This document shows positions 1 to 59,576 of a DNA stretch of 59,576 bases, in pieces. The DNA comes from a virus. Under the pieces are notes generated by a model. That model did no database searches. It was given only the letters and a program-made list of their open reading frames with translations, and was not told where the DNA came from. The DNA lies in the IMG/VR virus record IMGVR_UViG_3300027852_000007, one strand, 5' to 3'. Position numbers and translations under genes: made by a program. How positions within the stretch are numbered: position 1 is the stretch's first letter; the number at the start of each line of letters is the position of its first letter.

Positions 1-127
1 ACAGGCCTTACGACTTCAGTTTCAAAACCATTAACGCTTTCGTCAACAGGCCTGGGGTACAGTTCGAGGAGCTGGAGGCCTTGTGTCTGGCCATGGCGGA
101 TTCGATGGAAAAGTTGGGCAGAAACGA
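1..127. repeat. Terminal direct repeat, copy 1 (identical to 59450-59576); closure overlap of a circular or terminally redundant genome
   Basis: Read directly: acaggccttacgacttcag...gggcagaaacga occurs at both ends of the window, 127/127 identical. Confidence 0.95.
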
Positions 128-191
128 ATATATTTGCAAAAAGTGTTGTCTAAGGAAAGCCAGCAACCACCCGCATAGCCATGACTTTTGA
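3..191 (+). CDS. 3' part of a junction-spanning hypothetical ORF (82 aa once the circle is closed: 59392-59576, then 128-191)
   Basis: The frame is open from nt 3 and continuous with the ORF that runs off the 3' end of the window. Stop TGA at 189-191. Cys-rich tail (YICKKCCLRK). No family recognised. Confidence 0.45.
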   Translation, partial: RPYDFSFKTINAFVNRPGVQFEELEALCLAMADSMEKLGRNEYICKKCCLRKASNHPHSHDF

Positions 192-223
192 ACCAAAAAA
201 AAATAATAAAAAAGGAAAACACT

Positions 224-514
224 ATGGAATGGAGAACAGTACCGGACTACCCTGATTATGAGTGTTGTCAGAGTGTCACAGTGGGGACGCAAGTGCGTCG
301 TAAGCGTAAGCTGATGGGGACACGTATGGGTATGAACACCCGTGGTAGCATCGGTGGCAAGGTCTTGTGTAAGGACTCGTCGGGACGCATTGCACTCAAG
401 AAGTCGCCCCACCACGCACCTCGGTATTACAGCGCGTCGGACGTTTGGGCACATACATTCCTTGGTGCACCCTTGTACACTACCCTGGAGAAGCGACAGC
501 AGGTGCAGGGTTGA
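224..514 (+). CDS. NUMOD4-like small protein (N-terminal module of HNH homing endonucleases; no catalytic motif seen)
   Basis: ATG 224 is preceded by AAGGAAA. MEWRTVPDYPDYE... and ...DVWAHTFLG resemble the NUMOD4 module. The ORF is only 96 aa and has no HNH motif. Confidence 0.45.
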   Translation: MEWRTVPDYPDYECCQSVTVGTQVRRKRKLMGTRMGMNTRGSIGGKVLCKDSSGRIALKKSPHHAPRYYSASDVWAHTFLGAPLYTTLEKRQQVQG

Positions 515-522
515 ACCACATC

Positions 523-1044
523 ATGCTGGATTTAGAAACGATGGGGACAGGCCCAAACTCTGCAATAATTGCAATAGGGGCTGTTAGATTCGATGCGTAC
601 TCAGAGATTAGCGATGCGTGTGAGAGTGGTATACTTGACAGGTTTTATGAGGTTGTCAGTCTGGAAAGTTCGACTTCAGCGGGACTTGACATAGACCCGA
701 GCACCGTGATGTGGTGGTTGAGGCAAAGCGAGAAAGCCAGAGAGCAGTTTGAACGAAATGTAATCCCCCTGGAAAAGGCCTTGCGCTTGTTCGCTGATTG
801 GGTTGGTAAAGATCCTGTGATGTGGGGCAACGGTGCAGCATTCGATAATGTAATACTGGCAAATGCCTACGTCAAAACATCACTGTTGCAACCGTGGGCT
901 TTTTGGGCTGACCACTGCTACAGGACGGTCAAAAGTCTTTACCCTCAAGTAGAAATGGAGCGAGTAGGGACACACCACTGTGCCGTTGATGATGCGGAAA
1001 GTCAGGCTCGACACCTGATGAGAATTTTTGCTTCAAATGGGTAA
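523..1044 (+). CDS. DEDDh 3'-5' exonuclease (DnaQ-like; phage Rv2179c-like exoribonuclease type)
   Basis: MLDLETMG (Exo I, D-x-E), WGNGAAFDNVIL (Exo II) and HHCAVDDAES (Exo III, H-x4-D). I use the internal ATG at 523 rather than the track start at 445. Confidence 0.8.
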   Translation: MLDLETMGTGPNSAIIAIGAVRFDAYSEISDACESGILDRFYEVVSLESSTSAGLDIDPSTVMWWLRQSEKAREQFERNVIPLEKALRLFADWVGKDPVMWGNGAAFDNVILANAYVKTSLLQPWAFWADHCYRTVKSLYPQVEMERVGTHHCAVDDAESQARHLMRIFASNG

Positions 1045-1255
1045 ATGGTTTCACTATGTCGTATATGACAAACCGTTGGATTACCCCAACGATTACGTTT
1101 GCCGACGGTGGCGGGTCGGGCACCAGGTTGTTCCAGATTCTCATCCACTTGTGGTTGGTACACTAGAGGAATGTCGCTCAGTGATACCTGCATCCTGTGT
1201 ATGTTTGAAACGGACAACAGAGGATGATCCAGTAATATTGGAAACCTGGATCTGA
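1037..1255 (+). CDS. hypothetical protein
   Basis: ATG 1037 overlaps the exonuclease stop (ATGGGTAA). Same-strand operon context. No motif recognised. Confidence 0.5.
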   Translation: MGKWFHYVVYDKPLDYPNDYVCRRWRVGHQVVPDSHPLVVGTLEECRSVIPASCVCLKRTTEDDPVILETWI

Positions 1256-1288
1256 CCAAAAATTGAAAACCAACACAACAAGGAGGTT

Positions 1289-2797
1289 GTGGTGGCAGCA
1301 GAACAGGGAGCGTTCTACGCTAACCATTTGTCAGCCCGTGGGGGCAGTGGTGCGTCTGGTGAGGAGTTACTCGGTCAGACGATAGCGAGTTTTTACGATG
1401 ACCCGCTGGGGTTCGTGTTGTTTATCTTCCCCTGGGGGGAGGCAGGCACGGCGCTGGAGGATGAGGATGGGCCGGATGTCTGGCAGGCCCAGCAGATGCT
1501 GCGCGTGGCAGATGCCATCGCGGATGATCCACAGGGTTATCAGATACAGGAGGCCATCTCCTCGGGTCACGGTGTCGGTAAGTCGGCTGAGGTGGCGTGG
1601 ATGGTCTTGTGGGCCATGTCGACACGCCCGGATGCGGCGGTGGTGGTTACGGCCAACACGGACACGCAGTTACGCACCAAGACGTGGAAGGAGCTGGCCA
1701 AGTGGCACAACCTGTCACGTAACAAGCACTGGTTCACCTGGACGGCCACCCGGCTCAGTCATGTCGATTACCCCTCAACGTGGTTTGCCGCCGCCATACC
1801 CAACTCCGAACAGAATTCAGAGGCCTTCGCCGGTACCCACGCCAAGCATGTGGTGGTTATCTTCGATGAGGCCTCAAGCATACCTGACGCCCTCTGGGAG
1901 GTGACGGAAGGGGCCATGACCACGCCCATGTCGATGTGGTTTGTCTACGGCAACCCGACCCGTAACTCCGGGCGCTTCAGGCAGTGTTTTGGTGAGTTTA
2001 AGCACCGTTGGCAGCACAACCAGGTGGATGCCCGACGCTGTAGCAAGACGGATAAGAAGCGCATCGCTCAGTGGCAGGAGGACTGGGGTGAGGACAGCGA
2101 CTTCTTCCGGGTCAGGGTACGCGGCGAGTTCCCGCGCTCAGGATCATCACAGCTTATCAGTGCCGACGCCATCATGGATGCGCGCAAGGCTAACTTACAG
2201 CTCGCTGACTACATGTTCTTCCCGGTTATCATCTCGGTCGATGTGGCGCGCTTCGGTGCCGATGAGACTGTGGTCACGACACGTCAGGGCCGTAAGGTGC
2301 ACAGTCAGGTACCGTACCGGGGCTTGCGCAACACGCAGGTCGGGGCGAGGGCAGCCGAACGCTGGCGCGAGTACAAGGCCACGGGTGCGCAGATGTCGGC
2401 CATCATGGTCGATGGTATCGGTCTGGGTTCCGGCGTGGTCGACTACCTGCACGACGCAGGCTACCCAGTGCTTGATGTTAACGTTGGTGCCGCCGCTGAC
2501 AGCATGGACTTGTATTACAACAAGCGCGCTGAGTGTTACATGCGCATGAAGGACTGGTTTGACAGCGGTGGGGACATCCCCGATGACCCCGACCTGGCCG
2601 GTCAGCTCAACGCGCTGGAGTACATGTACGACACGCGGGAGCGGGTACGCATGGAGAAGAAGGCCGACATGAAGGCGCGGGGGCTCAGTAGCCCGGACAG
2701 GGCCGACTCGTTAGCCCTGAGCTTCGCCGAGCATGTTATGGTGGAGGATGGCGGCAGTGGTAGTGGCGCATCATCGTTCGAACCGGGCTATGGGTGA
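1289..2797 (+). CDS. terL: terminase large subunit
   Basis: AGGAGG lies 2 nt upstream of GTG 1289. Walker A-like SSGHGVGKS and Walker B VVVIFDEAS. C-terminal RNaseH-like nuclease acidic motifs (ISVDVARFGADETV, MVDGIGLG, SPDRADSLAL). Confidence 0.9.
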   Translation: MVAAEQGAFYANHLSARGGSGASGEELLGQTIASFYDDPLGFVLFIFPWGEAGTALEDEDGPDVWQAQQMLRVADAIADDPQGYQIQEAISSGHGVGKSAEVAWMVLWAMSTRPDAAVVVTANTDTQLRTKTWKELAKWHNLSRNKHWFTWTATRLSHVDYPSTWFAAAIPNSEQNSEAFAGTHAKHVVVIFDEASSIPDALWEVTEGAMTTPMSMWFVYGNPTRNSGRFRQCFGEFKHRWQHNQVDARRCSKTDKKRIAQWQEDWGEDSDFFRVRVRGEFPRSGSSQLISADAIMDARKANLQLADYMFFPVIISVDVARFGADETVVTTRQGRKVHSQVPYRGLRNTQVGARAAERWREYKATGAQMSAIMVDGIGLGSGVVDYLHDAGYPVLDVNVGAAADSMDLYYNKRAECYMRMKDWFDSGGDIPDDPDLAGQLNALEYMYDTRERVRMEKKADMKARGLSSPDRADSLALSFAEHVMVEDGGSGSGASSFEPGYG

Positions 2798-2968
2798 GGG
2801 CCTTGTGAACTGCATCACAGTTTCTGCGTAAGCGGTTTGCGCTTACCGGATGACCCCGAGTACATTGGCTTTGCTGTTTTGCAGTTGATGCTCAACCGAT
2901 GACACCTTGGGGTTTATAACGTAAAAGATAATCAGTTAACCAGTTAAACACTCAAACGAGGGAACGGT

Positions 2969-3334
2969 ATGAGTAAGCAGGACGAGGAGATGGGTGAGAA
3001 GAACATAGTGTTACTCGAAAGGGTGCGTGAGTTTTTCGCAGACGAAGAGGATTCCGGTGAGATAGATGAGCTCGTTGTTTTTGCGGTTGACCGCAAAGGT
3101 GTTATCAGCATGTTGTCGAATGTGAAGGATGTTTTGCACATGTTAAACGTCGTTGACGCGGGCCATGACATGATTCTCGAACTTCGTCGACAGAACTTAT
3201 TATCAAAAAACAGCATCAAGGATGAGGATTTTGCCAAGGATGGCGAATTTAATTCAAACGGCGACCCCAGCATTGGTGTCGCAGGTAGCGAGGGAATCGC
3301 ACCTGGAAGCGGAGGTCGGTCGCGCCTTAATTAA
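2969..3334 (+). CDS. hypothetical acidic protein
   Basis: 121-aa ORF after terL with GAGGGAA upstream. Its 3' end overlaps the next ORF in another frame, so the true end is uncertain. Confidence 0.5.
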   Translation: MSKQDEEMGEKNIVLLERVREFFADEEDSGEIDELVVFAVDRKGVISMLSNVKDVLHMLNVVDAGHDMILELRRQNLLSKNSIKDEDFAKDGEFNSNGDPSIGVAGSEGIAPGSGGRSRLN

Positions 3335-3608
3335 GGCCTACCCCGCCCGCAACTGGCTGGTTGATTCGGATGTTCCCAACCGCGTACTGACTGTCCACTG
3401 TACGGACATTTCAGCGCGCTGGGGCATGGTTGTGCACCTGACCCGCTCCAACCGGGAGACGGTGCGTCGTAGTGTCCGTGCCGGTGGCGAGATACTGGAG
3501 CGTTATCGCCTCAGTCGTCAGCGTCAGGCCAGTAACGACGACGCCCTGAGTTTGCCCCACCAGATCAACGGTGAGGTGCGTCATGCACCACGGGGAGAAC
3601 GGCAGTGA
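3240..3608 (+). CDS. hypothetical protein upstream of portal
   Basis: ORF 3222-3608 with alternative ATG at 3240. The stop overlaps the portal start (GTGA). Start uncertain. Confidence 0.5.
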   Translation: MANLIQTATPALVSQVARESHLEAEVGRALIKAYPARNWLVDSDVPNRVLTVHCTDISARWGMVVHLTRSNRETVRRSVRAGGEILERYRLSRQRQASNDDALSLPHQINGEVRHAPRGERQ

Positions 3609-5818
3609 GCGTTGAACAGGATGCCTACGAGTACGGGGCAGGCCCCTACGTCGAACCGCCTAACAACCCACCACCGCCGGAGATTGACGACCGTGACGAG
3701 TCGCTGAGGTCGGCGGATGATGATGCCTCGACAACCATAGGCGAGGGCGATGCCGAGCATGACAGTGAGGCGTTGTGGTTACAGCGTGCGCGCACGACCT
3801 ACGCCAACTCTACCGATTACATTACCAACTCCCTACGCCACACATGGGAGCGTAACTGGCGCTTGTTCCGCAACCAGCACCCTAACGATAGCAAGTATTT
3901 TTCAGACACCTACCGGGGGCGCTCACGCACCTTCCGCCCCAAACTTCGATCAGCTTCGACACAGCGCATCGCCGCCCTGTCAGCCGCGCTGCACTCCAAC
4001 GATGACATCCTGGATGTTAGCGCACGCGACTCGACCAGTAATGAGGCTAAGGCGAATGCCGATGTCATGAAAATTCTCATGCAGTATCGCCTTGAGAATG
4101 ATCTCGACTGGTTTATGTTGTCGCTGGGAGCCTTCCAGTCCTGTGACATTTACAATGTCTGTATCTCCCGTCAGGAGTGGCGCTATGAGGTGCTGGACAC
4201 CTCGACCTACGAACAGGCGCGAGACGAACAGGGTGAACCGCTGTACGACGACGATGGTACACCACTGGGCTACCGCGAGGCGTCGAGCGAGTTGCTGGAG
4301 GATCGTCCGGTCAGTCAGTTGGTGAGACCCGAGAACTTCCGTTTCGACCCCAACGCAGACTGGATCAACCCGCTAAAAGATAGCCCCTATTTGATTGAGA
4401 ACATGCCCATGTTTGCCGGGGATGTGCTCACACGCATGGAAACGATCAACCCCTTAACGGGGGCACCACCCTGGCGCAAACTCACCCTGTCGCAGATTAT
4501 TGCCGCAGGCCGTGAGGATCAGACCGATACCGAGACGGTACGGCTGGCACGGGAGGGTGATGAGCGACGTGATCCGGCGGATGTGCAGAGTGATCGCGAG
4601 GATACGCTGGTCTGGGTGCGGCGTTATATTATTCGCGAGGGTTACAAGGACTGGACGTTTTATACGCTGGGCGGCACCTACCTGCTGACCGAGCCGACAC
4701 CACTGGATAAGGTGTCGAAGATTGGCCGTAACTATGTTATCGGCATGAACAGCCTTGAGGTGTTCCGCAACTACCCTGGCTCTGCCATGGAGCTGGGTGC
4801 GGATTTACAGGAGGACATCAACGACCTGGCCAACCAGCGTTCAGATAACGTCAAGCTGGTACTCAACAAGCGCTACTTTATCAAACGTCAGCGTCAGGGT
4901 TCGCTGGACTTACAGGCATTAACCCGTAACACACCCGGTGGTGGCATCCTAATTGATGACCCCTCTAACGATGTCAAGGTGGTCGATACCCCCGACATCA
5001 CGGGTTCCAGTTACCGCGAGAACGACCAGATGGCCGTCGAGCTGGATGAGTTACTGGGTAACTTCTCACAGGCCTCTGTGCAGTCTAACCGTCAGCTCAA
5101 CGAGACGGTGGGCGGCATGAACATGATCTCTGAGTCGGCCAACGGGGTGCAGGAGCTGGCCTTCAAGGTGTTTGTTAGCACCTGGGCAGAACCCGTACTC
5201 AAGCAACTGGTGCAGCTCGAAGCGGCCTACGAGACCGATGAGGTCTTACTGGCACTGGCGGGTAACAAGTCTGAAATATTCCAACGCTACGGCATCGACC
5301 GCATTACCGACAACCTGCTGGATCAGGCGCTGTTGGTCAAGGTCAACGTCGGTATGGGGCATACCAACCCGGTGCAGAAGATGCAGAAGCTGTCGGCGGG
5401 CGTGGAGACCATGCTGAAAGTACCTGAAGGCGTGCAGCGGCTTAATTTTGATGAGATTAACAAGGAGATATGGGGTTACCTGGGCTTCGCCGATGGTCAG
5501 CGCTTTACCCTGACAGAGGATCAGGTTAAGCAGCCCGACCCCATGGCCGACCCGGAAATACAGATCAAGATGCAGGATTTGCAGCGCAAGGCAGCGGCAG
5601 ATAAGGCCTTGCAGGAGTACCGTGCAGCAGATATGGCCTCGAAAGAGCGCATTCGCATGGCTGAGATTGAGTCGAAGGAACGCACGGATATGGCCCGACT
5701 GGAAGAGTCGCGGCGTAAGGATGAGTCGAAGGACGACACCGTGCGCACCATGGCCGCAGTACGTGAGGCTAACAAGTCTCGCGAGTTAACCATCAAGGCC
5801 GGGGAGAAGAGCGCGTGA
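3605..5818 (+). CDS. portal protein
   Basis: 737 aa, positioned just after terL. Long C-terminal charged coiled-coil tail (IQIKMQDLQRKAAADKALQEYRAADMASKERIRMAEIESKE...), like P22-type portal barrels. Called from size and position. Confidence 0.75.
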   Translation: MSVEQDAYEYGAGPYVEPPNNPPPPEIDDRDESLRSADDDASTTIGEGDAEHDSEALWLQRARTTYANSTDYITNSLRHTWERNWRLFRNQHPNDSKYFSDTYRGRSRTFRPKLRSASTQRIAALSAALHSNDDILDVSARDSTSNEAKANADVMKILMQYRLENDLDWFMLSLGAFQSCDIYNVCISRQEWRYEVLDTSTYEQARDEQGEPLYDDDGTPLGYREASSELLEDRPVSQLVRPENFRFDPNADWINPLKDSPYLIENMPMFAGDVLTRMETINPLTGAPPWRKLTLSQIIAAGREDQTDTETVRLAREGDERRDPADVQSDREDTLVWVRRYIIREGYKDWTFYTLGGTYLLTEPTPLDKVSKIGRNYVIGMNSLEVFRNYPGSAMELGADLQEDINDLANQRSDNVKLVLNKRYFIKRQRQGSLDLQALTRNTPGGGILIDDPSNDVKVVDTPDITGSSYRENDQMAVELDELLGNFSQASVQSNRQLNETVGGMNMISESANGVQELAFKVFVSTWAEPVLKQLVQLEAAYETDEVLLALAGNKSEIFQRYGIDRITDNLLDQALLVKVNVGMGHTNPVQKMQKLSAGVETMLKVPEGVQRLNFDEINKEIWGYLGFADGQRFTLTEDQVKQPDPMADPEIQIKMQDLQRKAAADKALQEYRAADMASKERIRMAEIESKERTDMARLEESRRKDESKDDTVRTMAAVREANKSRELTIKAGEKSA

Positions 5819-6192
5819 GTGCACCTGCATCGGCTTTTGAGCCACAGATTACCGGCGATAACCTGTTTGAGGCCTTGTCGCCACAGACCGACGATGTGCA
5901 GTTTATCGACGACAGCGAACGGGCACTGTTTGCCGAAGCACGCATGGGTGAGGATGTTATCAGCTTCCTCAACGGTGATGCGGGTCGCATGATCCGCACC
6001 CTGGTTAAGGAGGATGTGCGTGAAGCGATTGGCCTGCTCAAGACAACATCGAGCTGGCGACGGCGGCGCATTCAACAGTTACAGACCCGTATTCAGCAGG
6101 GCGAGACCCTGATTTATTATCTGGCCGATGTGATTCAGCGAGGTGAACAGGCCTATTTACAGTTAAACAACACTCAAAGGGATTTTGATTGA
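5815..6192 (+). CDS. hypothetical head-module protein
   Basis: 125-aa ORF translationally coupled between portal and scaffold (overlapping stop and start at both ends). Confidence 0.6.
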   Translation: MSAPASAFEPQITGDNLFEALSPQTDDVQFIDDSERALFAEARMGEDVISFLNGDAGRMIRTLVKEDVREAIGLLKTTSSWRRRRIQQLQTRIQQGETLIYYLADVIQRGEQAYLQLNNTQRDFD

Positions 6193-7355
6193 TGGACGAA
6201 GAGACAACAGCGCAGGTGCAGGGCGCACCTGTGGTTGAAGAGACCGCCACACAGGACGCAGTGGATGACAACGCACCGCTGCTTGCGCAGAGTCGTGAAG
6301 ATAAGATGCGCAAGGTGATTGACCGCTACAACGATACCAGCCCTTCCGATGAAGGGGCGGAGACCGATGGTGAGGCGCTGCTCAGTTATGAGTACGGGGA
6401 GCTTGAACCGGGTGAGGAGGCTGAGCCTGCACCGGAGCCTGTCGCCGCAGCGGATGTTGCACTGCCCGAAGGTTTACGCCGCAACGATGCGGGCGACTGG
6501 GTACAGGTTTTACGCATTGATGGCGTCGATGTCGAGCGCCCCTATGATGACTACCGAGCACAGGCACAAAGTTACGTTGCGGGTAGTAATCGCTTGCGTG
6601 AAGGTGTAGAGTTGCAGAAGACCATGCGTGCTCAACAGGAAAAGTTGAGCGCATGGGAACAGTCATTGCGTGAAAAAGAAGCGCAGATGACGCAGAAATT
6701 TGTCGATGACAAGGCATCGCTGCCACCCGCAACGGGCGCAGTATCGGATGCCACCGTTAGCGATGAATCCATCACAGAAGAGGCTCGCGCTATCGTTGGG
6801 CCTCTGTTCGCAGGTGATGAAAATCAGGCCATTGAGTCAGTGGCCGGATTGATTCGTGCGACCCGCCAGCCGACAGCACCACCCGTGGATACGGACGTGT
6901 TGACGCAGGAAGCGGCGCGCATTGCCTTGCAGAGTGTCGAACAGCGAGAACAAGCCCAACTGGAAAGCCAGCGCACGCAGGAAGCGGCGACGGCCTATCG
7001 ACAATTTCAGCAGGATTATCCTGAACTGGTTGCCGATGCCAATTTGTTCAAACTCGCTGATGCAGAGACCGAAATCATTGCCGCGTTACACCCTGAATGG
7101 GGCGTGGGGCAGGTGATGAGCGAAGCTGGCAAGAAGATTACCGAGCGTCTTGATGCACACCGTCAACCGACGATTGAAACATCTCAACCTGCCAGTCAGC
7201 GGTCTCAAAACAAAGCCAACCTACAACCCATCCCTTCCGTGCGCAGTGGTGCTACTCAGGCCGCCCCACAGACGAAGGCAGATGTTGTGATGACACCACA
7301 AAGCGTGATTGCCGGTATGCGTAGTCAGCGGGGAGGTCTTCGCAACGAAATTTAG
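6189..7355 (+). CDS. scaffolding protein (candidate)
   Basis: 388 aa, acidic, Q/E/A-rich and predicted helical. Lies between the portal and the major capsid gene. Confidence 0.55.
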   Translation: MMDEETTAQVQGAPVVEETATQDAVDDNAPLLAQSREDKMRKVIDRYNDTSPSDEGAETDGEALLSYEYGELEPGEEAEPAPEPVAAADVALPEGLRRNDAGDWVQVLRIDGVDVERPYDDYRAQAQSYVAGSNRLREGVELQKTMRAQQEKLSAWEQSLREKEAQMTQKFVDDKASLPPATGAVSDATVSDESITEEARAIVGPLFAGDENQAIESVAGLIRATRQPTAPPVDTDVLTQEAARIALQSVEQREQAQLESQRTQEAATAYRQFQQDYPELVADANLFKLADAETEIIAALHPEWGVGQVMSEAGKKITERLDAHRQPTIETSQPASQRSQNKANLQPIPSVRSGATQAAPQTKADVVMTPQSVIAGMRSQRGGLRNEI

Positions 7356-7405
7356 CTGACGCGGCCAAGCGCGTTGGCCCCACCAATGTTTCAAGGAGTG
7401 AAACA

Positions 7406-8338
7406 ATGGCCCAGTTATGGTCTCAAGCCAATGGATATATGGCGACATCAAAATTATCAAGTGCCCTTCGGCACGCTGTTCAGCCCATGTGCCGCTATCG
7501 CCAGTTTTGCGATGTAGAAGAGGCTATTGGTAAGAACCGGGGTGAAACCTACACCTGGAATGTCTACGGTGATACCACCACACAAGGTACCGACCTGGCG
7601 GAAAACGCGCCCATGCCTGAAACGGATTTTCCGATCAGTCAGGGTTCTGTGACCATCGGTGAAAAAGGCATTGCCGTACCTTATTCTGGCAAATTTAATG
7701 ATTTAAGTGAGCACCCTGTGCTCGAAATCATTAACAAGACCCTCAAAAATGACTGTCGTCGTGCCCTCGACGCAGCGGCGAATGAGCAGTTTGCCGCGAC
7801 TATTTTGGTGGCTACAAGCACCAGTTCGACGGCATTCGACCTCACTGATAACGGTACCGCTTCTGGCGTGGCGACGGACGACCTGAGTTTTGTACATATC
7901 AAAACTCTGGCCGACACCATGGCGGAGCGGGAGATTCCCACCTTTGATGGTGAGAATTATGTCGGTATTGCCCGACCCACCACGCTGCGTAGTGTTACGG
8001 ACGACCTTGAGTCGATCCAGCAGTACGTGTCTGAGGGTTGGAACCGCATCATGGCCGGTGAAAAGGGTCGAGCCGACGCTGTGCGCATGGTCAGTCAGAC
8101 CAATATCGCCAGTAAAGGCTGGACGAATACCGACGAAGCGTTCTTCCTGGGCGCAGATACCGTCACTGAAGCGGTTGCTTGCCCAGAAGAGGTACGCGGC
8201 AAGATTCCTGATGATTATGGTCGGGGTCGCGGCATCGCCTGGTACTACCTGGGAGCCTTCGGCATTGTTCATGCGGATACTACGTCTGCTGCGACCAAGG
8301 CACAGGCGCGCATCATCCGTTGGGGCTCAACATCGTAA
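7406..8338 (+). CDS. major capsid protein (HK97 fold type)
   Basis: 310 aa after the scaffold. The N-terminal pattern (SKLSSALRHAVQPMCRYRQFCDV...GKNRGETYTW...GSVTIGEKGIAVPYSGKFNDLSE) is typical of HK97-like capsid proteins. Confidence 0.8.
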   Translation: MAQLWSQANGYMATSKLSSALRHAVQPMCRYRQFCDVEEAIGKNRGETYTWNVYGDTTTQGTDLAENAPMPETDFPISQGSVTIGEKGIAVPYSGKFNDLSEHPVLEIINKTLKNDCRRALDAAANEQFAATILVATSTSSTAFDLTDNGTASGVATDDLSFVHIKTLADTMAEREIPTFDGENYVGIARPTTLRSVTDDLESIQQYVSEGWNRIMAGEKGRADAVRMVSQTNIASKGWTNTDEAFFLGADTVTEAVACPEEVRGKIPDDYGRGRGIAWYYLGAFGIVHADTTSAATKAQARIIRWGSTS

Positions 8339-8345
8339 TTTATGC

Positions 8346-8361
8346 GGGGGCTGATGCCCCC
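8346..8361 (+). other. GC hairpin directly after the capsid stop (gggggc-tgat-gccccc)
   Basis: 6-bp all-GC stem with a 4-nt loop and no T-run. Possibly an RNA stability or attenuation hairpin. Confidence 0.3.
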
Positions 8362-8374
8362 AAAGGAGCAAATC

Positions 8375-8743
8375 ATGGCGTATGAAAACGCAATCTACAT
8401 TACCTACCAACTGTCAGCAGCCGCTACCAGTACGGCCGGCACTCTGTTGAGTGTTAAGGGGCCAGCGGGTAAAACCGGGCGGCTTCACGCAATGGGTGCT
8501 GTAAGCACAACCGCTGTCACCGTGGCGACGGCTAACATTACCGTGGGTGTCACTGGCACCCTGGATAAGTTTGGCAGTCTGGCCTTACCTGTCGCAACCG
8601 TGGGCAGTGGTTATAACGCCCCGACCGTTGTGGATACCGATACCGTATCGGTTGACGCCGACTCTGAGGTTTTACTGATCAGTACGGATGGCGGATCTAC
8701 AGCGGGTGCGGCGGATATTGCCGTCACCATGGCCTGGTATTAA
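8375..8743 (+). CDS. hypothetical head protein (possible decoration or minor capsid protein)
   Basis: AAGGAG lies 7 nt upstream of ATG 8375. The 122-aa protein is Ala/Thr/Gly/Val-rich and looks beta-rich. Sits directly after the capsid gene. Confidence 0.6.
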   Translation: MAYENAIYITYQLSAAATSTAGTLLSVKGPAGKTGRLHAMGAVSTTAVTVATANITVGVTGTLDKFGSLALPVATVGSGYNAPTVVDTDTVSVDADSEVLLISTDGGSTAGAADIAVTMAWY

Positions 8744-8764
8744 TCGACTAATACGTGTTTTTTT

Positions 8765-8808
8765 AATACAAGTATTAGTCAATAGAAGTATTGACCTATA
8801 CAAGTATT
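8765..8808. promoter_or_regulatory. Cluster of three AATAC-WW-GTATT-type sites (one perfect, two 11/12)
   Basis: AATACAAGTATT at 8765-8776, AATAGAAGTATT at 8781-8792 and TATACAAGTATT at 8797-8808. The same 12-mer occurs at 37810, 40701 and 57181. Confidence 0.6.
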
Positions 8809-8824
8809 TATCAAGGAGAAAGTG

Positions 8825-8998
8825 ATGAAAAAGACGGGAGGGTTTACCAATTCGACCCACGGTACAAAAGGCGGTGCGAAAGCGGGACTTGACACTGGTC
8901 TGTCATCCGCTGGTGCCATCGACGTGAAGGCCTGTTCCCCCGGTGGGGAAAACAGCAAAACCCAGCGACCCAATGAAGTAAAGCCGGGTAAAGCCTGA
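8825..8998 (+). CDS. small Gly/Lys-rich hypothetical protein (57 aa, below the ORF-track cutoff)
   Basis: AAGGAG lies 8 nt upstream of ATG 8825. My translation is MKKTGGFTNSTHGTKGGAKAGLDTGLSSAGAIDVKACSPGGENSKTQRPNEVKPGKA, ending at TGA 8996-8998. Confidence 0.45.
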   Translation: MKKTGGFTNSTHGTKGGAKAGLDTGLSSAGAIDVKACSPGGENSKTQRPNEVKPGKA

Positions 8999-9012
8999 TA
9001 TTGGCGAAAATT

Positions 9013-9071
9013 TGTCACAGGGAGGCGAGGGGAGGTGTCCCTTTGCACTTCAGAGTGCTTCCCCTGTGACA
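9013..9071 (+). other. Branched hairpin (10-bp outer stem enclosing two small hairpins), possible terminator or attenuator
   Basis: tgtcacaggg (9013-9022) pairs with ccctgtgaca (9062-9071). The inner hairpins are ggga-ggtg-tccc and gcact-tcag-agtgc. attttacattt follows. Confidence 0.4.
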
Positions 9072-9098
9072 TTTTACATTTGAAAAGGGAGAAAGGCT

Positions 9099-9323
9099 GT
9101 GAGCGCTGATAGTGATATGCCCTATTTTGGTCTACATGTTGGTCAGATGCAGGCCGGCCCAATGGATTACATTACGCGCCCTTTGAGGCCAACGTATTTT
9201 GATCCGCCCGCAGGTTCTCGACAGCAGGCGGGTAGCACGGCGGAGGGTTTGAGTTTTAGCAGCCGCTTTGACAACGAAGATCCCCGTTACTCACGAAAAT
9301 TACGCTGGAGCGAAAGCGATTGA
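9099..9323 (+). CDS. hypothetical protein
   Basis: GTG start with GGGAGAAAGG upstream. 74 aa. The stop overlaps the next start. Confidence 0.5.
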   Translation: MSADSDMPYFGLHVGQMQAGPMDYITRPLRPTYFDPPAGSRQQAGSTAEGLSFSSRFDNEDPRYSRKLRWSESD

Positions 9324-9814
9324 AAACTGACGATGACCTGCTGTGCGATAAGTTTGATGCGTCCTTACCCTTCTGGCATGTCAGAGAAAAAAGTGATAAC
9401 AACAGCAATAGCGTTGCCAAGGTGCAGAAGGGTGTTGCCTACAACCGTAAGGATGTGCCGGTAAGAAGTGTGGTGGTGAGCATACGCATGGGTAAAGACC
9501 CTGATGGCGTGCGCTTTACGCTTAACGGTGTACCTTACGGCGCGCTTGGTTGTGTTATTCACCCCAGGGATACAGGGCCGGAAATATACCAACGGGCATT
9601 ACCCAAGGTAGACGGGGAGGAAGCTGATGCTACTGATGCCCTTGCCGCAGCGGATAAATTTTTTTCCTCGGGTGACGGCAAAACGCCAACGGTCTCAGAC
9701 CCCCTGCTGGATGACCCAGCGGAGATGGCACAAGCGCCCGCTCCGATAAAGCCCCGAGCGGCTGCCCGCAAAAGAGCAGCGGCGAAGAGTCGCGTTAGAG
9801 CGACTAAACGCTAA
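9320..9814 (+). CDS. hypothetical virion-module protein with basic C-terminal tail
   Basis: 164 aa, coupled to both neighbours. C-terminus KPRAAARKRAAAKSRVRATKR. Confidence 0.55.
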   Translation: MKTDDDLLCDKFDASLPFWHVREKSDNNSNSVAKVQKGVAYNRKDVPVRSVVVSIRMGKDPDGVRFTLNGVPYGALGCVIHPRDTGPEIYQRALPKVDGEEADATDALAAADKFFSSGDGKTPTVSDPLLDDPAEMAQAPAPIKPRAAARKRAAAKSRVRATKR

Positions 9815-10491
9815 TGACTTTCCTTGAGCTGGTACAGCGTCTGCGTGACCGCAGCAGTGTAGCGGGTACAGGCCCGTCAACCGTGCTGGGCCAGACGGGT
9901 GAGTTGAACCGCCTGGTGGGGTGGATTGTCGAGGCTGACAACGAGATACAGAATAAGTGGTTCGACTGGAAGTTCCTGTGGGACGAGAGCAGTTTTGACA
10001 GCATTGATACGGTGGCGGATTACTCGCTGCCCTTGTTAGCGCACTTCGCCAAGTTTGACCCCGGTTCCGGCAGACACGGGCCGAAGGTGTGGATTGGCGA
10101 CGATCAGCTTAATTTTGTCCCCTGGTCACAGTTTGACAAGGTGCAATATGCGGCGACGGGTCAGCCCTATGACTTCACGGTTAAACCGAACGGCAAGATC
10201 AAGCTGGCACCGACCCCGGATGCGGTCTACACGATAGATTATGAGTATTACAAAAAGCCGGTTTTGCTGACGAATAACGGGGATGTTTCGTTAATCCCTG
10301 AGCGTTTTCACAATGCCATTATTGCCCGCGCATTGATTTTCTACGCCAACTACGACGCGGCGGGTGAGTTGAAAGAGGAGGGTGGCGAGTGGTTATCCTC
10401 TCTGATGATGCAACTGGAAGCGGATCAGTTGCCCAACGCTGACCACTTCCGTTACAGCTCGAACAACGATATTCAGATTGAAGTTCATTGA
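9814..10491 (+). CDS. head-tail adaptor / tail tubular protein A-like (T7 gp11-type position)
   Basis: 225 aa directly before a roughly 680-aa protein, which is the T7-like gp11/gp12 order. The N-terminal pattern ...LNRLVGWIVEADNEIQNKWFDWKFLW resembles gp11-type adaptors. Confidence 0.5.
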   Translation: MTFLELVQRLRDRSSVAGTGPSTVLGQTGELNRLVGWIVEADNEIQNKWFDWKFLWDESSFDSIDTVADYSLPLLAHFAKFDPGSGRHGPKVWIGDDQLNFVPWSQFDKVQYAATGQPYDFTVKPNGKIKLAPTPDAVYTIDYEYYKKPVLLTNNGDVSLIPERFHNAIIARALIFYANYDAAGELKEEGGEWLSSLMMQLEADQLPNADHFRYSSNNDIQIEVH

Positions 10492-10546
10492 GATTGAGTA
10501 AAGCGCAGCCTTAAGGGAAAAAAGGCTGTAGAGACCGCGAGGGAAT

Positions 10547-12598
10547 GTGGTGCGAAAACAGCCAGCGACGGCGAAATACTACCCACTGAAAGGTGGGCTT
10601 GATGTGACCAGCCCTGCTTTGTCGGTAAAGGCGGGTACCCTGCTGGAATGTGTCAATTTTGCCCCCGATTTGACCGGCGGTTATCGCATGACCGGGGTTT
10701 ATGAGCGGCTTGATGGCCAGCCTCGCCCCAGTGATGCCGCCTACACACTGATGGCTGTTGCCGATACCAGCACCTTTACCGTAGGCGGTACCATTACCGG
10801 CGGTACCAGTGGTGCGACCGCTGTGGTTGCGGCGATCAACGCCACCGATAGTCAGTTAATTTACACCAAACTTGCGGTCTCGACCTTTGTTAACGGTGAG
10901 ACGGTGGGCGCAAGTACCATCACCAGTATTGAACAATCCCCCGACACGCCGACGGAAAGCGCAACCTACTTGTTGGCCGCAGGGGATCAGTATCGCAGTG
11001 ATATTGCGGCGGTACCCGGTTCCGGCCCCATTCGGGGCATCTGGCAGCACGAAGCTGCGACCTATGCCTTTCGGGATAACGCCGGTGGTACGGCGGTCGA
11101 TGTGTACAAGGCCTCTGCTGCTGGCTGGGCACAAATCACCCTTAGCACTCACACGGTTCGCTATGATGCAGGCAGCATTGCCTTTGCCGAAGGCGATACT
11201 GTCACGGGCCTGAGCAGTAGTGCCACGGGCACGGTGCACCGCGTGGTTATCCACGGTGGCTCAACGGTGGGCACAGACGAGTACGGCTACCTGGTTTTGA
11301 CCAGTGTCACGGGCACCTTTACCGATAACGAAGCCTTGCAGGTTAGCGCTGTGACCAACGCGACAGCGGATGGTGCGAGTGTGGCCTTCAGTTTTCTACC
11401 CGGTGGTCGTTTTGATTTTCGTTCGTATAACTTCCTCGCCACCGCAACGACCTATTATTTTTACGGCTGCGATGGGGTCAATCCGGCCTTTGAAGTCGAT
11501 AACAACGATGTTTTCAGCCCGGTGCTCATGTCCACGTTGGCAGGGGCACCAACAGGCAACACGCCCCACTTGATTGAGATTCACCGAGGCCACCTCTTCC
11601 TGGCTTTCCCCAACGGTATTATTCAACACTCGACACCGGGTGATGCCCTGTCTTTTTCAGGGGTGCTGGGGGCGGCAGAGTTCGGCATGGGAGCCGAGAT
11701 TACGGGCATGTTCAGTGTCGCGGGCGGTGTGTTGATGCTCTGGACGCGACGTAACACCAAAGGTTTATACGGCACCAATGTCACCGACTGGTCACTGCGC
11801 CCTGTTTCGGATGATACCGGCGCGGTGCTTTGGGGTGCGGTGCCGATTGGTCGCATTTATGCCTGGGATGATCAGGGTATCGTGCGCCTTGACCGGGTGC
11901 AGGCCTTTGGTGATTTTCAGGGGGCGACGATCTCCACGGCGATACAGTCCAAACTTGCGCCAAATATTAACAGTCTGGTCGCCAGTGTGCTCTACCGGGA
12001 GAAAAACCAGTTTTGGTATGTGCTCGATACCGGCGATGTTCTGTTTGTGCACATTAACCAGCAAGGTAACGCCGAGTTCGGCTGGGGCTTACTGCCTTTC
12101 AAACCTAACGTAGCTTATAACGCACCGGATGAAACGGGCACAGAACGCCTGCTTATCGGCGGTGACGATGGTTTCGTTTATGAAATGAACAAGGGCACGT
12201 CACACGATGGCGAACCGATGTTGTGGGCTTTTCGCACCACCTACAACCACTTTGGTTCACCACGGATGCGCAAGGCCTTCCGTTACATGGGCGTGGAGAT
12301 AGATTGTGACGCCCTGGCGGAGTTCTTTATCGCCCTCAATTACGATTATTCCAACAGTTACGCACCCGGTACGCAGGATCAGGATGTCGCCGTTATCGGC
12401 GGTGAAGGCCTGTGGAACACGGTGCTGTGGAACCAGTTTTTATGGTCAGCCCAGTCGGTACCCGACGCGGATATTGCCATTGAGGGTACCGGGGTGAATA
12501 TGGAAATAATCGTCCATAACACCACCAACCTGGTCGCTCCCTTCACTGTGCAGGGTTTTATGGTACATTTTATTAATCGGCGATTGCATAGGACTTAA
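10547..12598 (+). CDS. tail nozzle / tail tubular protein B-like
   Basis: 683 aa and beta-rich, following the adaptor-like gene. Called from size and position only. Confidence 0.5.
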   Translation: MVRKQPATAKYYPLKGGLDVTSPALSVKAGTLLECVNFAPDLTGGYRMTGVYERLDGQPRPSDAAYTLMAVADTSTFTVGGTITGGTSGATAVVAAINATDSQLIYTKLAVSTFVNGETVGASTITSIEQSPDTPTESATYLLAAGDQYRSDIAAVPGSGPIRGIWQHEAATYAFRDNAGGTAVDVYKASAAGWAQITLSTHTVRYDAGSIAFAEGDTVTGLSSSATGTVHRVVIHGGSTVGTDEYGYLVLTSVTGTFTDNEALQVSAVTNATADGASVAFSFLPGGRFDFRSYNFLATATTYYFYGCDGVNPAFEVDNNDVFSPVLMSTLAGAPTGNTPHLIEIHRGHLFLAFPNGIIQHSTPGDALSFSGVLGAAEFGMGAEITGMFSVAGGVLMLWTRRNTKGLYGTNVTDWSLRPVSDDTGAVLWGAVPIGRIYAWDDQGIVRLDRVQAFGDFQGATISTAIQSKLAPNINSLVASVLYREKNQFWYVLDTGDVLFVHINQQGNAEFGWGLLPFKPNVAYNAPDETGTERLLIGGDDGFVYEMNKGTSHDGEPMLWAFRTTYNHFGSPRMRKAFRYMGVEIDCDALAEFFIALNYDYSNSYAPGTQDQDVAVIGGEGLWNTVLWNQFLWSAQSVPDADIAIEGTGVNMEIIVHNTTNLVAPFTVQGFMVHFINRRLHRT

Positions 12599-12615
12599 TT
12601 GATGACGGGGAAAAA

Positions 12616-12840
12616 ATGGGTAGTGATATTTGTTTTTTAATAACTGTTTTATACGGAGATACATTAATCCGGTGTGCCCTAAAAGTGAACCGCGACAAAA
12701 TCGGTGGCGATGTTGCAGACTTTCCGATGGAGCCAGAGAACCGAGAAAAGTTGCATGCGCTACTACCATTGCATGTACAGAATTGTGGGCCGATTGTTGA
12801 TGTAGACCGTTCATTGTTTGAGATTCACTCGTACACATAA
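12616..12840 (+). CDS. hypothetical small protein in a lower-GC intergenic island
   Basis: 74-aa ORF in the 300-bp gap between the nozzle and fibre genes. Overlapped by an antisense ORF. Coding status uncertain. Confidence 0.3.
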   Translation: MGSDICFLITVLYGDTLIRCALKVNRDKIGGDVADFPMEPENREKLHALLPLHVQNCGPIVDVDRSLFEIHSYT

Positions 12841-12898
12841 CAGCACGCTTTAAGGGAACAATTCCCATATAACAGCATACCCAAGGAAGGGTTTTCGG

Positions 12899-13681
12899 AT
12901 GGCCAACGATTATTACACACGAAGTAAAAGCTTCTCACAGGGCACCACCGCCAAAGGTGAGGACGTTCGCGCCGAATTAGATGCTGTTGTGACCGGGCTT
13001 GACAAGATGCCCGACGAAGATCAGATGGTCAGCGGTAACCTGAACTTTGTCGTTGCTGCGGGTACAGGCAATGCACTGGTTGTGACCTCACCGACTAAGG
13101 CACTGACAAGCTACACCGGGGCCGATGGCTACAAGCTGTCGGTGAAGATTACTGCGGCCAACACCGGGGCGGTAACGCTCGACCTTGACAGCCTGGGCGC
13201 GAAATCGGTGGTTGGTGTCGATGGTTCGGCGATGATTACTGGCTCACTGGTGCTCAGTGGTATTTACGACCTGTTCTACAGTGAAACGCTGGATAAGTGG
13301 CTGGCCTCCGGTACGACCTCGACCTTGCGCGTCATACAAATGGCTTGCTCGGATGAGACCAGCGACCTGACCATAGGGGAGGGTAAAGTGACCTTCCGTA
13401 TGCCCCATGCCATGACCTTGATAACAGCGCGATGCTCAGTGACAACGGCACCGACAGGTTCGACGATTGAAGTCGATGTCAACGAGTCGGGCGTTTCCGT
13501 TTTTTCTACGGTGATGAGTATCGACGCGACGGAGAAGACCTCAACCACAGCGACGACACCAGCGGTATTCAGCGATTTGGCACTGGCCAATGATGCGGAG
13601 ATGCGGGTTGATATAGATCAAGTGGGATCGACGGTGGCCGGGGCTGGGCTGAAAGTTACCTTATTGGGCTATATCGCGTGA
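12899..13681 (+). CDS. tail fibre-like protein
   Basis: N-terminus MANDYYTRSKSFSQGTTAKGEDVRAELDAVVTGLDKMPDED is the usual phage fibre N-terminal pattern. The C-terminal half is beta-rich. Confidence 0.6.
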   Translation: MANDYYTRSKSFSQGTTAKGEDVRAELDAVVTGLDKMPDEDQMVSGNLNFVVAAGTGNALVVTSPTKALTSYTGADGYKLSVKITAANTGAVTLDLDSLGAKSVVGVDGSAMITGSLVLSGIYDLFYSETLDKWLASGTTSTLRVIQMACSDETSDLTIGEGKVTFRMPHAMTLITARCSVTTAPTGSTIEVDVNESGVSVFSTVMSIDATEKTSTTATTPAVFSDLALANDAEMRVDIDQVGSTVAGAGLKVTLLGYIA

Positions 13682-13691
13682 GGAGAACAGC

Positions 13692-14792
13692 GTGACTTTC
13701 ACTATCGACCCCTACCGTTTTACCCCGCCATCAGAGGGTAAGCGTCTGTTTATGTGGGGCTATAACGACGATGGTGGAATAGGCGACGGTACGATAATAC
13801 AAAAGGACTCGCCGGTACAAATAGGCACGGCGGAATGGACACACCTCTCCGTAGGTGTTTCCACCACAATGGCACGCAAAACTGATGGCACACTCTGGAT
13901 GTGGGGTTATGGTGAGTCTGGTGAGTTGGGCCAGGGTAATTATGATTCATCTTTAATTCCTTTGCAGGTCGGTACGGATACCGACTGGTCAGGCAGCTTT
14001 TCAGCAGGAATTGCCCATTCACTCGCAATTAAAACTGATGGCACACTTTGGGCCTGGGGGTACGGCGCTGAGGGGGCTTTGGGTACAGGGGGTATTGGTG
14101 ACGAACTTAGCCCGGTACAGGTGGGGGTCTGGACGGACTGGACAGCGGTATCAGCGGGGGATTTTTACTCGCTGGGCGTTCGTAGTACCAGCACCCTGTG
14201 GAGCTGGGGGACGAATTATCAGGGGGCATTAGGACAGGGAGCAACCGATGTTTTGCTGTCACCGACACAGGTGGGCGTCAGCACCGGCTGGTCAAACGCC
14301 ATCTATGCGGGGGAGAGCGCCGCAGCGGGCATACGCAACACGGGTCACGCTTACCTTTGGGGGAGCGCGGTACAGTATGAAACCTTCTATTGGCAAACCA
14401 CAGTGCCGACACTATTAGACGCCGACAATGACCATGTGTTTGTCTGTGCCGGTAGCAAGAATTTTCACATTGTCAGAACCGTCGGCTCACTGTGGGCCTT
14501 TGGTTATAACCATGTCGGGCAGCTTGGCAATGGTTCAACGACGCATAAAGAAGTTCCCCCGGAGCGAATCGGTTTTGATTTTGACTGGACGGGGACATTT
14601 TCAGGCAAGGCGGAATCCACCCTCGCACTGCGCGACGATGGCACGATATGGGGCTGGGGCAGCGGCACATTAGGGCAGATAGGCGACGGGGCGGCAACAG
14701 ATCGACTGTCTCCCGTGCAGGTCGGCAGCGCGACGGACTGGACGTATGTTACCTGTGGTTTTTACACCAGTGGAGGCTTGCGACTGGCTTAG
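13692..14792 (+). CDS. RCC1-repeat beta-propeller protein
   Basis: About seven repeats of roughly 50 aa with the RCC1 signature (DGTLWMWGYGESGELGQGN, DGTLWAWGYGAEGALGTGG, STLWSWGTNYQGALGQG, GSLWAFGYNHVGQLGNGS, DGTIWGWGSGTLGQIGDG). Confidence 0.8.
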   Translation: MTFTIDPYRFTPPSEGKRLFMWGYNDDGGIGDGTIIQKDSPVQIGTAEWTHLSVGVSTTMARKTDGTLWMWGYGESGELGQGNYDSSLIPLQVGTDTDWSGSFSAGIAHSLAIKTDGTLWAWGYGAEGALGTGGIGDELSPVQVGVWTDWTAVSAGDFYSLGVRSTSTLWSWGTNYQGALGQGATDVLLSPTQVGVSTGWSNAIYAGESAAAGIRNTGHAYLWGSAVQYETFYWQTTVPTLLDADNDHVFVCAGSKNFHIVRTVGSLWAFGYNHVGQLGNGSTTHKEVPPERIGFDFDWTGTFSGKAESTLALRDDGTIWGWGSGTLGQIGDGAATDRLSPVQVGSATDWTYVTCGFYTSGGLRLA

Positions 14793-14836
14793 CTATTCAT
14801 TGCAGGAACGATTGAAGGAACAATTGAGGAATAAAA

Positions 14837-16117
14837 GTGGGAGCACTACAGAACGCATACAGCGACATCACTCAGAAGAGCGCATACAACCCGCCCACTG
14901 AGTATCAGCCGCCCGCGCCAGTGGCAACGGGTGGTACCAACCCTTACGGGGTGCCTGACGATTATCAGTCGGCTGAGTCACAGGCGGAGCGCTATGATTA
15001 CGGTTTGAACACAGCGGGGGATACCGGCGGTGGCATGACGGGTACACCGTACAGCACGACAAGCAGCGATAGCGACTTCCTCAACAATGTTTACCTCAAT
15101 GAGACGGGGCGAACGGCGGATACGGCGGGGCAGCAATACTGGTCGGATCAGATGGCCGCTGGTATGAGCCGAGATGATGTGATTGCCGGTTTTAATGCGT
15201 CAGCAGAGGGAAAGGGTTATGACGCTTATCAGGCTTCGCAGCCGCCCCCGGAAACACCAACGGCACCAACGCGGGATGTCGCCCTTACTGGGGCGTCAGC
15301 AACGGGTTATGAGCCTGTAGCGGCGACACCAGCGGCAACGGCTCCGGTGACGGCGGCGACCGCACCAGGACAGGCAGCGACGACGGGGTATCAGGCCACA
15401 GGTCAGCAAATTGGCCCTGACTCTCTGTCGGTAAACCAGCTTAACAAGATGACGGCGACGGATTCTGACTACATGCAGCAGGCGCGGTTGGCCGGTATGC
15501 AGTATGCCAATTCGCGGGGTCTGAAGAATTCCAGCATCGGTGCGGGTGCAGCACAGGCGGAGGCGATTAAGGCCGCCGCGCCCTTTGCCTTACAGGATGC
15601 AGCGGGGTACCTGACGGCGGGACGGGATCTGGCCAATGCGGAAAACCGGGCCTCAGAGTTCGGTGCTTCGGCAGAGAATGTGGCGGCTTTGCAGGATGCG
15701 GGGCAGCAGGCCGATATTAGCAAGTTCAACGCCAGTGCACAGAACCTGGTGGAGAACCAGCAGACAGCGGCAAGCAATCAGATGGCGCTGGCTAATGCTA
15801 CGGCGATCAATAATGCCGGACAGTTTTATGCTGGTGCGCAGAACACCGCGTCGATACAAAATGCTAACAATGAGCTGTCGGTGGCCCTGAAGCAGATGGG
15901 CGATGACCTGGCCACTTACCAAACGGATCAGCAGCGAGCGGCGGCTATGGATAACATCGCCTACAACCTGACCAACATGGCCATGACTAACGGGGTGTTT
16001 AACAATCCTGACACTATGGTGGGCTTCTTTAACACCGTTTCAGGTATCTTTCCTGAGCTGGGTATACAGGTGGTTACGGACATGGCTGATACCATCCCCG
16101 CGAGTGAGATTATCTGA
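14837..16117 (+). CDS. DUF4214 domain-containing virion protein
   Basis: FLNNVYLNETGRTADTAGQQYWSDQMAAGMSRDDVIAGFNASAEG matches the DUF4214 pattern. The rest is A/Q/N/T-rich and low-complexity. Confidence 0.6.
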   Translation: MGALQNAYSDITQKSAYNPPTEYQPPAPVATGGTNPYGVPDDYQSAESQAERYDYGLNTAGDTGGGMTGTPYSTTSSDSDFLNNVYLNETGRTADTAGQQYWSDQMAAGMSRDDVIAGFNASAEGKGYDAYQASQPPPETPTAPTRDVALTGASATGYEPVAATPAATAPVTAATAPGQAATTGYQATGQQIGPDSLSVNQLNKMTATDSDYMQQARLAGMQYANSRGLKNSSIGAGAAQAEAIKAAAPFALQDAAGYLTAGRDLANAENRASEFGASAENVAALQDAGQQADISKFNASAQNLVENQQTAASNQMALANATAINNAGQFYAGAQNTASIQNANNELSVALKQMGDDLATYQTDQQRAAAMDNIAYNLTNMAMTNGVFNNPDTMVGFFNTVSGIFPELGIQVVTDMADTIPASEII

Positions 16118-17634
16118 TGGTCACGCGAGTGATTGACCCGAATACGGCTTTTCCCACCATACAGCCTTCGGCGCAGCCAGCACCGGGGATGCTCACGCAG
16201 GGTGCGGATATTCAGGCTTCACAACAGACCTCGCAGCACCCTTCACAGCAGCAGTCTGTGAGTGGGCCGAGTGCGATGGACGACCTGAAATACGTTACCT
16301 ACAAGTCGGGTACAGCGCAGGGTGGGTTTACCGGCACAGGCATCGCTGAGGGTTATAACAAGATTTATGATTTTGCTACCGGCTGGGACGCGACGGCTGT
16401 ACCGGGCACTAACCTGGCCACGGGCACAACATCGTCGGGCACCTTCGGCGGTAGCAATGTCGGTAATGTCGCCTATGGTTACGCGGGTGGCAAGCTGGCC
16501 AACGAGCTGTTTGACAACAAGGGTTACTCCGACATTGGTGGGACGCTAGGTGCCAGCCTGGGTGCTTCGGCAGCCGTAGGCGGCAGTGCTGCGGGTGCGG
16601 CTATGTCTACCCTGGGTTGGGCAGCGGGGCCGGTGGGCGCAATAGCAGGGGCCGTATTAGGTGCAGCACTGGGTTCGATGATGGGCGGGGCTGAAGAGGA
16701 TTTTCGCTTTCGCACCTACTCTGGTGAACTGGGTGACTATTCGGATTTGAATAAGAACCAGATGGCGGAACAGGCAAGTGACTGGGCGTCTATTGGTTCA
16801 AGGCAGGGTGAGGCTTACGACCGCTGGATGGGTGGCGACTACAGCACCAACACCAGTTCCGCTTACAAGTGGCTGAAAGAGGGTAACACCTTCGCTATTG
16901 GCGATGCCGTACAGCTTCACAGTGAGGGTAATCTGGTCGATACCTCGGGCAACCTCGGCAAGCTGCTGAAAAAAACCGACCTCTACAAAAGCCTTGATCC
17001 ACAGCGTTCAATTCTTGAAAAAGATTACGCCAGTTTCGATGGCCCCTTTGGCAAGTACACGGTGGGGCATGTCGATGATATACCCGGTCGCACTAAGTTC
17101 GCTCAGTCCTGGGTGGATGCCATCGGTCAGCTCGATGCGGCGGCAGCCAGTGTACTGACACCTGAGCAGATTGCTCTAAGCAAGGAAGGGCTGAAGGGCT
17201 CGATACAGGGTACGCCTGATTTCAAAGGCACGTCAGGTCAGAATTACGCCACGGACGCCATGATTATTGACCGTTACGCGGTTATTTTCGAGCTGGCGGG
17301 ACGCGACGACCTGGCTCAACAACTGACTACCGGCATGGATCGGTCGATAAGCGCTATGGCGGAGCGAGAGGGCGAAATGCCCCGCGCCATTGAGGTCTTG
17401 AGCGATGTGCTGAAAGCAGAGACAGGTGTGGGATCAAGTCCGACCCCTGTGGTGACCAAGCCCAGTGTGCAGAGGCCAGCAGGTGGGTCTTTACAGCGTG
17501 GACAGCAGGCCGTCTCTCAAGCGAGACCGCAAACTAATTACACCCTATCCCGTCCAGAATCGACCGTTAACCCGGCGATGACGGCAACAACACAGCCTGT
17601 TACAGAGGCGCAGCAACTGAGGGAGAATACATAA
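16117..17634 (+). CDS. internal virion protein candidate (Gly/Ala-rich hydrophobic segment)
   Basis: 505 aa with GGTLGASLGASAAVGGSAAGAAMSTLGWAAGPVGAIAGAVLGAALGSMMGG. Lies in the T7 gp14-16-like position. Confidence 0.45.
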   Translation: MVTRVIDPNTAFPTIQPSAQPAPGMLTQGADIQASQQTSQHPSQQQSVSGPSAMDDLKYVTYKSGTAQGGFTGTGIAEGYNKIYDFATGWDATAVPGTNLATGTTSSGTFGGSNVGNVAYGYAGGKLANELFDNKGYSDIGGTLGASLGASAAVGGSAAGAAMSTLGWAAGPVGAIAGAVLGAALGSMMGGAEEDFRFRTYSGELGDYSDLNKNQMAEQASDWASIGSRQGEAYDRWMGGDYSTNTSSAYKWLKEGNTFAIGDAVQLHSEGNLVDTSGNLGKLLKKTDLYKSLDPQRSILEKDYASFDGPFGKYTVGHVDDIPGRTKFAQSWVDAIGQLDAAAASVLTPEQIALSKEGLKGSIQGTPDFKGTSGQNYATDAMIIDRYAVIFELAGRDDLAQQLTTGMDRSISAMAEREGEMPRAIEVLSDVLKAETGVGSSPTPVVTKPSVQRPAGGSLQRGQQAVSQARPQTNYTLSRPESTVNPAMTATTQPVTEAQQLRENT

Positions 17635-18336
17635 ATGGCGTGGTACACAGGCATTACAAATTTTGTCGCACAGGACTTGCCCACCATGATGGACGCCAGT
17701 TACGCGGGCATTAAGTTGGGCGATATTGTCAACGGCGCGTTGGTGGGTGGTTTGAGCACTAAGCTGGCCGGTGGTGATGTGCTCAAGGGGGCAGCTTTTG
17801 GTGCCGTCGGCGGCGCAGTGGCGAACCAGGATGAAAGTATTTTTGGTAGTTATGCCAATGAACTCGGTGGCGCGGTTACCGGCTACGGGGTGGCGGATGC
17901 CAGCGACCTTAATGGTTTGCTAGGTGCCGGGGCAGGAGCCTTGACCGCCCGACTAGGTGAGGCTTACGGAGAAGGCGATGAAGTGGTCAAAGCGGCAGAG
18001 GGTGGTACTAATGGTGCAGATAAAGGTGCTGGTGGCGATTCTGGTGACATGGATATGTCTGGTGCTGGTGTGTCGGGGGATAAAGGCGTGGGCGGCTGGT
18101 TATCGCAATATGGCCTGCAAACCGAAGACGGCGATGGCACCCTACTGGGCAAGGCGCTGGTGGGTGGGGTCGCACAGTACGCCGCCAGTAAAGAGGCGGA
18201 AGAGTCTGAAGAGCGACAGGCAAAAATAATAGAGCACGCCGCCAGAAATAAGGCAGAGCTGGATGAGGAATTTGATCAGCGCAACCTGGGCGCGTTTACT
18301 GCTAAAAATATACCGATGATTGTGCGGAATCAGTGA
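17635..18336 (+). CDS. Gly-rich (glycine-zipper-like) virion or membrane protein
   Basis: 233 aa with GALVGGLSTKLAGGDVLKGAAFGAVGGAVA. ATG immediately follows the previous stop. Confidence 0.45.
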   Translation: MAWYTGITNFVAQDLPTMMDASYAGIKLGDIVNGALVGGLSTKLAGGDVLKGAAFGAVGGAVANQDESIFGSYANELGGAVTGYGVADASDLNGLLGAGAGALTARLGEAYGEGDEVVKAAEGGTNGADKGAGGDSGDMDMSGAGVSGDKGVGGWLSQYGLQTEDGDGTLLGKALVGGVAQYAASKEAEESEERQAKIIEHAARNKAELDEEFDQRNLGAFTAKNIPMIVRNQ

Positions 18337-18959
18337 CGGAGCAGCCAATGGAAGGCACGGAAGAGGCGACAAACAAGGCACCGCAAACGGTGGAAACCGA
18401 AGAGGCTGGGCCTGAAATTAACGATTTAATGGATCGTATTGTGACCAACGCGATGAACATTATCGGCGGTAGTCAGGGGGCCAGTCTGCGTAAGCTGATG
18501 GCGGAATCGAAGAGTGCGGGTGAGGGTCTGGCGAATGGTTTGACCTTCCTCTTACAGGCGGTGCTGGGTGGTTTACAGAAAAAGGGTATAACCATCCCCC
18601 CTGAGCTAGTTGTCAGTGAGAATGGCGTGGCATCGCAGTTAACCCAATTGCTGATGGTGGTGATGGCGTCCATGAACAAGGACATTACCCCTCGGGAAGT
18701 GGAACAGGCAATGATGGTGGGGATTGAGAATTTCGCCACTAAACAGCGACGAGATGCCCAAGGCCCACAGCAACAGGGAGGCCCACCACAGGGTATGCCG
18801 CCGCAGGGAGGCCAACCTCAAGGGGCACCACCGCCGCAGGGTATGCCACCACAGGGTGCACCGCCGCAGGGAGCGCCGCCACCACAGGGCGGTATGTTGG
18901 CACAGGGTGCAGGCGCGCAGGGAATGCCGCCTCAACCGCCTCAACCGCAGAGGGTTTGA
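18333..18959 (+). CDS. hypothetical protein with C-terminal PQG-repeat tail
   Basis: 208 aa. The C-terminus is QGGPPQGMPPQGGQPQGAPPPQGMPPQGAPPQGAPPPQGG (imperfect DNA repeats at about 18775-18950). Confidence 0.55.
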   Translation: MTEQPMEGTEEATNKAPQTVETEEAGPEINDLMDRIVTNAMNIIGGSQGASLRKLMAESKSAGEGLANGLTFLLQAVLGGLQKKGITIPPELVVSENGVASQLTQLLMVVMASMNKDITPREVEQAMMVGIENFATKQRRDAQGPQQQGGPPQGMPPQGGQPQGAPPPQGMPPQGAPPQGAPPPQGGMLAQGAGAQGMPPQPPQPQRV

Positions 18960-19429
18960 TAGTGAAAAATTTTATTGGAACAAAGATGGTTTCTTCAACA
19001 CCTATGAGCCGGGGAGAATACAACGACTATAGATGCTGGGATCTCCCTGAGAACGAGGATGGCAGTGATGATGGTTATCTTGTTGAGTATCTCGACGGCG
19101 GCAAACCAAATCACGAATGTCACGAGGGTTATATAAGCTGGTCACCTAAGGAACAGTTTGAAAATGCGTACCGAACCAGCGGTGAGCTGACTTTTGGTGA
19201 TGCTATTTTTCTGATGAAAAAGGGCTCGAAAGTCAGACGCAAGGGTTGGAATGGGAAAGGCATTTTTATCGCCATTCAAACACCTGACGCACACAGTAAT
19301 ATGACCAGCCCTTATATTTATATTGACACAACAGGTCTACAGACGGACAACCTCGATGCACCGAAAACCCGTGTCCCATGGCTGGCGTCTCAAACCGATA
19401 TGATGGCAGAAGATTACGTCGTCATCTAA
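18956..19429 (+). CDS. DUF2829 (Tad2-family) domain protein with an N-terminal phage-specific domain
   Basis: The C-terminal half is LTFGDAIFLMKKGSKVRRKGWNGKGIFIAIQ...PYIYIDT...VPWLASQTDMMAEDYVVI, which matches the DUF2829 pattern. Start is TTG 18956 or GTG 18962. Confidence 0.7.
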   Translation: MIVKNFIGTKMVSSTPMSRGEYNDYRCWDLPENEDGSDDGYLVEYLDGGKPNHECHEGYISWSPKEQFENAYRTSGELTFGDAIFLMKKGSKVRRKGWNGKGIFIAIQTPDAHSNMTSPYIYIDTTGLQTDNLDAPKTRVPWLASQTDMMAEDYVVI

Positions 19430-19441
19430 AAGGAGTAAATC

Positions 19442-20470
19442 ATGGGTTTTGCAGCATTTGCACAGGGCGCAGCCGGCGGTTTAATGCAGGGTTGGGAGGA
19501 TAACCGGGAGGCGGCGAAAGCGAAGGCGAAGGAGGCTTTTGCCCTTAGTCTCGAACAGTCCAAACAGGATGCCCAACGGGATCAAACGACACGGGAGATT
19601 GCCGCCCGTTCGGATCAGCAGATTATGGAAGGTGAGGCGCAGATGGAGTTGCAGCGTGCTAAAGACGCGGCGCAGATGGGGCGCGAGCGGGAAGGCAATG
19701 CGTCAGCAGAGCGGGTGGCGAGCATTAAGGCAGGGGCGGTAAAACCGGGCGACTACAAGTCTGAGCACCCGATTTACTGGAAGCATTACGATGACATTGC
19801 CGACGCCAGCAGCGCCCTGGACACCTGGTACAGTGAGCAGGTGCCCCTGGGCGGCGAGCCAAGCAAGGCTGTGGTCAATCAGTATAAAGATCAGCGCAAG
19901 CGTCTGATGGATCGGCGTGTTGCACTGGAGAAAGCCTTTGTGAATGAAAACCCCAGCGGAATATGGGATCAGAGCGCTTATGACGCAGCCGAAGCGGCGG
20001 GTCTTCCAACGGATGCGCCAGCAGGTGCCGACACCGATAAGGGTGGTGTGGACGCCGAACAAGAAGCGTTGAATAAGGCATCGCCGGAGCATCGAACCTC
20101 ATTAATAAAAGCACGAAAAGATGTTGAGGCAACCGAAGCGAAGTACACGGCAGACACCGACCGCATTATGGATGAAGCGGAGAATGAAAGCTGGAAGGGC
20201 TTGCAGGCCGGAGGTGCGGGGCAGTTTGGCCGTGTTGAGCGGGGCGGCGGTGAGGCGCGATTCAAGATGCGTAAGTCGCGACAATTGCAACAGGCCGATA
20301 CAGAACAGCGTGGTGACGGTAAGGCGTTTTTGGTGGATGAGTACAAGAGGTACAAGCTACAACAGTTACAGCGGATTACTACTGACAAGCGTAGCTCACC
20401 CGAACAACGGGCACGGGCATTCGCTCTGTACCAACAGCTTACGGGCGTAACTCTGGACGACAACCCTTGA
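19442..20470 (+). CDS. hypothetical charged coiled-coil virion protein
   Basis: 342 aa, highly charged (K/E/R/Q/A) with AGGAG upstream. Lies in the internal-protein block. Confidence 0.55.
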   Translation: MGFAAFAQGAAGGLMQGWEDNREAAKAKAKEAFALSLEQSKQDAQRDQTTREIAARSDQQIMEGEAQMELQRAKDAAQMGREREGNASAERVASIKAGAVKPGDYKSEHPIYWKHYDDIADASSALDTWYSEQVPLGGEPSKAVVNQYKDQRKRLMDRRVALEKAFVNENPSGIWDQSAYDAAEAAGLPTDAPAGADTDKGGVDAEQEALNKASPEHRTSLIKARKDVEATEAKYTADTDRIMDEAENESWKGLQAGGAGQFGRVERGGGEARFKMRKSRQLQQADTEQRGDGKAFLVDEYKRYKLQQLQRITTDKRSSPEQRARAFALYQQLTGVTLDDNP

Positions 20471-23400
20471 ATTCGTACCTCGAACAGTTCTATCCCTCCC
20501 GACTGGGGCCGACGCTCCCCGATGGGGCTGCGCCTCATGCTGATGCAGAGGACGAGGATGACTGGCAGATTACCAAGGGCTTTAAGTCGGGCGTTGATCA
20601 GGTTCAGGCCATGCTCTATGGGGCGATGGCGCTGGGCAGTGAGGCGCTGGGTGCGGAGGGTAGCCGGGACAGGGCACTTGAAGGCTATCATCGCAATATC
20701 GCTGAGGCGGGGCAGCACGCGGGCAATGTCACTACCTATGATGACATTGATTTCGACGAAGGGGTGCTGAGCGGTCTTAACGATGTTGCCGACTACGTGC
20801 TCTACGGTACGGGCAGTATCGCGCCCACTATTCTGTCAGCAGTGGCCGGCGGTGGTATCGGCGGTGTTGCCGGTAAGGTTGCCTTAAAGAAAGCGGTCGG
20901 CAAGATGCTCGGTGGCGCGGTGAAGAAGCGCAGCGCCGCACTGACGGCGAAACACGGTTTGAAGGTTCCGGTGGCGCAGCAGCGCGCACTGAGTGAGCTG
21001 GCCGGCAAGATTGGTCAGTCCACAGGCTTATTGGGTACAACGGTACCTATGGCGGCGGGCAGTATCTTCGGTGAGATTGTCGATGAGACGGGCGAATACG
21101 CCTGGGACAAGGCTTTAATTGGCGGCCTGGTTTCGGGCGGTTTCGAAGCCTTACCCATTGGTGGGGTGCTGAATAAGCTGGGCGTTGGGCAACTCGCTAA
21201 AGAGGGTATAAAAAAACTTTTCCGTACCAATGATGTGCTCAAATCGGCCTTGACCACAGCGCTGGCAGAGAGTGGCACTGAGGCTGCCCAGACGGTGGTT
21301 GAGAAGGCCACCGTTAAGTGGGTGGATGACAATTATGAGGTGTTTTCTGACCGTAATCGTCGCGAGATTATAGATTCCGCCCTGCTGGGTGGTATCGGCG
21401 GCGGCCTGATGGGTGCGGTAAGTGGGGCGGCACAGGGGCAGTTAAGCACTGACCCTGGTGACTTGCCACCAGCGCCCGCAATTAGCCCTGAAGCGGCGGG
21501 TGAGGCGGCGAGAACGCAGGCACAGGCACAAGGTGGCGACCCCCTTATACAGGTGGAGGCACAGGTAAATGCGGAGGATCAGCAACAGAAGATCAGCACA
21601 CCGGAACAGACGGCGGGCCTGGATGAGATCAACCAGCCTGACGAGGCGGCCACACCGGGTGAGGGAACCGAGCAGGAGTGGCAGGACTTTGCTGAACAGG
21701 TGGGTCTGAATGAGATCAACCAGCCGGAAGAGAATGCACAGCGGGTGGCACAGCTTGAGAGTGCTCAGGTACTCGACCCCGCTACCGGGGAATACACTGA
21801 CACCGCAACGGGTGAAATGCTCACCAATGAGCAGGCCGCCGAGAAGCGGGTAGCTGCGCTGCGCGCTAAAATTGAGAGTGCGCCTGAGCCTGAACAGGCG
21901 ATTGAATCAATTGATTATAAAGCGCCTGAGAAAGCGATTGAAACCGTTGATTATAAAGCGCCTGTAAGCGAAGCGCCTGATACTCGTAAGCCTGCGGAAG
22001 AGACGAATACACCAGCGGATAAGGTGGACACCCTGGCGAATGAGGCCCAACCATCGCCGGTCAACGACTTACCGGAACCGTCACGGGCGCAGATTGACGC
22101 GGGCAATTACCGTAAAGGGCATGTTCGGGTTCAGGGTCACGATATTAGCATTGAGAACCCCGCAGGGTCGGTGCGTGAGGGTGTGGATGCAGGCGGTAAA
22201 CCCTGGCGGCAAACCCTTAAAAATCACTACGGCTACATTAAGCGCACAAAGGGCGCGGATGGCGAGCAGGTCGATGTGTTGTTGGGTAATAACCTCAACA
22301 GCGACCGGGTGTTTGTTGTTAATCAAATTGAGCAGGAAACGGGAGCCTTCGACGAACACAAGGTGCTGATGGGCTTTAATAACCGGATGCAGGCGGTGCG
22401 AGCCTACCGGGATAACTACCAGAACGGCTGGAAGGTCGGTGAGGTCGAACAGTTCACTGGCACTGAGTTTAAGCGCTGGTTGAAGGAGGACGGCAATACT
22501 GCACCCGTGGACGAACAGCTTGAGGTCGAGGCTGAGCCAGCCCCTGTTGACAGCCCCAGTGATTTTCAGGCACTGGTCGAGAGGCAGGGCCGCAAGACAC
22601 GTAAAAAACCCCGTGTTCGCTATGCCAAAGGTAGCGGGGCGGCCATCCCCTTCGACGCTACAACAGAGGGTCGGGTCAAGGATTTGAAGCAGGCCCGCAA
22701 GACCTTGCGTGAAGATTTTAACGATGCCAAAAAACTGGTGGATGCAGTCGCAGAGCGGGCGGATAAGGCTGATGCGCCTGTGGTGAAAGATGCCTTTATG
22801 GGCACACATTACGATGCCGCCACCCTGAAACGCATGATCAACCGCGCAGCGCTCCGGGGTGAGGCGATGCCTGATAGTGTCAGGGTGGCGGCTGCTTATC
22901 AGCAGGCCAAAACGGTGACGCGCCAGTTTAACCAGCGGGATCAGGCGCTGGTAACAGCACTGGATCGTCAGACCGAGCGCCTGCACCGTGAGCAGCGTGA
23001 GATTGCCGACAGGCCAGCAGCGCAGCAACGCCATTATGATGCGGTGGCCGCTGCGGTGAAGTCGCTACAAACGCAGTTACCGGGTGCGCGTCTACAGGTG
23101 GTTAAGGATGTTGATGCCTTGCTGGACACCGTTGATGCAACGATGGGTCGCCAGATTAAGGCGGAACCGGGGTATCAGGGTTTGCGTGGTGTTTATGTCG
23201 GTGATACGGGCACCAGTTATGTCGTCGCGGGCAATGTTTCCGACATAAGGGAGGCGACGCAGGTGGCTCTCCATGAGTCTGTCGCCCACCACGGTTTATC
23301 GGTCTTGTTGGGTGATAAGCTGGATGCCACGCTGGACGATGTTTACCGCAGTGTCGGGGATACGGAGGGTTTCATCGCACTGGCCGGACAGTATCGAGCA

Positions 23401-23757
23401 GACCTGGACACGGTGCAGGGTCAGCGCATGGTGGCGGATGAGTACATTGCGCAACTGGCGGAGGATATTACCCTGGCACCCGGACTGATACGGCGTATCA
23501 TCACAGCGGTGCGCGAGGCCTTACGCAAGCTGACGGGCACCACTACGTGGTCGGATCAGGCGATTAAGGATCTGCTCATGCGCTCGGCACAGAATCTTCA
23601 GCAGCGCCCATTACAGGCGGTGGAAATTAGCGAGGATATGCGCATCAGCGAGACGGGGGAAACGGTTAAGGTGACGGTCAACGCACAGGTGGCGCTACGG
23701 CGTACCGATAAGCGCATGGCCGTATTAAACCGCCTGAAAGCGTGTGTTGCTGCCTGA
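20467..23757 (+). CDS. large internal virion / ejection-type multidomain protein with an inorganic-pyrophosphatase-like domain
   Basis: 1096 aa. The Gly-rich N-terminal part looks membrane-associated. The segment at about 22105-22490 resembles family-I PPase (ISIENPAGS..., [30 protein letters not shown]). The C-terminal part carries [11 protein letters not shown]. Confidence 0.6.
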   Translation: [1096 protein letters not shown]

Positions 23758-23777
23758 TAGCGTGAGCGAGGGAAGAG

Positions 23778-24176
23778 ATGCAGGAAATTAGCGAGACTGA
23801 ACTGAGTGCTTTGCGCAAGGCCGGGGCCAAGGTGGTAAAACCGCTGCGTAAGGTCGAGCCTACGGATCAACAGCAGCAGGAAAAAAAAGCGCTACTGATC
23901 CGTGAGAATCAGCAGCGTAATCACGAGCAAATGCTGGAGACATTGAAGGACATGGTAGTGCAGCAGCAGACCTTTGCAAAGGTTCTCGCGGATTTAATCG
24001 CTACCCTGGGTCAGGAAGTTACGGTCAATGTGCCAGAAATTAAAATACCCGAAATTGTTTTACCGGGGATCTCATCACAACCTGAGCCTGCGAGGGCGTT
24101 TCGCTCGGAAGTACATCGTGACGCACGGGGCTTTATTGAGTATATTGATAATGTACCGTTGCCGTTCAAGGATTGA
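23778..24176 (+). CDS. hypothetical protein
   Basis: 132 aa with GAGGGAAGAG upstream of the ATG. Confidence 0.55.
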   Translation: MQEISETELSALRKAGAKVVKPLRKVEPTDQQQQEKKALLIRENQQRNHEQMLETLKDMVVQQQTFAKVLADLIATLGQEVTVNVPEIKIPEIVLPGISSQPEPARAFRSEVHRDARGFIEYIDNVPLPFKD

Positions 24177-24242
24177 ATGCTTCGACATCTTTTGAGAAAA
24201 AAGAGCGAAACCAGAAAACAAAAATAAAACCAACGCACAAGG

Positions 24243-24590
24243 ATGTTGCGCATGGAAAAACCTCTGACAGCCCGTCTGTTTACCGTAGAAATGATAATTT
24301 GGCTCTGCACCACGATATTTCTATTTGGTGTCGGTTATGCAGTATTGGCAACGGAAAGCGATTCTCACAATAAGGCTATAAGCGACCTGGAAATTGCGGA
24401 AAAAGAAGTTGTCAGCAGCATTTCAGACATCAAAATCAGCGTTGGCTCTATCCATGCCCAACAAAAAGCCATGTCTGATCACTTCAAGTCGCAGAAAATC
24501 AACATCGACAAGCGCATGGACAGGCAGGAGTCGGATATACGCGACATCCTCAATATCCTTCGAACCAACCATGAACAGGTGCATCCCTGA
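24243..24590 (+). CDS. membrane-anchored coiled-coil protein (holin- or i-spanin-like candidate)
   Basis: One N-terminal transmembrane segment (MIIWLCTTIFLFGVGYAVLA) followed by a charged helical region. Alternative start at ATG 24252. Confidence 0.4.
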   Translation: MLRMEKPLTARLFTVEMIIWLCTTIFLFGVGYAVLATESDSHNKAISDLEIAEKEVVSSISDIKISVGSIHAQQKAMSDHFKSQKINIDKRMDRQESDIRDILNILRTNHEQVHP

Positions 24591-24952
24591 TGTTACTCAT
24601 CAGTGAGGAACACGAGCGGATACTGATGGCACTCGCGGCGGGTTGTGCCGCCAGTTACCCTGTCCATGCTGTACCGGAGTCCTTACGGGTGCTTGCCGGC
24701 TGGTATTACTGTGTATTGCGCATGGCATTGCACCGCGCCATGGGGGATGACGACGAGACGCTGAAGGCGGTGGAGGCCACTTGTAGAAACCTTGATGTGT
24801 CAAGCACGGCGATGTCGCGTGCGGGCAGTCTGTCAACAGAACAACGGAAGGCCGTGGCGGATGAGTTTGTTGCCCTGTGTGTTATGTCACCAACATGGTG
24901 CGACAGCGTGGCACAGCGCATGGTGACCCGTTATCTTGAAGGAAGGGCTTGA
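24590..24952 (+). CDS. hypothetical protein
   Basis: 120 aa with ATGA overlap to the previous gene. Confidence 0.5.
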   Translation: MLLISEEHERILMALAAGCAASYPVHAVPESLRVLAGWYYCVLRMALHRAMGDDDETLKAVEATCRNLDVSSTAMSRAGSLSTEQRKAVADEFVALCVMSPTWCDSVAQRMVTRYLEGRA

Positions 24953-25233
24953 AATTGGCGAAGCAGGGAAGCGGGGCTGGTATAGAAGCAACATTAAAAG
25001 AGCGCGAAAGCCGCTATGGTGACTTTGCCGAACATGCGCGAATCACGCAAAGCATTAAAAGGGCTATGATGAACAGCCCTAACTGGGCGCGTCTTACGGA
25101 TGACAAGCGTGAATCCCTTGAAATGATTGCCCACAAAATTGGACGAATTTTAAACGGAGACCCTGAATACAGGGACTCATGGCACGACATTATTGGCTAT
25201 ACAAAGCTGGTGGATGATGTTTTAAAACCCTAA
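24949..25233 (+). CDS. small conserved phage protein (RxxYGDF ... DSWHDIIGY pattern)
   Basis: KERESRYGDFAEHARI...MIAHKIGRILNGDPEYRDSWHDIIGYTKLV resembles a recurrent small phage family (I recall it as DUF6378-like, but am not certain). TTG start. Confidence 0.45.
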   Translation: MKLAKQGSGAGIEATLKERESRYGDFAEHARITQSIKRAMMNSPNWARLTDDKRESLEMIAHKIGRILNGDPEYRDSWHDIIGYTKLVDDVLKP

Positions 25234-25251
25234 TTTCTAGCGCAAGGATGC

Positions 25252-26607
25252 GTGATGACTGATATTTACGTTAAATCCAGTGGCTCCAATACCTCGCCCT
25301 ACGATACCTGGGCAAAAGCATCGAACAATATTGCCACGGCCATTTTAGCCGGAGCAGAAGGGGATCACGTCTATGTTGATTATCAGTATGTCGAAACGAT
25401 AACAGCAGACACCGTACTGGATTTCTTCACAGGCCTGACAAATCAGCCAATGCGCCTGATCTCGGTTGACCCTACGGGCAGTCCAGAGCCGCCGTTGGCA
25501 TCCGATATGTTAGCGGGTGCAAAGATGAACATTACGGGTGCAAATACGGATCTAATAGTCAGGGGGTCTTGCTACATCTATGGAATGATCTTCGAGGCCA
25601 CGGCAGAGTTGCAAAATAAAGATATTAAGATTCAGGGAGCAACATCTAGCTCAGGCTCCGTTTTTCAGGTGTTTGATAACTGCGAAATCAAGAACCTGGC
25701 GACAGGCGCAGGGGCAGAAGTTGATATAGGCTACAGAGATAACGCCAATTTTAAGCATGTAGTTGTCCTTCGAGATACGGACATACACCTCACTCAAAAC
25801 GCGATAATAATGACTTCCTGTGAAGTGTACTGGCTGGGCGGAACAGTCGGACGGATGCCAACCGCCAACACTTTGATTGCGGTGCGGGATAACAATGGGC
25901 GCGGCGGGTATCTTGAAGTGCGCAATGTTGATTGCTCTGTTGTTACTACAGGGGATACCCTGTTTGATTGCACCAAACGCGATCAATGGAATGTGCTGGC
26001 GACTAATTGCCGCGTCGGTAGTGGTGCTGCGTTGCTTTCAGTAAGCGCATTAGAGTCGTTCTGGTCGAATGCCAAATTCTATAATGTGAATAATAACGAT
26101 TCGACGATGGTGCAGTTTCTGGAAAAAAACGGCTTTGGCTCCGCTGAATCTGAAACGTCAATCTATCTCGATGCCAGTGACGGCACCACCAATTACAGCG
26201 CAAAAGTCATTACAACAGACAGGGTGCATGAGGCGACGATCCCCTATCGTTTTCAAATCGGCGTGGCGTGGGTAGATGGCACTGGTGATAAGACTGTGAC
26301 GGTCGAGATTGCCAGAGACGGTACGAGCACGGCTTTACAGGACGATGAAATCTGGATTGAGGCGGAATGGGCTGATAGTACGGCGGCCATTGGCAATACT
26401 GCCAACAATAGAGCCGCAACGGTAATGACGACTCCCGCGAATCAGGCCAGCTCAACTGCTGCCTGGACGGGACTGGGTGGCACCAATAGCAAGCAAAAGC
26501 TGGAAGTGACCATCACAGACCGTCGCCCCGGCCCTGTCACGGTATGGTTGTATGTCGCCAAACCTACGACGACAGTTTATGTTGACCCGAAAATAGGGGT
26601 GAGCTGA
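25252..26607 (+). CDS. right-handed beta-helix-like tailspike or depolymerase candidate
   Basis: N-terminus IYVKSSGSNTSPYDTWAKASNNIATAILAGAEGDHVYVDYQY is the typical opening of pectate-lyase-fold proteins. 451 aa. Confidence 0.45.
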   Translation: MMTDIYVKSSGSNTSPYDTWAKASNNIATAILAGAEGDHVYVDYQYVETITADTVLDFFTGLTNQPMRLISVDPTGSPEPPLASDMLAGAKMNITGANTDLIVRGSCYIYGMIFEATAELQNKDIKIQGATSSSGSVFQVFDNCEIKNLATGAGAEVDIGYRDNANFKHVVVLRDTDIHLTQNAIIMTSCEVYWLGGTVGRMPTANTLIAVRDNNGRGGYLEVRNVDCSVVTTGDTLFDCTKRDQWNVLATNCRVGSGAALLSVSALESFWSNAKFYNVNNNDSTMVQFLEKNGFGSAESETSIYLDASDGTTNYSAKVITTDRVHEATIPYRFQIGVAWVDGTGDKTVTVEIARDGTSTALQDDEIWIEAEWADSTAAIGNTANNRAATVMTTPANQASSTAAWTGLGGTNSKQKLEVTITDRRPGPVTVWLYVAKPTTTVYVDPKIGVS

Positions 26608-27620
26608 TGGCTGCACGGCAATACCCTCACCCAGACGCAGGCACTATCAATGATGGCTCAACGGGTATCGAATACCCCATTGGCCCAATTGGGGTGCTCA
26701 ATGAGGCGGATTCGACCACGATTGCCACCACCTGGAGCACAGCCACAGGGTTGAGCACCGCGCGGTATTTTCTTGGCGGCTGTGGAACACAAACAGCGGC
26801 CCTTGCGAGCGGTGGGTTTGTTGCGGGTGCGGTAACATCAACTGAAGAATATAACGGCACAAGCTGGTCAGCCGGTGGCGCGTTGACAACGGCGCGCTAC
26901 ATTCATGGTGCCTGCGGCACACAAAGCGCTGCACTGGCGATTGGCGGATTTAGCACTGTACTACTAGACAGCACTGAGGAATACAACGGCACAAGTTGGT
27001 CAGCCGGTGGTACATTAGCGACTGCCCGCTACACCACGGCTTGCGGCACCCAAAGCGCAGGGCTGGCGATTGGCGGGTCTGGTGCAAGCATGCTTGCCTC
27101 ATCGGAAGAATATAACGGTACAAGCTGGTCAGCCGGTGGCACATTAGCGACGGCGGTAGCACTGCATTCAGCCGCCGGCACCCAAAGTGCGGGTCTGAGT
27201 TTTGGCGGCGATGATGGCCTTGCGACGGATGCCTGCGAAGAATATAACGGCACGGCATGGTCAGCCGGCGGTGATTTGCTTGCGCCACGAAGCGGCGGTG
27301 GCGATGGCGGCACTCAAAGCGCGGGGCTTGGTTTCGGCGGGAATGATGCAGCGGAAACACAGGTTGCTACGACGGAACGCTATGACGGCAGCACCTGGAC
27401 GCGGGGCGATAGCATGATAACTGCAAGGGGATACATAGCTGGCGCTGGCACACAAGACCTTGCACTGAGTTTTGGCGGCGCGATCGGTGAAGTTCCACAG
27501 ACAAACACGGAAGAATATGGACAGCCGGTGGTATCCAGCGATATTTTCCGCGCTATGCAGCGCATGGATAGAGGGTTTGGTGCAGCGCGGTCGTCCGGGC
27601 TGGGGGGCGTACTTCAATGA
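26607..27620 (+). CDS. Kelch-type repeat beta-propeller protein
   Basis: Six repeats of about 45 aa: EEYNGTSWSAGG-L-TARY--ACGTQSA-LAIGG. The repeats are also visible in the DNA (gaagaatataacggcacaagctggtcagccggtgg at about 132-135-nt spacing). Confidence 0.7.
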   Translation: MAARQYPHPDAGTINDGSTGIEYPIGPIGVLNEADSTTIATTWSTATGLSTARYFLGGCGTQTAALASGGFVAGAVTSTEEYNGTSWSAGGALTTARYIHGACGTQSAALAIGGFSTVLLDSTEEYNGTSWSAGGTLATARYTTACGTQSAGLAIGGSGASMLASSEEYNGTSWSAGGTLATAVALHSAAGTQSAGLSFGGDDGLATDACEEYNGTAWSAGGDLLAPRSGGGDGGTQSAGLGFGGNDAAETQVATTERYDGSTWTRGDSMITARGYIAGAGTQDLALSFGGAIGEVPQTNTEEYGQPVVSSDIFRAMQRMDRGFGAARSSGLGGVLQ

Positions 27621-28258
27621 GTGAAGCAATGAGTGTTGCAACCACATTACCCGACCAAAGCGCGATAGTTGCCCTCCTTGATACCGATGATGCGGCTTAT
27701 ATCGACGCGCATATCCATGAAATTCAGGCGGTATGGTCGAAGCGGCAGATATTCCGCACCGAGACGGAAATGCGTATTTCTGTGCTCAACGATACGAAAT
27801 TCCCCACGCAGGCCGCGAAGTATTGGCAGGCGGTGCGGGAGTTATCGGTTTTTTATCAGAATTTAATTACCTTGTCGTTTGACTACCGACGCAACGGTGT
27901 GCAGCAGCAGAAAAAAGCGCAGGACATTGACGACGAACCCAATGAATTAGACCGCGAGCTGTTGGACATTGACCTGGAAGAACTTAAATTCGCGCAATTG
28001 AATATGCAGATGACAGCCCGTGACCGTATGCGGGAAATTAAATTGTGGTTACAGATGATGGCGGAATGTGTGGAAGCTGACCCGGATTTTGATACCGAGA
28101 ATGTCGACACGCATCAACTGGAATCCTATGTGATGCGCTTTAAAAACGAAGCAAAGCATGTCACAGCGCAGACGGCAAAATCCGAGCGGGTTAACCTGGA
28201 CGGACAGTTTAAAACGGCCATGCGACATTTGAATGGGGCGGGGTTGCCGGAGCGTTAA
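27617..28258 (+). CDS. hypothetical protein
   Basis: 213 aa, helical and charged, with ATGA overlap to the Kelch-like gene. Confidence 0.55.
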   Translation: MSEAMSVATTLPDQSAIVALLDTDDAAYIDAHIHEIQAVWSKRQIFRTETEMRISVLNDTKFPTQAAKYWQAVRELSVFYQNLITLSFDYRRNGVQQQKKAQDIDDEPNELDRELLDIDLEELKFAQLNMQMTARDRMREIKLWLQMMAECVEADPDFDTENVDTHQLESYVMRFKNEAKHVTAQTAKSERVNLDGQFKTAMRHLNGAGLPER

Positions 28259-28306
28259 AGTGCGTGGAAAGGATTTCCACAAAAGCAAAAAAAAGGATTT
28301 TACATT

Positions 28307-30778
28307 ATGCGAATACCCAGCGGTGATACAACAAAGTATATGAACTTTGTTGCCGTCGATGCCACGGACTTGAAAACCCGTGAGACGGGTTTAACCACGT
28401 TTACGGTGTATCGCTCACGCAATGGTGCAACACCTGTGGCGATGACCACACCGACAGTTAGCGAACTTAATGCGACAAATACCCCAGGGGTTTATGCATT
28501 ATTGGTGGATGAAGATACGACCATCGGCGTCGGCAACGACTCCGAAGAAATGGTCTTCCATATCACTCATGCTGGCATGGAGCCCGTTACGCGCACGATT
28601 GAAATTTATCGTCGGGCAGTGACCAGTGGTAATACCCTGGATGTAACGGCAACCGGGGCGGGGGGTATTGACTGGGGCAATATCGAAAACAAAACCACGG
28701 CAAATGATTTATCCGGTACGGATATTCAGCTTGTGGACACCACCACAACAAATACCGATATGCGCGGCACGGATAGTGCGGCAACGGCGGCGAGTGTCGC
28801 CGCATTAAATGACTTCGACCCAGCGGCGGATACGGTGGCCACGGTTACGACGGTGACTAACCAGGTCAGTGCGGATATGACGGCAATCAGTGGTGATGCA
28901 ACAGCAGCGGATAACATAGAAGCTATGTATGACGGCACGGGTTACACCAACGATGTTGCACCCGCCACGCAGGTGCAGGTGGGCAGCCTGTCAACGGGCA
29001 GCGCGTCAATTTCAGTCGCTGCAACGGGTGCAACCGTCGATGTGGGAACACAAACACTGACGTACACGGCGACACAGCAGCTTGATGGTTCGTTTCACGA
29101 AATTGATGACGTTATTGGTCAAATTGACGTGACCTATGCCTTTAATGTTGGCGGTGCTGGTGTGGGTTCTGAGATTACAGTTGCGGGTCGGATGTTCGGG
29201 AATGGCGACGATCTGGGTGTGTTCGTCTATAACTGGTTGACCTCCCAGTGGGATCAAATCGGAATGTTTGAGGGCAAAACGTCTTCAGCGGTCGAAACTA
29301 ACACGTATAACCTTCTGGTTGCACACACAGGCACTGGGGCCTCTGCTGGACAGGTTGATCTTCGTTTCTATACTGCCAGTGGGTTAAATAGCGCCACACT
29401 GTTCATAGACCAGTTGTACCTCAGTTATGCGGTGGTTTCACAAACGGTGGGTTATGCCCTGGGGCAGGTGTGGATTAATACCGACGCGGCCAATACCGGC
29501 ACCGAACTCTATGTGGACGGTGTGGCGGATCACCCGGTGAGTACGCTGGCTGCGGCGAAGACGATTGCCGACAACCTGGGCATGAAGGATTTTCACGTCA
29601 CTTCGAATTCAACCATTACCCTCATGGCCAATCTTGTCGGCTATAACCTGTACGGCATCGGTTTTACCCTTAACACGGCGGGCTATGACTGTAGTTATAC
29701 GCACTTCTCCAATGCTGCTCCGGTGAACGGTGTGGTGCTGTCCACCACGGGGCATGTCGATATTCTCGATTCGGTTGTTGAAACGATAACGGTGAACGAG
29801 TCGTATTTTGAGAATTGTTCCTTTACCAACAACACGGTAACACTGGGCGCGGTGGCCAGTGATGTGAAGTTTATCAATTGTCGCTCGGTGGTGGCGGGGT
29901 CGGGAACGCCGGTCATAGACTTTGGTACTTCGGCGGGTATTGACCACAACGTAACCTTTTCTGACTGGCAAAACGGTTTGGAGATTGCCAATTTTAACGC
30001 CAACGTGACGACCGCCGATTTAATGAGTTTGTCGGGTACCGGGCAATTGATCATTGGTGCTACGTGCGCGGGTGGCACGATAAATCTGCGGGGGCAGTGG
30101 CGCATAACGGATAACGCAGGCGGAGCGGTGGCAATTGTCTACGATGGTGTTGCGCAAAATATTATTGATATTGAAACGGATGTGGCGACCGCACAGGCTG
30201 ATCTTGACCTGATGGTAGGGGCGGATGGCACAACACTGGCCACTTTGCAGCCGAACTACGCACCGGCCAAAGCAACGGATATTGTCAGCGGTGGGGCCAT
30301 TGATACCACGGGTGGTGCGGTGGACACGGTGACAAGCAACACCGACATGCGGGGCACTGATAACGCAGCAACAGGCGCAGCACTGGCCACAGCGCAGGCC
30401 GACCTGGACATTATTACCGGCAGTGACGGCACAACACTGGCCACTTTGCAGCCGAACTACGCACCGGCCAAAGCAACGGATATTGTCAGCGGTGGGGCCA
30501 TTGATACCACGGGTGGTGCGGTGGACACGGTGACAACGGTGACTGACCAGCTATCGGCAACAACCATTGCTGATAGTATATTGAACCGGGATATGTCAGC
30601 GGTATCGGATACCAATAGTCGCTCCCCACTCAACGCCCTGCGTTTTATTCGCAACAAGTGGCAGGTGGTGGGCACTACGCTGACCGTCAACAAGGAAGAT
30701 GACACCACCTCGGCCTGGACAGCAACGATTACCACGGACGCCTCTGCCGACCCGATTACCGGCAATGATCCGGCTTAA
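28307..30778 (+). CDS. tail fibre protein with an internal 67-aa duplication
   Basis: 823 aa, T/A/G/V/D-rich. The segment AQADLD...GTTLATLQPNYAPAKATDIVSGGAIDTTGGAVDTVT occurs twice. Confidence 0.6.
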   Translation: MRIPSGDTTKYMNFVAVDATDLKTRETGLTTFTVYRSRNGATPVAMTTPTVSELNATNTPGVYALLVDEDTTIGVGNDSEEMVFHITHAGMEPVTRTIEIYRRAVTSGNTLDVTATGAGGIDWGNIENKTTANDLSGTDIQLVDTTTTNTDMRGTDSAATAASVAALNDFDPAADTVATVTTVTNQVSADMTAISGDATAADNIEAMYDGTGYTNDVAPATQVQVGSLSTGSASISVAATGATVDVGTQTLTYTATQQLDGSFHEIDDVIGQIDVTYAFNVGGAGVGSEITVAGRMFGNGDDLGVFVYNWLTSQWDQIGMFEGKTSSAVETNTYNLLVAHTGTGASAGQVDLRFYTASGLNSATLFIDQLYLSYAVVSQTVGYALGQVWINTDAANTGTELYVDGVADHPVSTLAAAKTIADNLGMKDFHVTSNSTITLMANLVGYNLYGIGFTLNTAGYDCSYTHFSNAAPVNGVVLSTTGHVDILDSVVETITVNESYFENCSFTNNTVTLGAVASDVKFINCRSVVAGSGTPVIDFGTSAGIDHNVTFSDWQNGLEIANFNANVTTADLMSLSGTGQLIIGATCAGGTINLRGQWRITDNAGGAVAIVYDGVAQNIIDIETDVATAQADLDLMVGADGTTLATLQPNYAPAKATDIVSGGAIDTTGGAVDTVTSNTDMRGTDNAATGAALATAQADLDIITGSDGTTLATLQPNYAPAKATDIVSGGAIDTTGGAVDTVTTVTDQLSATTIADSILNRDMSAVSDTNSRSPLNALRFIRNKWQVVGTTLTVNKEDDTTSAWTATITTDASADPITGNDPA
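30227..30335 (+). repeat. 109-bp perfect direct repeat, copy 1 (inside the fibre gene)
   Basis: ggcacaacactggccactttgcagccgaactacgcaccggccaaagc...gtggacacggtgacaa is identical to 30428-30536 (offset 201 nt, in frame). Confidence 0.9.
30428..30536 (+). repeat. 109-bp perfect direct repeat, copy 2 (inside the fibre gene)
   Basis: Identical to 30227-30335. Confidence 0.9.
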
Positions 30779-30781
30779 GAC

Positions 30782-31114
30782 ATGGCGGGTGGTACACGAT
30801 CACTGCTGGCCCCCTGGATTGGTGGCGCGAGTGGCCCGCAGGCAGCGGAGGGCAACGCGGGGTTCACCTCACTGCTGGCCCCCTGGATTGGTGGCGCGAG
30901 TGGCCCACAACAAGCGGGGGACAACGCGGGGTTCACCTCACTGCTGGCCCCCTGGATTGGTGGCGCGAGTGCGCTGGCCGGTGGGCCTGAGCCAGAACCG
31001 CCAAGGGGTGGCAGAAAGGATTATGTAGACCGTCATCGTCGCCAGTTATTGCGCGAAGATCAGGAATTAATTGAGATTACCACCGCGCTAGGCTCCCACT
31101 GGGGGCGTTATTGA
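30782..31114 (+). CDS. hypothetical protein with three SLLAPWIGGAS repeats
   Basis: 110 aa directly after the fibre gene. A 23-aa unit repeats three times, then a charged C-terminal helix. Confidence 0.55.
   Translation: MAGGTRSLLAPWIGGASGPQAAEGNAGFTSLLAPWIGGASGPQQAGDNAGFTSLLAPWIGGASALAGGPEPEPPRGGRKDYVDRHRRQLLREDQELIEITTALGSHWGRY
30801..30971 (+). repeat. 69-bp tandem repeat, about 2.5 copies (coding)
   Basis: cactgctggccccctggattggtggcgcgagtg occurs at 30801, 30870 and 30939. Confidence 0.85.
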
Positions 31115-31345
31115 TTTTATTGACATCCTCCCCTACCTGAAGGAAGGGGATTCCAGGAACTGAGTCCTGGGCAGGGTCAATCGCTTGACTCCACAGGTTC
31201 CTGCTGCTGACCGCTAACGCGATTCACTCGACAGGCGCAACGGGCATATCCTGCCCTGATATTGACAAAAACTGAAACTCGCTCCCCCACCACAGGTGAT
31301 GGGGCTAGACGCTCGCAGACAATTTCTGCGTAAGTAGTTTAACAT

Positions 31346-32995
31346 ATGACCTTACCGATGTTGATGTCCGTTGGTCGGTCGGATGAAAATCACGGTTTAA
31401 AACGGGGGCCAAGGATGGCAGAGACAAAGCAACGACGAAGTTCAATCATTGTTACGCGCCATATGCGCATAACGGATCATTTATCAAATGCCTCGGGGTG
31501 GTCAGCACTCCGTTCATTTTTTCAGGGCTGCGGTAACTCGGGGTATTTGGCGGTACGCCAGTATCGTGCGGGTGGTGATACCGTCCTGGATAATCCTTTT
31601 ACATCAACGTACCGACCGCTGAATGTGCACGACCATAGCAATTATAAAGGTCTGTGCGGCATGGCTGAGCGCCAGGGTATAGCCAACGGTTATATTTTTA
31701 AATCGCGCCACACCGATTACAACATGAGAAAGCCGAAAGTCGGTGGCTATCTGGCCACGGAGGGTATTAGCTTTCCCGAAGTACCGGGGAATATTGTCGG
31801 TACGGTCGCTGAGCAGATTGCGATTATGCAAGGCTATTTCCAGGCGATGATCAATAAAGATCACGGCACCTATGATTATCGACCACATTTTAAGTGGGCC
31901 TTAGCTGTAGAGGAAGTGTGGCCGGAGCTGTATTCAAGCGAAATAACCGACACTTTTGAGTCTGACCGCCACACCGTCGATGCAAAAAAACTACAGGAAC
32001 AAATGTGGAAGCATGGGCGTGATGGATACGGCGGTATCATGGGCCGTGGAGAAAATATCAATGACTGGTCGCTGACACCCTTTATTACCAGTGAGCTTGG
32101 TGAGCCACAATATGCTGTGATTAAAAACAGGGTAACGGCCCAGGTAGTCGGTGATTTTGGTCAGTATCACCCGAGTGATATTTTTGAAAAACGCCCCGAT
32201 ACCTACGGCGAGCGCAGATCAGGTACGAATAATCTACCGATACATTACCGTTATTTGCGTCACCGGGTGGTACACAACGCGGGCAGCAAAGATGCAAAAT
32301 ACCGCAATACACCGGGCATTCTCGATGAGATGATGGGCCAGTGCTACGGCATACAGGGCGGTGGAACCCTGGAAGAAACCTACTGGGATAAAGCGACAAA
32401 CAGCGATTTTACGATTAACCAGTTCGGCACCACGGCGCCCTTGAATGCAGCAAAATTCAGCCGGTTTGTCGGTATCGCCTTACCCAATGCGTCGGGCAGA
32501 AGAGACCGGCGACGAGGGTTTAACGACTCGAACTTTTTTGCTGCGTTGACGGATAACGAGCGTGTGATTGGCGTGTCGGATGGCGTGCATACCCACCGTT
32601 ATAGTTGGGGTTTACCACTTGAGTTGGTTATGTTGAACCCATTAATGAGCTGGAATCCTTACGGTATCCCGCGCAAAGGCGACCCTACTGAGGGGCGAAC
32701 ACGCGACGGACGGACGCCAGAAACGGCCTATTCAGGGTACAACGAACGCAGATTTCACTACCTGACGCCCGATGCGTTTTACAACGGCAGCGACCCGGTA
32801 GACCCGGCGGATACACGCACGGCGCGGTGGATGCTGGACTCGATGGGGGTACCGCAGTTATGTCGATCCTCTGGCCCCTGGGTTGTTTTGCCGCCGATTG
32901 CTAATGTTAGCGAGCGGGTGCGTGGGCGCTTCATTATTCACGAAGACGCGATACAGTCACCGGCGATGGCGCAGGCTTTGGATTTAAGGGATTGA
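31346..32995 (+). CDS. large hypothetical protein
   Basis: 549-aa ORF (alternative start ATG 31415) after a 230-bp structured gap. No motif recognised. Confidence 0.6.
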   Translation: MTLPMLMSVGRSDENHGLKRGPRMAETKQRRSSIIVTRHMRITDHLSNASGWSALRSFFQGCGNSGYLAVRQYRAGGDTVLDNPFTSTYRPLNVHDHSNYKGLCGMAERQGIANGYIFKSRHTDYNMRKPKVGGYLATEGISFPEVPGNIVGTVAEQIAIMQGYFQAMINKDHGTYDYRPHFKWALAVEEVWPELYSSEITDTFESDRHTVDAKKLQEQMWKHGRDGYGGIMGRGENINDWSLTPFITSELGEPQYAVIKNRVTAQVVGDFGQYHPSDIFEKRPDTYGERRSGTNNLPIHYRYLRHRVVHNAGSKDAKYRNTPGILDEMMGQCYGIQGGGTLEETYWDKATNSDFTINQFGTTAPLNAAKFSRFVGIALPNASGRRDRRRGFNDSNFFAALTDNERVIGVSDGVHTHRYSWGLPLELVMLNPLMSWNPYGIPRKGDPTEGRTRDGRTPETAYSGYNERRFHYLTPDAFYNGSDPVDPADTRTARWMLDSMGVPQLCRSSGPWVVLPPIANVSERVRGRFIIHEDAIQSPAMAQALDLRD

Positions 32996-33007
32996 GGAAA
33001 AAAATTG
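32988..33007 (+). repeat. 20-bp direct repeat, copy 1 (gggattgaggaaaaaaattg)
   Basis: Identical to 33215-33234. The two copies flank the 55-aa ORF 33025-33192. Confidence 0.9.
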
Positions 33008-33024
33008 ATAGCCGGAGTAATAAC

Positions 33025-33192
33025 ATGACTAAAGCAGACTTGTTAAAACGACTTGAGCCAATGGGTGACGACAAGGTAATTGTATTTGTAGATAGACACG
33101 GTGGGTGGGCAAATCTTGAAGATATTATAGAAAAGCAATGCCAAATAGAGCTGACAATTGAAGAAGCCCCCCTTTTTTCAGATGGGCATTAA
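33025..33192 (+). CDS. small hypothetical protein (55 aa) in a cassette flanked by direct repeats
   Basis: GGAG lies 9 nt upstream of ATG 33025. Protein begins MTKADLLKRLEPMGDDKVIVFVDRHGGWANLEDI... Confidence 0.5.
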   Translation: MTKADLLKRLEPMGDDKVIVFVDRHGGWANLEDIIEKQCQIELTIEEAPLFSDGH

Positions 33193-33214
33193 GTAATTTG
33201 ACAGCCTGCTTTAC

Positions 33215-33234
33215 GGGATTGAGGAAAAAAATTG
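33215..33234 (+). repeat. 20-bp direct repeat, copy 2
   Basis: Identical to 32988-33007. It supplies the RBS and TTG start of the next ORF. Confidence 0.9.
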
Positions 33235-33510
33235 GTAGATAAGGAGCGACTGCTCAACATGGAGCGTACCATTGGTCACGGCTGCACGCTGACTGTTTCA
33301 CCAGCGGAAATACCGGGGCTGAATTTGACGGTATTGGTCAAAGATGCTGACACTGGGGAGCGGCACCATTGGAGCCGCACAATCGACGCTACACTGTGGT
33401 TTGAGTATAGGGTACCTTCGGCTATTTTCGATCAATTTGTTGCAGAGGCAAAAGCCCGGTTTGATGCGGTTTTTGGACAGGCAAGGACGCCAAAGAGGAG
33501 GTTAGTGTGA
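33232..33510 (+). CDS. hypothetical protein
   Basis: 92 aa. Start is TTG 33232 or ATG 33259. The stop overlaps the next gene. Confidence 0.5.
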   Translation: MVDKERLLNMERTIGHGCTLTVSPAEIPGLNLTVLVKDADTGERHHWSRTIDATLWFEYRVPSAIFDQFVAEAKARFDAVFGQARTPKRRLV

Positions 33511-36500
33511 GCACACTGGCGACATGCATTAAGCGCGCAGGCAAGGCTTTAAACCCCGCTGATGCGGAGGAAGTACGAACGCTGCGAGCTAACTATATCG
33601 AAGACGGTATGGACGGGCAGGCGGCTTCACAGGCAGCGATAGACGATGTGCTGTCGATGCTCAGTGATGAGCGTGAGGTGCTGGCTAAGCAGGTGGTTAA
33701 GCAGGGTGGGCGTATGCCGGATCAGTACCGGGTGTACCCTGCGCTGCCCACACAGGGCGACAAGGCTAAGGCGGAGGTGTCTCGCTTACTGTTCTCAAAG
33801 CCGACACCTGAGCAGGACGAGGTGTTGAAGAGTATGCCGCTGTCGGGTCTGGCGAAGGCGATCCGTGCTGACGATGTGGTGGAGGAGGTCAGGCACAAGT
33901 CGAAGCGGATGATCCACACTGTGACCACGGATGCGATGTATCGCAAGCATTTCGATAAGGTCGCTGCTATGGTGCCGACCCGCTTTCTCAAGGACTTTGC
34001 CCGCGACGAGATGGTTGCACCGATGGATCGGCTGAGCAATCTGTTCGTCGAGGTGGATGCGATGGCGAACAGTATCCGCGAGACTTTCGCTGAGCGCATG
34101 GAAAAGGTGGTGGCCTTTGTCGGTAAGCACGATGAAGCGCGAGCGACACAGGATTTGATACATGACAGCACACTGGCGGGGGTTGACCCTTCGGTCGGAT
34201 ACAAGCCTGTCACTTTTGTCGGTAAAACAACGAAGCATGTCAACGTTACCGTGCCTATCAGCGTGGCGCGTGCCCGCAAAGCCCTGAAAGAAGCCATAGC
34301 CTTCAACGTCCGCAAGCAGCGGCGCACGGGCCGGCAGGGTGGCAACGTGGAGGCGATGGCGGAAGGTGCTGAGCTGCGTGATGAGCTGGCAGCACTTGAG
34401 GCAAAGGTGAAGCAGGAGAAGGCCCGCAGCGAGGCGAAGGATGAGCTGTCGCAACGCTGGCAGAGCCTGTCACCGGAGGCTCAGGAGATTTACACCACCG
34501 TAAGGGATATGTACAAAGATGTGCGCGCTATTGAGGATAAGGCCTTCGAGCAGCGCATGGATGATCTGGCGGCGGGTAAGAACCCGGCGGAGGTGAAGGC
34601 GATAGACAGTGTGCGCATGGCCTACCGAAACCAGCAGCTTGATGAGCCTTACTTTCGTTTGTACCGCACCGGGGATTTCTGGGTCGCGGCTTATGCGAAT
34701 GAGGAGCGCAAGCAGGTGCTGGGTTACTGGCGGTTTAGCTCACTTGCGGATTACGATGCCAAGCTGGACGAGTTGGAGGCGGCGGGTGTTGTCACGTCGT
34801 CGGGTAAGCGTCAGGATGATGCGACACCACAGGTGATTGACCCGACCTTCGCCGCTGAGGTGGTGGATAAAATACGCAAAATGGGTGGCGGTGCGGCTAA
34901 GCAACTGGCGGATCAGGTTTGGCAGCAGCACCTGGAGCGACTGCCCGATTTATCCTTGCGTAAAACACAGATGCATCGTCGCAAGCGAGCGGGGTTCGAG
35001 CAGGATATTACCATGGGGCTGGCGCACACCGTGTATCACGGTGCCAGTCAAATCGCCAAGCTGTCGTTCAGCGGTGCGATGGACAGGGGTCTGAACGAGT
35101 TACAGGTGGCCGCTAAAGAGGGTAGCAAAACCCGCAAAGGGGCGGAGGTGGCACCTGTGCTACACGAGGAGATGGTTAAGCGTGTCGATATGTTCCGCAC
35201 TCATACGACCAGCACTCTGGCGAACAAGGCCACGCAGTTGGGCTTCTTCATGTACCTGGGCCTAACGCCAGCGGCGGCCATAGTTAACATGTCACAGACG
35301 GCGATCCTCGGTTTACCGATTATGGCGGCTAAATTCGGCTGGGCGAAGTCGATGCGGGCGCTACTGCGGGCGAGTGCTCAGGCATTTCGTCCGGCAGGTA
35401 TTAAAGATCAGCTCACAGGGGATGAAAAACTGGCTTTTGAGGCCTTCCATGCGCGGGGCTTGATGGAGAAAACCGGCGCGCACTCGATGGCAGGCGTGGC
35501 GACGGAAGGAGCGGAGTACACGGGTGCCCAGTCACGCATCATGCAGGTGGTGTCCTACCCTTTCCACCGGGCGGAGGTGTGGAACCGCGAGGCGACGGCG
35601 ATGGCCGCTTATCGTCTTGCACGGACAAAAGTTGACCATGATTCAGCTATGAAGATGGCCTCGGATTTAACCTGGGATGCTCACTTCGACTACGGTACGG
35701 CGAACCGCCCCCGTATTATGCAGCGGGACTTCCCCAAGGTGGTTTTCCTCTTCAAACAATACAGCCTCAACATGAGCTACCGGCTGATGCGCGATGCCAA
35801 CGACGCGATGCGGGGGCTTTCTCAACAGGATCGTAAGGAAGCCAGGACAAGGCTGGCCGGTGTGCTGGGCATGACGGGCATTTTTGCCGGGGCAGCGGGT
35901 ATGCCACTGTACTCGATGATCAGCGCTATGGCGGGTATTCTGCTGGGCGATGAGGATGAACCCTTCGACATGGACACGGAGCTGCGTGTCGCTCTCTCAC
36001 GGCTGCTAGGAGCGACGGGATCACAGGTGGTGATGGATGGCCCTACTAACGTGCTAACAGGGCTGGACGTGGGCTCACGGGTGAGTTTGAACAACCTGTG
36101 GCTGCGCGACCCGACCTATGCACTGGAAGGTAAAGACCTGTGGCACCACTACGCATCGGAGGCCATGGGGCCAGTCTTTAAGCTGGGCGATTCTACTTTC
36201 GAGGGGCTTTCCCGTATCAGCCAGGGTACCACGGAGCGCGGGGTGGAAATGCTTATGCCTAAAGCCGGCCGTGATGCGATGAAGGCACTACGCTTTTTGA
36301 ACGAGGGTGTGTTGAACCTTCAGGGGGAGGATATTCTACCCCGTGAGGATGTGTCGATGTGGAATGCGCTGTCGCAGGGTATCGGTTTTACACCCGCTAA
36401 ACTGGCTTTGCAGTACAAGCAGAATACGGCGATTAAAGGCGCGGAAGTGCAGATTAACCAACGCAGGCAGTTGCTGCTCAACCGTCGAGCGCTGGCAACG

Positions 36501-36704
36501 ATGGCGAAGGATGGTGCAGAGATAAAGACGATTGATAAGGCCATCATGCGTTATAACAAAGCCCACCCGCAGTATGCGATCACCCGCGCCACCTTGAAAC
36601 AATCCTTAAAGCGGCGCGCTAAGCTGGCGCAGGAGAGCCGGGGTGGGGTTAATCTGAACAAGCGGCTGGCTTACCTTTACGATGAGTTGCAGTTTTTGGA
36701 TTGA
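33507..36704 (+). CDS. very large virion-associated hypothetical protein (last gene of the + strand block)
   Basis: 1065 aa with a helical, charged N-terminal half and several hydrophobic segments in the C-terminal half (LGFFMYLGLTPAAAIVNMSQTAILGLPIMAA, GVLGMTGIFAGAAGMPLYSMISAMAGILLG). Function not recognised. Confidence 0.6.
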   Translation: MSTLATCIKRAGKALNPADAEEVRTLRANYIEDGMDGQAASQAAIDDVLSMLSDEREVLAKQVVKQGGRMPDQYRVYPALPTQGDKAKAEVSRLLFSKPTPEQDEVLKSMPLSGLAKAIRADDVVEEVRHKSKRMIHTVTTDAMYRKHFDKVAAMVPTRFLKDFARDEMVAPMDRLSNLFVEVDAMANSIRETFAERMEKVVAFVGKHDEARATQDLIHDSTLAGVDPSVGYKPVTFVGKTTKHVNVTVPISVARARKALKEAIAFNVRKQRRTGRQGGNVEAMAEGAELRDELAALEAKVKQEKARSEAKDELSQRWQSLSPEAQEIYTTVRDMYKDVRAIEDKAFEQRMDDLAAGKNPAEVKAIDSVRMAYRNQQLDEPYFRLYRTGDFWVAAYANEERKQVLGYWRFSSLADYDAKLDELEAAGVVTSSGKRQDDATPQVIDPTFAAEVVDKIRKMGGGAAKQLADQVWQQHLERLPDLSLRKTQMHRRKRAGFEQDITMGLAHTVYHGASQIAKLSFSGAMDRGLNELQVAAKEGSKTRKGAEVAPVLHEEMVKRVDMFRTHTTSTLANKATQLGFFMYLGLTPAAAIVNMSQTAILGLPIMAAKFGWAKSMRALLRASAQAFRPAGIKDQLTGDEKLAFEAFHARGLMEKTGAHSMAGVATEGAEYTGAQSRIMQVVSYPFHRAEVWNREATAMAAYRLARTKVDHDSAMKMASDLTWDAHFDYGTANRPRIMQRDFPKVVFLFKQYSLNMSYRLMRDANDAMRGLSQQDRKEARTRLAGVLGMTGIFAGAAGMPLYSMISAMAGILLGDEDEPFDMDTELRVALSRLLGATGSQVVMDGPTNVLTGLDVGSRVSLNNLWLRDPTYALEGKDLWHHYASEAMGPVFKLGDSTFEGLSRISQGTTERGVEMLMPKAGRDAMKALRFLNEGVLNLQGEDILPREDVSMWNALSQGIGFTPAKLALQYKQNTAIKGAEVQINQRRQLLLNRRALATMAKDGAEIKTIDKAIMRYNKAHPQYAITRATLKQSLKRRAKLAQESRGGVNLNKRLAYLYDELQFLD

Positions 36705-36736
36705 GGGGCAATTTTATTAGCTTTCATCATAGGCCT

Positions 36737-37414
36737 TCAGCCCTCAGCGAGCGGCAAAAGCTCCTGCTGCAAATGCGCATCACCGCTCCTTCTTTCGATT
36801 TCTACGTGCGACTCACGGGGAGCCTTTCTTTCATCCTCGCGCTCAATGACAGCCGAAAATGCAATACGATTGCCATTGTACATAACGTCCGGATTTATGT
36901 AGTACGCCCCTTTGCGTATGGTTTTCGCAATTATTTTTGCCTTTTCCAATTCTGACAAGCCTCGAAAAAATGTTGATATATGCATTACTGGCTGCGGATC
37001 TAAATGACCGTGACCTTCCAGAAAGTTTGACAGGGTGAAGCTGTCAAGAATAACAATGTCTTTAGCTTGAGCGTGTTCCTTTATTGCCCACATTACAACG
37101 CGCAACGCTTTGTTTCCGGCCTTTGTCAAATCAAAAGTGAACGCCATGTAGTCGGCAAATGTTTTGACAAACCTCTCCCTGTCAACCTTCTTGTAAGCGA
37201 CTACATGGGTTGATGTTATTTCCCCGGTTGTCTTGTTGATTAGTACGTTGTTCTCCTTGCCATATGTCGATATTTGTACTTGTTTTGACCCAACTGGGAT
37301 CACCATGTTTTGAATAAAAGGATTCTTGTCATATCGTATTATTTTAGTCACATTTATCCTTACACGTATTGTTATAAGATGGTGAATCTTAACGGTATGC
37401 ATTGCTAAATACAA
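36737..37414 (-). CDS. RepL-like winged-helix protein, copy A (replication initiator or regulator candidate)
   Basis: FVKTFADYMAFTFDLTKAGNKALRVVMWAIKEH...ISTFFRGLSELEKAKIIAKTIRKGAYYINPDVMYNGNRI fits the RepL pattern (wHTH followed by y.iNP...kG). AT-rich gene. True start uncertain (ATG 37402 or 37306). Confidence 0.5.
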   Translation of the reverse strand: MYLAMHTVKIHHLITIRVRINVTKIIRYDKNPFIQNMVIPVGSKQVQISTYGKENNVLINKTTGEITSTHVVAYKKVDRERFVKTFADYMAFTFDLTKAGNKALRVVMWAIKEHAQAKDIVILDSFTLSNFLEGHGHLDPQPVMHISTFFRGLSELEKAKIIAKTIRKGAYYINPDVMYNGNRIAFSAVIEREDERKAPRESHVEIERRSGDAHLQQELLPLAEG

Positions 37415-37513
37415 CTGCGTGAGGCGGCAACTCTCGGTAAAACAATAGGTGTAGATCGGTTTTTGTTATTTCTAATCTTATTCTATTGAGACCTAACATA
37501 TTATCAACATAAT

Positions 37514-37543
37514 ATTTGTAATGGCTGTGTAGCCATTACAAAT
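37514..37543. promoter_or_regulatory. Perfect palindrome upstream of RepL-like A (13-bp arms, 4-nt spacer) plus an adjacent third half-site
   Basis: atttgtaatggct-gtgt-agccattacaaat, followed by another aaatggct at 37540-37547. Confidence 0.7.
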
Positions 37544-37644
37544 GGCTAGATCGTGAAACAGAGGCTAGCATTTCCGGGGCCTGTAGAGGTTTCCCTTCTT
37601 ATATCTTGTAGTTTGCAGTTTCCATGCCAGAATTTGACCTCTTT

Positions 37645-37783
37645 TGCCCTCGACTACCGCCCTCCGCTTCGCTCGGTTGCTAGGCACTTGGAAAAAGTAA
37701 AATTGTGGACAGCGCTCCGCGTGGTCGCTGCGCTCCCGACTGACCACCGAATTTTCCTTTTCCCAAGCACCGATGCTCAAACA
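37645..37783 (-). ncRNA. Conserved 139-nt GC-rich element, copy A (candidate structured RNA or origin element; sense orientation matches RepL-like A)
   Basis: The reverse complement aligns without gaps to 58301-58439 (120/139 identical, with a 55-nt core carrying 1 mismatch). It is embedded in unrelated AT-rich sequence. Confidence 0.5.
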
Positions 37784-37809
37784 ATAGTTATTACATACTA
37801 ATATTGGCA

Positions 37810-37821
37810 AATACTTGTATT
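37810..37821. promoter_or_regulatory. AATACTTGTATT palindromic site, preceded by TTGGCA
   Basis: Perfect 12-mer of the AATAC-WW-GTATT family, 70 nt upstream of the AP2-like gene. Confidence 0.55.
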
Positions 37822-37891
37822 GGTTTAAACCAGTATTTGCTACATAAGCCGTGGGCATGTAGGCTATTCCCTTTTGGGGAGTTGACCGAAC

Positions 37892-38338
37892 TTGGCGACT
37901 GAAAATATTAGCAAGGGTATTACCAAATTTACCGATACCTGTTATCGCGCCGTTATATTTCTTCTCGGTAAGGAAGTGACGCGCTACTTCAAGACGCTGG
38001 AAGAGGCGAACGAGTGGTATGCCGAACATGCGCCGATTCGAGAAGATTTGCTCTCACCGGGTGGGAATGTCACGATGAAACAGACCCGCGCCAGAACTCA
38101 GGATTTACCTATCGGCACGTATGAGAGCTTTGAACAGTGTCGCCGCAAGTCCGTAGATTCCTACGTGGTGCCGATTATTCGCACGACGATATGCCTGAAA
38201 GACGGAGGGCTAAAGCATTTCCAACGCTCGTTTGACACGGGTGGGCCGAGGGATAGAACCCGTGAGGAAGCCGTTAAGCAGATAGCGGAAGCACGAGCAA
38301 AGTTTGTAGAAGAGAACCCGCACTTGGTGCGATACTAA
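37892..38338 (+). CDS. AP2-like DNA-binding protein (paralog of 50655-51092)
   Basis: CYRAVIFLLGKEVTRYFKTLEEANEWY is AP2-like (strand-strand-strand-helix). The C-terminal ...RTREEAVKQIAEARAKFVEENPHLV parallels ...RTLEEALAIVMEKRAAFVRANPDLF in the paralog. TTG start, uncertain. Confidence 0.5.
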   Translation: MATENISKGITKFTDTCYRAVIFLLGKEVTRYFKTLEEANEWYAEHAPIREDLLSPGGNVTMKQTRARTQDLPIGTYESFEQCRRKSVDSYVVPIIRTTICLKDGGLKHFQRSFDTGGPRDRTREEAVKQIAEARAKFVEENPHLVRY

Positions 38339-38357
38339 AAAAAAATAGGAAAAAACA

Positions 38358-38786
38358 ATGGCACGAGCACCAACAAAAGCACCAACAAAAGCACCAACAA
38401 AATCAGCCAAAGCAAAGGCGGAAGCGTTTGCGAAGAACTCGCCTGCAAAAAATCGCAGACCAACACCAGTCAAGGCCGCAACAAACAGGCGGTCTAATAT
38501 AGCGGTGCCGAGTAAAAATGGGTCGATACCACCTTTGAGCGTGTTGCTTGAGAAGGCGAACAACGAAGAAATGCTGCGCCGACCGTTGGCGCATTACAAG
38601 CCGGTGCTCAGGGTATTAATATCGAAAGGCATGATAGCACTTGAGATTATAGACTGGCTGGAGGCGCACAACGTTGGCACGTACCCGCGCACGACAATAG
38701 CCAAGATGGTCAAGACCATTAAGGATGAGAATAAGGCGAACGGTTGTGTGGGTTTGCCTGACCAGGAGGGCGACGGTCAGGGCTGA
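38358..38786 (+). CDS. Lys/Ala/Pro-rich (histone-H1-like tail) protein with C-terminal HTH-like domain
   Basis: N-terminus MARAPTKAPTKAPTKSAKAKAEAFAKNSPAKNRRPTPVKAA. C-terminus ...IIDWLEAHNVGTYPRTTIAKMVKTIKDEN. Confidence 0.55.
   Translation: MARAPTKAPTKAPTKSAKAKAEAFAKNSPAKNRRPTPVKAATNRRSNIAVPSKNGSIPPLSVLLEKANNEEMLRRPLAHYKPVLRVLISKGMIALEIIDWLEAHNVGTYPRTTIAKMVKTIKDENKANGCVGLPDQEGDGQG
38367..38402 (+). repeat. 12-bp x3 coding tandem repeat (gcaccaacaaaa = APTK)
   Basis: Three perfect units read directly. Confidence 0.9.
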
Positions 38787-40234
38787 GTAGTCTGCAAGCC
38801 TTCAATGTAGTCCACAAAAGCGGCCTTGATGGACAGTTGTGTTGCGTCCTTATCTTTGAGTGATGCCCACACCAGTTCGTCAACGGTGCGTCGGGCGATC
38901 AGCAGGTAGTTGCTGGTGATGTGTCGCTGACCCGTGCGGTTGAGGCGGCCATTAAGTTGTTCGAACAGTTCAAGGTCGGGTGTCAGGCTGAACCAGACGA
39001 TGCCGTGGGCGTGACCTTTTTGCAGGTTGAGACCGTGGCCACCGGACTGGGGCTGGACGCCCAGCAGGGGGATTTCATCATTGTTCCAACGCTCGATTAG
39101 TCTGTCACCACGTTTGGAGTCACCCAAAAACACCATCGAGGGGAAGCGCTCTTTGAGCCGGGCTTTGTCTGACCGATAGATGTAGGCGACGATCAGCGGG
39201 CGCTGGTCACATTCGTCAACAATCTGTGCCAGGGCGTCGAGCTTGGCGTTGTGAAAGCTGTTCCAGGTGCCTTTGTCATCGGTGTAGTAGGCACCGTTGG
39301 CGAGCTGTATAAGTTTACCGTAGAGTACCGCAGCGCTGACGGCGATCAGATCCTCACCAGCGATGGTGAGGATGCTCTCATGCTCCATGGTTTTGTACTG
39401 GTCAAAGGCCGCTGAGGGCAGGTCGCAGTAGACGGGGCGGGTCAGCACCTCGGGCAAGGACTGGTAATCTTCCGGTAGCAGGGTGGTGGCCAGTGACCCT
39501 ATGGCGTTGATGATAAGCCCCTGGGAACCCGGCCTTGGCATGTAGCCGAAGCCGCTGTACTGGCGCTCGAAGTAGCGGTTTCGGTAGGCGGTGATGTTAT
39601 GCCCCAGTCGTTTGCCACCATCCAGTAGATAGATTTGTGACCACAGGTTGATCAGCCCTTTCGGTGCTGGTGAGGCGGAGAGCTGTACCATGCGGTGAAT
39701 CCACGGGCGCATACGGCGCAGGGCTTTGAAGCGCTGTGAGGCGGGGTTACGAAACAGGCCGGACTCATCCATGATGACCATATCGAAGGGCCATGCGCAG
39801 TTCAGTACGCCGCTTTTAGGCGACTTTTTCACCGGGTATAAGCTGGTCAGCCATTTAACGTTTTCAACATTGATGGCGTGGTAGTGGTTGCCGTTGTTGA
39901 GTGCGCTGAGGCGCTGTTTAAGGCTGCCGCGGACTGGGGTGATGTTGATGTGCTCCAGGTGTGACCACTCGCAGGGTTCGTTGGGCCAGGTGTCTTCGAC
40001 GTTGCGCACGGTGGAGATGATGAGTACGCGGTTGATACTCAGGTCGTGGTAGAGCGCGTCGGCGATCATCAGGGCGATGAGGGTTTTGCCCGCACCAAGG
40101 AAGAGCCAGAAGGCGTGGAAGGGGTCGTCTATGCCGATGGCCACCATGCGTTGCTGGTAGTCGCGCACGTCGGCGAGACCTCTGGCTGCGGTGACGGTGG
40201 GCAGGTTTTCGGTTTGAGCGAGGGCTTGTTGCAT
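38777..40234 (-). CDS. SNF2/DEAD-like superfamily-2 helicase
   Basis: Motif I LFLGAGKT, motif II MVIMDESG, C-terminal helicase motifs GGHGLNLQ and QLNGRLNRTGQ. 485 aa. Confidence 0.85.
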   Translation of the reverse strand: MQQALAQTENLPTVTAARGLADVRDYQQRMVAIGIDDPFHAFWLFLGAGKTLIALMIADALYHDLSINRVLIISTVRNVEDTWPNEPCEWSHLEHINITPVRGSLKQRLSALNNGNHYHAINVENVKWLTSLYPVKKSPKSGVLNCAWPFDMVIMDESGLFRNPASQRFKALRRMRPWIHRMVQLSASPAPKGLINLWSQIYLLDGGKRLGHNITAYRNRYFERQYSGFGYMPRPGSQGLIINAIGSLATTLLPEDYQSLPEVLTRPVYCDLPSAAFDQYKTMEHESILTIAGEDLIAVSAAVLYGKLIQLANGAYYTDDKGTWNSFHNAKLDALAQIVDECDQRPLIVAYIYRSDKARLKERFPSMVFLGDSKRGDRLIERWNNDEIPLLGVQPQSGGHGLNLQKGHAHGIVWFSLTPDLELFEQLNGRLNRTGQRHITSNYLLIARRTVDELVWASLKDKDATQLSIKAAFVDYIEGLQTTQP

Positions 40235-40307
40235 GGTTGACAGTCCTTGTCATGGTTGAGTTTTGGGACGTCCTTGTCCCTTCTGTTATTCTGTCGAAAA
40301 TAGCGCG

Positions 40308-40532
40308 TCAAATCTTTCTGCCAGTTTCGGGAAAACTGTATTCAAGGTAATCGTTTGTCCCTGCGGCTTTGAGCACTTCGAACGTCACCCTGTTGATTTG
40401 GGCCGTTTTTGGCCTTTGGAACAGCCCCCAACTTTTAGCGCAGTCGGCAATGTCGTTAAACGTGATGCCGCCACCGTGAGAGTCTCCTTCCCAACGCTTT
40501 TTAAATTCTGCCCTGGTCATCGTCATCGTCAT
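40308..40532 (-). CDS. hypothetical small protein
   Basis: 74 aa starting in an ATGACG x3 run (MTMTMT), so any of three ATGs could be the start. Confidence 0.5.
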   Translation of the reverse strand: MTMTMTRAEFKKRWEGDSHGGGITFNDIADCAKSWGLFQRPKTAQINRVTFEVLKAAGTNDYLEYSFPETGRKI

Positions 40533-40665
40533 CGTCGTCGCTTGTCAAAGTTACAGGGAAGCCAGGAGCGATGGTGCCGTATTTCTTCAGGTTGTGGTCG
40601 CCAAGGTACTCTCCCGTAACTTCGTCGAGTATGCCCTCTAGTACCCTATCTGCAATTTCACCCAT
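40501..40665 (-). CDS. small hypothetical protein with poly-Asp tail (54 aa, below the track cutoff)
   Basis: GGAGA lies 7 nt upstream of the ATG at 40665. My translation is MGEIADRVLEGILDEVTGEYLGDHNLKKYGTIAPGFPVTLTSDDDDDDDDQGRI. It overlaps the next ORF's start in another frame. Confidence 0.4.
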   Translation of the reverse strand: MGEIADRVLEGILDEVTGEYLGDHNLKKYGTIAPGFPVTLTSDDDDDDDDQGRI

Positions 40666-40700
40666 AGTGCTTCTCCGTTGTTATATTACTTTTATTGATC

Positions 40701-40712
40701 AATACTTGTATT
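40701..40712. promoter_or_regulatory. AATACTTGTATT palindromic site, preceded by TTGATC, in the divergent region upstream of the parA-like gene
   Basis: Perfect 12-mer of the same family as 8765, 37810 and 57181. Confidence 0.55.
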
Positions 40713-40821
40713 TAAAGCATGTGTTGTGTGTAAAATATATGTTGTATTTGTGATGGGTAGTATTGGTTCACATACTTTTTGCTGCTATTGTTCTCCCACG
40801 CTTCAAAAGGGGGAGCCGATT

Positions 40822-41463
40822 TTGATCATTTCATTACTGGGGCAAAAGGGCGGTACAGGTAAGTCAGCCCTTGCCCGAACACTGGCGGTTGAGTTTATCC
40901 GCAACGGCTGGAAGGCGCATATCGCTGATATGGATCAGGGGCAACAGACAGCCTTGCGCTGGGGCGAGCGACGACGCGCTAATGGTATCAGCCCAGCGGT
41001 AACGGTGACAGCTTACCAGCGTGTTAGCAAGGCTTTGAGCGGTGCAGGGGCGAGCGATGTGATGATCATGGACGGTAAGGGTTTCGTCGATGCCCACGCG
41101 CTGCGTATCGCCCTCGCCAGTACGTTGGTGGTTATCCCGGTGGGTATGTCTGTTGACGATCTGGAGGCTAATTTAACACTGGCGACAGGGCTGGTAGCAC
41201 GGGGTGTGTCGCGCCAGGCCATGGTGTTTGTGGTATGCCGGGTGGCGGAGCGCGGTGAGAAGGAGGCGATGCACACACGGGCGAGCATTAAGGACTGGGG
41301 TTTTAACCCGGTGCAGGGCTGGCTACCCTTCAAGACAGCTTACTCAAAGGCGCTGGATAAGGGTCTGGCGCTAACGGAAACACGCTTTCAAACACTGAAC
41401 ACCAGGGCTGACCATGTGGTTGAGCAATTGGTGGATCAGGCGATTAAGAACGATCAAAAATAG
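40822..41463 (+). CDS. parA: ParA/ParF-type partition ATPase (small type Ib)
   Basis: Deviant Walker A LLGQKGGTGKSALA, then ADMDQGQQTAL, MIMDGKG and VVIPVGMSVDD, which follows the ParF layout. AAGGGGGAG lies 7 nt upstream of TTG 40822. The track's earlier ATG at 40726 adds an implausible Cys-rich leader. Confidence 0.8.
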   Translation: MIISLLGQKGGTGKSALARTLAVEFIRNGWKAHIADMDQGQQTALRWGERRRANGISPAVTVTAYQRVSKALSGAGASDVMIMDGKGFVDAHALRIALASTLVVIPVGMSVDDLEANLTLATGLVARGVSRQAMVFVVCRVAERGEKEAMHTRASIKDWGFNPVQGWLPFKTAYSKALDKGLALTETRFQTLNTRADHVVEQLVDQAIKNDQK

Positions 41464-41473
41464 GAGTCAACAA

Positions 41474-41737
41474 GTGGACACAATTTGGAAATTTGAATTA
41501 AAGGTGGCAGACGAACAACTGCTGGAAATGCCCGTTGGATCACTTCTACTGGATGTGCAGCTACAAAATAACTCACTCCAACTGTGGGCCAGAGTTGATC
41601 CTGAGCAGCCGAAGATAAAGCGCAAGATAATTATCCACGGGACTGGCCACCCTGTGAAAGAAACAACAGGCAACCATCTTGGTACTTTTCAGTCGCCAGA
41701 TGGTGCTTTGGTATTTCACGTATTCGAAGGAGTTTAA
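41474..41737 (+). CDS. small conserved beta-rich protein between parA-like and the RHH gene
   Basis: AGGAG lies upstream of GTG 41474. Protein VDTIWKFELKV...LWARVDP...IIIHGTGHPV...FHVFEGV. No function recognised. Confidence 0.55.
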   Translation: MDTIWKFELKVADEQLLEMPVGSLLLDVQLQNNSLQLWARVDPEQPKIKRKIIIHGTGHPVKETTGNHLGTFQSPDGALVFHVFEGV

Positions 41738-41741
41738 CAGT

Positions 41742-42020
41742 ATGGCAAGATTTCGGGCACCACCGCGACAAAGCACTGATGGTATGTACGAGTGGGAGGA
41801 GAAAGAGGAAAGGGAGGAGAGGAAGGAGAGGAAGGAGAGGAAGGAGAGGAAGGAGAGGAAGGAGAGCATCGAAGAGCTGCTGGGCGAGCCGGAGGAAATG
41901 AAGCTGGTTCAGATCCGAATACCGGCGTCGGAGCGAGATCGTTTCAAGATGATTGCCGCCAGTGAGAACCTGACTATGGGTCGCTTGCTGTTGAGGATGA
42001 TTCAGGAGTACGAGGACTAA
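41742..42020 (+). CDS. ribbon-helix-helix protein (ParG-like centromere-binding candidate) with an ERK-repeat linker
   Basis: GAAGGAG lies upstream of ATG 41742. C-terminal KLVQIRIPASERDRFKMIAASENLTMGRLLLRMIQEY follows the RHH pattern. Sits downstream of the ParF-like ATPase. Confidence 0.55.
   Translation: MARFRAPPRQSTDGMYEWEEKEEREERKERKERKERKERKESIEELLGEPEEMKLVQIRIPASERDRFKMIAASENLTMGRLLLRMIQEYED
41814..41867 (+). repeat. 9-bp x6 coding tandem repeat (aaggagagg) within a roughly 75-nt all-purine tract
   Basis: Read directly. Encodes (ERK)n in the RHH protein. Confidence 0.9.
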
Positions 42021-42022
42021 CG

Positions 42023-42340
42023 TTGAAATGGAACTACAGGGTAATTGAGTTTGTTGAGGCTACCGGCGATCCGTTCCGACAGGTGCATGAGGTGTATTAC
42101 AATGAGGAAGGTGAGCCAGAAAGTTATGGCGAAAGCCCCGCCGCAGTTGTGTGGGGTGTTGAGGAAGAGGGTGCGGGGCACGATGTTTTGCAGATGATGG
42201 CACAGGCGCTGGATAAGCCTGTGCTTGTGGAGGCTGATTTTTCAGTAAATACCACTATCGAGAACATCGCGCTCGAGGATGGCGATCTCTTCGGGGATGC
42301 TGTCGAAGGGGATGCCGGGGCCGGTGACGAGGGTCAGTGA
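42023..42340 (+). CDS. hypothetical acidic protein
   Basis: MKWNYRVIEFVEATGDPFRQVHEVYYNEEGEPESYG... TTG start. The 3' end overlaps the convergent ORF 42242-42982 by about 100 nt, so one of the two ends is probably wrong. Confidence 0.45.
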   Translation: MKWNYRVIEFVEATGDPFRQVHEVYYNEEGEPESYGESPAAVVWGVEEEGAGHDVLQMMAQALDKPVLVEADFSVNTTIENIALEDGDLFGDAVEGDAGAGDEGQ

Positions 42341-42982
42341 GCCTTCTAGCAGGCGTTCTTCCGTCATAACTTCTACTTCGGCGTCGGGGTAGCGTGTCTG
42401 GATGAGTTCGGCCATGGTGATGGCGTAATCTTCTATTTCGTCATCGTCTTTATCACTGACCGGGGTGGTGTCGAGGGTGTGGCGGATGAAGTAGTTGCCA
42501 CCGTCGGTGAAGGTGGAAGCGCGGGGTGTGCCTTTGGCTTTGTTGCGGTTGCTTTTGGCGATGTCGCACTTTCGTTTCTGGCCTCGCCTTCTTAGAGTTT
42601 GCAGATCCAGGCTCCCTCTGTTTCGGATGTCGCTAGGACGGTCGTGACTGCGCGGCATGGTCAGGGCGCTAACCAGGTATCTGGGGTAGTAACGCAGGGC
42701 GAAGGGGATGGCGGCGACGAGTATGAGCATACAGATTGAGGTTTTAGGCAGGCGAGCACCGGAGCGCCACTCAGTGATTTTGCTGCGCTGATAACGGGTG
42801 CCAGCGACTTTGTTAAGGCGTTCCAGTGCCTGGGTGTAGTTGTAGCCTTCCATTGCTTCAGCACTCAACCACATGTTGATGAGGTGTACGTCGCCGTAGT
42901 CCTGGATGATTCCCGAGCGGGGCAGTTTGTCGGGGAGGTTGATAGTTTTGACGCCACCCTTGTTTGAGTTCGGGCCTGACAA
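42242..42982 (-). CDS. HTH-containing protein with a central hydrophobic segment (regulator candidate)
   Basis: YTQALERLNKVAGTRYQRSKITEWRSGARLP resembles an XRE-type HTH. A hydrophobic segment ICMLILVAAIPFAL follows, then a basic and then an acidic region. Confidence 0.45.
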   Translation of the reverse strand: MSGPNSNKGGVKTINLPDKLPRSGIIQDYGDVHLINMWLSAEAMEGYNYTQALERLNKVAGTRYQRSKITEWRSGARLPKTSICMLILVAAIPFALRYYPRYLVSALTMPRSHDRPSDIRNRGSLDLQTLRRRGQKRKCDIAKSNRNKAKGTPRASTFTDGGNYFIRHTLDTTPVSDKDDDEIEDYAITMAELIQTRYPDAEVEVMTEERLLEGSLTLVTGPGIPFDSIPEEIAILERDVLDSGIY

Positions 42983-42986
42983 GCCT

Positions 42987-43268
42987 TCAGCCCTCTAGTA
43001 TTTTGTCAATAAACAGTTCACCACCCTCGATGCTGTCCTCGTAGGTAACGAAAAAGCCCATTCTCTGTAGCTTGTTGATCCAGTAGTATTGTAGGGGACG
43101 GGGGGTTTCACCGGGACGCTTGACTTCGATGAAGCCTGCACGTCCACCGGGAAAGAGTACGAGCCTGTCGGGGATGCCCGCAGGGTTGGTGAGTTTGAGG
43201 TAGAGGCCGTCCAGCTGCTTTACGCGGTGGCGCAGTGCCTGGTCGATGTATCGCTCACGCTTGCGCAT
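42987..43268 (-). CDS. VRR-NUC domain nuclease
   Basis: GIPDRLVLFPGGRAGFIEVKRPGETPRPLQYYWINKLQRMGFFV carries the PD...E-x-K core and the conserved Q of VRR-NUC. Confidence 0.85.
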   Translation of the reverse strand: MRKRERYIDQALRHRVKQLDGLYLKLTNPAGIPDRLVLFPGGRAGFIEVKRPGETPRPLQYYWINKLQRMGFFVTYEDSIEGGELFIDKILEG

Positions 43269-45205
43269 TCGAAAATCTCCGTGATTTCACGCACTCGCTG
43301 GGCGTAGTAGCGTGTGTTGAGGGTGGCTCTGTCGATAACGGTGCTGTCGTTGGACACGGTGACGGCCTGGTGTTTGTTGATGCCGATTTCCCGCTCTTTG
43401 TCGGGCGCTTTGGCCAGCGGTGGCATGATTTTAATGAGGCTGACACCATCGGTGCTGACGTAGTACCGCGTAAGGTTCTGTAGGGACTGTTCGTCGTCTT
43501 CGGTGAGTACGTCGCGACAAACCAGACGGCTATCCCGTGGCACTTTGGCGCGCAGGAAGAAGTCGTAATCATCGGGGTGGTGTTCGATGAAGCTGTCAAT
43601 GTCTTCCCCCCTTACCAGACAGGCTTCTGCTGCTCTGGCAACAACCCGCGCTGAGAAGTTTTTGTGCCAGTCGTCGTTGGTTTCATAGTCGTATTCGTAG
43701 ACGCCTTTGTGAGTGATGGAGCCATCGGTCTTGACCGCCAGGTAGTTATTAACGTCGCGCATCCACACGCTGGCGTAGGTGTCGGTCTCAAGGACAAGCC
43801 GGGTGTGTTTCTCCCATTCTGCGCAGACCTTACACACTGTGTCGAGCTGTACTTTGGGCACGCTGTAGGCGATGCCATCGGTATTGACGTTGATCAAGCG
43901 CAGGCCGGGTACTGACATTAGCGCTTCGGCCAGCATACAGAGTAATAACTGCCCGTTGATGGTGATGGAGAGGGTGTACTGGGGATCGTAAAACGGGCTG
44001 TAAACACTGTTCGAATCACCATAGACGCCGTTTAAGGCGAGCTTGAGCATGGCGTTTTCTGCGCTACCTTTGGCGAAGGTTGAGCGCATTTTGTAAACAT
44101 CGGCATAAACCTCACAGAAGCGCTTACCCAGGTGTTCGGGGTGCAGGTTGTTGACGATGGCGAGGTTGGGGTAGTAGGACTTAACGTCGCGTTGTTCGAT
44201 AACGGTTTCATCGTCGGCATGGAAGGCGGTATTGGGTGTGGCCCCATGGAGGCCTCCCACACCGAAGTCGAATTGAAAGCCGTCGATGATGACGTTGAGG
44301 TTTTTAATCTTGCCTTTGACTTTATCGAGGTTAGCGAACGCGGCAACGTCACCCAGGGCGTCTTCTGGTATGCCTGTGAAGGTACCTTTTGTGTTGCTGA
44401 CCACTTGGCGGCGCAACCACTGTTCGATGGCCCTAAACGCAGGGTGACGGAGTTTAACGCTGTCGAGTATGAGGCTGTCGAGTACGATGTGCCCCCGGTG
44501 GGAGGTGGTAATTTTACCGGGGATACCGAGCCGGCGGGACATGTAGTCTTTACCAATTTTGGTGTCGTTGTGGTTGGTGAAGTCGATGCCTTCGGTGCTG
44601 CTCAGTGCGCGCCTGAACGCCACCTTATCACTGCTGATGTGGAAGAAGCGGCGGGTCTGTTCGACATCGTGAGCGTTGTAGCGGATCAGGGTGTCGATCT
44701 CTGAGGGCGTGAGGCGCTTACCCGGCGGGAAGGGCAGGTCTTTAATGGACGTGGCGCGCATGTTGAACTCCAGCTCTTTGAGGCTGGTACTGCGCGCCAC
44801 GTTGTCGAAGTGGTGGATGGCGTAGAGGTCGAGCTGTGTGACAAACTGTTGGTTAGGGTAGATGCGGTGCTTAAAGCGCTCGTTCCACGGGGTGCTGATG
44901 ATAGCCTGACACTTGAGCCAGGCGCGCCCCACGATGGTTTTAGCGGGTGCATCGGAGGGACAGGCCTGTATCAGGGTGTGCAGGATGGGGTAGTCAAAGC
45001 CCAGGTTGTTGAAGCCCACCATGGTAAAACGGTGGCTTGTTTTATCCAGCAGCAGCTTACGCAGGCGGGGCCAGTCGTTGCGACGTTGACTGACCTCTAC
45101 CACTGCGCGCTTGTTGTTCTGTTCGTTAATCAGCACGCAGGTGAAGACGTTGGGGTAGGTCTCAATGTCGTAGGTCAGGTAATGGGGCGTAAGCGGGCTG
45201 GACAT
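43220..45205 (-). CDS. family-B DNA polymerase with 3'-5' exonuclease domain
   Basis: Exo I YDIETYPN, Exo II GFNNLGFDYPIL, Exo III YNAHDV. Polymerase motif A DVKSYYPNL, motif B KLALNGVYG, motif C NVNTDGI. Confidence 0.8.
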   Translation of the reverse strand: MSSPLTPHYLTYDIETYPNVFTCVLINEQNNKRAVVEVSQRRNDWPRLRKLLLDKTSHRFTMVGFNNLGFDYPILHTLIQACPSDAPAKTIVGRAWLKCQAIISTPWNERFKHRIYPNQQFVTQLDLYAIHHFDNVARSTSLKELEFNMRATSIKDLPFPPGKRLTPSEIDTLIRYNAHDVEQTRRFFHISSDKVAFRRALSSTEGIDFTNHNDTKIGKDYMSRRLGIPGKITTSHRGHIVLDSLILDSVKLRHPAFRAIEQWLRRQVVSNTKGTFTGIPEDALGDVAAFANLDKVKGKIKNLNVIIDGFQFDFGVGGLHGATPNTAFHADDETVIEQRDVKSYYPNLAIVNNLHPEHLGKRFCEVYADVYKMRSTFAKGSAENAMLKLALNGVYGDSNSVYSPFYDPQYTLSITINGQLLLCMLAEALMSVPGLRLINVNTDGIAYSVPKVQLDTVCKVCAEWEKHTRLVLETDTYASVWMRDVNNYLAVKTDGSITHKGVYEYDYETNDDWHKNFSARVVARAAEACLVRGEDIDSFIEHHPDDYDFFLRAKVPRDSRLVCRDVLTEDDEQSLQNLTRYYVSTDGVSLIKIMPPLAKAPDKEREIGINKHQAVTVSNDSTVIDRATLNTRYYAQRVREITEIFECASVSDTSTRHCATA

Positions 45206-45789
45206 TAATCTTCGTCGAAGAAGTCGGACTGCTCTTCTGCTTCAGCCTCTTCCAGTTCGTCGAAGTCATCTTCAGGTCGGGTAGATCCGCCCAGGGGGTC
45301 GCCCTTGCGAACACGCTGGATGTTCATCAAGCCGCAGGAGACGCCGCTGTTACCTTTCTGTTGATAACCGAAGGCGTTAAGCGATGCCCGCACGTAGTCG
45401 CCACTGACGAACTCACCACTGTCGAGCATGGGTGTGACCTGTTCATCGACAACACCCACGGGGCGCTCGTTGGAGACGTTCATAAACCAGTGCCCGGCGT
45501 ACTCAGGTGGACGCTCTTCACCTTCGTCGGTAAGTTCGTCGCCATCGCGTAGCGGTGTTTTACGCGCTGACTTAGGCACCTTTTCACCAAATTTATTTTT
45601 AAGGGCGTTGGTGCTGGCCTGTTTAATTGCGGTGATGGTGTTCTTGGCTTTTTTAGGAATTAGCAGTTGTGCGGAATACTGCATCTTGCCGTTAAGGTCG
45701 TTTAACCGGGGCGTAAAAACGTGAAGAAAAGAACAGCGAATATTCTCACTTTTATCGGTGATTAATCGTGTACTCAGTTTTTTTGTCAT
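45205..45789 (-). CDS. phage ssDNA-binding protein (DUF2815 type)
   Basis: ...CSFLHVFTPRLNDLNGKMQYSAQLLIPK...GHWFMNVSNERPVGVVD...SLNAFGYQQKGNSGVSCGLMNIQ matches DUF2815. Acidic C-terminal tail DFDELEEAEAEEQSDFFDED. Confidence 0.75.
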   Translation of the reverse strand: MTKKLSTRLITDKSENIRCSFLHVFTPRLNDLNGKMQYSAQLLIPKKAKNTITAIKQASTNALKNKFGEKVPKSARKTPLRDGDELTDEGEERPPEYAGHWFMNVSNERPVGVVDEQVTPMLDSGEFVSGDYVRASLNAFGYQQKGNSGVSCGLMNIQRVRKGDPLGGSTRPEDDFDELEEAEAEEQSDFFDED

Positions 45790-45963
45790 CGTAACATTCC
45801 TTGTTTTGATGGTTTTAATTTTACTTTTTTACAGTAGTGATGGTGGTTTTACCCTATACCCATAGGTGTTTAAATACGATTGCTACTGACACAAAAGAGG
45901 CTATCAGCAGGATGATTAAAATAAAATCAAAATTTTTAATTTTTAAATCCTCAATTTTTTTAT

Positions 45964-46008
45964 AATTAAAAGTTTATTAATTAAAAGTTTATTAATTAAA
46001 AGTTTACG
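45964..46008. repeat. 15-bp x3 AT-rich tandem repeat (aattaaaagtttatt)
   Basis: Read directly, in the AT-rich gap between the DUF2800 stop and the SSB start. The last unit overlaps the DUF2800 stop. Confidence 0.85.
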
Positions 46009-47224
46009 CAAAGTCTTTAGCAGCACTGGCGTTTAACGCTTCGCCCAAAACGATACCCTCACGCTTATCGCTGTCGGCGACCATGGTGATATTACCTTGT
46101 GGTTTTTCCCATAGCTGTGCAAAAGCGCCGAGCATGGTGGGATCTTTTTCGGCCTTTACGATTTTTTCCAGTTTGGCCAATGAGAGCATTTTGTTTTCAA
46201 AGGTTTTATTTTTATCAAGGTTTGCTTCGACCCATGTCTGAGCCCTTTCGTCGCTTACCCAGCGTCGGTTGGCGGAGCCATAAACCAGTTTGGCACCGGG
46301 TATCTGTTCGCCCTGTTGCAGCAGTGTCATGGCGTGGGCTTTAACACCTTTGACCCAGTTTGTTATGACATCGAGCAAGGGTAGGAGGCTGCCGATCTCA
46401 TCGTGACTCATGTTAAGAGGGTCGCTGCCTGTCAGGGGCTGCTCACCACTTAGCACAGGGTCAATGCTGTCGAACTCTGTGTGCATCAGGCGGATGTTGT
46501 ACTCTGCCAGCGCTTTGCAGGAGCCACGCAGTTTACACCACTGGCATTGCTTCTCGCCGGGTGTGCGTGGAGCATCGGCGGGAAGTGTGGCTTGAGCGGC
46601 TGGCCGCACTACGGTTTCGCCCCACTCCAGCACGTCGGCGATGGGCTGTGTCCAGGTGCCATCGTCACCACTGTGGTGAACCTGTACCCGTGGCGCGTAG
46701 ATATGGATTACCACGGTGGTCAGTTCAGAATAAACCCAACCCAGTTCGTTCCAGGTGCCGAGTGCGTACAGACGGGCTTGTGTGTTGCCTACCGCAGCAA
46801 CGCCGTTGCGCCCGGTCTTGAGGTCGATGACGTGGAGGGTGTCGCCGATAATAACGATGGCGTCGGCGGTGCCGAACTGACCGGGCAGTGTCCAGGGTGA
46901 GAAGTCCACCCGTTGTTCGACAAACAGGGCGCTACCGGGTGTGGCGATACCATAGACGTAGGTCAGATAGCCTTCGACCAGGCTTATCATTTCTTCGTCT
47001 ACAGCGATGTCGGTGATGTCGTCTTCTTCCGCAGCGACGTAGTGCCCATTGTAGGACGCCGTTGTGTTGCCTGTTTCAAGGCATAACTGAGCCAGTTTGT
47101 GTGCAACGGTACCCCAGCGTGCAGCGTGGCCCGCTGTGTCGGGCAGGCCTTCTTCGCCGTTGATGCTACCAGGGCAGTTTAGCCACCGGGCGCTGCCCGA
47201 TGCTGATAGTTTTGCGTGTTCCAT
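46004..47224 (-). CDS. DUF2800 PD-(D/E)xK (Cas4-like) nuclease
   Basis: N-terminus MEHAKLSASGSARWLNCPGS is the DUF2800 signature. A Cys cluster CQWCKLRGSC lies downstream. Occupies the usual DUF2800-DUF2815-polymerase position. Confidence 0.75.
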   Translation of the reverse strand: MEHAKLSASGSARWLNCPGSINGEEGLPDTAGHAARWGTVAHKLAQLCLETGNTTASYNGHYVAAEEDDITDIAVDEEMISLVEGYLTYVYGIATPGSALFVEQRVDFSPWTLPGQFGTADAIVIIGDTLHVIDLKTGRNGVAAVGNTQARLYALGTWNELGWVYSELTTVVIHIYAPRVQVHHSGDDGTWTQPIADVLEWGETVVRPAAQATLPADAPRTPGEKQCQWCKLRGSCKALAEYNIRLMHTEFDSIDPVLSGEQPLTGSDPLNMSHDEIGSLLPLLDVITNWVKGVKAHAMTLLQQGEQIPGAKLVYGSANRRWVSDERAQTWVEANLDKNKTFENKMLSLAKLEKIVKAEKDPTMLGAFAQLWEKPQGNITMVADSDKREGIVLGEALNASAAKDFA

Positions 47225-47263
47225 AACCGATCCCTTCCGCGGGCGTGGGTGGAGGGGTGGCGG

Positions 47264-47815
47264 TTAGATGTCGAGTTCTCGCGTCTTGTAGTTAATCCAT
47301 TCGATGATGGTGGGGTAGTCCCTTGCCTTCAGGTCTTCGGTGGTTTCAGCGCGGTACTCGGTGGTGATCAGGTTTTTCAGCTCCATGCGCATGTCGGGGT
47401 TATCGCGAACGAAGGTGCGCACGGCGTCTTTAAAGGTTTGTTTGCTGATACGCGGGGTGGCGGGCTTTGGCCCCTGTTTACCTTTGGCGGGAGGTCGGGT
47501 TTTGGGTCGTACTGGCTCTGGTTCAGGCTCTGGTTCAGGCTCTGGTTCAGGCTCTGGTTCAGGCTCTGGTTCAGGCTCAGGCTCAGGCTCAGGTTTTGGC
47601 TTGGGTTTTGGCTTGGGTTTTGGCTTGGGTTTTGGCTTGGGTTCTGGTGCCGGTACGATGTCTTCGGCAAGGGTTCTGACCTTTCTGAGTTCGATGTCCC
47701 ACCCCTTAGCAATCAGGCTAAGATCAAGAAAGGTGTCGTTGGGAATGTTGGCGGCGTTGAGTTCGTCGATAAAATTGAGGGCGAGCTGGTATATATCAGT
47801 CATTTTTTCATCCAT
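47264..47815 (-). CDS. hypothetical protein with a central (PK)n(PE)n low-complexity linker
   Basis: 183 aa containing [48 protein letters not shown]. The flanking parts look globular. Confidence 0.6.
47514..47645. repeat. Composite coding microsatellite: ggctctggttca x5, ggctca x3, ggttttggcttg x4
   Basis: Read directly. Open in several frames on both strands, which produces multiple shadow ORFs in the track. Confidence 0.9.
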
Positions 47816-48036
47816 GAATTAATGTTGTTTATTTTTTTACTTTTTATAGTGTTAGCAAACACTTACCGCCAATTCCTTTGACGGGCGGAAAATTATGCCT
47901 TGTGATCGGATCAACAACAAGTGCATTTCGAAAAAAATCCCCTTGTTGTACCAAAAAAAATAAAGCATGGTTTGCTTCCGCCTATGGATGGGCGGCTATT
48001 CTTTACCCTCTCAAGCCCGCAAAAGGATTTGCACCG

Positions 48037-50658
48037 ATGAGTAACCCTTCTACGCCCCCGTCTGCCCCACAAACACAGGATTTCCTTACCCGCGAGGGTG
48101 TCCAGATGCTTAGAGGGGGCTATGACATTGTGCCGATCCGCCCAGGACGGAAGCACCCAGGGATGGATGACTGGCCACAACTGGAGGCGACGGAAGAGGA
48201 TCTTAAACGGTGGAGCCGTAGCGGGTTTGTCGGCGGTGGGGTGGGTGTGAAGGGGGCGTGTTGCCCTGCTGTCGATGTGGATGTGACGGATAAGACGGTG
48301 GTACTGGAGGTGCTGACGCAGGTGGAGGCGACGGTGCTGGGTGACGATGATGCGCCGATGCTGACGCGGGTGGGGCAGGCTCCGAAGTGTCTGGTGCCGT
48401 TCCGCACGGATGCGTCGTTTACGAAGTGTAGTTCGAAGGCGTGGCAGGATATGGCCGGTGATACGCAGCGGCTGGAGATACTGGGCGATGGCCAGCAGTG
48501 GGTGGCGTTCGGTATCCACCCGGTGACACGTAAGCCTTACCGCTGGCGCGGTGGTGCGCGGTGCACGGTGGCGAGTGTGCCTTATGCTCAGTTGCCGGTG
48601 CTGACGGTGAACAAGGCCCAGGCGCTGGTGCGTTGGTTCGACAGGCAGGCGGAGGAGGTGTGGGGCTGGACGAAGCCGGCGGATTGTGAAACCCCCAACA
48701 CGCTACCTGGAGCGACAGGTGAAGGGGGCACACAAAACAGTAAAGCTGGTACGCCACCCGTGGAGTGGGAGGCGGTGTCAGATCTCGACATGGGTGTGAC
48801 GCTGAATCTGATAAAACCCAGTCTATCACACAGTGAGTGGTTAAAGGTAGGCATGGGCTGTTATGCGGCGTGTAAGGGCGACGAGTGGGGCTTTAAGCTG
48901 TGGAACGCATGGAGTGCGCGCTGCCCGGAGAAGTATAACAAGGGGGAGATGCGCAAGCGCTGGCGGTCGTTCGCATCGAACCGTGAGAACCCGGTGTCAT
49001 GGGGCACGGTGCTGCATGTCGCAGGGGTCAGTGCGACGGCGACGGTGAGTGCTGAGCCGGAGGCCGGGGATAACGTGCTGACGATCAGTGATGCGGATCG
49101 ACGCAGGAACCAGCAGAAGCTGAACGCGAGGGATATGGTGAGGCGTGTCGGTGAGTGCGGTGCGGTGGGTGAGCTGATCGACGCGGGGGGATTGTGTGAT
49201 GAGTTGGGTGCGCTGATCCGCGCCAAGGGGCTCAACGCGATGTCGGTACCTATCGTTAGCGATGCGATACGTGAGCAGTACCACAAGCTGTCGGGTTCTC
49301 GCTTGCCAGTGGCGGTGTTGCGCGATGCGATTACCCCTAAGCCAGGGCGGGGTGAGGATGAGCAGTATGAGGATGATGTTAAGCCGTGGCTGGATGCGCC
49401 TGACTGGTGCAAGCCGTGGATAATGTTGCACGACAGCATGGTGAATGTGAAGAGTCGGGAGCGTATGTCGCCAGGGGCGTTTAATGTCGCTCAGGGCTTC
49501 CGGGTGCCTGATCCGTCGGGTACGGGCAATAAGCAATCGGCGATGAAGTATGTTGCCAATGGGGGTTACATTCAGGTGGTGTCTGGTGAGGCGTATTTAC
49601 CCTGGTGTGAGGACAGGCTGACGGTACTCGATGGCATGTCTGTGCTGAACACGTACTGGCATGAGGGTGTGCCGGCGGCTAAACCGTGGGATGAGACGGA
49701 CACGGATGCGGCGGATGATATTGCGTTTGTGAAGCAACATTTCGTGCAGATGCTGGGCGAGGATGAAGCTAAGATTATGCTGTCGTGGATGGCGTGGCAG
49801 GTGCAGCGACCCGGTGAGCTGCTGAAGTGGGCACCGATCCTGTGCGGGGAGCAGGGCGTGGGTAAGTCGTATATCGAGGTGCTGATGACGGCGGTGATGG
49901 GCATCGGCAATGTGGGTGTGGTTACTTCCCGCGATGTGACGAGCACGTACACGGGGTGGTCAACCGGACGGGCCGTGAATGTAATACAGGAACTGCGAGT
50001 GTTGGGACATAACCGTTATGAGGCGATGGAGGCCTTGAAGTCGGTGATTACTGACCCGGCGGTGGTGGTGCGGCGGATGCGGGAGAATTCGTTTGTGACG
50101 CGCAATACCTGCAACTATATCGGCATGACTAACCACTTCGATACGCTGCCGATACCACGGGACGACCGGCGGTGGTGGGCGCTGCGGGCACAACGACCGT
50201 CGGCTGCGATGGGTGAGGCTGCCCCGGCGTATTATGATCGACTCTTTTCTATCATCGACAAGCGCACGGGTGAGCTGCGCCACTGGTTAGCTGAGCACGA
50301 TATACCAGCGGCGTTTGTGCAGCAGAAGACGGCGCCTTACTCTGAGCTGAAGGGGCAGATGATAGCGACGGAGGTGGCCAGCCATTACGGGATGGATGAG
50401 GCTATGGTGCTGCTGGCAGAGGGCGGCGAGGGTTACTGCACGGCGGCGTTCGATGCGCTGCGTTTGCGCATGGCTTTGAATGAAGCATTGGGTGAGGTTA
50501 ATGCGCTTACAGCCAGGGAGTGCACGACGCTGTTCAAGAAGCTGGGCTATATGCGTCATGCTAAGTCGGTGCGGGTGGACGGCATGGTGTGCAAGGTGTG
50601 GACGAAGGGTGTTATGTCGAACGCGGAGGTTAGGGCTTGTTTGCAGAGTGAGGATTAG
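48037..50658 (+). CDS. bifunctional primase-polymerase / PriCT-2 / SF3 (VirE/D5-type) helicase
   Basis: N-terminal prim-pol pattern GYDIVPIRPGRKHPGMDDWPQ...AVDVDV. PriCT-2-like SHSEWLKVGMGCYAACKGDEWGFKLWNAWSARCPEKYNKGEMRKRWRSF. Walker A CGEQGVGKS. I use ATG 48037 (AAAGGA upstream) rather than the track start at 47878. Confidence 0.85.
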   Translation: MSNPSTPPSAPQTQDFLTREGVQMLRGGYDIVPIRPGRKHPGMDDWPQLEATEEDLKRWSRSGFVGGGVGVKGACCPAVDVDVTDKTVVLEVLTQVEATVLGDDDAPMLTRVGQAPKCLVPFRTDASFTKCSSKAWQDMAGDTQRLEILGDGQQWVAFGIHPVTRKPYRWRGGARCTVASVPYAQLPVLTVNKAQALVRWFDRQAEEVWGWTKPADCETPNTLPGATGEGGTQNSKAGTPPVEWEAVSDLDMGVTLNLIKPSLSHSEWLKVGMGCYAACKGDEWGFKLWNAWSARCPEKYNKGEMRKRWRSFASNRENPVSWGTVLHVAGVSATATVSAEPEAGDNVLTISDADRRRNQQKLNARDMVRRVGECGAVGELIDAGGLCDELGALIRAKGLNAMSVPIVSDAIREQYHKLSGSRLPVAVLRDAITPKPGRGEDEQYEDDVKPWLDAPDWCKPWIMLHDSMVNVKSRERMSPGAFNVAQGFRVPDPSGTGNKQSAMKYVANGGYIQVVSGEAYLPWCEDRLTVLDGMSVLNTYWHEGVPAAKPWDETDTDAADDIAFVKQHFVQMLGEDEAKIMLSWMAWQVQRPGELLKWAPILCGEQGVGKSYIEVLMTAVMGIGNVGVVTSRDVTSTYTGWSTGRAVNVIQELRVLGHNRYEAMEALKSVITDPAVVVRRMRENSFVTRNTCNYIGMTNHFDTLPIPRDDRRWWALRAQRPSAAMGEAAPAYYDRLFSIIDKRTGELRHWLAEHDIPAAFVQQKTAPYSELKGQMIATEVASHYGMDEAMVLLAEGGEGYCTAAFDALRLRMALNEALGEVNALTARECTTLFKKLGYMRHAKSVRVDGMVCKVWTKGVMSNAEVRACLQSED

Positions 50659-51092
50659 GTGAACAGATCAGGGTTCGCACGCACGAAGGCGGCGCGTTTT
50701 TCCATGACGATTGCCAGGGCTTCTTCGAGTGTACGATTATCGCCATATTTGGCGTTGTGTGTTTTCCGCTTCCCGTTGTTGAGGTTGATGGTGCTACGCA
50801 CGAAGCGGTATGTGCGCGTGGTGCCGTCCTTGTTGGTGCGGGTATCGACACAGGGGCAGACGCCAACGGGAAAGCCCTGCACTGCATTTGCTGATTTTTG
50901 CAGCTTGTGTGCACCGGGTAGCAGGACGGCTTGACGCAGGCTTAGCATCGCATCGCGCCACGCTTGCGCAGCACTGAGCGTGTGGAAATATTGTTGTAGT
51001 TCTTCGCCTGTTTCTGGGTCGGCAACGGCAACGCGGAAATTGGTGTCGCTGTATTGACGAATGTTGTGTTCATTTTGTAAGCCGTTTAACAT
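50655..51092 (-). CDS. AP2-like DNA-binding protein (paralog of 37892-38338)
   Basis: NFRVAVADPETGEELQQYFHTLSAAQAWRDAM follows the AP2 pattern. A second half has a conserved C-terminal helix shared with the paralog. Confidence 0.5.
   Translation of the reverse strand: MLNGLQNEHNIRQYSDTNFRVAVADPETGEELQQYFHTLSAAQAWRDAMLSLRQAVLLPGAHKLQKSANAVQGFPVGVCPCVDTRTNKDGTTRTYRFVRSTINLNNGKRKTHNAKYGDNRTLEEALAIVMEKRAAFVRANPDLFT
51033..51074. repeat. 42-bp direct repeat, copy A (inside the 5' end of the AP2-like gene)
   Basis: gcggaaattggtgtcgctgtattgacgaatgttgtgttcatt matches 51556-51597 at 40/42 positions. Confidence 0.9.
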
Positions 51093-51247
51093 ATGACCTT
51101 TCGCATTCGTTTAAGTTCTTCGCGGATCATTGGTTTCAGTTTAAGTTCTTCTTGGCCTGTAACATAAATTCCGCGCATCTCTTTTTGCCCTAGTTCATCT
51201 CTTCGCTGCCTTAATTCTTTCTGCCTGTCGGCACCTGACTTAGCCAT
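51086..51247 (-). CDS. small basic protein (53 aa, below the track cutoff), possible Arc/RHH-like DNA binder
   Basis: The ATG shares its A with the upstream TGA (TGATG). My translation is MAKSGADRQKELRQRRDELGQKEMRGIYVTGQEELKLKPMIREELKRMRKVIC. The stop overlaps the AP2-like start. Confidence 0.4.
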   Translation of the reverse strand: MAKSGADRQKELRQRRDELGQKEMRGIYVTGQEELKLKPMIREELKRMRKVIC

Positions 51248-51549
51248 CAATCCCACCATTCACAATCATGGTTGCAGCGCTCTATACCTTCTTGCATTCT
51301 TTCTAGTGCTGACTTCCATAAACTTCTGGTATCAAACCCATTATATTGGCTTTCAACTAATTCATGCACACCCTCATCCCAATGATGATTTTTAGGGGCC
51401 ATAACCAGCACCTCAAATGAGGTGTAAGTTTTATTTATTTCAACCTCTGCTCCTAATGCTTTGGCTAGTTCTAAAACCTCTTGCTTTGCTGTGATAACTA
51501 TCACCTGTTCTGTTAATGTAAATACATTATAACGCGTTACGCGTAACAA
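51247..51549 (-). CDS. hypothetical protein in the repeat-flanked insert (start uncertain)
   Basis: 100-aa ORF in AT-rich sequence. The track's TTG start lies upstream of the predicted promoter, so a downstream start such as GTG 51504 is more likely. Confidence 0.45.
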   Translation of the reverse strand: MLRVTRYNVFTLTEQVIVITAKQEVLELAKALGAEVEINKTYTSFEVLVMAPKNHHWDEGVHELVESQYNGFDTRSLWKSALERMQEGIERCNHDCEWWD

Positions 51550-51554
51550 GTCAA
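51526..51554 (-). promoter_or_regulatory. Near-consensus sigma70-type promoter with a palindromic operator in the spacer
   Basis: The minus strand reads TTGACT-tgttacgcgtaacgcgt-TATAAT (17-nt spacer). The spacer contains the perfect palindrome GTTACGCGTAAC (51536-51547). Confidence 0.6.
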
Positions 51555-51555
51555 G

Positions 51556-51597
51556 GCGGAAATTGGTGTCGCTGTATCGGCGAATGTTGTGTTCATT
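51556..51597. repeat. 42-bp direct repeat, copy B (orphan fragment of the AP2-like 5' coding region)
   Basis: On the minus strand it encodes NEHNIRRYSDTNFR, which corresponds to codons 7-20 of the AP2-like gene, but has no start codon. Confidence 0.9.
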
Positions 51598-51790
51598 GTT
51601 CTGCCATCGACGCGAGAAGCATCATCATTTGCCCTTCGTCAGCAATGACCATTTCATCTTCACCATTGGGTGACTCATCGATTTTCTTTTGTATGAAGGC
51701 TTCGGCCTTATCGCCAAACACTGCGCTCAGTTTTTTGTAGGTGCCAAGCGTGGACGGATCGCCAGTTGATAGTAGTTTCAAGGGTGTCAT
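51593..51790 (-). CDS. hypothetical early protein
   Basis: 65 aa with ATGA overlap to the upstream gene. Confidence 0.5.
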   Translation of the reverse strand: MTPLKLLSTGDPSTLGTYKKLSAVFGDKAEAFIQKKIDESPNGEDEMVIADEGQMMMLLASMAEQ

Positions 51791-52233
51791 CCTTTTTTTG
51801 TGAAGTTCACGGGTTCGGTGAGGGTGCGACTGGCTGTCCAGCCCTTTTGATAATAGCGGGTGCGGATGACAGTTTCAGCAATGCCTGATTTTTCTGCCCA
51901 CTGCTTACAGGTCAGGGTTTCACCCTTGAACCGAATCGTTTTTAGCGGCGGTGATGCAACGTACGGTGTTTCGAGAGCACGCTTAACTGGCCAATTCTTT
52001 TCCAGGCGCGACAAAATGACTTTGTAAGGAATGCCGGTAATCTCTACCCACTCTGTCACGGTTTTTTTCTTGCGCTGGTAGGTGAGCTTTTTCATGCCGC
52101 CGCGCTCACGCATTGCGGTTTCAAGAATCTTGACTAACTCCAGGGCGCTGTCGCTGCAATCCGCGACCTTGCGCCATTGCCTGATCAACTTGAGTTCGTG
52201 CTTGAAGAGCTGCTTTTCTTTTGTTGCAGGCAT
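51787..52233 (-). CDS. DNA-binding protein with two tandem HTH-like repeats
   Basis: TVTEWVEITGIPYKVILSRLEKNWPVKRAL and LTCKQWAEKSGIAETVIRTRYYQKGWTASRTL are two copies of one HTH-like unit. Confidence 0.55.
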   Translation of the reverse strand: MPATKEKQLFKHELKLIRQWRKVADCSDSALELVKILETAMRERGGMKKLTYQRKKKTVTEWVEITGIPYKVILSRLEKNWPVKRALETPYVASPPLKTIRFKGETLTCKQWAEKSGIAETVIRTRYYQKGWTASRTLTEPVNFTKKG

Positions 52234-52235
52234 AG

Positions 52236-52580
52236 CTACGCCGCTGTGGTACCCGCAGGAAAAAGCCGATTAAATTCCTCAATGATCTGACAGGTGTCTT
52301 CGAACGATACGCGCCGCCATTCCATGTGGTTGCCATCGGTCACGGTGGGCCGACCTACGAGCTTTTTAATGGGCCGCCCCATATCTGCCGACAGTTCGCC
52401 AGTCGCTGAAACGGTGAAGGTTCCCGTGCTCACAGCAATGGACAGCCAGAGGCTTGAGGTGCTCCTGCCAGGCTTGTGCAGCCGGTACCGGATGGGAGTT
52501 TCGGGATAGTCGTTCCACTCGGCAGTTGTGCTGCTGAGGATATTTTCGATACGGGCTTTGTGCCAGGCTAAAGGTTGCAT
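52236..52580 (-). CDS. hypothetical early protein
   Basis: 114 aa, tightly packed in the leftward operon. Confidence 0.5.
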   Translation of the reverse strand: MQPLAWHKARIENILSSTTAEWNDYPETPIRYRLHKPGRSTSSLWLSIAVSTGTFTVSATGELSADMGRPIKKLVGRPTVTDGNHMEWRRVSFEDTCQIIEEFNRLFPAGTTAA

Positions 52581-52593
52581 GTGTTGGGCCTAT

Positions 52594-52881
52594 CTATTGG
52601 GTTTTGAGGTCAAACTTTATCAGCCACTGTCCTTCAGTCAAGCCGACTAAAGAACCACCATCGGCTGGTGAAGTTTGAATGTAGTGGTCGCTGGTTTTGA
52701 AACACTGATCATATGATAACGAGAATATAAAGCCTGATTGATATTCCAATAAAGCACACTCTTCTTCGGTCAGCATGTTTGCATTAATCAGCGTGATGAT
52801 TGTGTTGTCATCGCTGTGGACAACCGAGCCTGTCAGCATGATGCTTTTTTTTTCATCGTTGGTAATTAGTTGTAAACTCAT
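52594..52881 (-). CDS. hypothetical early protein
   Basis: I use the internal ATG 52881 (AAGGAA upstream, 1 nt after the upstream stop) rather than the track start at 52938. Confidence 0.5.
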   Translation of the reverse strand: MSLQLITNDEKKSIMLTGSVVHSDDNTIITLINANMLTEEECALLEYQSGFIFSLSYDQCFKTSDHYIQTSPADGGSLVGLTEGQWLIKFDLKTQ

Positions 52882-52882
52882 T

Positions 52883-53407
52883 TCAATGATTCCTTTGGTT
52901 AGTCCACTGCTGCGCCCAGGTCGTGTAACCGCCTGCATCGGTCACGCTCTTGAAACCGGGCAGCGGATCTTTAGCCCAGAATTGGCGCGTAGCCATGGCG
53001 AGGGTGAAGAGGTGGCAAGTGGACGCGCTGATAGCGTCGAGGGTTTGCAGCATAGAGAGCCTGTCAATACTCCACGTTTCCAGCTCTGCACAGCCTGTGC
53101 TGATTTCACCACGCAGGCCAAACACCATGGATTCGAAGGCACTGGCGATGTTGACGCTATCCGGCGTTTTGAATTCGGTCATTTGCGCCCCACCGTTGAG
53201 TATGTCGCAGCAAAATAGCAACTCGTTCGGCAACATATCTAGCTTGTTGTTCTGACAAACCAGCACGCAAAACTGAATAGCGAGGTTGGCAGAGGAGGAC
53301 AGGGTGAGGTCGATGTCTTCACCATGCTGGCCCCCGATGACGCCCAGGGTGTTGAGCGTTTCGGGAGCCAGGTAGAGTGAGAGTTTGCGGGGTTTTGGAT
53401 TAGTCAT
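52883..53407 (-). CDS. hypothetical early protein
   Basis: 174 aa. No motif recognised. Confidence 0.55.
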   Translation of the reverse strand: MTNPKPRKLSLYLAPETLNTLGVIGGQHGEDIDLTLSSSANLAIQFCVLVCQNNKLDMLPNELLFCCDILNGGAQMTEFKTPDSVNIASAFESMVFGLRGEISTGCAELETWSIDRLSMLQTLDAISASTCHLFTLAMATRQFWAKDPLPGFKSVTDAGGYTTWAQQWTNQRNH

Positions 53408-53413
53408 TCGGGG

Positions 53414-54391
53414 TTAGCTCCAGGTGGTGGTGTAGTTGTAGGCGTTGGCCAATACTTTCAGCTCTGCCAGATAAGGCGTGGCTCTACCGGGGTGATCGCG
53501 CACGATGGTTTCTAGTTCTTGTGGTGTCAGCTCTGCCTTGATGCTGATACCGAAACTGTCGCAAAACGCGGCGATGCCAGGCTTGCAAAACCCTAGCTTG
53601 CGACACTCTGCCCAGTCGATGAGCTGGCCAGTCAGCTTGAGATGCTGTTTACGCATCTTGTTATGCAGCTCATGCAGCAGTGAGTGCTTATCTGTGCTGT
53701 GGTACGTGGTACCCATGGGGGCCGTTATCACGTAGTCAATATGTGTGCCTAGCAGGGTGCGGGAGTAAATAGAGTAGCCCCGGCGCGTGCTGATCAGCTT
53801 AGCGTCGTAGGCGCTCTTGAGTCGTATGCTCAGAGGTAATTTCGACTTAACAGGCTTGATGATGCCAGCTTCGAGCGCCGCTGCGTACACGTAGTCACCA
53901 CGCCAGCCCGGTATCTGCTGATTAATGATTTTCGGTTTGCCGCGAAACATGCGGGCAAAGCGTACATAGCGTGTGGTTGTGATTTTCGGCCCGTATCTAT
54001 TGTGCCAGCCTTTTGAATAGACGCCCCACTGTTTTTCTTCATGCTCCACAGTGCAGTAGAACCACGGGCCTAGCCGTTTGAATGATGTTGAGTGGCTGGG
54101 CAGGCCTAACATGCTGCGGGGGCTGCCATCGCGCTGATCGTTTTCACTATGCGCAGCTTCGAGGCAACGCATCATGTAGTGATATTTGCGCTCCCACGCT
54201 GCCGGATAGTAGCGGAAAGGGGAGTTTTGACTGTTAATGTTGCCGATGACTTGCCGGTGGTAGGACTGCTTGCGACGCTGTAGCGCCTCCTGTAGTTCGC
54301 GCACGGCGACAACACCAGGGCGACCACTTGCGTCAAATTCGAGACGTTCTTTAATTGAGGTTAGTGCTTGGTATTCTGTTAGTGCTGACAT
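53414..54391 (-). CDS. hypothetical early protein
   Basis: 325 aa, preceded by the conserved GGAGCACTAGATATG initiation motif. No family recognised. Confidence 0.6.
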   Translation of the reverse strand: MSALTEYQALTSIKERLEFDASGRPGVVAVRELQEALQRRKQSYHRQVIGNINSQNSPFRYYPAAWERKYHYMMRCLEAAHSENDQRDGSPRSMLGLPSHSTSFKRLGPWFYCTVEHEEKQWGVYSKGWHNRYGPKITTTRYVRFARMFRGKPKIINQQIPGWRGDYVYAAALEAGIIKPVKSKLPLSIRLKSAYDAKLISTRRGYSIYSRTLLGTHIDYVITAPMGTTYHSTDKHSLLHELHNKMRKQHLKLTGQLIDWAECRKLGFCKPGIAAFCDSFGISIKAELTPQELETIVRDHPGRATPYLAELKVLANAYNYTTTWS

Positions 54392-54592
54392 ATCTAGTGC
54401 TCCGTGCGTCGTGCCGTCTGGCCGCGCTTGTGTGAGTGTGTTGTGCTGGCATTGCGCCAGGGTTTTTACTCTATCTAATTTCGCTCATTGGTTCAAGCGG
54501 GCAGCGATGACCGCTCATCGCCGCCTGCTCTGCTGCACAATATTATGGCCCTCCGATGGCTTTTAACGCTGCCTGCTTTTTTGATTCGTTCA

Positions 54593-54814
54593 TTATCTAG
54601 TGCTCCCAATCCCGACGCCGTAACGCTGCATCAGTGCGCTTGCCGCGCTGCGCATCGGTTCCACCATGTATTCGAGCAAATGCTCAGCATGTGTTGATGT
54701 CACCTCGTTGTAGATTGTTTCACGGTCAGTACCGTAGTGATCAGCTATTGAACCCAGGATCTCGCCTTTAGTTTTTGCATCCAATATATCTAAAAATGCT
54801 TTGTTGGTGTTCAT
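54593..54814 (-). CDS. hypothetical early protein
   Basis: 73 aa, preceded by TGGAGCACTAGATATG. Confidence 0.55.
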   Translation of the reverse strand: MNTNKAFLDILDAKTKGEILGSIADHYGTDRETIYNEVTSTHAEHLLEYMVEPMRSAASALMQRYGVGIGSTR

Positions 54815-54847
54815 ATCTAGTGCTCCAGGTGGTGGTGTTGGTGGCGA

Positions 54848-55261
54848 TTATTCGCCGAAGTAGTGTTGTTGTGCGTAAATTGTGAGTGCTGCCTTGTCAT
54901 CGCTAGTCAAGTCGACTAAATCAGTCCATGGTGTAAACCAGTCCTGATATTGTATGCGTGCGTCAGATGCTTGGTTGTGTTCGTCCAGGTCGCCAACGAT
55001 GCGAACTGCCGGGCCACCTGTACATAGCAGGATCTCGTACTCTGCTGCCTCGCTACTTCCGCCGGGCGGGTACCAGCCTGAGCGCACTTGAACTGATAAT
55101 GCGTTCTCGTTGATGCGCTGTAGTGCTGCGTCGTGCTCATCATCGCCGTGTGCGTTGTGCATGTCTTCCACCATCTCGACAATGCTGTCGAGTTGTGCGC
55201 GGGCTTGTTCGAGTGCTTGCTCGAGTGCTTGCTTGTTGTCGCTTTCGTTCGTTTTAGTCAT
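54848..55261 (-). CDS. acidic hypothetical early protein
   Basis: 137 aa, preceded by TGGAGCACTAGGCATG. Contains SGWYPPGG...EYEILLCTGGPAVRIVGDLDE...QDWFTPW. Confidence 0.55.
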   Translation of the reverse strand: MTKTNESDNKQALEQALEQARAQLDSIVEMVEDMHNAHGDDEHDAALQRINENALSVQVRSGWYPPGGSSEAAEYEILLCTGGPAVRIVGDLDEHNQASDARIQYQDWFTPWTDLVDLTSDDKAALTIYAQQHYFGE

Positions 55262-55305
55262 GCCTAGTGCTCCAGGGTTGCAACGTTTGAGTGGTCATTA
55301 TACAC

Positions 55306-55340
55306 CAATACTATCAATACTATCAATACTATCAATACTT
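55306..55340. repeat. 9-bp x4 tandem repeat (caatactat), each unit carrying an AATAC half-site
   Basis: Read directly. Immediately upstream (in the minus sense) of the gene starting at 55261. Confidence 0.85.
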
Positions 55341-55383
55341 TATTTTTAATAAATCGGGCACCAGGCCGGCCCTTTTCGACAGT

Positions 55384-55855
55384 TTGTAACTGAAAATGGC
55401 AATTTGTAACTAAACTCCACCAAGTTCAGTTACACTTAAGTTGTTGATTTATAAGGATAAAATAAATTATGTAACTGTTGTAACTGTCTTGTAACTGACT
55501 TTGGTTACACGCCAAGTCATTGATTTATAAGGATAAATTTGTAAATTTGGTTAGGTTTTTTACTGTAACTGACTTTATTCCACGGTGTACAGATTTATAT
55601 AATATATATAATAAGCACGTAATATATTATGTGTATAGCTGGCTGGTGGAAGAAAGTCAGTTACAACAGTTACAGCGCTATTTTTTGCTGATTTTCTTAA
55701 TAAAATCAATGACTTACGGTGTAACTAAACTTGGTTACACGTCAGTTACAACAGTTACAAAAAATAAAATATGTATATAAATCAGAGGGTTAAGTGTAAC
55801 TGAACTCAGTTACACTCAGTTACACTCAGTTACACTCAGTTACACTCAGTTACAC
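55384..55855. other. Iteron-dense, AT-rich origin-of-replication-like region
   Basis: About 20 copies of a GTTAC(A)/(T)GTAAC core in both orientations, including tcagttacac x5 in tandem (55806-55855), cagttacaacagttaca x2 and tgtaactg x3. There is also a roughly 50-bp AT-only stretch (55591-55640) and an 18-bp direct repeat ttgatttataaggataaa (55444-55461 and 55520-55537). Confidence 0.6.
55806..55855. repeat. 10-bp x5 perfect tandem iterons (tcagttacac)
   Basis: Read directly. Confidence 0.95.
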
Positions 55856-55924
55856 TCGAGGGAGAAAGGCGTGGGGACTGTGGGAGGTGGCCAGCCCTTG
55901 GAGAGCTGACCAGGCCAGGTGGTG

Positions 55925-56350
55925 TTAGTGACTGTCAAATACGTGGTACTTGCCGAGTTCCAGCTCTTCACTGTCGTAACTGTTGAAGTGATTCCCGTAT
56001 CCGTCTGAGCTGCTATAAATCTCTGCCAGCGTTTCTATGTGTTCTTTTGTCATCGCTTCGCCTATCTTCTCGTATGCTTCGCCTGCTTGCGCCGCTTCAA
56101 TGATTTCGAGCGGCCAGTCTGTTGCGTCAGCGATTGCCCAAGCAGTGAAGCAGCCCAGCGTGTAGGCATCGCTCCCGATCTCTTCAGCTAGTACGCTGTC
56201 GATTACGTCGGCGTGGATGAAGCGCACATTGTCGATGGTGAAGTCCTGCTCATCACCACTGACGGCCTCGTACACTTCCTCATAATCTGGTGTGCTAAAT
56301 AAATTGTTGCAAAATTCTTTTACTTGCGCGATAGTATGTGCTTTTGACAT
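55925..56350 (-). CDS. strongly acidic first gene of the leftward early operon (141 aa)
   Basis: ATG 56350 is preceded by TGGAGCAGCACATAATG. I count about 30 D/E against 6 K/R. The C-terminus ...GKYHVFDSH faintly recalls ArdA-type endings. Confidence 0.55.
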   Translation of the reverse strand: MSKAHTIAQVKEFCNNLFSTPDYEEVYEAVSGDEQDFTIDNVRFIHADVIDSVLAEEIGSDAYTLGCFTAWAIADATDWPLEIIEAAQAGEAYEKIGEAMTKEHIETLAEIYSSSDGYGNHFNSYDSEELELGKYHVFDSH

Positions 56351-56750
56351 TATGTGCTGCTCCAGGTTTTGTTCCGAGTGACCATTATCCCAAACCCCGG
56401 CGGAGAATTGAAGCAGATATGTGTTGTATGTATAGTATGTGTTGGAATTTAAGACCAACGGTGTACTGAGGGTATGTTGAAAGGTAGGGATACTCTACGT
56501 TTGAGGGGTTTTTATGGCCAGAGTGAGGTATCAGAATACAAGCGTTAAGGCGATAGTCCGGGCTGTTGATGGCGGAACTAGGGAATATACAAGCTACCCA
56601 TTCAGCGGTAGGCGCTTTACTGTAAGGGATAGGCCGGGCAGACCAGGCGGCGATGCTGGCAGGCAGTACAGCGGGCCGGGGAGTAAGCCTGAGCGGGGAT
56701 AGGCAAGGCTGGGGCTGCGTGTTCCCGAAAGCCAGAAGCAAAAGCAAGGT

Positions 56751-56858
56751 CAAGAGCAAGAGCATTTAATGCCTGACGGCTTGCGCCGTCTCTGTTCATA
56801 CAAGCAAGAGCAAGAGCATTTAATGCCTGACGGCTTGCGCCGTCTCTGTTCATACAAG
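56751..56858. repeat. 54-bp x2 perfect tandem repeat, each unit with a gacggc-ttgc-gccgtc hairpin and a gcatt-t-aatgc inverted repeat
   Basis: caagagcaagagcatttaatgcctgacggcttgcgccgtctctgttcatacaag occurs at 56751-56804 and 56805-56858. Confidence 0.9.
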
Positions 56859-56872
56859 CAAGGTCAAGAGCA

Positions 56873-56973
56873 AAGCCCCCGCCTTCTTTTTAGGTACCAT
56901 ATTTCAGTTTTCAAATGTAGTCACATGTTTTCTGGTCGGTTTTCACTTCGTCAGGTAAAGAAGGCGGGGGCTT
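56873..56973. repeat. 17-bp perfect inverted repeat separated by 67 nt
   Basis: aagcccccgccttcttt (56873-56889) and aaagaaggcgggggctt (56957-56973). Confidence 0.9.
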
Positions 56974-56993
56974 GGGTCTCTATATATACACCA

Positions 56994-57134
56994 CTTAATC
57001 GGTCACACTCCTTTGAACTGAGAAGTTATCCCCTTCAATACTTAATCAGTCACACTCCTTTGAACTGAGAAGTTATCCCCTTCAACACTTAATCAGTCAC
57101 GCTCCTTTGAACTGAGAAGTTATTCCCTTTCTGC
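56994..57134. repeat. 47-bp x3 tandem direct repeats about 140 nt upstream of the TerS-like gene
   Basis: cttaatc(g/a)gtcac(a/g)ctcctttgaactgagaagttat(c/t)ccc... starts at 56994, 57041 and 57088. Each unit has TCAGT-N13-ACTGA. Confidence 0.9.
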
Positions 57135-57180
57135 GCCATAACCATCAGTTATACCAAGAAACCGTATAGCGGTATTGATA

Positions 57181-57192
57181 AATACAAGTATT
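57181..57192. promoter_or_regulatory. AATACAAGTATT palindromic site, preceded by TTGATA, upstream of the TerS-like gene
   Basis: Perfect 12-mer. TTGATA, an 18-nt spacer and TACGAT would place the site inside a promoter spacer. Confidence 0.55.
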
Positions 57193-57274
57193 GACCAATA
57201 CGATGATTGGTGGCAGCCTTCGACGTAATCTGAAAAAAATTTGAAAAAAATTTCTGTCTGAGGAAACCCCTTCT

Positions 57275-58222
57275 ATGCCGCGCTCCAACCATCACGGGCC
57301 AAAAGCCTCTGACCCTATCGCCGATCTCTTTCTTGATGCCAACGCTCTGGTGGATGAGAACCATGAGGAAATTATCCGACAAAGGATGCCGGAGAAGGGC
57401 AACACGCTGAAGCCGATGGTGGTGGATACCAGCAATATGTCGCAGATCGAGTGGGTACCGGAGGAGGAGCTTGAGGCTATGGCGGCGGATTATGTCGAGC
57501 GAATCAATCAGTGCCATGCCCGTAAGCAGTATGACGAGGCCGTGGAACTAGTAATCAAGATGATGGGTGAAGGCATACATTTCGCAAAGATTAAGGCGCG
57601 CATCCCCGAAGTGGAGTTGATTATCAGACTGCGAAGAACCAGGGATGAGAACTTCGGTAGACGTATGAGCATGGTGCGCACCCGCTGTTCGGCCATCGTC
57701 TATCGTCGCAAGAACTTAGCCCAGTCGAGGACTGTCAAGAATGTCACAGGTCAGCATATCCATTATGGGATGGTCTTATATGATCAGACCATCGCCGATA
57801 TTATTTGCTACTCGGTGGTTGAGGGGGAGCTGGTGTCGAAGGTGATTGAGGGTCTGGGCATGAGTCGTAAGGCACTCGATAACTGGGTGACTCATGTCCC
57901 CGCTTTTGCCGACCAACTGGCCACCGCGAGGAAGACCGCAGCCGACGCTCATGTCGATCACGCTTTTGAGATTATTGACAACGCAGATGTGGATTCAAAA
58001 GCGGGTGTTTTGAAGGCCAAAATTCAGAGCGAATTACGCATGAAATATGCGGCCCTCGTTCACCGTGCAAGATACGGTGATAATCGCCACCTCACAGTCA
58101 GTGGAAAAGTCGATCACGTCGCTGTCCTCAATAATGCGAGGAAGAACGTGGAATCGAAGCGTGAGGCACTTATTAGCAAGATTGACGGCGAGGTGGTACC
58201 TATGCCGCCCCTTGGTGACTAA
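57275..58222 (+). CDS. terminase small subunit-like protein (HTH) with an N-terminal extension
   Basis: IADIICYSVVEGELVSKVIEGLGMSRKALDNWVTHVPAFADQLATARKTAADAHVDHAFEIIDN...SELRMKYAALVHRARYGD follows the common TerS layout: HTH, helical core, then the ...kYGD motif. Confidence 0.45.
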   Translation: MPRSNHHGPKASDPIADLFLDANALVDENHEEIIRQRMPEKGNTLKPMVVDTSNMSQIEWVPEEELEAMAADYVERINQCHARKQYDEAVELVIKMMGEGIHFAKIKARIPEVELIIRLRRTRDENFGRRMSMVRTRCSAIVYRRKNLAQSRTVKNVTGQHIHYGMVLYDQTIADIICYSVVEGELVSKVIEGLGMSRKALDNWVTHVPAFADQLATARKTAADAHVDHAFEIIDNADVDSKAGVLKAKIQSELRMKYAALVHRARYGDNRHLTVSGKVDHVAVLNNARKNVESKREALISKIDGEVVPMPPLGD

Positions 58223-58300
58223 CGTCCAGTCAGCAAGTCGCTCAGGCTGTTTAAACCCTATCTACAAGCACGCTTATTGCTCATATTAGTTAATTATTAC

Positions 58301-58439
58301 TGTTTGAGTAATGGTGCTCGGCAAAATACAAATTCGGTGGTCAGTCGGGAGCGCAGCGACCACGCGAAGCGCTGTCCACAATTTGTCTTTTGTCGAGTGC
58401 CTGACAACCGAGCGTAGCGGAGGGCGTCAGTCGAGGGCA
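58301..58439 (+). ncRNA. Conserved 139-nt GC-rich element, copy B (candidate structured RNA or origin element; sense orientation matches RepL-like B)
   Basis: Aligns without gaps to the reverse complement of 37645-37783 (120/139). A 10-bp stem, ggtgctcggc (58313-58322) with gtcgagtgcc (58392-58401), is kept in copy A through compensatory changes. Confidence 0.5.
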
Positions 58440-58541
58440 CTAGCCCCTGGAAAACACACAAAAAAGTAACACAAATAGAATCATAGAATAGGAACTTCAT
58501 AAAATCGCCGGTAGGTGTTTGATTCCTATTACTTTGTATGT

Positions 58542-58603
58542 TTTTTGTACATGCCATAGCTGGTGACACTATGGCATGACACCAGCTATGGCATGTACAA
58601 AAA
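58542..58603. promoter_or_regulatory. Perfect 24-bp-arm palindrome (14-nt spacer) upstream of RepL-like B, with extra CTATGGCAT-type sites nearby
   Basis: tttttgtacatgccatagctggtg-acactatggcatga-caccagctatggcatgtacaaaaa. Further atggcatag and gtgccat sites lie at 58651-58680. Confidence 0.75.
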
Positions 58604-58739
58604 GTAACCAGTTGTGAAATTTCAGTAAAATTTGCAACAGCATAATCCTCATGGCATAGTTCGTGCCATCCTGCTATGGTCATTCATCGCAATGTCGAGC
58701 AAAACGTTGTTAATTTGGGGTAAAATAGGGTTTTAGCGA

Positions 58740-59351
58740 ATGGAAAATAAAAATAAAAATAAAACGCATGAACTTGAACAGCAGGTCAATCATCTTAGGG
58801 AATTGCTGAATGATGAGAGAGAACAAAACAGAGCAACCAAAAACAAAGTAAACGGCGGATATTACATGACCAGTCGAAAGGCGGAAAAAAGCTTGAGGAT
58901 CTTACAGCAGGAAAGCCCTGTTGGAAGTCTTGTTTTCAGTGTGCTTCGAGAACATATGAAGATCGGTACCAACGCGGTGACAATATCAAGTCCTACACTG
59001 GCAAAAATATTGAACAAATCACTACGCACCATTGCTCGGGCCATCAAACACTTGCTCGACAATTGTTATGTTCAAATCATCAAAACCGGCAACACAAACA
59101 CTTACGTGATCAACGAACAAATTTCTTTTGCGGGTACAGCAGGACAGAGGAAGGCAGTTTTTTCTGCAACCATTGTTGCCCATGAAGATGAGCAGGAGGA
59201 GGGGTGGGAAAAGGTAAAAACACTAAAGACCACAACTTCACCGATTGACCGCAGAGCATCAGATAATCGTGCACAAGCGAGGAACATGAATCGAAAGCAC
59301 TCTGCTGATGACACAAAGCATGACACCCTGTGGCACGCTACCACGCCATGA
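58740..59351 (+). CDS. RepL-like winged-helix protein, copy B (replication initiator or regulator candidate)
   Basis: ...VGSLVFSVLREHMKIGTNAVTISSPTLAKILNKSLRTIARAIKHLLDNCYVQIIKTGNTNTYVINEQISFAG fits the RepL pattern. AT-rich gene. Confidence 0.5.
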   Translation: MENKNKNKTHELEQQVNHLRELLNDEREQNRATKNKVNGGYYMTSRKAEKSLRILQQESPVGSLVFSVLREHMKIGTNAVTISSPTLAKILNKSLRTIARAIKHLLDNCYVQIIKTGNTNTYVINEQISFAGTAGQRKAVFSATIVAHEDEQEEGWEKVKTLKTTTSPIDRRASDNRAQARNMNRKHSADDTKHDTLWHATTP

Positions 59352-59391
59352 GGACTAAATATCACCACCAAAGGCAGGAATGATACTTTCC

Positions 59392-59576
59392 ATGACCATC
59401 ACCTTTGACGAGCAGGGAACCCCTGTTGTCGTCACTGAGCGGGGCGTTGACAGGCCTTACGACTTCAGTTTCAAAACCATTAACGCTTTCGTCAACAGGC
59501 CTGGGGTACAGTTCGAGGAGCTGGAGGCCTTGTGTCTGGCCATGGCGGATTCGATGGAAAAGTTGGGCAGAAACGA
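59392..59576 (+). CDS. 5' part of the junction-spanning hypothetical ORF (continues at 128-191 after circular closure)
   Basis: ATG 59392, MTITFDEQGTPVVVTERGVDRPYDFSFKTINAFVNRPGVQFEELEALCLAMADSMEKLGRN... The frame is open to the window end and continuous with 3-191. Confidence 0.45.
   Translation, partial: MTITFDEQGTPVVVTERGVDRPYDFSFKTINAFVNRPGVQFEELEALCLAMADSMEKLGRN
59450..59576. repeat. Terminal direct repeat, copy 2 (identical to 1-127)
   Basis: Same 127-nt string as the window start. Unique genome length is therefore 59,449 bp. Confidence 0.95.

What the first reader, a model, noticed from the sequence alone, without database searches (positions are those of the whole stretch)
40666..42020. 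ParF-like ATPase and RHH (ParG-like) partition cassette inside the replication module of a podovirus-like phage with no integrase
A + strand cassette interrupts the minus-strand DUF2800-SSB-PolB-VRR-NUC...SNF2 module. It holds a small deviant-Walker-A ParA/ParF-type ATPase (40822-41463), an 87-aa unknown protein (41474-41737) and an RHH protein (41742-42020). I also see two RepL-like genes, an iteron-rich origin, and no recognisable tyrosine or serine recombinase. Together these point to maintenance as an extrachromosomal plasmid prophage or carrier state. Type Ib ParF/ParG systems are established plasmid segregation machines. I know the phage-plasmid lifestyle best from P1, N15 and SSU5-type myo- and siphoviruses, so a T7/P22-like virion module with this equipment would be unusual. 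The centromere is not obvious. Candidates are the region upstream of parA (40666-40821, with an AATACTTGTATT site and TGTTGT repeats) and the repeat arrays at 56.75-57.13 kb.
Basis: partly seen in the sequence, partly recalled or inferred. Interest (0 to 1): 0.75.

Follow-up and report, generated by a model that had tools for sequence, protein, structure and literature searches.

The report
Plasmid partition cassette in a podophage
A complete, circularly assembled 59-kb podovirus-like phage genome with no detectable integrase carries a plasmid-type ParF-like ATPase and ParG-like ribbon-helix-helix pair, so it probably persists in its host as a low-copy plasmid; this lifestyle is well known but rare for this virion type.

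Summary
ORF 40822-41463 is a 213-aa ParA with a deviant Walker A motif. Its best matches are ParF of pTP228 and NCBIfam ParA_partition. ORF 41742-42020 is a ribbon-helix-helix protein homologous to the small ORFs that directly follow the closest ParA homologues on conjugative plasmids and in Erwinia phage LS-2018a.

The 87-aa gene between them (DUF7352) is a common phage accessory gene. It is absent from a 96%-identical relative, where parA and the RHH gene abut, so it is an insertion and not part of the machine. Both partition genes are under purifying selection (pN/pS 0.07 and 0.14).

More distant relatives of the replication module lack the cassette. No integrase or transposase was found in any ORF. 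A RepL-like gene and a 16-copy iteron cluster are present. The virion module is SU10/kuravirus-like, not T7/P22-like.

One apparent phage-chromosome junction in a related contig lies on a 21-nt chance microhomology inside two coding genes. It is not a site-specific integration.

New centromere candidates are a 9-bp tandem array beside the iterons and a recurring AATACWWGTATT palindrome.

Plasmid-prophage maintenance is likely but unproven. This is a new member of a known kind, of moderate interest.

The parts
40666..40821 (+). AT-rich (35% GC) region upstream of parA. It holds the palindrome AATACTTGTATT (40701-40712) and two inverted CAATACT copies (40700-40706 on +, 40759-40765 on -). Candidate promoter/operator and possibly a centromere.
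   Evidence: It is conserved in L010 from window position 40690 onward, and L010 has four CAATAC/GTATTG copies there. No consensus sigma-70 promoter was called.
40822..41463 (+). ParF-like (type Ib) partition ATPase, 213 aa. Deviant Walker A KGGTGKS, and no N-terminal DNA-binding domain.
   Evidence: PDB ParF 4dzz E 1.1e-9, aligned over residues 2-186. NCBIfam NF041546 ParA_partition 3.4e-25, profile positions 1-201 of 203. phrog_164. Pfam CbiA/MipZ. pN/pS 0.07 against L010.
41474..41737 (+). DUF7352 / phrog_3848 gene, 87 aa. An inserted phage accessory gene, not part of the conserved partition pair.
   Evidence: Pfam 1.6e-26 and PHROG 2.4e-23. Absent from L010 with a clean gene-boundary indel. 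GC is 45.5% against 54-57% for its neighbours. Homologues occur in 64 diverse phage records; no accession among the 15 best DUF7352 rows recurs in the ParA hit list.
41742..42020 (+). ParG-like centromere-binding protein candidate, 92 aa. It has a basic N-terminal tail (MARFRAPPRQ), an E/K-rich helical linker encoded by 9-bp repeats, and a C-terminal ribbon-helix-helix.
   Evidence: Homologous to the ORFs directly downstream of plasmid ParAs (E 2e-8 to 1e-5; alignment) and of the LS-2018a ParA. The profile's top PDB hit is ParG 1p94, E 0.17. AF2 gives pLDDT 75 with RHH topology. Foldseek top hits are almost all RHH proteins. pN/pS 0.14.
42023..42340 (+). Fourth ORF of the operon (105 aa, phrog_21321, function unknown). 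It sits in a variable cargo slot that holds a BrnT/BrnA toxin-antitoxin pair in relative L010.
55306..55339 (.). Perfect 9-bp tandem array CAATACTAT x3.8 (reverse complement ATAGTATTG), immediately beside the iteron cluster. Best centromere (parS/parH-like) candidate.
   Evidence: The same core (TAGTATTG / CAATACT) occurs upstream of parA. The parA-upstream region of plasmid homologue L003 has a 9-bp-periodic TATATTGTT/GTATTG array.
55385..55854 (.). Iteron cluster with 16 copies of TGTAACTG in both orientations, including 5.4 tandem 10-bp units. Candidate plasmid-type replication origin.
   Evidence: 18 copies in the window against 1.6 expected.
36737..37414 (-). RepL-like replication initiator.
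   Evidence: Pfam PF05732 RepL, E 7.9e-8. The same family is recorded for the ENA copy of this phage.
58740..59351 (+). Second winged-helix initiator/loader-like protein (HTH_36; phrog_186 'DnaD-like helicase loader').
   Evidence: Similarity to the RepL-like gene is weak (E 0.039).
37810..37821 (.). Second exact copy of AATACTTGTATT, in the intergenic region upstream of + strand ORF 37892-38338.
8750..8808 (.). Array of AATACAAGTATT-like palindromes at 16-bp spacing (one exact copy and three with one mismatch), in an intergenic gap of the head module.
57169..57204 (.). Cluster GGTATTGA-AATACAAGTATTGA-CCAATAC upstream of the TerS-like gene (57275-58222).

Best explanation
The cassette is a plasmid-derived type Ib partition system that this phage lineage acquired. 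It consists of a ParF-like ATPase and a ParG-like RHH centromere-binding protein.

Inferred mechanism, by analogy with ParF/ParG of TP228 and delta/omega of pSM19035:
- RHH dimers coat short repeats containing GTATTG. Candidate sites are the region upstream of parA, the four-unit 9-bp array at 55306-55339 beside the iteron origin, and possibly the other AATACWWGTATT sites.
- The basic N-terminal tail of the RHH protein stimulates ATP hydrolysis by nucleoid-bound ParA dimers.
- The resulting ParA gradient moves sister genome copies apart before cell division.
- The same RHH binding upstream of parA would autoregulate the operon.

Together with the RepL-like initiator, the iterons and the lack of any integrase, the most likely lifestyle is a circular, low-copy extrachromosomal state: a plasmid prophage or a stable carrier state of a podovirus-like phage.

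Shown here: gene identities, the conserved ParA-RHH pairing, purifying selection, lineage-specific insertion, absence of a recognisable integrase, and repeat enrichment.
Inferred only: DNA binding specificity, ATPase stimulation, and actual plasmid maintenance.
For: - ParA groups with partition ATPases. ParF is the best solved relative (E 1.1e-9) while MipZ scores 1.6e-3. NF041546 ParA_partition scores 3.4e-25 over its full length while MinD, BcsQ and Mrp-type families score 1e-4 or worse.
- The closest homologues (50-59% identity) sit on conjugative plasmids carrying Tra/Trb, Rep3, KfrA and KorA, each followed by one small ORF.
- 1465 PLSDB plasmids carry homologues, against 37 phage records.
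- The window's RHH protein is homologous to those small downstream ORFs. The same pairing is seen in L010, in LS-2018a and in several GTDB loci where a weak RHH-like match (tblastn E 5e-4 to 0.3) lies just downstream of the ParA match.
- The RHH fold is supported.
- pN/pS is 0.07 for ParA and 0.14 for RHH, against 0.14 for the flanking SNF2 gene.
- The cassette's GC content matches the genome.
- In L010 a BrnTA addiction module sits next to the pair.
- The cassette is absent from more distant relatives of the replication module.
- No integrase was found.
- RepL and iterons are present.
- The genome assembles as a host-free unit of about 59.4 kb in two assemblies: a 127-bp terminal overlap in the window and a 59,414-bp ENA contig.
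- Motif enrichment: CAATACT 18 copies against 5.2 expected, the palindrome 7 against 1.0 expected, and a perfect 9-bp array.
Against: - No repressor, antirepressor or other lysogeny switch was recognised.
- The phage encodes its own replisome (polymerase, primase-helicase, SSB), as many virulent phages do.
- The nearest cultured phages with this portal are virulent Vibrio podoviruses (PMC13230959). No PLSDB plasmid carries this portal.
- Some phage records with ParA homologues may be lytic.
- The ParA score is below NCBIfam's equivalog cutoff (88.8 against 180 bits).
- The match of the RHH profile to ParG is not significant (E 0.17).
- The centromere is not established. GTATTG as a hexamer is only mildly enriched (39 copies against 27.7), and the palindromes may instead be sites for another regulator.
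- No multimer-resolution recombinase or E. coli-type dif site was found.
- Circular assembly does not distinguish a plasmid from terminally redundant virion DNA.
Confidence: 0.6

Rival explanations
1. The phage is essentially virulent, or only transiently pseudolysogenic. The plasmid-derived ParA-RHH pair then serves another purpose, such as positioning replicating phage DNA during infection, stabilising a short-lived carrier state, or interfering with the partition of resident plasmids.
For: - No lysogeny regulator was recognised.
- The phage has a self-sufficient replisome.
- The nearest cultured relatives by portal are virulent podoviruses (PMC13230959).
- ParA homologues occur in phage records of 46-120 kb whose lifestyle is not documented here.
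Against: - A complete cognate ATPase/CBP pair under strong purifying selection, a RepL-type initiator with iterons and, in L010, an adjacent toxin-antitoxin pair together form the typical plasmid-maintenance set.
- The same head module occurs in a bona fide integrated prophage of Halomonas, so this virion type is not restricted to virulent phages.
Confidence: 0.27
2. The phage is an integrating temperate phage that uses an unrecognised recombinase. Contig L010, in which 96%-identical phage DNA is joined to the plsY-tsaD genes of an Anaerolineae chromosome, would be a prophage-host junction.
For: - L010 joins phage sequence (up to window position 42343) in frame to plsY.
- The host part is 99.95% identical to an intact chromosomal contig.
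- Phage and Anaerolineae contigs come from ENA assemblies with neighbouring accession numbers (ERZ27237536 and ERZ27237542), which may belong to one study.
- A de Bruijn assembler would not normally join sequences through exact runs of only 8-12 nt, so the junction may reflect a real molecule.
Against: - The crossover lies on a 21-nt, 20/21 microhomology whose BLAST E-value is 0.087, which is chance level.
- It truncates both plsY (the last ~50 of 204 aa are replaced) and a phage ORF, so there is no att-like reconstitution.
- No integrase is present anywhere in the genome.
- GC content is 63% on the host side and 51% on the phage side.
- Relatives of the ParA and of the portal are proteobacterial.
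- The intact locus exists in the best-assembled contig, L014. Two further contigs match it but end inside plsY, 63-71 nt beyond the junction point.
- At most this is an illegitimate recombinant or a chimeric molecule, not a lifestyle.
Confidence: 0.06
3. The cassette is a recently captured, functionless passenger from a plasmid.
For: - It is lineage-specific and lies in a hypervariable accessory slot on the strand opposite to its neighbours.
- A foreign gene (DUF7352) has been inserted between the two partition genes.
Against: - pN/pS is 0.07 and 0.14 across about 11-22% synonymous divergence.
- GC content is ameliorated to that of the phage.
- All ATPase motifs are intact.
- Each gene keeps its own Shine-Dalgarno sequence.
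- The pair is retained in three independent contigs.
Confidence: 0.05

Closest known systems
ParF/ParG of Salmonella plasmid TP228 (type Ib partition; PDB 4dzz, 5u1g, 1p94)
   Same: - The ATPase is small (213 aa against 206 aa), has the deviant Walker A motif and has no DNA-binding N-domain. ParF is the best solved relative.
- The partner is a small protein with a disordered basic N-tail and a C-terminal RHH. ParG is the top PDB hit of the RHH profile and rank 4 by Foldseek.
   Different: - ATPase similarity is distant (E 1e-9), and the RHH match to ParG is not significant (E 0.17).
- The RHH protein has an E/K-rich helical linker of variable length.
- An unrelated gene is inserted between the two genes.
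- No ACTC-type parH array is present. The candidate sites have a GTATTG/CAATACT core, and the best array lies 14 kb away beside the origin.
delta/omega system of pSM19035 (own knowledge)
   Same: In that system an RHH protein binds short 7-bp repeats at several promoters and acts both as global regulator and as centromere-binding partner of a ParA-type ATPase. Here the same short palindrome or repeat recurs at five intergenic sites.
   Different: No sequence relationship was tested. Binding of the RHH protein to these sites is purely inferred.
Classical phage-plasmids (P1, N15, SSU5) and parABS-carrying mycobacteriophages that lack an integrase (own knowledge; review PMC11652158, survey PMC7969092)
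   Same: A full virion module is combined with a plasmid-type initiator, a partition system and no integrase.
   Different: - The virion module is SU10-like podoviral, not myo- or siphoviral.
- Partition is type Ib (RHH partner), not type Ia ParAB/SopAB.
- The phage also encodes a complete polymerase-primase replisome.
- No immunity repressor was identified.
Podoviral phage-plasmids already reported: F116-community elements of Klebsiella (PMC7969092) and the prototypic crAssphage (PMC10983915)
   Same: Podovirus-type virion with proposed plasmid-like persistence.
   Different: The window's portal found no PLSDB plasmid and, among phage records, only Vibrio and Escherichia phages; no direct comparison with F116-community elements or crAssphage was run. 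Evidence for this phage is genomic only.
Erwinia phage LS-2018a (CP013974), deposited as a separate replicon of the E. tracheiphila MDcuke complete genome
   Same: It carries the same ParA subfamily (41.5% identity), followed directly by a homologous 75-aa RHH ORF. The record is a 1.88x concatemer of a 31.8-kb unit, as expected for a circular episome.
   Different: No other gene is shared with the window.

Membership tests
Type Ib (ParF-like) partition ParA | Small ATPase (~200-230 aa) without the N-terminal HTH domain of type Ia ParA | tested here: met
   213 aa. It aligns end to end with ParF (residues 2-186 against 3-184) and with NF041546 (positions 1-201 of 203).
Type Ib (ParF-like) partition ParA | Deviant Walker A motif KGGxxK[ST] and conserved Walker A'/B aspartates | tested here: met
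   KGGTGKS at residues 9-15. D36/D38 and D84-G85 are invariant across 12 homologues.
Type Ib (ParF-like) partition ParA | Closer to partition ParAs than to MinD, MipZ, CobQ or Mrp | tested here: met
   ParF 1.1e-9 against MipZ 1.6e-3. ParA_partition 3.4e-25 against the next family at 7.6e-5.
Type Ib (ParF-like) partition ParA | Scores above NCBIfam NF041546 equivalog cutoff | tested here: not met
   88.8 bits against a cutoff of 180. It is a distant subfamily, not an equivalog.
Type Ib (ParF-like) partition ParA | Cognate small centromere-binding protein gene immediately downstream | tested here: met
   The RHH gene lies downstream. It is directly adjacent in L010, and separated by the inserted DUF7352 gene in the window.
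Type Ib (ParF-like) partition ParA | Repeat-type centromere bound by the partner protein | tested here: inconclusive
   Candidate arrays were found. Enrichment of the bare hexamer is weak, and binding has not been tested.
Type Ib (ParF-like) partition ParA | ATP-dependent nucleoid binding and segregation activity | not testable with these tools
   Requires biochemistry and plasmid-stability assays.
ParG-like RHH centromere-binding protein | C-terminal ribbon-helix-helix fold | tested here: met
   AF2 predicts an extended segment followed by two helices (62-75, 79-90) with pLDDT 80-85 there. Foldseek top hits are StnY, ORF56, ParG, Arc, AmrZ and CopG, with TM 0.5-0.76 normalised to the target but E>=0.3. 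Pfam RHH_10 scores 2.7e-3.
ParG-like RHH centromere-binding protein | Significant sequence homology to ParG | tested here: inconclusive
   ParG is the top PDB hit of the profile, but E is 0.17.
ParG-like RHH centromere-binding protein | Flexible basic N-terminal tail that activates the ATPase | tested here: inconclusive
   Residues 1-14 are predicted unstructured and contain R3, R5 and R9. Homologues begin with MAK../K-rich tails. The function has not been tested.
Phage-plasmid | Complete virion and packaging module | tested here: met
   TerS-like, TerL, SU10 portal, major head protein, SU10 adaptor and large internal/polyvalent proteins are present. Lysis genes were not searched for specifically.
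Phage-plasmid | Plasmid-type replication initiator and origin | tested here: met
   RepL PF05732 at 7.9e-8 and a 16-copy iteron cluster.
Phage-plasmid | No chromosomal integration machinery | tested here: met
   No integrase, resolvase or transposase among all ORFs of at least 50 aa. AF2 of the integrase-sized unknown ORF 53414-54391 was uninformative (pLDDT 42).
Phage-plasmid | Lysogeny control (repressor/immunity) | tested here: not met
   Nothing was recognised by Pfam, PHROGs or NCBIfam. Many early ORFs are unknown, so absence is not shown.
Phage-plasmid | Observed extrachromosomal maintenance in host cells | not testable with these tools
   Only host-free circular or full-length contigs are available. 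These are equally compatible with virion DNA.
Integrative temperate phage | Integrase plus attP, with prophage-host junctions in relatives | tested here: not met
   No integrase was found. The single junction (L010) lies on a chance 21-nt microhomology inside two ORFs.

The most novel reading that the evidence does not exclude
An SU10/kuravirus-like podovirus of a marine proteobacterium lysogenises as a circular low-copy plasmid. It uses a RepL/iteron replicon for the plasmid state and its own polymerase-primase replisome for lytic growth. It is segregated by a plasmid-derived type Ib ParF/ParG-like pair, whose RHH protein doubles as a genome-wide regulator through AATACWWGTATT and CAATACT sites at five intergenic locations, in the manner of omega of pSM19035. 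That would add a new virion type and a new partition type to the known phage-plasmids.
Probability: 0.45. Interest if true: 0.55.

Novelty: new member of a known kind. Interest (0 to 1): 0.4.

Why it matters
Phage-plasmids move genes between phages and plasmids. Catalogued examples are overwhelmingly sipho- and myoviruses, and few are podoviruses (PMC7969092).

This genome shows a recent, clean capture of a conjugative-plasmid-type ParF/ParG module by a podovirus lineage whose other members lack it. It therefore illustrates how a phage might switch persistence strategy.

It also offers a compact, testable system:
- two proteins;
- a handful of candidate centromere sites;
- natural variants with and without the inserted DUF7352 gene;
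- natural variants with and without an adjacent toxin-antitoxin pair.

The concept itself is established, so the value is incremental.

Tried and rejected
- Megablast of 38.7-45.3 kb against GenBank phages gave no match.
- Whole-genome relatedness to Erwinia phage LS-2018a was checked. Only ParA is shared.
- SNF2-based searches for relatives found nothing in IMG/VR and only L010 in JGI metagenomes.
- The portal found no match in PLSDB.
None had other window genes, so it gave no host or lifestyle information.
- PADLOC found no defence-system match for any cassette protein or neighbour.
- No tRNA genes and no Rfam families were found.
A single-sequence model was used instead.
- AF2 of the integrase-sized unknown ORF 53414-54391 gave pLDDT 42 and is unusable. 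PDB sequence searches of that ORF, of ORF 42242-42982 and of DUF7352 gave nothing.
- No E. coli-type dif site was found.
The latter are unrelated 54-bp and 47-bp repeats upstream of the TerS-like gene, with no link to the motif upstream of parA apart from an adjacent palindrome at 57181.
- L010 was considered as an integration junction and rejected as site-specific integration.
Full report
THE WINDOW AS A WHOLE. The 59,576-bp window begins and ends with the same 127 bases, which is the signature of a circularly closed k=127 assembly. GC content is 53.6%. An independent ENA assembly (ERZ27237542) holds the same ParA on a 59,414-bp contig with the same gene order, and there are no host flanks. 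The genome is therefore complete.

VIRION MODULE.
- Genes 1.3-36.7 kb on the + strand form the virion module. It contains TerL, an SU10-type portal (PF23899), a major head protein, an SU10 adaptor (PF24175) and large polyvalent proteins with InPase and LPD39 domains.
- The nearest cultured phages by portal (36% identity) are 50-57-kb Vibrio phages. One lineage of these is described as a virulent podovirus of 52,228 bp (PMC13230959).
- 'Podovirus-like' is therefore supported, but the module is SU10/kuravirus-like and not T7/P22-like.
- Metagenomic portal relatives mostly sit on 50-66-kb contigs. A few lie in contigs of 190-490 kb. One is an integrated Halomonas prophage with the same head genes but a lambda-O-type replication module. 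This virion type is therefore used by temperate phages too.

THE OBSERVATION.
A fourth ORF (42023-42340, phrog_21321) completes a tight + strand operon.
- The operon interrupts a minus-strand replication module: DUF2800, Enc34-type SSB, a DNA polymerase (phrog_1252, no Pfam hit), VRR-NUC, an unknown 246-aa ORF, then, beyond the cassette, two small ORFs and SNF2.
- Fifteen IMG/VR loci carry a polymerase 37-47% identical to this one. Where the neighbours are visible, PolB, VRR-NUC and SNF2 follow each other directly or within about 2 kb. None of these loci has a ParA, RHH or DUF7352 homologue.
- The cassette is therefore a lineage-specific insertion.

THE ATPASE.
- ORF 40822-41463 (213 aa) carries KGGTGKS and the Walker A'/B aspartates. 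These are invariant across 12 homologues.
- Its best solved relatives are ParF of TP228 (4dzz, E 1.1e-9, residues 2-186) and the TP228 ParA-ParB complex 5u1g. MipZ is a million-fold weaker.
- NCBIfam ParA_partition matches end to end (3.4e-25) but below the equivalog cutoff. MinD, BcsQ and Mrp families are marginal. PHROGs calls it a ParA-like partition protein.
- The refutation criterion 'groups with MinD or CobQ' is not met.
- The closest database homologues (50-59% identity) come from marine gammaproteobacterial metagenomes. The three long contigs inspected are conjugative plasmids with F-type or P-type T4SS genes, Rep3, KfrA and KorA.
- In PLSDB, 1465 plasmids (875 of them conjugative) carry homologues, against 37 GenBank phage records.

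THE RHH PARTNER.
- On each of those plasmids, parA is followed directly by one small ORF of 66-100 aa. The window's 92-aa protein is homologous to all three (E 2e-8, 1e-7 and 1e-5), and the similarity is concentrated in the C-terminal ~45 residues.
- The same arrangement is found in Erwinia phage LS-2018a (75-aa ORF), in Aliivibrio phage H905 and in several GTDB loci.
- A profile of five of these proteins ranks ParG (1p94) first among 177,635 PDB sequences, followed by the RHH proteins MazE7 and Mnt. The E-value is only 0.17.
- A single-sequence AF2 model (pLDDT 75) shows a disordered tail (residues 1-14), a long E/K-rich helix (15-47), an extended segment and two helices.
- Foldseek returns almost only RHH proteins: StnY, ORF56, ParG at rank 4, Arc, AmrZ and CopG. 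Agreement is about 2 Å over 40 residues, but E-values are weak because the domain is small.
- I accept an RHH protein that is the conserved partner of this ParA subfamily. Membership of the ParG family proper is not demonstrated.

THE MIDDLE GENE.
- The 87-aa ORF is DUF7352 / phrog_3848.
- Contig L010 (JGI 3300027742) is 96% identical to the window over SNF2 and parA. There the RHH gene starts right after parA, and the difference is a clean gene-boundary indel that duplicates the AGGAG ribosome-binding site.
- The gene's GC content is 45.5%, against 54-57% for its neighbours.
- Homologues occur in 64 diverse phage records, including Gordonia, Vibrio, Pseudomonas and Roseobacter phages. No accession among the 15 best DUF7352 rows recurs in the ParA hit list.
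- It is an inserted accessory gene, not a third partition component.
- The slot after the RHH gene is also variable. It holds orf105 here and a BrnT/BrnA toxin-antitoxin pair in L010.
- The E/K linker of the RHH protein is encoded by 9-bp repeats and varies in length: 92, 86 and 81 aa in three contigs.

SELECTION. Between the window and L010, pN/pS is 0.07 for parA (18 synonymous and 4 non-synonymous changes), 0.14 for the RHH gene and 0.14 for SNF2. The pair is maintained by selection at least as strongly as a core replication gene. A dead-passenger explanation is unlikely.

INTEGRATION MACHINERY.
- Pfam scans of all 73 greedy ORFs of at least 50 aa found no integrase, resolvase, transposase or protelomerase at E<=0.01. 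These ORFs leave no gap longer than 330 bp.
- NCBIfam, PHROGs and PDB searches of the larger unknown ORFs also found nothing.
- AF2 of the integrase-sized ORF 53414-54391 was uninformative.
- No repressor was recognised either.

THE APPARENT JUNCTION IN L010.
- In L010, homology to the phage stops sharply at window position 42343. The contig then continues into the N-terminal ~150 residues of PlsY and a complete TsaD.
- That part is 63% GC, against 51% for the phage part.
- It is 99.95% identical to a 25.7-kb contig, L014. There tsaD is followed by an intact 204-aa plsY and further chromosomal genes including DNA polymerase III alpha. Two named TsaD relatives at about 79-82% identity carry NCBI MAG labels beginning 'Ana', which I read as Anaerolineae.
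- The crossover falls on a 21-nt stretch, identical at 20 of 21 positions, that encodes GSLT(I/L)VT in both plsY and the phage ORF 42242-42982. The BLAST E-value is 0.087, which is chance level.
- Both genes are truncated, nothing is reconstituted and no recombinase is present.
- This is either a chimeric molecule or assembly, or a one-off illegitimate recombinant. It is not evidence for a site-specific integrative lifestyle. I rate the integrative rival at about 0.06.

REPLICON FEATURES.
- ORF 36737-37414 hits Pfam RepL (7.9e-8).
- ORF 58740-59351 is a second winged-helix initiator/loader-like protein that is only weakly similar to the first.
- TGTAACTG occurs 18 times against 1.6 expected. 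Sixteen copies lie in 55385-55854 in both orientations, including 5.4 perfect tandem 10-bp units. This is a classical iteron origin.
- The genome thus has both an initiator-plus-iteron replicon and a full polymerase-primase replisome. This duality is comparable to that of P1 (own knowledge).

CENTROMERE CANDIDATES.
- The region upstream of parA (35% GC) is conserved in L010 from position 40690. It holds AATACTTGTATT and two inverted CAATACT copies. L010 has four CAATAC/GTATTG hexamers in 146 bp.
- AATACWWGTATT occurs exactly at 8765, 37810, 40701 and 57181, with three one-mismatch copies at 8750-8808. That is 7 sites against 1.0 expected, and all are intergenic.
- CAATACT occurs 18 times against 5.2 expected. 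Four of these form a perfect 9-bp tandem array at 55306-55339, 46 bp from the iteron cluster.
- The parA-upstream region of plasmid homologue L003 has a 9-bp-periodic TATATTGTT/GTATTG array. This suggests that the subfamily's RHH proteins read a TATTG-type core at 9-bp spacing.
- This is suggestive only. The bare hexamer is weakly enriched (39 against 27.7), and the palindromes could belong to another regulator.

VERDICT.
- The cassette is a genuine type Ib partition module, selectively maintained and derived from plasmids. It sits in a complete podovirus-like phage genome without detectable integration machinery.
- Maintenance as a low-copy circular episome is the best explanation (about 0.6) but is not shown. 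A mainly virulent or carrier-state phage that uses the pair differently remains a serious rival (about 0.27).
- Metagenomic phages with ParA, toxin-antitoxin genes and no integrase have been read as phage-plasmids since at least 2015 (PMC4490671). Phage-plasmids are numerous. Podoviral ones are few but known (PMC7969092, PMC10983915).
- This is a new member of a known kind, of moderate interest.

Noticed in passing
window 1-127 and 59450-59576: An exact 127-bp terminal direct repeat, the overlap left by a k=127 assembler. The window is a circularly closed complete genome of 59,449 unique bases. An ENA assembly holds the same phage as a 59,414-bp contig.
   Followed up: yes
L010 (JGI 3300027742 Ga0209121_10011577) 4527-6793, against window 42237-42343 and L014 11614-11634: Phage DNA is fused in frame to a truncated plsY and a complete tsaD of an apparent Anaerolineae chromosome. 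The join falls at a 20/21-nt microhomology. The intact locus exists in another sample. This is a chimeric or illegitimate junction, and two other contigs of that chromosome also end inside plsY 63-71 nt further on, which remains unexplained.
   Followed up: partly
L001+L002 (CP013974.1, Erwinia phage LS-2018a): The 59,759-bp GenBank record is a 1.88x head-to-tail concatemer of a 31.8-kb unit (positions 1-27907 equal 31812-59759 at 99.7% identity). It carries a ParA-RHH pair of the same subfamily next to a lysozyme gene, so it is probably a circular episomal prophage.
   Followed up: partly
window 41806-41866: A 9-bp tandem repeat (AGGAGAGGA x6.8) encodes the E/K-rich linker of the RHH protein. 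Linker length differs among three contigs (protein of 92, 86 or 81 aa).
   Followed up: partly
window 18956-19429: ORF with a Tad2-like (Thoeris anti-defence 2) domain (PF11195, 2e-18) inside the structural module. A 50%-identical copy lies next to the polymerase in IMG/VR locus L023.
   Followed up: no
window 20467-23757 and 33507-36704: Two proteins of more than 1000 aa, with an InPase domain (PF18823, 2e-52) and an LPD39 domain (PF18858, 2e-17). They resemble the large polyvalent, possibly ejected, proteins of phages and conjugative elements.
   Followed up: no
window 13692-14792 and 14837-16117: An RCC1-repeat beta-propeller protein (PF25390, 1e-52) followed by a DUF4214-containing protein, within the tail region. 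These are likely receptor-binding components.
   Followed up: no
window 54389-54403, 54594-54606, 54812-54826, 55259-55273: The 13-nt sequence TATCTAGTGCTCC occurs four times, three copies exact and one with two mismatches. At least at 54391 it reads GGAGCACTAGATATG on the minus strand and so includes the start of gene 53414-54391. Two further copies (54814, 55261) begin at the start coordinates of genes 54593-54814 and 54848-55261. The copy at 54594 lies at the stop end of gene 54593-54814, not at a gene start.
   Followed up: no
window 47514-47647: Two adjacent 12-bp tandem arrays (GGCTCTGGTTCA x6.8 and GGTTTTGGCTTG x4.7) lie between the DUF2800 gene and the primase gene, inside overlapping ORFs on both strands. 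The coding status is unclear.
   Followed up: no
window 45959-46006: A 15-bp AT-rich tandem repeat (TTTATTAATTAAAAG x3.3) in the gap between the SSB and DUF2800 genes. It may be a second origin or a promoter element.
   Followed up: no
window 56751-56872 and 56992-57129: A 54-bp x2.3 array (with an internal GACGGC/GCCGTC hairpin) and a 47-bp x2.9 array lie upstream of the TerS-like gene. They may be a pac or regulatory region and are unrelated to the motif upstream of parA.
   Followed up: partly
window 43220-45205: The 661-aa DNA polymerase has no Pfam or NCBIfam hit at E<=0.01 but matches phrog_1252 at 4e-173. It belongs to a phage polymerase clade that general libraries capture poorly.
   Followed up: no
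window 42242-42982 (minus strand): An unknown 246-aa ORF directly downstream of VRR-NUC. By eye, residues ~45-85 resemble an XRE-type helix-turn-helix (…YTQALERLNKVAGTRYQRSKITEWRSG…), but no library supports this. If real, it would be a repressor candidate.
   Followed up: partly

What the first reader, a model, noticed from the sequence alone, without database searches (positions are those of the whole stretch)
55306..55856. Iteron-dense AT-rich region with about 20 GTTAC-core sites: candidate origin of replication
Between two early genes lies a 660-bp non-coding AT-rich stretch. It has about 20 copies of a (T)GTAAC / GTTAC(A) core in both orientations, where roughly one would be expected by chance. 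These include five perfect tandem 10-mers tcagttacac (55806-55855), two copies of cagttacaacagttaca and three closely spaced tgtaactg. There is also an almost pure A/T stretch (55591-55640) that could act as an unwinding element, an 18-bp direct repeat (55444-55461 and 55520-55537) and four tandem caatactat units (55306-55340). This is the classic iteron-plus-unwinding-element layout of plasmid and phage origins. The binding protein is unknown. Candidates in this genome are the primase-helicase, the two AP2-like proteins, the tandem-HTH protein and the RepL-like proteins.
Basis: partly seen in the sequence, partly recalled or inferred. Interest (0 to 1): 0.65.

Follow-up and report, generated by a model that had tools for sequence, protein, structure and literature searches.

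The report
Phage replication origin with GTTACA iterons
A 660-bp gene-free stretch in an uncultured marine phage carries 20 copies of a six-letter word in two opposed sets around an AT-rich centre, which is the layout of the replication origins used by self-loading primase-helicases, so it is very probably this phage's origin: a new example of a known kind.

Summary
The intergenic stretch 55262-55924 (36.5% GC against 53.6% for the window) has 20 GTTACA/TGTAAC hexamers. The other 58.9 kb has 17, never more than 2 per 700 bp.

The sites form two opposed sets with mirror-image spacing around an 82% AT core (55591-55640).

In a 90-95% identical phage from another metagenome, none of 31 listed substitutions falls in a hexamer (P about 0.001).

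The same layout occurs in 38 of 117 viral contigs found with a GTTACA-triplet pattern, against 1 of 120 for a control word. In at least 18 of them it abuts the 3' end of an SF3 primase-helicase gene.

Five relatives sharing the C-terminal domain of the window's primase-helicase (48037-50658) each have an iteron array directly 3' of that gene, with related cores (GTTACA, GTTACC, GGTTCA). That domain models as a winged helix.

This is the architecture published for SaPI origins and annotated for phage P4. The origin reading is supported, and the primase-helicase is the most likely binder.

In this phage the array lies 4.7 kb from the helicase gene. The CAATACTAT repeats form a strong promoter rather than origin sites. 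Everything here is computational. Verdict: new member of a known kind.

The parts
55262..55924 (.). Whole non-coding stretch (663 bp, 36.5% GC) that holds the candidate origin and one promoter
   Evidence: the gene calls of the ENA contig leave the same gap
55385..55569 (.). Left iteron set of 8 hexamers. TGTAAC at 55385, 55405, 55470, 55479, 55490 and 55564. GTTACA at 55429 and 55504.
   Evidence: none of the X2 variant's substitutions falls in a hexamer
55570..55659 (.). Central spacer between the innermost opposed iterons (69% AT). Its core 55591-55640 is 82% AT and is the predicted unwinding element and centre of the dyad.
   Evidence: only AT-type indels occur here in the X2 variant
55660..55854 (.). 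Right iteron set of 12 hexamers. GTTACA at 55660, 55669, 55734, 55745, 55754, 55809, 55819, 55829, 55839 and 55849. TGTAAC at 55720 and 55795.
55804..55857 (+). Five perfect tandem 10-bp units (ACTCAGTTAC, i.e. TCAGTTACAC), one helical turn apart, at the outer right edge. This part differs in the X2 relative.
55437..55449 (-). Match to the IHF consensus WATCAANNNNTTR inside the repeat AAGTTGTTGATTT (left copy 1)
   Evidence: consensus match only
55513..55525 (-). Match to the IHF consensus inside the repeat AAGTCATTGATTT (left copy 2)
55704..55716 (+). Match to the IHF consensus, an inverted copy of the same repeat on the right of the centre
55297..55326 (-). Sigma-70-type promoter (-35 TTGATA at 55326-55321, 18-nt spacer, -10 TATAAT at 55302-55297) for the 137-aa gene 54848-55261 and the genes after it. 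It is built from the CAATACTAT repeats (55306-55339).
48037..50658 (+). SF3 primase-helicase (Prim-Pol, PriCT_2, DUF5906), the proposed initiator. Its 3' end is 4.7 kb from the array.
50134..50655 (+). C-terminal domain of the primase-helicase (residues 700-873), the proposed iteron-binding winged helix
   Evidence: 202 homologues, all at the C-termini of primase-helicases. AF2 model has pLDDT 84.9. Fold matches are all winged-helix proteins but weak, best E 0.04.

Best explanation
The stretch 55380-55860 is the phage's origin of replication, of the kind used by self-loading SF3 primase-helicases (the SaPI Rep / P4 alpha type).

Proposed mechanism, all of it inferred:

1. The C-terminal winged-helix domain of the phage primase-helicase (48037-50658) binds the GTTACA hexamers. 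These lie in two opposed sets on either side of the AT-rich core.
2. One helicase ring assembles on each side. The DNA between them (55591-55640) melts without DnaA.
3. The Prim-Pol domain of the same protein primes synthesis. The phage DNA polymerase (43220-45205) and its Enc34-type single-strand-binding protein (45205-45789) extend the primers.
4. Host IHF may bend the DNA at three symmetric sites.

What the data show:

- the site array and its symmetry;
- selection on the hexamers in a natural variant;
- the link between such arrays and SF3 primase-helicase genes;
- cognate arrays next to the genes of relatives.

Binding, melting and origin firing are inferred.
For: 1. **Enrichment.** There are 20 hexamers in 663 bp against 17 in the other 58.9 kb, about a 100-fold enrichment.
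2. **Symmetry.** The array has dyad symmetry around an 82% AT core.
3. **Conservation.** Over 55333-55800 in the 90-95% identical phage of run X2, none of 31 listed substitutions falls in the 15 hexamers (P about 0.0013). The AT core changes only by AT-type indels.
4. **Recurrence in viral contigs.**
   - A GTTACA-triplet scan returned 117 loci. Of these, 38 have at least 8 sites, with at least 3 in each orientation, in a segment usually more AT-rich than its locus.
   - A control hexamer gave 1 of 120.
   - Among the 40 such arrays (the 38, plus L032 and the window), 24 have an SF3 primase-helicase within 5 kb, and a further locus (L157) has a weak, truncated VapE-like match.
   - In 18 a large ORF ends -105 to +186 bp from the array. 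The ones checked are SF3 primase-helicases of several families: DUF927, VapE/BT4734, D5_N/DUF5906 and DnaG-Toprim fusions.
5. **Recurrence in cellular genomes.** Of 120 loci, 18 have mixed arrays and 9 of those have such a helicase nearby.
6. **Relatives.** The window's C-terminal domain has 202 homologues, all at primase-helicase C-termini. Five were looked up (28-38% identical), four with this phage's DUF2800 next to the gene and two with its polymerase and SSB as well. Each has an array in both orientations around an AT-rich centre directly 3' of the gene. The cores are GTTACA (L417), TTGTTACC (L418), AGTTACCT (L419), CTGTTACC (L420) and AGGTTCATAG (L421).
7. **Structure.** The domain models with confidence (pLDDT 84.9) as helices followed by a beta-hairpin. 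All its top fold matches are winged-helix DNA binders, such as the Cdt1 C-terminal domain, Fur, BlaI and PadR.
8. **Literature and P4.** The literature states that SaPI origins are 6-12 penta- or hexanucleotide iterons 3' of rep. Half lie on each side of an AT-rich region, with at least two on each side pointing in opposite directions. They are bound by the winged-helix C-terminal domain of the SF3 helicase, which melts the origin without ATP (PMC9371898). In P4 the annotated ori lies 2.1 kb from the alpha gene. It has 8-bp iterons in both orientations plus three tandem 10-bp repeats. So an origin away from the helicase gene has a precedent.
9. **No DnaA boxes.** None with up to one mismatch lies in 55000-57400.
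Against: - The array is not next to the primase-helicase gene. It lies 4.7 kb from the gene's 3' end, across about ten minus-strand genes, whereas all five relatives examined have it directly 3'.
- GC skew gives no origin signal. The + strand is G-rich almost everywhere whatever the gene direction, and the cumulative skew has no turning point at 55.6 kb.
- Fold matches of the C-terminal domain are weak (best E 0.04, none at or below 0.001). Sequence searches find no similarity to SaPI Rep or P4 alpha.
- The C-terminal domains of other helicase families that sit next to GTTACA arrays are not detectably similar to this one. So the hexamer is not tied to one recognisable domain, and a different, unseen binder cannot be excluded.
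- The phage also has a ParA-like gene with an RHH-like partner and no repeat array beside them.
- There is no experimental or read-depth evidence. Only assembled contigs were available.
Confidence: 0.66

Rival explanations
1. The array is an operator or regulatory array. Some other phage DNA-binding protein (an HTH, AP2-like or RHH protein) coats the GTTACA sites to control early transcription through this intergenic region. Replication starts elsewhere.
For: - The stretch lies inside a minus-strand gene cluster, directly upstream of the strongest promoter of the area (55326 to 55297).
- Two weaker promoter-like matches lie inside the array, and GTTACA itself resembles a -35 hexamer.
- The 10-bp tandem units would place a protein on one face of the helix.
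- The binder is not established.
Against: - The nearest hexamer is 59 bp upstream of the -35, so the strong promoter is not covered.
- The recurring partner of such arrays in other contigs is an SF3 primase-helicase gene. No regulator family was shared between the window and the other array loci.
- An AT-rich core flanked by opposed sets is not needed for an operator.
Confidence: 0.13
2. The array is a partition centromere. The RHH-like protein (41679-42020) binds the short repeats, and the ParA-like ATPase (40726-41463) then segregates an episomal prophage.
For: - The phage encodes a ParA-like ATPase followed by a protein with a weak RHH match (E 0.006, below Pfam's cut-off). No repeat array lies beside these genes.
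- From general knowledge, centromeres bound by RHH proteins are arrays of short repeats in direct and inverted orientation, often one helical turn apart. The five 10-bp units fit that pattern.
Against: - No homologue of the ParA-like or RHH-like protein was found in the 39 other GTTACA-array loci, whereas 24 of the 40 arrays (the window's included) have SF3 primase-helicases nearby.
- The array is 14 kb from the par genes.
- The central AT-rich core and the cognate arrays next to related primase-helicases are not explained.
Confidence: 0.08
3. The array is a packaging recognition (pac) site. The small terminase (57275-58222) binds hexamers flanking a cut site, as described for P1 pac (recalled from memory, not checked here).
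For: - The array is 1.4 kb upstream of terS.
- In four other loci a GTTACA array lies just upstream of terminase genes (L131, L154, L157, L158).
- Matches to the IHF consensus are present.
Against: - The terminase families differ between those loci: Terminase_2, T4-type TerL and Sf6-type here.
- In L157 the array also follows what looks like the 3' end of a VapE-like helicase (weak match), so it may simply sit at the border between the replication and packaging modules.
- Most arrays are far from any terminase gene, for example L417.
- A second repeat-rich zone (56460-57270) lies directly in front of terS and is the better pac candidate.
Confidence: 0.05

Closest known systems
Replication origins of Staphylococcus aureus pathogenicity islands (SaPI ori, bound by the Rep or PriRep SF3 self-loading helicase)
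   Same: - Both use short hexanucleotide iterons.
- Both have two sets on either side of an AT-rich centre, with at least two iterons on each side pointing in opposite directions.
- Both elements encode an SF3 helicase, fused to or paired with a primase, with a C-terminal winged-helix domain.
- Neither has DnaA boxes (PMC9371898).
   Different: - There are 20 sites here against 6-12 in SaPIs.
- The array is not immediately 3' of the helicase gene in this phage, although it is in relatives.
- No sequence similarity to SaPI Rep was found.
- The host is probably a marine proteobacterium rather than a staphylococcus.
Phage P4 ori and crr with the alpha primase-helicase
   Same: - Both have 8-bp-class iterons in both orientations (P4: TGTTCACC, whose core resembles GTTAC and GTTCA).
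- Both have a set of tandem 10-bp repeats at one edge of the ori.
- In both the ori lies kilobases from the primase-helicase gene.
- In both the initiator is a primase, SF3 helicase and C-terminal DNA-binding domain in one chain (the DNA-binding role of the alpha C-terminus is from general knowledge).
   Different: - P4 needs a second cluster (crr) directly 3' of alpha. The window has no second cluster.
- P4 alpha and the window protein show no BLAST similarity.
- The primase domains differ: Prim-Pol here. P4 alpha's type was not tested here.
Iteron origins of theta plasmids (Rep-type initiators, such as pSC101, R6K, F and P1 oriR) and lambda ori
   Same: Both have repeated initiator sites next to an AT-rich unwinding element, with possible IHF sites.
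   Different: [quoted passage not shown] They come with DnaA boxes and an adjacent rep gene.
- Here the sites are 6-10 bp, in both orientations, on both sides, and without DnaA boxes.

Membership tests
SaPI-type origin (self-loading SF3 helicase origin) | Multiple short (5-6 nt) iterons | tested here: met
   There are 20 GTTACA/TGTAAC hexamers in 55385-55854.
SaPI-type origin (self-loading SF3 helicase origin) | AT-rich region near the centre, with at least two iterons on each side pointing in opposite directions | tested here: met
   The left set has 6 of 8 sites as TGTAAC and the right set has 10 of 12 as GTTACA. The core 55591-55640 is 82% AT and the spacings are mirrored.
SaPI-type origin (self-loading SF3 helicase origin) | Located immediately 3' of the helicase (rep) reading frame | tested here: not met
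   The array is 4.7 kb from the 3' end of 48037-50658 and nothing iteron-like lies directly 3' of it. The feature is met in all five relatives examined.
SaPI-type origin (self-loading SF3 helicase origin) | The element encodes an SF3 helicase with a C-terminal winged-helix domain | tested here: inconclusive
   The SF3 domain is clear (DUF5906, and a match to the NrS-1 primase-helicase). The C-terminal domain models well (pLDDT 84.9) and its fold matches are all winged-helix proteins, but the best E is 0.04.
SaPI-type origin (self-loading SF3 helicase origin) | The helicase binds the iterons specifically and melts the origin without ATP | not testable with these tools
   This needs EMSA, footprinting and permanganate probing.
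SaPI-type origin (self-loading SF3 helicase origin) | The helicase is homologous to SaPI Rep or PriRep | tested here: not met
   phmmer against all PDB chain sequences at E up to 1 hit only the NrS-1 primase.
P4 alpha / ori-crr replicon | Short iterons in both orientations at an ori that lies away from the primase-helicase gene | tested here: met
   Window. P4 record.
P4 alpha / ori-crr replicon | A second cis-required iteron cluster (crr) directly 3' of the primase-helicase gene | tested here: not met
   No second cluster exists: at most 2 hexamers per 700 bp elsewhere. Only a single palindrome, GTTACGCGTAAC, lies at 51536-51547.
P4 alpha / ori-crr replicon | The initiator is homologous to P4 alpha | tested here: not met
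   BLASTP of the window protein against P4 alpha gave no hit better than E 2.3.
Classical iteron plasmid origin (Rep initiator) | 17-22-bp direct iterons on one side of an AT-rich region, with DnaA boxes | tested here: not met
   The units are 6-10 bp, in both orientations and on both sides. No DnaA box with up to one mismatch lies in 55000-57400.
Type Ib partition centromere (ParA with an RHH protein) | Repeat array adjacent to, and usually upstream of, the parA operon and bound by the RHH partner | tested here: not met
   The array is 14 kb from the ParA-like gene. There are no non-coding repeats by the par genes. The RHH match is below Pfam's cut-off. Binding was not testable.

The most novel reading that the evidence does not exclude
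GTTAC-core hexamer arrays in two opposed sets around an AT-rich centre may be a very widespread origin class. Several SF3 primase-helicase families with no detectable similarity between their C-terminal domains would share it, across phages and mobile elements of many bacterial phyla. P4's TGTTCACC and the GTTACC and GGTTCA variants would be relatives. That would mean one of two things: an ancient, conserved mode of recognising this word that sequence comparison no longer detects, or a shared factor not yet identified. This phage would be a case where the origin has moved away from its helicase gene.
Probability: 0.3. Interest if true: 0.65.

Novelty: new member of a known kind. Interest (0 to 1): 0.45.

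Why it matters
**For this genome.** It gives an uncultured marine phage a specific, testable origin and a specific initiator. It also explains a conspicuous repeat field that would otherwise remain unannotated.

**For annotation more widely.** The survey yields a simple rule: look for opposed sets of a short word around an AT-rich core, usually at the 3' end of an SF3 primase-helicase gene. The rule found candidate origins in dozens of viral and cellular contigs. The cores change with the helicase's C-terminal domain (GTTACA, GTTACC, GGTTCA), so origin and initiator can be paired by computation.

**For further study.** This phage shows that the origin can be separated from the helicase gene, so searches limited to the gene's 3' flank will miss some origins. 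If the shared GTTAC core across unrelated C-terminal domains is real, it raises an open question about how these helicases recognise DNA.

Tried and rejected
- **DNA similarity.** Searches of the region against deposited phages (near and distant modes) found nothing.
- **Close relatives in IMG/VR.** Searches with the neighbouring 325-aa and 141-aa proteins found none. The 137-aa protein found two distant AT-rich phages. There the gene also follows a repeat-rich non-coding stretch, but with another word (CTTATAG).
- **Single 17-mer scan.** Almost all hits were chance, except L032.
- **Control hexamer.**
Only the fraction of loci with arrays in both orientations separated the two scans.
  - Some of the control arrays also lie near primase-helicases like the window's, so the control was not entirely neutral.
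- **Homology search.** The word-indexed search with the helicase C-terminal half gave one hit. The exhaustive HMMER search was needed.
- **Structure and profile search.**
  - The single-sequence structure prediction failed (pLDDT 36).
- **RNA and terminator checks.**
  - Rfam found no RNA family in 54.5-59.6 kb.
  - The G+C-rich hairpin at 55346-55372 folds no better than shuffled sequence, so it was rejected as a terminator.
- **GC skew.** It gave no origin signal.
- **Read depth.** Run X1 is available only as contigs, so no marker-frequency reading was possible.
- **Literature.** Two key SaPI papers (PMC1964853, PMC3804134) are not held. Searches for GTTACA or TGTAAC iterons found nothing relevant.
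- **Other C-terminal domains.** Profile comparisons with three other helicase families were negative.
Full report
**What the window is**

The 59,576-bp window has a 127-bp terminal overlap, so it is an assembled circle. The same phage is an ENA marine-metagenome contig. It is very abundant in one marine run, with a word depth of about 650.

No deposited phage matches it at the DNA level. Its large terminase is at most 49% identical to known ones.

- **Plus strand.** Genes run from terS (57275-58222) round through the structural genes to about 36.7 kb.
- **Replication genes.**
  - On the minus strand lie a 661-aa ORF shared with relatives and read as the DNA polymerase (43220-45205, no Pfam match), an Enc34-type SSB (45205-45789) and a DUF2800 nuclease (46004-47224).
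  - On the plus strand, diverging from them, lies a Prim-Pol/PriCT_2/DUF5906 SF3 primase-helicase (48037-50658).
- **Small genes.** A run of small minus-strand genes fills 50.7-56.35 kb.

**Checking the observation**

The stretch 55262-55924 has no plausible gene. It is 36.5% GC against 53.6% for the window.

It holds 12 GTTACA and 8 TGTAAC hexamers. The rest of the window holds 17, with no more than 2 in any 700 bp. The extended consensus is (t/a)cAGTTACA(a/c).

Two points need correcting:

- The central stretch 55591-55640 is 82% AT, not nearly pure AT.
- The four CAATACTAT units are the -35 region of a near-consensus sigma-70-type promoter (TTGATA-18-TATAAT) on the minus strand. It drives the 137-aa gene 54848-55261.

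**Anatomy**

The array is a dyad.

- **Left of the centre.** Six of eight sites read TGTAAC.
- **Right of the centre.** Ten of twelve read GTTACA.
- **Spacing.** The inner modules mirror each other: 9, 11, 14 bp on the left and 14, 11, 9 bp on the right. The innermost opposed sites (55564 and 55660) are 96 bp apart and bracket the AT-rich core.
- **Outer right edge.** Five perfect 10-bp units stand one helical turn apart.
- **A second repeat.** AAGTCATTGATTT occurs twice on the left and once, inverted, on the right. Each copy matches the IHF consensus WATCAANNNNTTR. Four of the window's six matches lie in this stretch, against 1.5 expected for the whole window. This is a consensus match only.
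- **DnaA boxes.** None with up to one mismatch lies within 55.0-57.4 kb.

**Selection on the sites**

A second marine run (X2) holds a phage 90-95% identical over this stretch. Over 55333-55800 its contigs show 31 listed substitutions, and none lies in the 15 hexamers (P about 0.0013).

The AT-rich core differs only by small AT-type indels. The five-unit tandem array differs more. So the hexamers are under constraint and the spacers are not.

**The same array elsewhere**

- **Viral contigs.**
  - In 38 of them there are at least 8 sites within 700 bp, with at least 3 in each orientation. Nearly always the segment is more AT-rich than its surroundings.
  - A control scan with the reversed word ACATTG gave 1 of 120.
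- **Layout.** The arrays share one pattern: doublets or triplets 9-10 bp apart, an AT-rich 'tatata' centre of 60-90 bp, then the inverted sets.
- **Neighbouring genes.**
  - Clustering the neighbours showed that 24 of the 40 such arrays have an SF3 primase-helicase within 5 kb. The 40 are the 38, plus L032 and the window.
  - In 18 a large ORF ends between -105 and +186 bp from the array.
- **Helicase families.** These helicases belong to several families:
  - DUF927 with a Cch-type HTH;
  - BT4734_N/PriCT_2/VapE;
  - D5_N/DUF5906;
  - DnaG-Toprim fusions;
  - Prim-Pol/AAA_25.
- **Arrays near terminase genes.** Some remaining arrays sit at the border between the replication and packaging modules, just upstream of terminase genes. 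In one of these (L157) the array also follows what looks like the 3' end of a VapE-like helicase, on a weak match.
- **Cellular genomes.** Of 120 loci, 18 carry such arrays and 9 of those have an SF3 helicase nearby. The taxa range from Clostridia to Bacteroidota, Alpha- and Betaproteobacteria, and one bin labelled archaeal.

**Relatives of this phage's initiator**

The last 174 residues of the window's primase-helicase have 202 homologues in an exhaustive search. All lie at the C-terminus of primase-helicases that are mostly 700-900 aa long.

I fetched the contigs of the five best complete relatives, which are 28-38% identical in this domain. Four have a DUF2800 gene next to the primase-helicase gene, and two also have this phage's polymerase and SSB. 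In every one, an array in both orientations around an AT-rich centre starts directly 3' of the gene:

| Locus | Iteron | Copies |
|---|---|---|
| L417 | GTTACA | 7 |
| L418 | TTGTTACC | several (fewest of the five) |
| L419 | AGTTACCT | about 8 |
| L420 | CTGTTACC | about 11 |
| L421 | AGGTTCATAG | 15 |

The word therefore drifts with the protein while the layout and position stay the same. That is the pattern expected of an initiator and its cognate origin.

With an alignment of these domains, AlphaFold gives a confident model (pLDDT 84.9, above 93 over the last 90 residues). The model has helices followed by a beta-hairpin. The fold matches in the PDB are all winged-helix DNA binders but weak, with a best E of 0.04.

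**Comparison with what is known**

A 2022 paper on SaPI helicases summarises the SaPI origin as follows (PMC9371898):

- It has 6-12 penta- or hexanucleotide iterons immediately downstream of rep.
- An AT-rich region lies near the centre, with half the iterons on each side.
- At least two iterons on each side point in opposite directions.
- The winged-helix C-terminal domain of the SF3 helicase recognises them. The helicase loads itself and melts the origin without ATP.

The window's array meets the first three features. It does not meet 'immediately downstream of rep'.

The annotated P4 genome provides the precedent for that exception:

- Its ori has TGTTCACC iterons in both orientations plus three tandem 10-bp repeats, and lies 2.1 kb from the alpha gene.
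- A second cluster, crr, abuts the gene's 3' end.

The window has no second cluster. Only a lone palindrome, GTTACGCGTAAC, lies at 51536-51547 in the stretch 3' of the primase gene.

Neither SaPI Rep nor P4 alpha is detectably similar in sequence to the window's protein. So this origin works like those systems but is not a member of either family by descent that I can show.

One possible explanation of the displacement is that the unit 'origin plus downstream operon' is inverted relative to the helicase gene. In relatives the genes after the origin are transcribed away from it. Here the promoter at 55326-55297 also fires away from the origin, but towards the helicase gene. This is inference only.

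**Rival readings**

- **Operator array.** The strong promoter is not covered by sites, and no regulator family travels with such arrays.
- **Partition centromere.** The phage has a ParA-like gene and a weak RHH-like partner with no array beside them. But neither protein has homologues in the other array loci, and the AT-rich core is left unexplained.
- **Packaging site.** The terminase families next to arrays differ, and most arrays are far from terminase genes. A better pac candidate lies directly upstream of terS at 56460-57270.

**What remains unexplained**

- The C-terminal domains of the other helicase families that sit next to GTTACA arrays show no similarity to this one. Yet the hexamer is the same.
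- GC skew is positive on the + strand almost throughout, whatever the gene direction, and gives no origin signal.

**Verdict**

The origin interpretation is supported by the layout, by site conservation and by comparative evidence. The primase-helicase is the best candidate binder. The feature is a new member of a known kind of origin, unusual in lying away from its helicase gene. No step of the mechanism has been shown experimentally.

Noticed in passing
window 56460-57270: A second repeat-rich non-coding zone lies between the 141-aa gene and terS. It has a 54-bp unit x2.3 (56751-56872), a 47-bp unit x2.9 (56992-57129) and a 23-nt inverted repeat (56867-56889 and 56957-56979). Contig word depth in run X1 is 2-5 times higher here than in the flanks. 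It may be a pac region or a divergent promoter zone.
   Followed up: partly
window 40726-42020: A ParA-like ATPase (40726-41463) is followed by a DUF7352 protein (41414-41737) and a protein with an (E/R/K) repeat and a weak ribbon-helix-helix match (41679-42020). This looks like a partition module, but no non-coding repeat array lies beside it. It hints at a plasmid-like prophage state.
   Followed up: partly
whole window: The + strand is G-rich almost everywhere (GC skew +0.04 to +0.27), including where the genes are on the minus strand (36.7-47.2 kb and 50.7-55.3 kb). The cumulative skew rises steadily without a turning point.
   Followed up: partly
Viral-contig loci L059-L175 and genome-contig loci L296-L415: GTTACA arrays in both orientations around an AT-rich centre are common: 38 of 117 viral loci and 18 of 120 cellular loci found with the triplet pattern. 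They usually abut the 3' end of SF3 primase-helicase genes of several families whose C-terminal domains are not detectably alike.
   Followed up: partly
control loci L176-L295 (for example L240, L199, L243, L209, L227): The control word ACATTG also forms tandem triplets downstream of primase-helicases related to the window's, in 11 control loci. Most are in one orientation. In L227 the unit is GTTACATTG, which contains both words.
   Followed up: no
window 51033-51078, 51556-51600 and 51536-51547: A 45-bp direct repeat, which looks like a duplicated gene start, brackets about 520 bp downstream of the primase-helicase gene. Inside it lies a lone palindrome GTTACGCGTAAC. The 96%-identical relative L416 lacks this segment. 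The palindrome could be a remnant of an origin next to the gene.
   Followed up: partly
window 58542-58603: A 27-nt inverted repeat (96% complementary, 8-nt loop) lies upstream of the RepL/DnaD-like gene 58740-59351. It could be an operator, a terminator or another replication element.
   Followed up: no
window 45790-46004: The most AT-rich 60 bp of the genome (5 G+C, starting at 45912) and a TTTATTAATTAAAAG unit x3.3 lie between the SSB and DUF2800 genes.
   Followed up: no
window 53146-54808: The related phage in run X2 skips 1661 bp here, so it lacks the 325-aa gene 53414-54391 and its neighbour. It keeps the iteron region.
   Followed up: no
L056 700-1370 and L057 4950-5990: Two AT-rich phages with a 38-39% identical homologue of the 137-aa protein also have a long non-coding stretch before that gene, just after the end of a preceding gene not identified here. 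The stretch has repeated CTTATAG words instead of GTTACA.
   Followed up: no

Follow-up and report, generated by a model that had tools for sequence, protein, structure and literature searches.

A GC-rich, non-coding module of ca. 140 nt forms the constant 5′ head of mini-replicon cassettes of ca. 0.9 to 1.1 kb in a phage-like genome of 59,576 nt (the whole stretch of DNA analyzed, hereafter the window) and in several metagenome contigs. The cassettes share one order, i.e., the element, a leader of 100 to 300 nt with initiator-specific iterons or a palindrome, and a gene of the RepL superfamily, and the orientation of the element with respect to rep was constant in all six versions found. Behind it, we located three mutually unrelated initiator types (A, B, and C) at three or more genomic sites, and related phage or phage-plasmid genomes differ through the exchange and insertion of these cassettes. 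The original prediction of a strand-specific structured element whose position and orientation are linked to RepL-type genes is supported by the six versions, but its description as a private feature of two genes is not, since the element is the common head of interchangeable cassettes with at least three initiator types.

The two copies in the window and their RepL genes

The window is a circular assembly (bases 1-127 recur at 59450-59576) and represents a phage-like genome with plasmid traits. Besides the RepL genes, its genes code for ParA (40726-41463), a DarB/LPD39 giant protein (33507-36704), the phage's own DNA polymerase (43220-45205), a Prim-Pol/PriCT_2/helicase protein of 926 aa (47878-50658), an Sf6-type small terminase (terS, 57275-58222), an SNF2 helicase, an Enc34-type SSB, and a PD-(D/E)XK nuclease, together with a portal protein, as called in a second assembly of this phage (ENA ERZ27237542, 59,414 nt). 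Neither close relatives of the genome nor relatives of RepL-A, RepL-B, and terS were found among GenBank phages or in the viral contig collection, and the search for terS homologs retrieved a single relative.

The two copies of the element have 141 nt each. Copy B is located at 58301..58441 (+) and copy A at 37643..37783 (−), with scores of 163.6 and 164 bits, respectively, against the covariance model R1. From 5′ to 3′, copy B consists of a tail (TGTTTGAG), the hairpins P1 and P3, and the terminal GTCGAGGGCA. As originally described, 58301-58439 matches 37645-37783, taken in reverse complement, at 120/139 positions without gaps (19 differences), and both contain a 55-nt core with one mismatch. 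The similarity is far above chance (blastn E 1e-45). The statement that the flanks are unrelated was slightly too strong, because on the 5′ side ca. 17 nt of AT-rich, operator-like sequence are also similar, and a repeat finder stretches the pair to 156 nt at 84% identity (37645-37800 / 58284-58439). This AT-rich extension common to both copies (ATATTAGT..TAAT, 58284..58300, + strand) resembles one unit of the 16-nt-periodic operator-like repeats found directly 5′ of copy A (37794..37838, with no strand assigned). The same repeat family appears at 8765, 40687, and 57165, which makes four divergent promoter regions in all.

Cassette B (58301..59392, +) lies between terS and the downstream late genes. 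Its leader (58442..58739, +) contains a RepB-specific palindrome with 27-nt arms (58542-58603) and CTATGGCATG repeats, and it is followed by the RepL-B initiator gene (58740..59351, +; 203 aa). Cassette A (36705..37783, −) is located between the LPD39/DarB-like gene and the operator region, with a leader (37352..37642, −) that carries a RepA-specific palindrome with 13-nt arms (37514-37543). The RepL-A initiator gene (36737..37351, −) probably starts at the GTG at 37351, after AAGGA, which is also the start in the gene call of the second assembly; the longest ORF extends to 37414. The element is thus 300 nt from its gene in copy B and 230 nt (from the ORF start at 37414) or 293 nt (from the GTG at 37351) in copy A, within the 230 to 300 nt given in the original prediction.

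RepL-A matches the Pfam RepL family with an E value of 2.4e-9, whereas RepL-B gives only 1.3e-3, which is below the cutoff. To call the two genes paralogs, as had been done, is misleading, for their products share 22% identity (BLASTP E 0.04) and are not recent paralogs. Homologs of RepL-A come mostly from metagenome contigs of 1 to 7 kb. Those of RepL-B are RepL or “plasmid replication initiator-like” proteins of gammaproteobacterial plasmids of 1.2 to 5 kb, with hosts that include Vibrio, Aeromonas, Rahnella, and Klebsiella, and the likely hosts of the window phage are Gammaproteobacteria. A sequence search of the PDB with both RepL proteins gave no match. The AF2 model of RepL-A (pLDDT 70) displays a winged-helix fold only, with no nuclease fold, and in the fold search all its matches were weak and of the winged-helix type.

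Exchange of cassettes among related genomes

Five further metagenome contigs carry the element, two of them retrieved via the closest RepL-B homologs and three via one gapped-pattern scan of metagenome contigs. They represent four new versions, for a total of six. In contig L013, the site is that of cassette A, with an LPD39 gene 97% identical to that of the window up to the stop codon, but the element is followed by a RepB-type gene (71% identical) and not by RepA. Contigs L017 and L018 correspond to the site of cassette B (terS region 94% and downstream gene ca. 99% identical) and carry four 22-bp iterons, a RepL gene of type C (Pfam RepL, E 3e-5), and a small ORF. Thus, in L017, with flanks 94 to 99% identical, the segment equivalent to 58457-59392 has been replaced by a different iteron and RepL cassette. 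Contig L015 is related to the window at 42016-42019. There, flanked by two small genes, it has an insertion of ca. 890 nt made up of the element, 22-bp iterons, and RepC in reverse orientation. The 5′ end of the element abuts the junction, there is no target duplication, and the site at 42016-42019 is empty in the window. L014 and L016 have a different backbone (SSB, DUF1376, and RecT-like genes) with a RepB-type cassette and, after it, a RepA leader and gene without a second element. The RepA leader and gene of L016 are 96% identical to those of the window and begin exactly at the end of copy A (37641).

In all these cassettes the junctions are abrupt, directly after GTCGAGGGCA, and what lies behind is specific for each initiator, i.e., the palindrome with 13-nt arms for RepA, palindromes with 27-nt arms or 25-nt repeats for RepB, and 22-bp iterons for RepC. 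Four short contigs from other samples (L010, L011, L012, and L019) break inside the element, as expected for a repeat with variable sequence behind it.

These boundaries could indicate that the element is a recombination joint, either a conserved linker or a folded-DNA substrate used in the capture, exchange, or movement of cassettes between sites and backbones, with a logic similar to that of integron attC hairpins, RSB-type sso hot spots, or the boundary sequences of mosaic phages. The element does end abruptly on both sides, related backbones (94 to 97% identical flanks) carry different rep types behind it, the start of the RepA module of L016 coincides with the 3′ end of copy A, with the module attached elsewhere, and in L015 a whole cassette with the element at its junction fills a site left empty in the window. 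In addition, plasmids and phage-plasmids are documented to swap replication genes frequently (PMC10879196). However, there are no target-site duplications, terminal inverted repeats, or partial second copies at the other end of the cassettes, no integrase or other recombinase was detected in the subset of ORFs scanned, and the R″/R′ boxes of attC sites (RYYYAAC/GTTRRRY) are absent from the base of the hairpin (GGTGCT.../...AGTGCC). Furthermore, the compensatory 30-bp stem and the excess of G.T over A.C pairs described below imply selection on a folded single strand, which homology-driven exchange would not need. We consider this role improbable as the main one. It is nevertheless compatible with a function in priming or as a leader RNA and may be a by-product of either.

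The two copies of the window are inverted and separated by about 20.5 to 20.6 kb. The inversion of the whole intervening arm by exchange between them, suggested in the original prediction, would be allowed by this geometry, but nothing indicates that it occurs, as the second assembly is collinear with the window across both copies. A minor inversion isomer would be detectable by long reads only.

Outside this group of contigs, the element was absent upstream of the RepL-A homologs (L001-L006) and of a RepL-B homolog 72% identical (L022, L023), as well as from tiny RepL plasmids (L024-L026). It is therefore not a general part of RepL replicons, since free plasmids with homologous rep genes carry none. 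As a separate observation, the tiny RepL plasmids have a GC-rich, strongly folding non-coding region 5′ of an AT-rich region and rep, a loose analogy only. Comparison of the element by blastn with GenBank phages, PLSDB plasmids (72,556 records), and E. coli genomes gave no match, and exact and gapped pattern scans of viral contigs did not find it. Among 185,579 species-representative genomes, the 21-mer of the core had only two chance matches, both inside GC-rich coding sequence, which rules out a host repeat of the REP or MITE type. A GC-rich hairpin within AT-rich intergenic DNA, present twice per genome, does recall a MITE- or REP-like host repeat that landed beside two genes, but no copies were found in the E. 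coli genomes, plasmids, and phages searched, the element is always tied to a rep gene in a single orientation, it has no terminal inverted repeats, and the comparison of the filled site of L015 with the empty one of the window reveals no target-site duplication. This origin is thus very improbable and effectively refuted.

A protein-coding or small-peptide gene, or the remnant of one, has next to no probability and is also effectively refuted. Although ORFs of 52 to 154 aa span the copies (58311-58469, +; 37565-38029, −), no frame is open in both, third codon positions show no excess of differences (8/4/8), and three of the six versions contain single-base indels (alignment columns 39 and 63). 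With stops in every frame of one copy or the other and indels in the relatives, the sequence behaves as a non-coding element. Nor does it belong to a known RNA family, in agreement with the original prediction. Rfam gave no match at gathering score across the whole window, a tRNA/tmRNA scan found none, and at E values up to 10 (58150-58800) nothing overlapped the element and the matches fell on the downstream palindrome.

Folding and strand specificity

To compare the versions, we used an alignment of the six distinct sequences (two window copies plus four new ones), with pairwise identities of 79 to 98% and belonging to about four lineages. Half of them (3/6) had been retrieved by a pattern that fixed the blocks AATTCGGTGG and GCTGTCCACAATT, so the invariance of these blocks is partly a matter of ascertainment; both are also present in L013 and L014, which were retrieved via proteins. 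The main structure, supported by folds and pair counts, is P1, an imperfect hairpin of ca. 30 bp (58313..58401, +, in copy B; 37683..37771, −, in copy A). In copy B it has a GC base, a middle part formed by an A-tract and a T-tract, and a conserved GC-rich apical region with CAGCGA at the apex. It is followed by the small hairpin P3 (58402..58429, +; TGAC..CC / GG..GTCA), with the loop GAGCGTAGCGGA and two pairs changed on both sides.

Considering P1 (30 pairs) and P3 (6 pairs) together, 96.3% of the cells in the alignment pair, compared to 41 to 51% when the partners were slid by 1 to 3 columns. Changes on both sides were found at seven pairs (0 to 1 in the slid controls), and none of 500 shuffles reached the covariation score observed. 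Joint folding and a covariation check, which had been suggested from the two copies, therefore recovered real compensatory changes with the six versions. The 10-bp stem with C-G/T-A and G-U/G-C exchanges that had been noticed turned out to be the base of this much longer hairpin, and the second one (ctgac/gtcag versus ctagc/ggtag) has one compensatory pair and one broken pair, as described.

Within the helices there were 21 G.T cells and only 1 A.C cell. As G.T cells far exceed A.C cells, selection to fold acts on the rep-sense strand only, and this bias excludes a palindrome or cruciform site in double-stranded DNA. The original prediction had taken the G-U pairs as favoring RNA over a double-stranded DNA site. 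The second half of the comparison holds, but the pairs do not favor RNA over single-stranded DNA, in which G.T is equally allowed, and the structural data suit both equally well. Conservation is uneven along the hairpin. The mean identity was 90% in the apical 46 nt, the part conserved in sequence, and 81 to 82% in the basal arms, which show compensatory variation. Such a difference would be expected if a protein reads the apex while the base need only pair.

Some parts of the fold are less firmly defined. RNAalifold preferentially joins the GTTTG of the 5′ tail to a portion of the P3 region, a pairing that has one compensatory pair, and the data from the six versions fit both this alternative and P3. 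The innermost apical helices are unsupported because L014 breaks them. RNA folding gave energies of −54 to −62 kcal/mol (z −2.0 to −3.2). When DNA parameters were applied, the sense strand reached −25 to −29 kcal/mol, modestly below shuffles (z −1.1 to −3.5), and surpassed the antisense strand by only about 2.6 kcal/mol on average.

These RNA folding energies, the tolerance of G-U pairs, and the location in the same sense as rep in 6/6 versions would suit a structured 5′ leader RNA acting in cis, such as an RNase III-type processing or insulating hairpin that would provide all cassettes with one common mRNA 5′ end, a binding site for a phage or host regulator, or the target of an antisense RNA. 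Its transcription would start in the adjacent AT-rich, operator-like region on the 5′ side or result from read-through. Indeed, an AT-rich segment resembling the operator unit (ATTAGT..TAAT) precedes the element in five of six contexts, a weak promoter (TTGCCA-18-TATTGT) was called for copy A, and a constant leader would put a captured rep gene under phage control. There is a precedent in phage P1, whose repL operon is driven by a C1-repressed promoter. However, we found no consensus promoter for copy B, L015 has no upstream room for one, no terminator follows either copy, there is no antisense promoter/terminator pair, and no match to Rfam appeared even with the most permissive search. The conserved apical sequence would be unnecessary for an RNase III site, and the element cannot pair with a conserved ribosome-binding region, given that the sequence from the element to the start codon is unrelated among the cassette types. 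A leader RNA is thus less likely than not, but it is the main rival of the reading preferred below. If correct, it would represent a new leader family that places captured rep genes under common control.

The rep leader RNAs under antisense control (CopT/CopA of R1, RNA II/RNA I of ColE1, and the countertranscripts of pT181 and pMV158) are similar in that they constitute a long structured region, in rep sense, upstream of a plasmid-type rep gene. The element differs from them in its lack of a detected antisense promoter/terminator and of an Rfam match. Moreover, these leaders are replicon-specific incompatibility determinants, and the element is the opposite, as it precedes unrelated rep genes. 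The search for an antisense partner in the window gave five complementary 11-mer matches versus 4.75 expected, i.e., chance level. The roles listed in the original prediction (leader or sRNA, origin or primer, and recombination substrate) still cover the live hypotheses, with the exception of a stand-alone trans-acting sRNA, which is unlikely considering that no consensus promoter was found for copy B, no terminator for either copy, and no target was found elsewhere in the window.

A possible single-strand initiation signal

The reading that we prefer, on a tentative basis, is that the element is a strand-specific single-strand initiation signal, similar to sso or ssi sites, that serves the adjacent RepL origin. 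It would act as DNA, as the functional equivalent of the sso of rolling-circle plasmids or of the ssi sites of Gram-negative plasmids. The RepL protein would open or nick its own repeats, unwinding would expose the rep-sense strand, the hairpin would then fold, and a priming machine (host RNA polymerase, the host primosome, or the phage's own Prim-Pol/helicase are candidates) would start the synthesis of the complementary strand there. If this machine is independent of the initiator, the same hairpin could serve any adjacent RepL and iteron module, which would explain a constant hairpin with everything downstream swapped. Being strand-specific, locked in orientation, and indifferent to the initiator, the element behaves like the part of an origin that is read by the host or the replisome rather than by the initiator. 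In L015, the hairpin is only ca. 12 nt away from the junction of the insertion, and since this leaves no room upstream for a cassette-borne promoter, there the element cannot rely on its own transcription.

A close parallel is the ssoA (palA) of rolling-circle plasmids, including that of the RepL/pSN2 family. RepL plasmids of the pSN2 family, which is classified as rolling-circle replicating (RCR), are reported to carry an ssoA that they require to synthesize the lagging strand; sso function depends on orientation, and RCR plasmids are cassette mosaics with abrupt junctions (PMC5703833). Like the element, ssoA is an imperfect hairpin of 140 to 160 nt, functional on one strand only, as the element folds on one strand only, and associated with RepL-family initiators in cassette-mosaic replicons with abrupt junctions (PMC5703833). 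Both are located a few hundred nucleotides upstream of the initiator repeats and rep, on the rep-sense strand, as in pE194, where the ssoA hairpin (RSB at 644, TAGCGA apex) precedes cop and rep by about 370 nt on that strand. The apical hexamer, TAGCGA-like in both, may be a further common feature. At the apex of P1, L014 and L015 have TAGCGA and the remaining four versions CAGCGA, with a related NAGCGG in the loop of P3, and the CS-6 hexamer of ssoA is TAGCGT (PMC4598088).

Still, the element has no detectable sequence homology with ssoA and no RSB box, it is GC-rich with a stem that contains A- and T-tracts, its likely hosts are Gammaproteobacteria instead of Firmicutes, and it belongs to a phage-like genome of ca. 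59 kb and not to a small plasmid. We found no sequence similarity to known sso or ssi sites by blastn against PLSDB and GenBank phages, which may or may not include the carriers of the classic ssi sites, and model R1 had no match to pE194 or pT181. At the base of the hairpin, the RSB box (e.g., TTATGCCGAGAAAATTT) is absent, with a loose resemblance of 8/11 positions only (TGCTTGGAAAA versus TGCCGAGAAAA). A rolling-circle mode is not established, because RepL-A was modeled as a winged helix alone and the iterons of type C, 22 bp in length, look theta-like. Together with the lack of homology and of an RSB box, this makes “ssi-like” a safer designation than “sso” in the strict sense.

Among Gram-negative systems, ssi sites include ssiA and ssiB of RSF1010, which are read by the primase of the plasmid itself, the G-site of R1, the primosome assembly sites of ColE1 and F, and the “A site” of R6K, a hairpin with a DnaA box. 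The element resembles them as a strand-specific hairpin beside an iteron-type origin that would be exposed after opening driven by the initiator. The similarity with RSF1010 extends to the two copies on opposite strands and to the fact that the window genome encodes its own Prim-Pol/helicase, plus DNA polymerase and SSB. In contrast to these sites, the copies of the window are about 20.6 kb apart and in different replicons, and no similarity in sequence was found with PLSDB. Regarding the possible reader of the hairpin, an invariant CTGTCCACA in the 3′ arm of the stem coincides with 7/9 positions of the DnaA box TTATCCACA; in the window as a whole, 17 DnaA boxes (≤1 mismatch) were found versus 11.5 expected, an enrichment that is not significant. 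Inspection by eye of the hairpin arms revealed no conserved pair of σ70-like −35/−10 boxes of the kind found in single-stranded DNA promoters (Frpo or M13 type).

The reader may be the Prim-Pol/helicase of the phage, as the element occurs in this phage group only and the plasmids with homologous rep genes lack it. Extending the ssi-like reading in this direction, the hairpin would be a portable docking and priming site owned by the phage, read by the Prim-Pol/PriCT_2/helicase protein with the polymerase and SSB, which would also mark the breakpoints of cassette capture, swap, and insertion. We regard this more specific version as speculative and rather improbable. Were it true, any adjacent plasmid-derived opener consisting of iterons and RepL would become a working phage origin, a plug-in architecture with an RSF1010-like logic, and the likely benefit would be to escape incompatibility or to switch between plasmid and lytic modes.

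We know of no account that explains how an initiator module from elsewhere comes to function in another phage-plasmid backbone. Here, the unit of exchange and its boundaries are visible at base resolution, with a constant structured head and a variable part formed by the initiator and its repeats. As a priming signal, the head would define a new class of single-strand origin for the poorly characterized RepL replicons of Gram-negative bacteria and would provide a simple rule to build or recognize such origins. Whether it works as DNA or as RNA, the element is compact (ca. 140 nt) and testable, with clear mutational predictions.

In phage P1, the plasmid replicon (repA) is distinct from the lytic one (repL). 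The structured head that the cassettes have in common and the view of their unit at base level are new here, and neither such a head nor cassette swapping is described in the texts consulted on P1 and crAssphage. The presence of two divergent RepL genes (22% identity) in a phage-like genome with ParA does have a counterpart in crAssphage, a phage-plasmid with two distantly related repL genes that share 24.6% identity (PMC10983915). In the window, the two divergent RepL genes are compatible with separate replicons for the plasmid mode and the lytic mode.

Contig ends and sequence context at the cassette sites

Six short contigs (L010, L011, L012, L019, L020, and L021), which derive from at least four independent samples, start or end within the element or right beside it, and two of them (L020 and L021) stop 33 to 46 nt past the small terminase gene terS. 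Such ends would be expected if assembly breaks off at a repeat behind which polymorphic cassettes lie.

In the window, copy A of the element is flanked by two small ORFs, at 37892-38338 and 38358-38786. Both are missing from the related contig L013 (positions 1-135, compared with window positions 37824-38800), which makes a further indel adjoining the element. The third cassette site directly follows the stop codon of a small gene that comes right after ParA and whose product has a ribbon-helix-helix-like C terminus. Within this gene, a 9-nt coding repeat encodes a Glu/Lys/Arg-rich stretch (window 41790-41870; positions 40-100 of L015, the contig with a cassette inserted at this site); the window and L015 have different numbers of copies of this repeat.

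Two complete RepL plasmids, pNCRE-61-1.3 of K. pneumoniae (1,307 bp) and pW17-3-c of Moellerella (1,220 bp), are, at 1.2 to 1.3 kb, about the same size as the cassettes of the window group. In both, one half is non-coding, GC-rich, and strongly folding; an AT-rich region comes next, and rep lies after it.

Genome ends and strand asymmetry

The window assembly is circular (or terminally redundant), with a length of ca. 59,449 bp, and an exact 127-nt direct repeat is found at its termini (1-127 is identical to 59450-59576). The GC skew of the + strand was positive in all 2-kb bins along the whole window. Among these are the bins between 42 and 57 kb, in which the genes are mostly on the - strand and the AT skew changes sign. 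This hints at a strand asymmetry that gene orientation does not account for, possibly reflecting unidirectional or rolling-circle replication.

Other repeats in the window

Upstream of terS there are two perfect copies of a 54-nt tandem repeat (56751-56858) and three copies of a 47-nt tandem repeat with 85 to 96% identity (56993-57133), which could be pac-related or represent another origin or iteron array. A 122-nt inverted repeat, with arms 75% complementary and 176 nt apart (55405-55526 and 55703-55824), is also matched by the related contig L017 in both orientations.

A 16-nt-periodic repeat family, with a consensus of about AATACAAGTATTGAC, appears paired at four intergenic or divergent regions (8765-8809, 37794-37838, 40687-40712, and 57165-57209), one set being immediately 5' of copy A. 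These repeats are candidate repressor operators or, alternatively, candidate centromere sites for the pair formed by ParA and the ribbon-helix-helix protein.

Coding tandem-repeat arrays were found as well, with periods of 129 to 132, 201, 69, and 12 nt. Three (26781-27340, 30183-30536, and 30800-31006) are inside late genes, presumably tail or fibre genes, and the 12-nt array (47497-47664) is located in the early arm.
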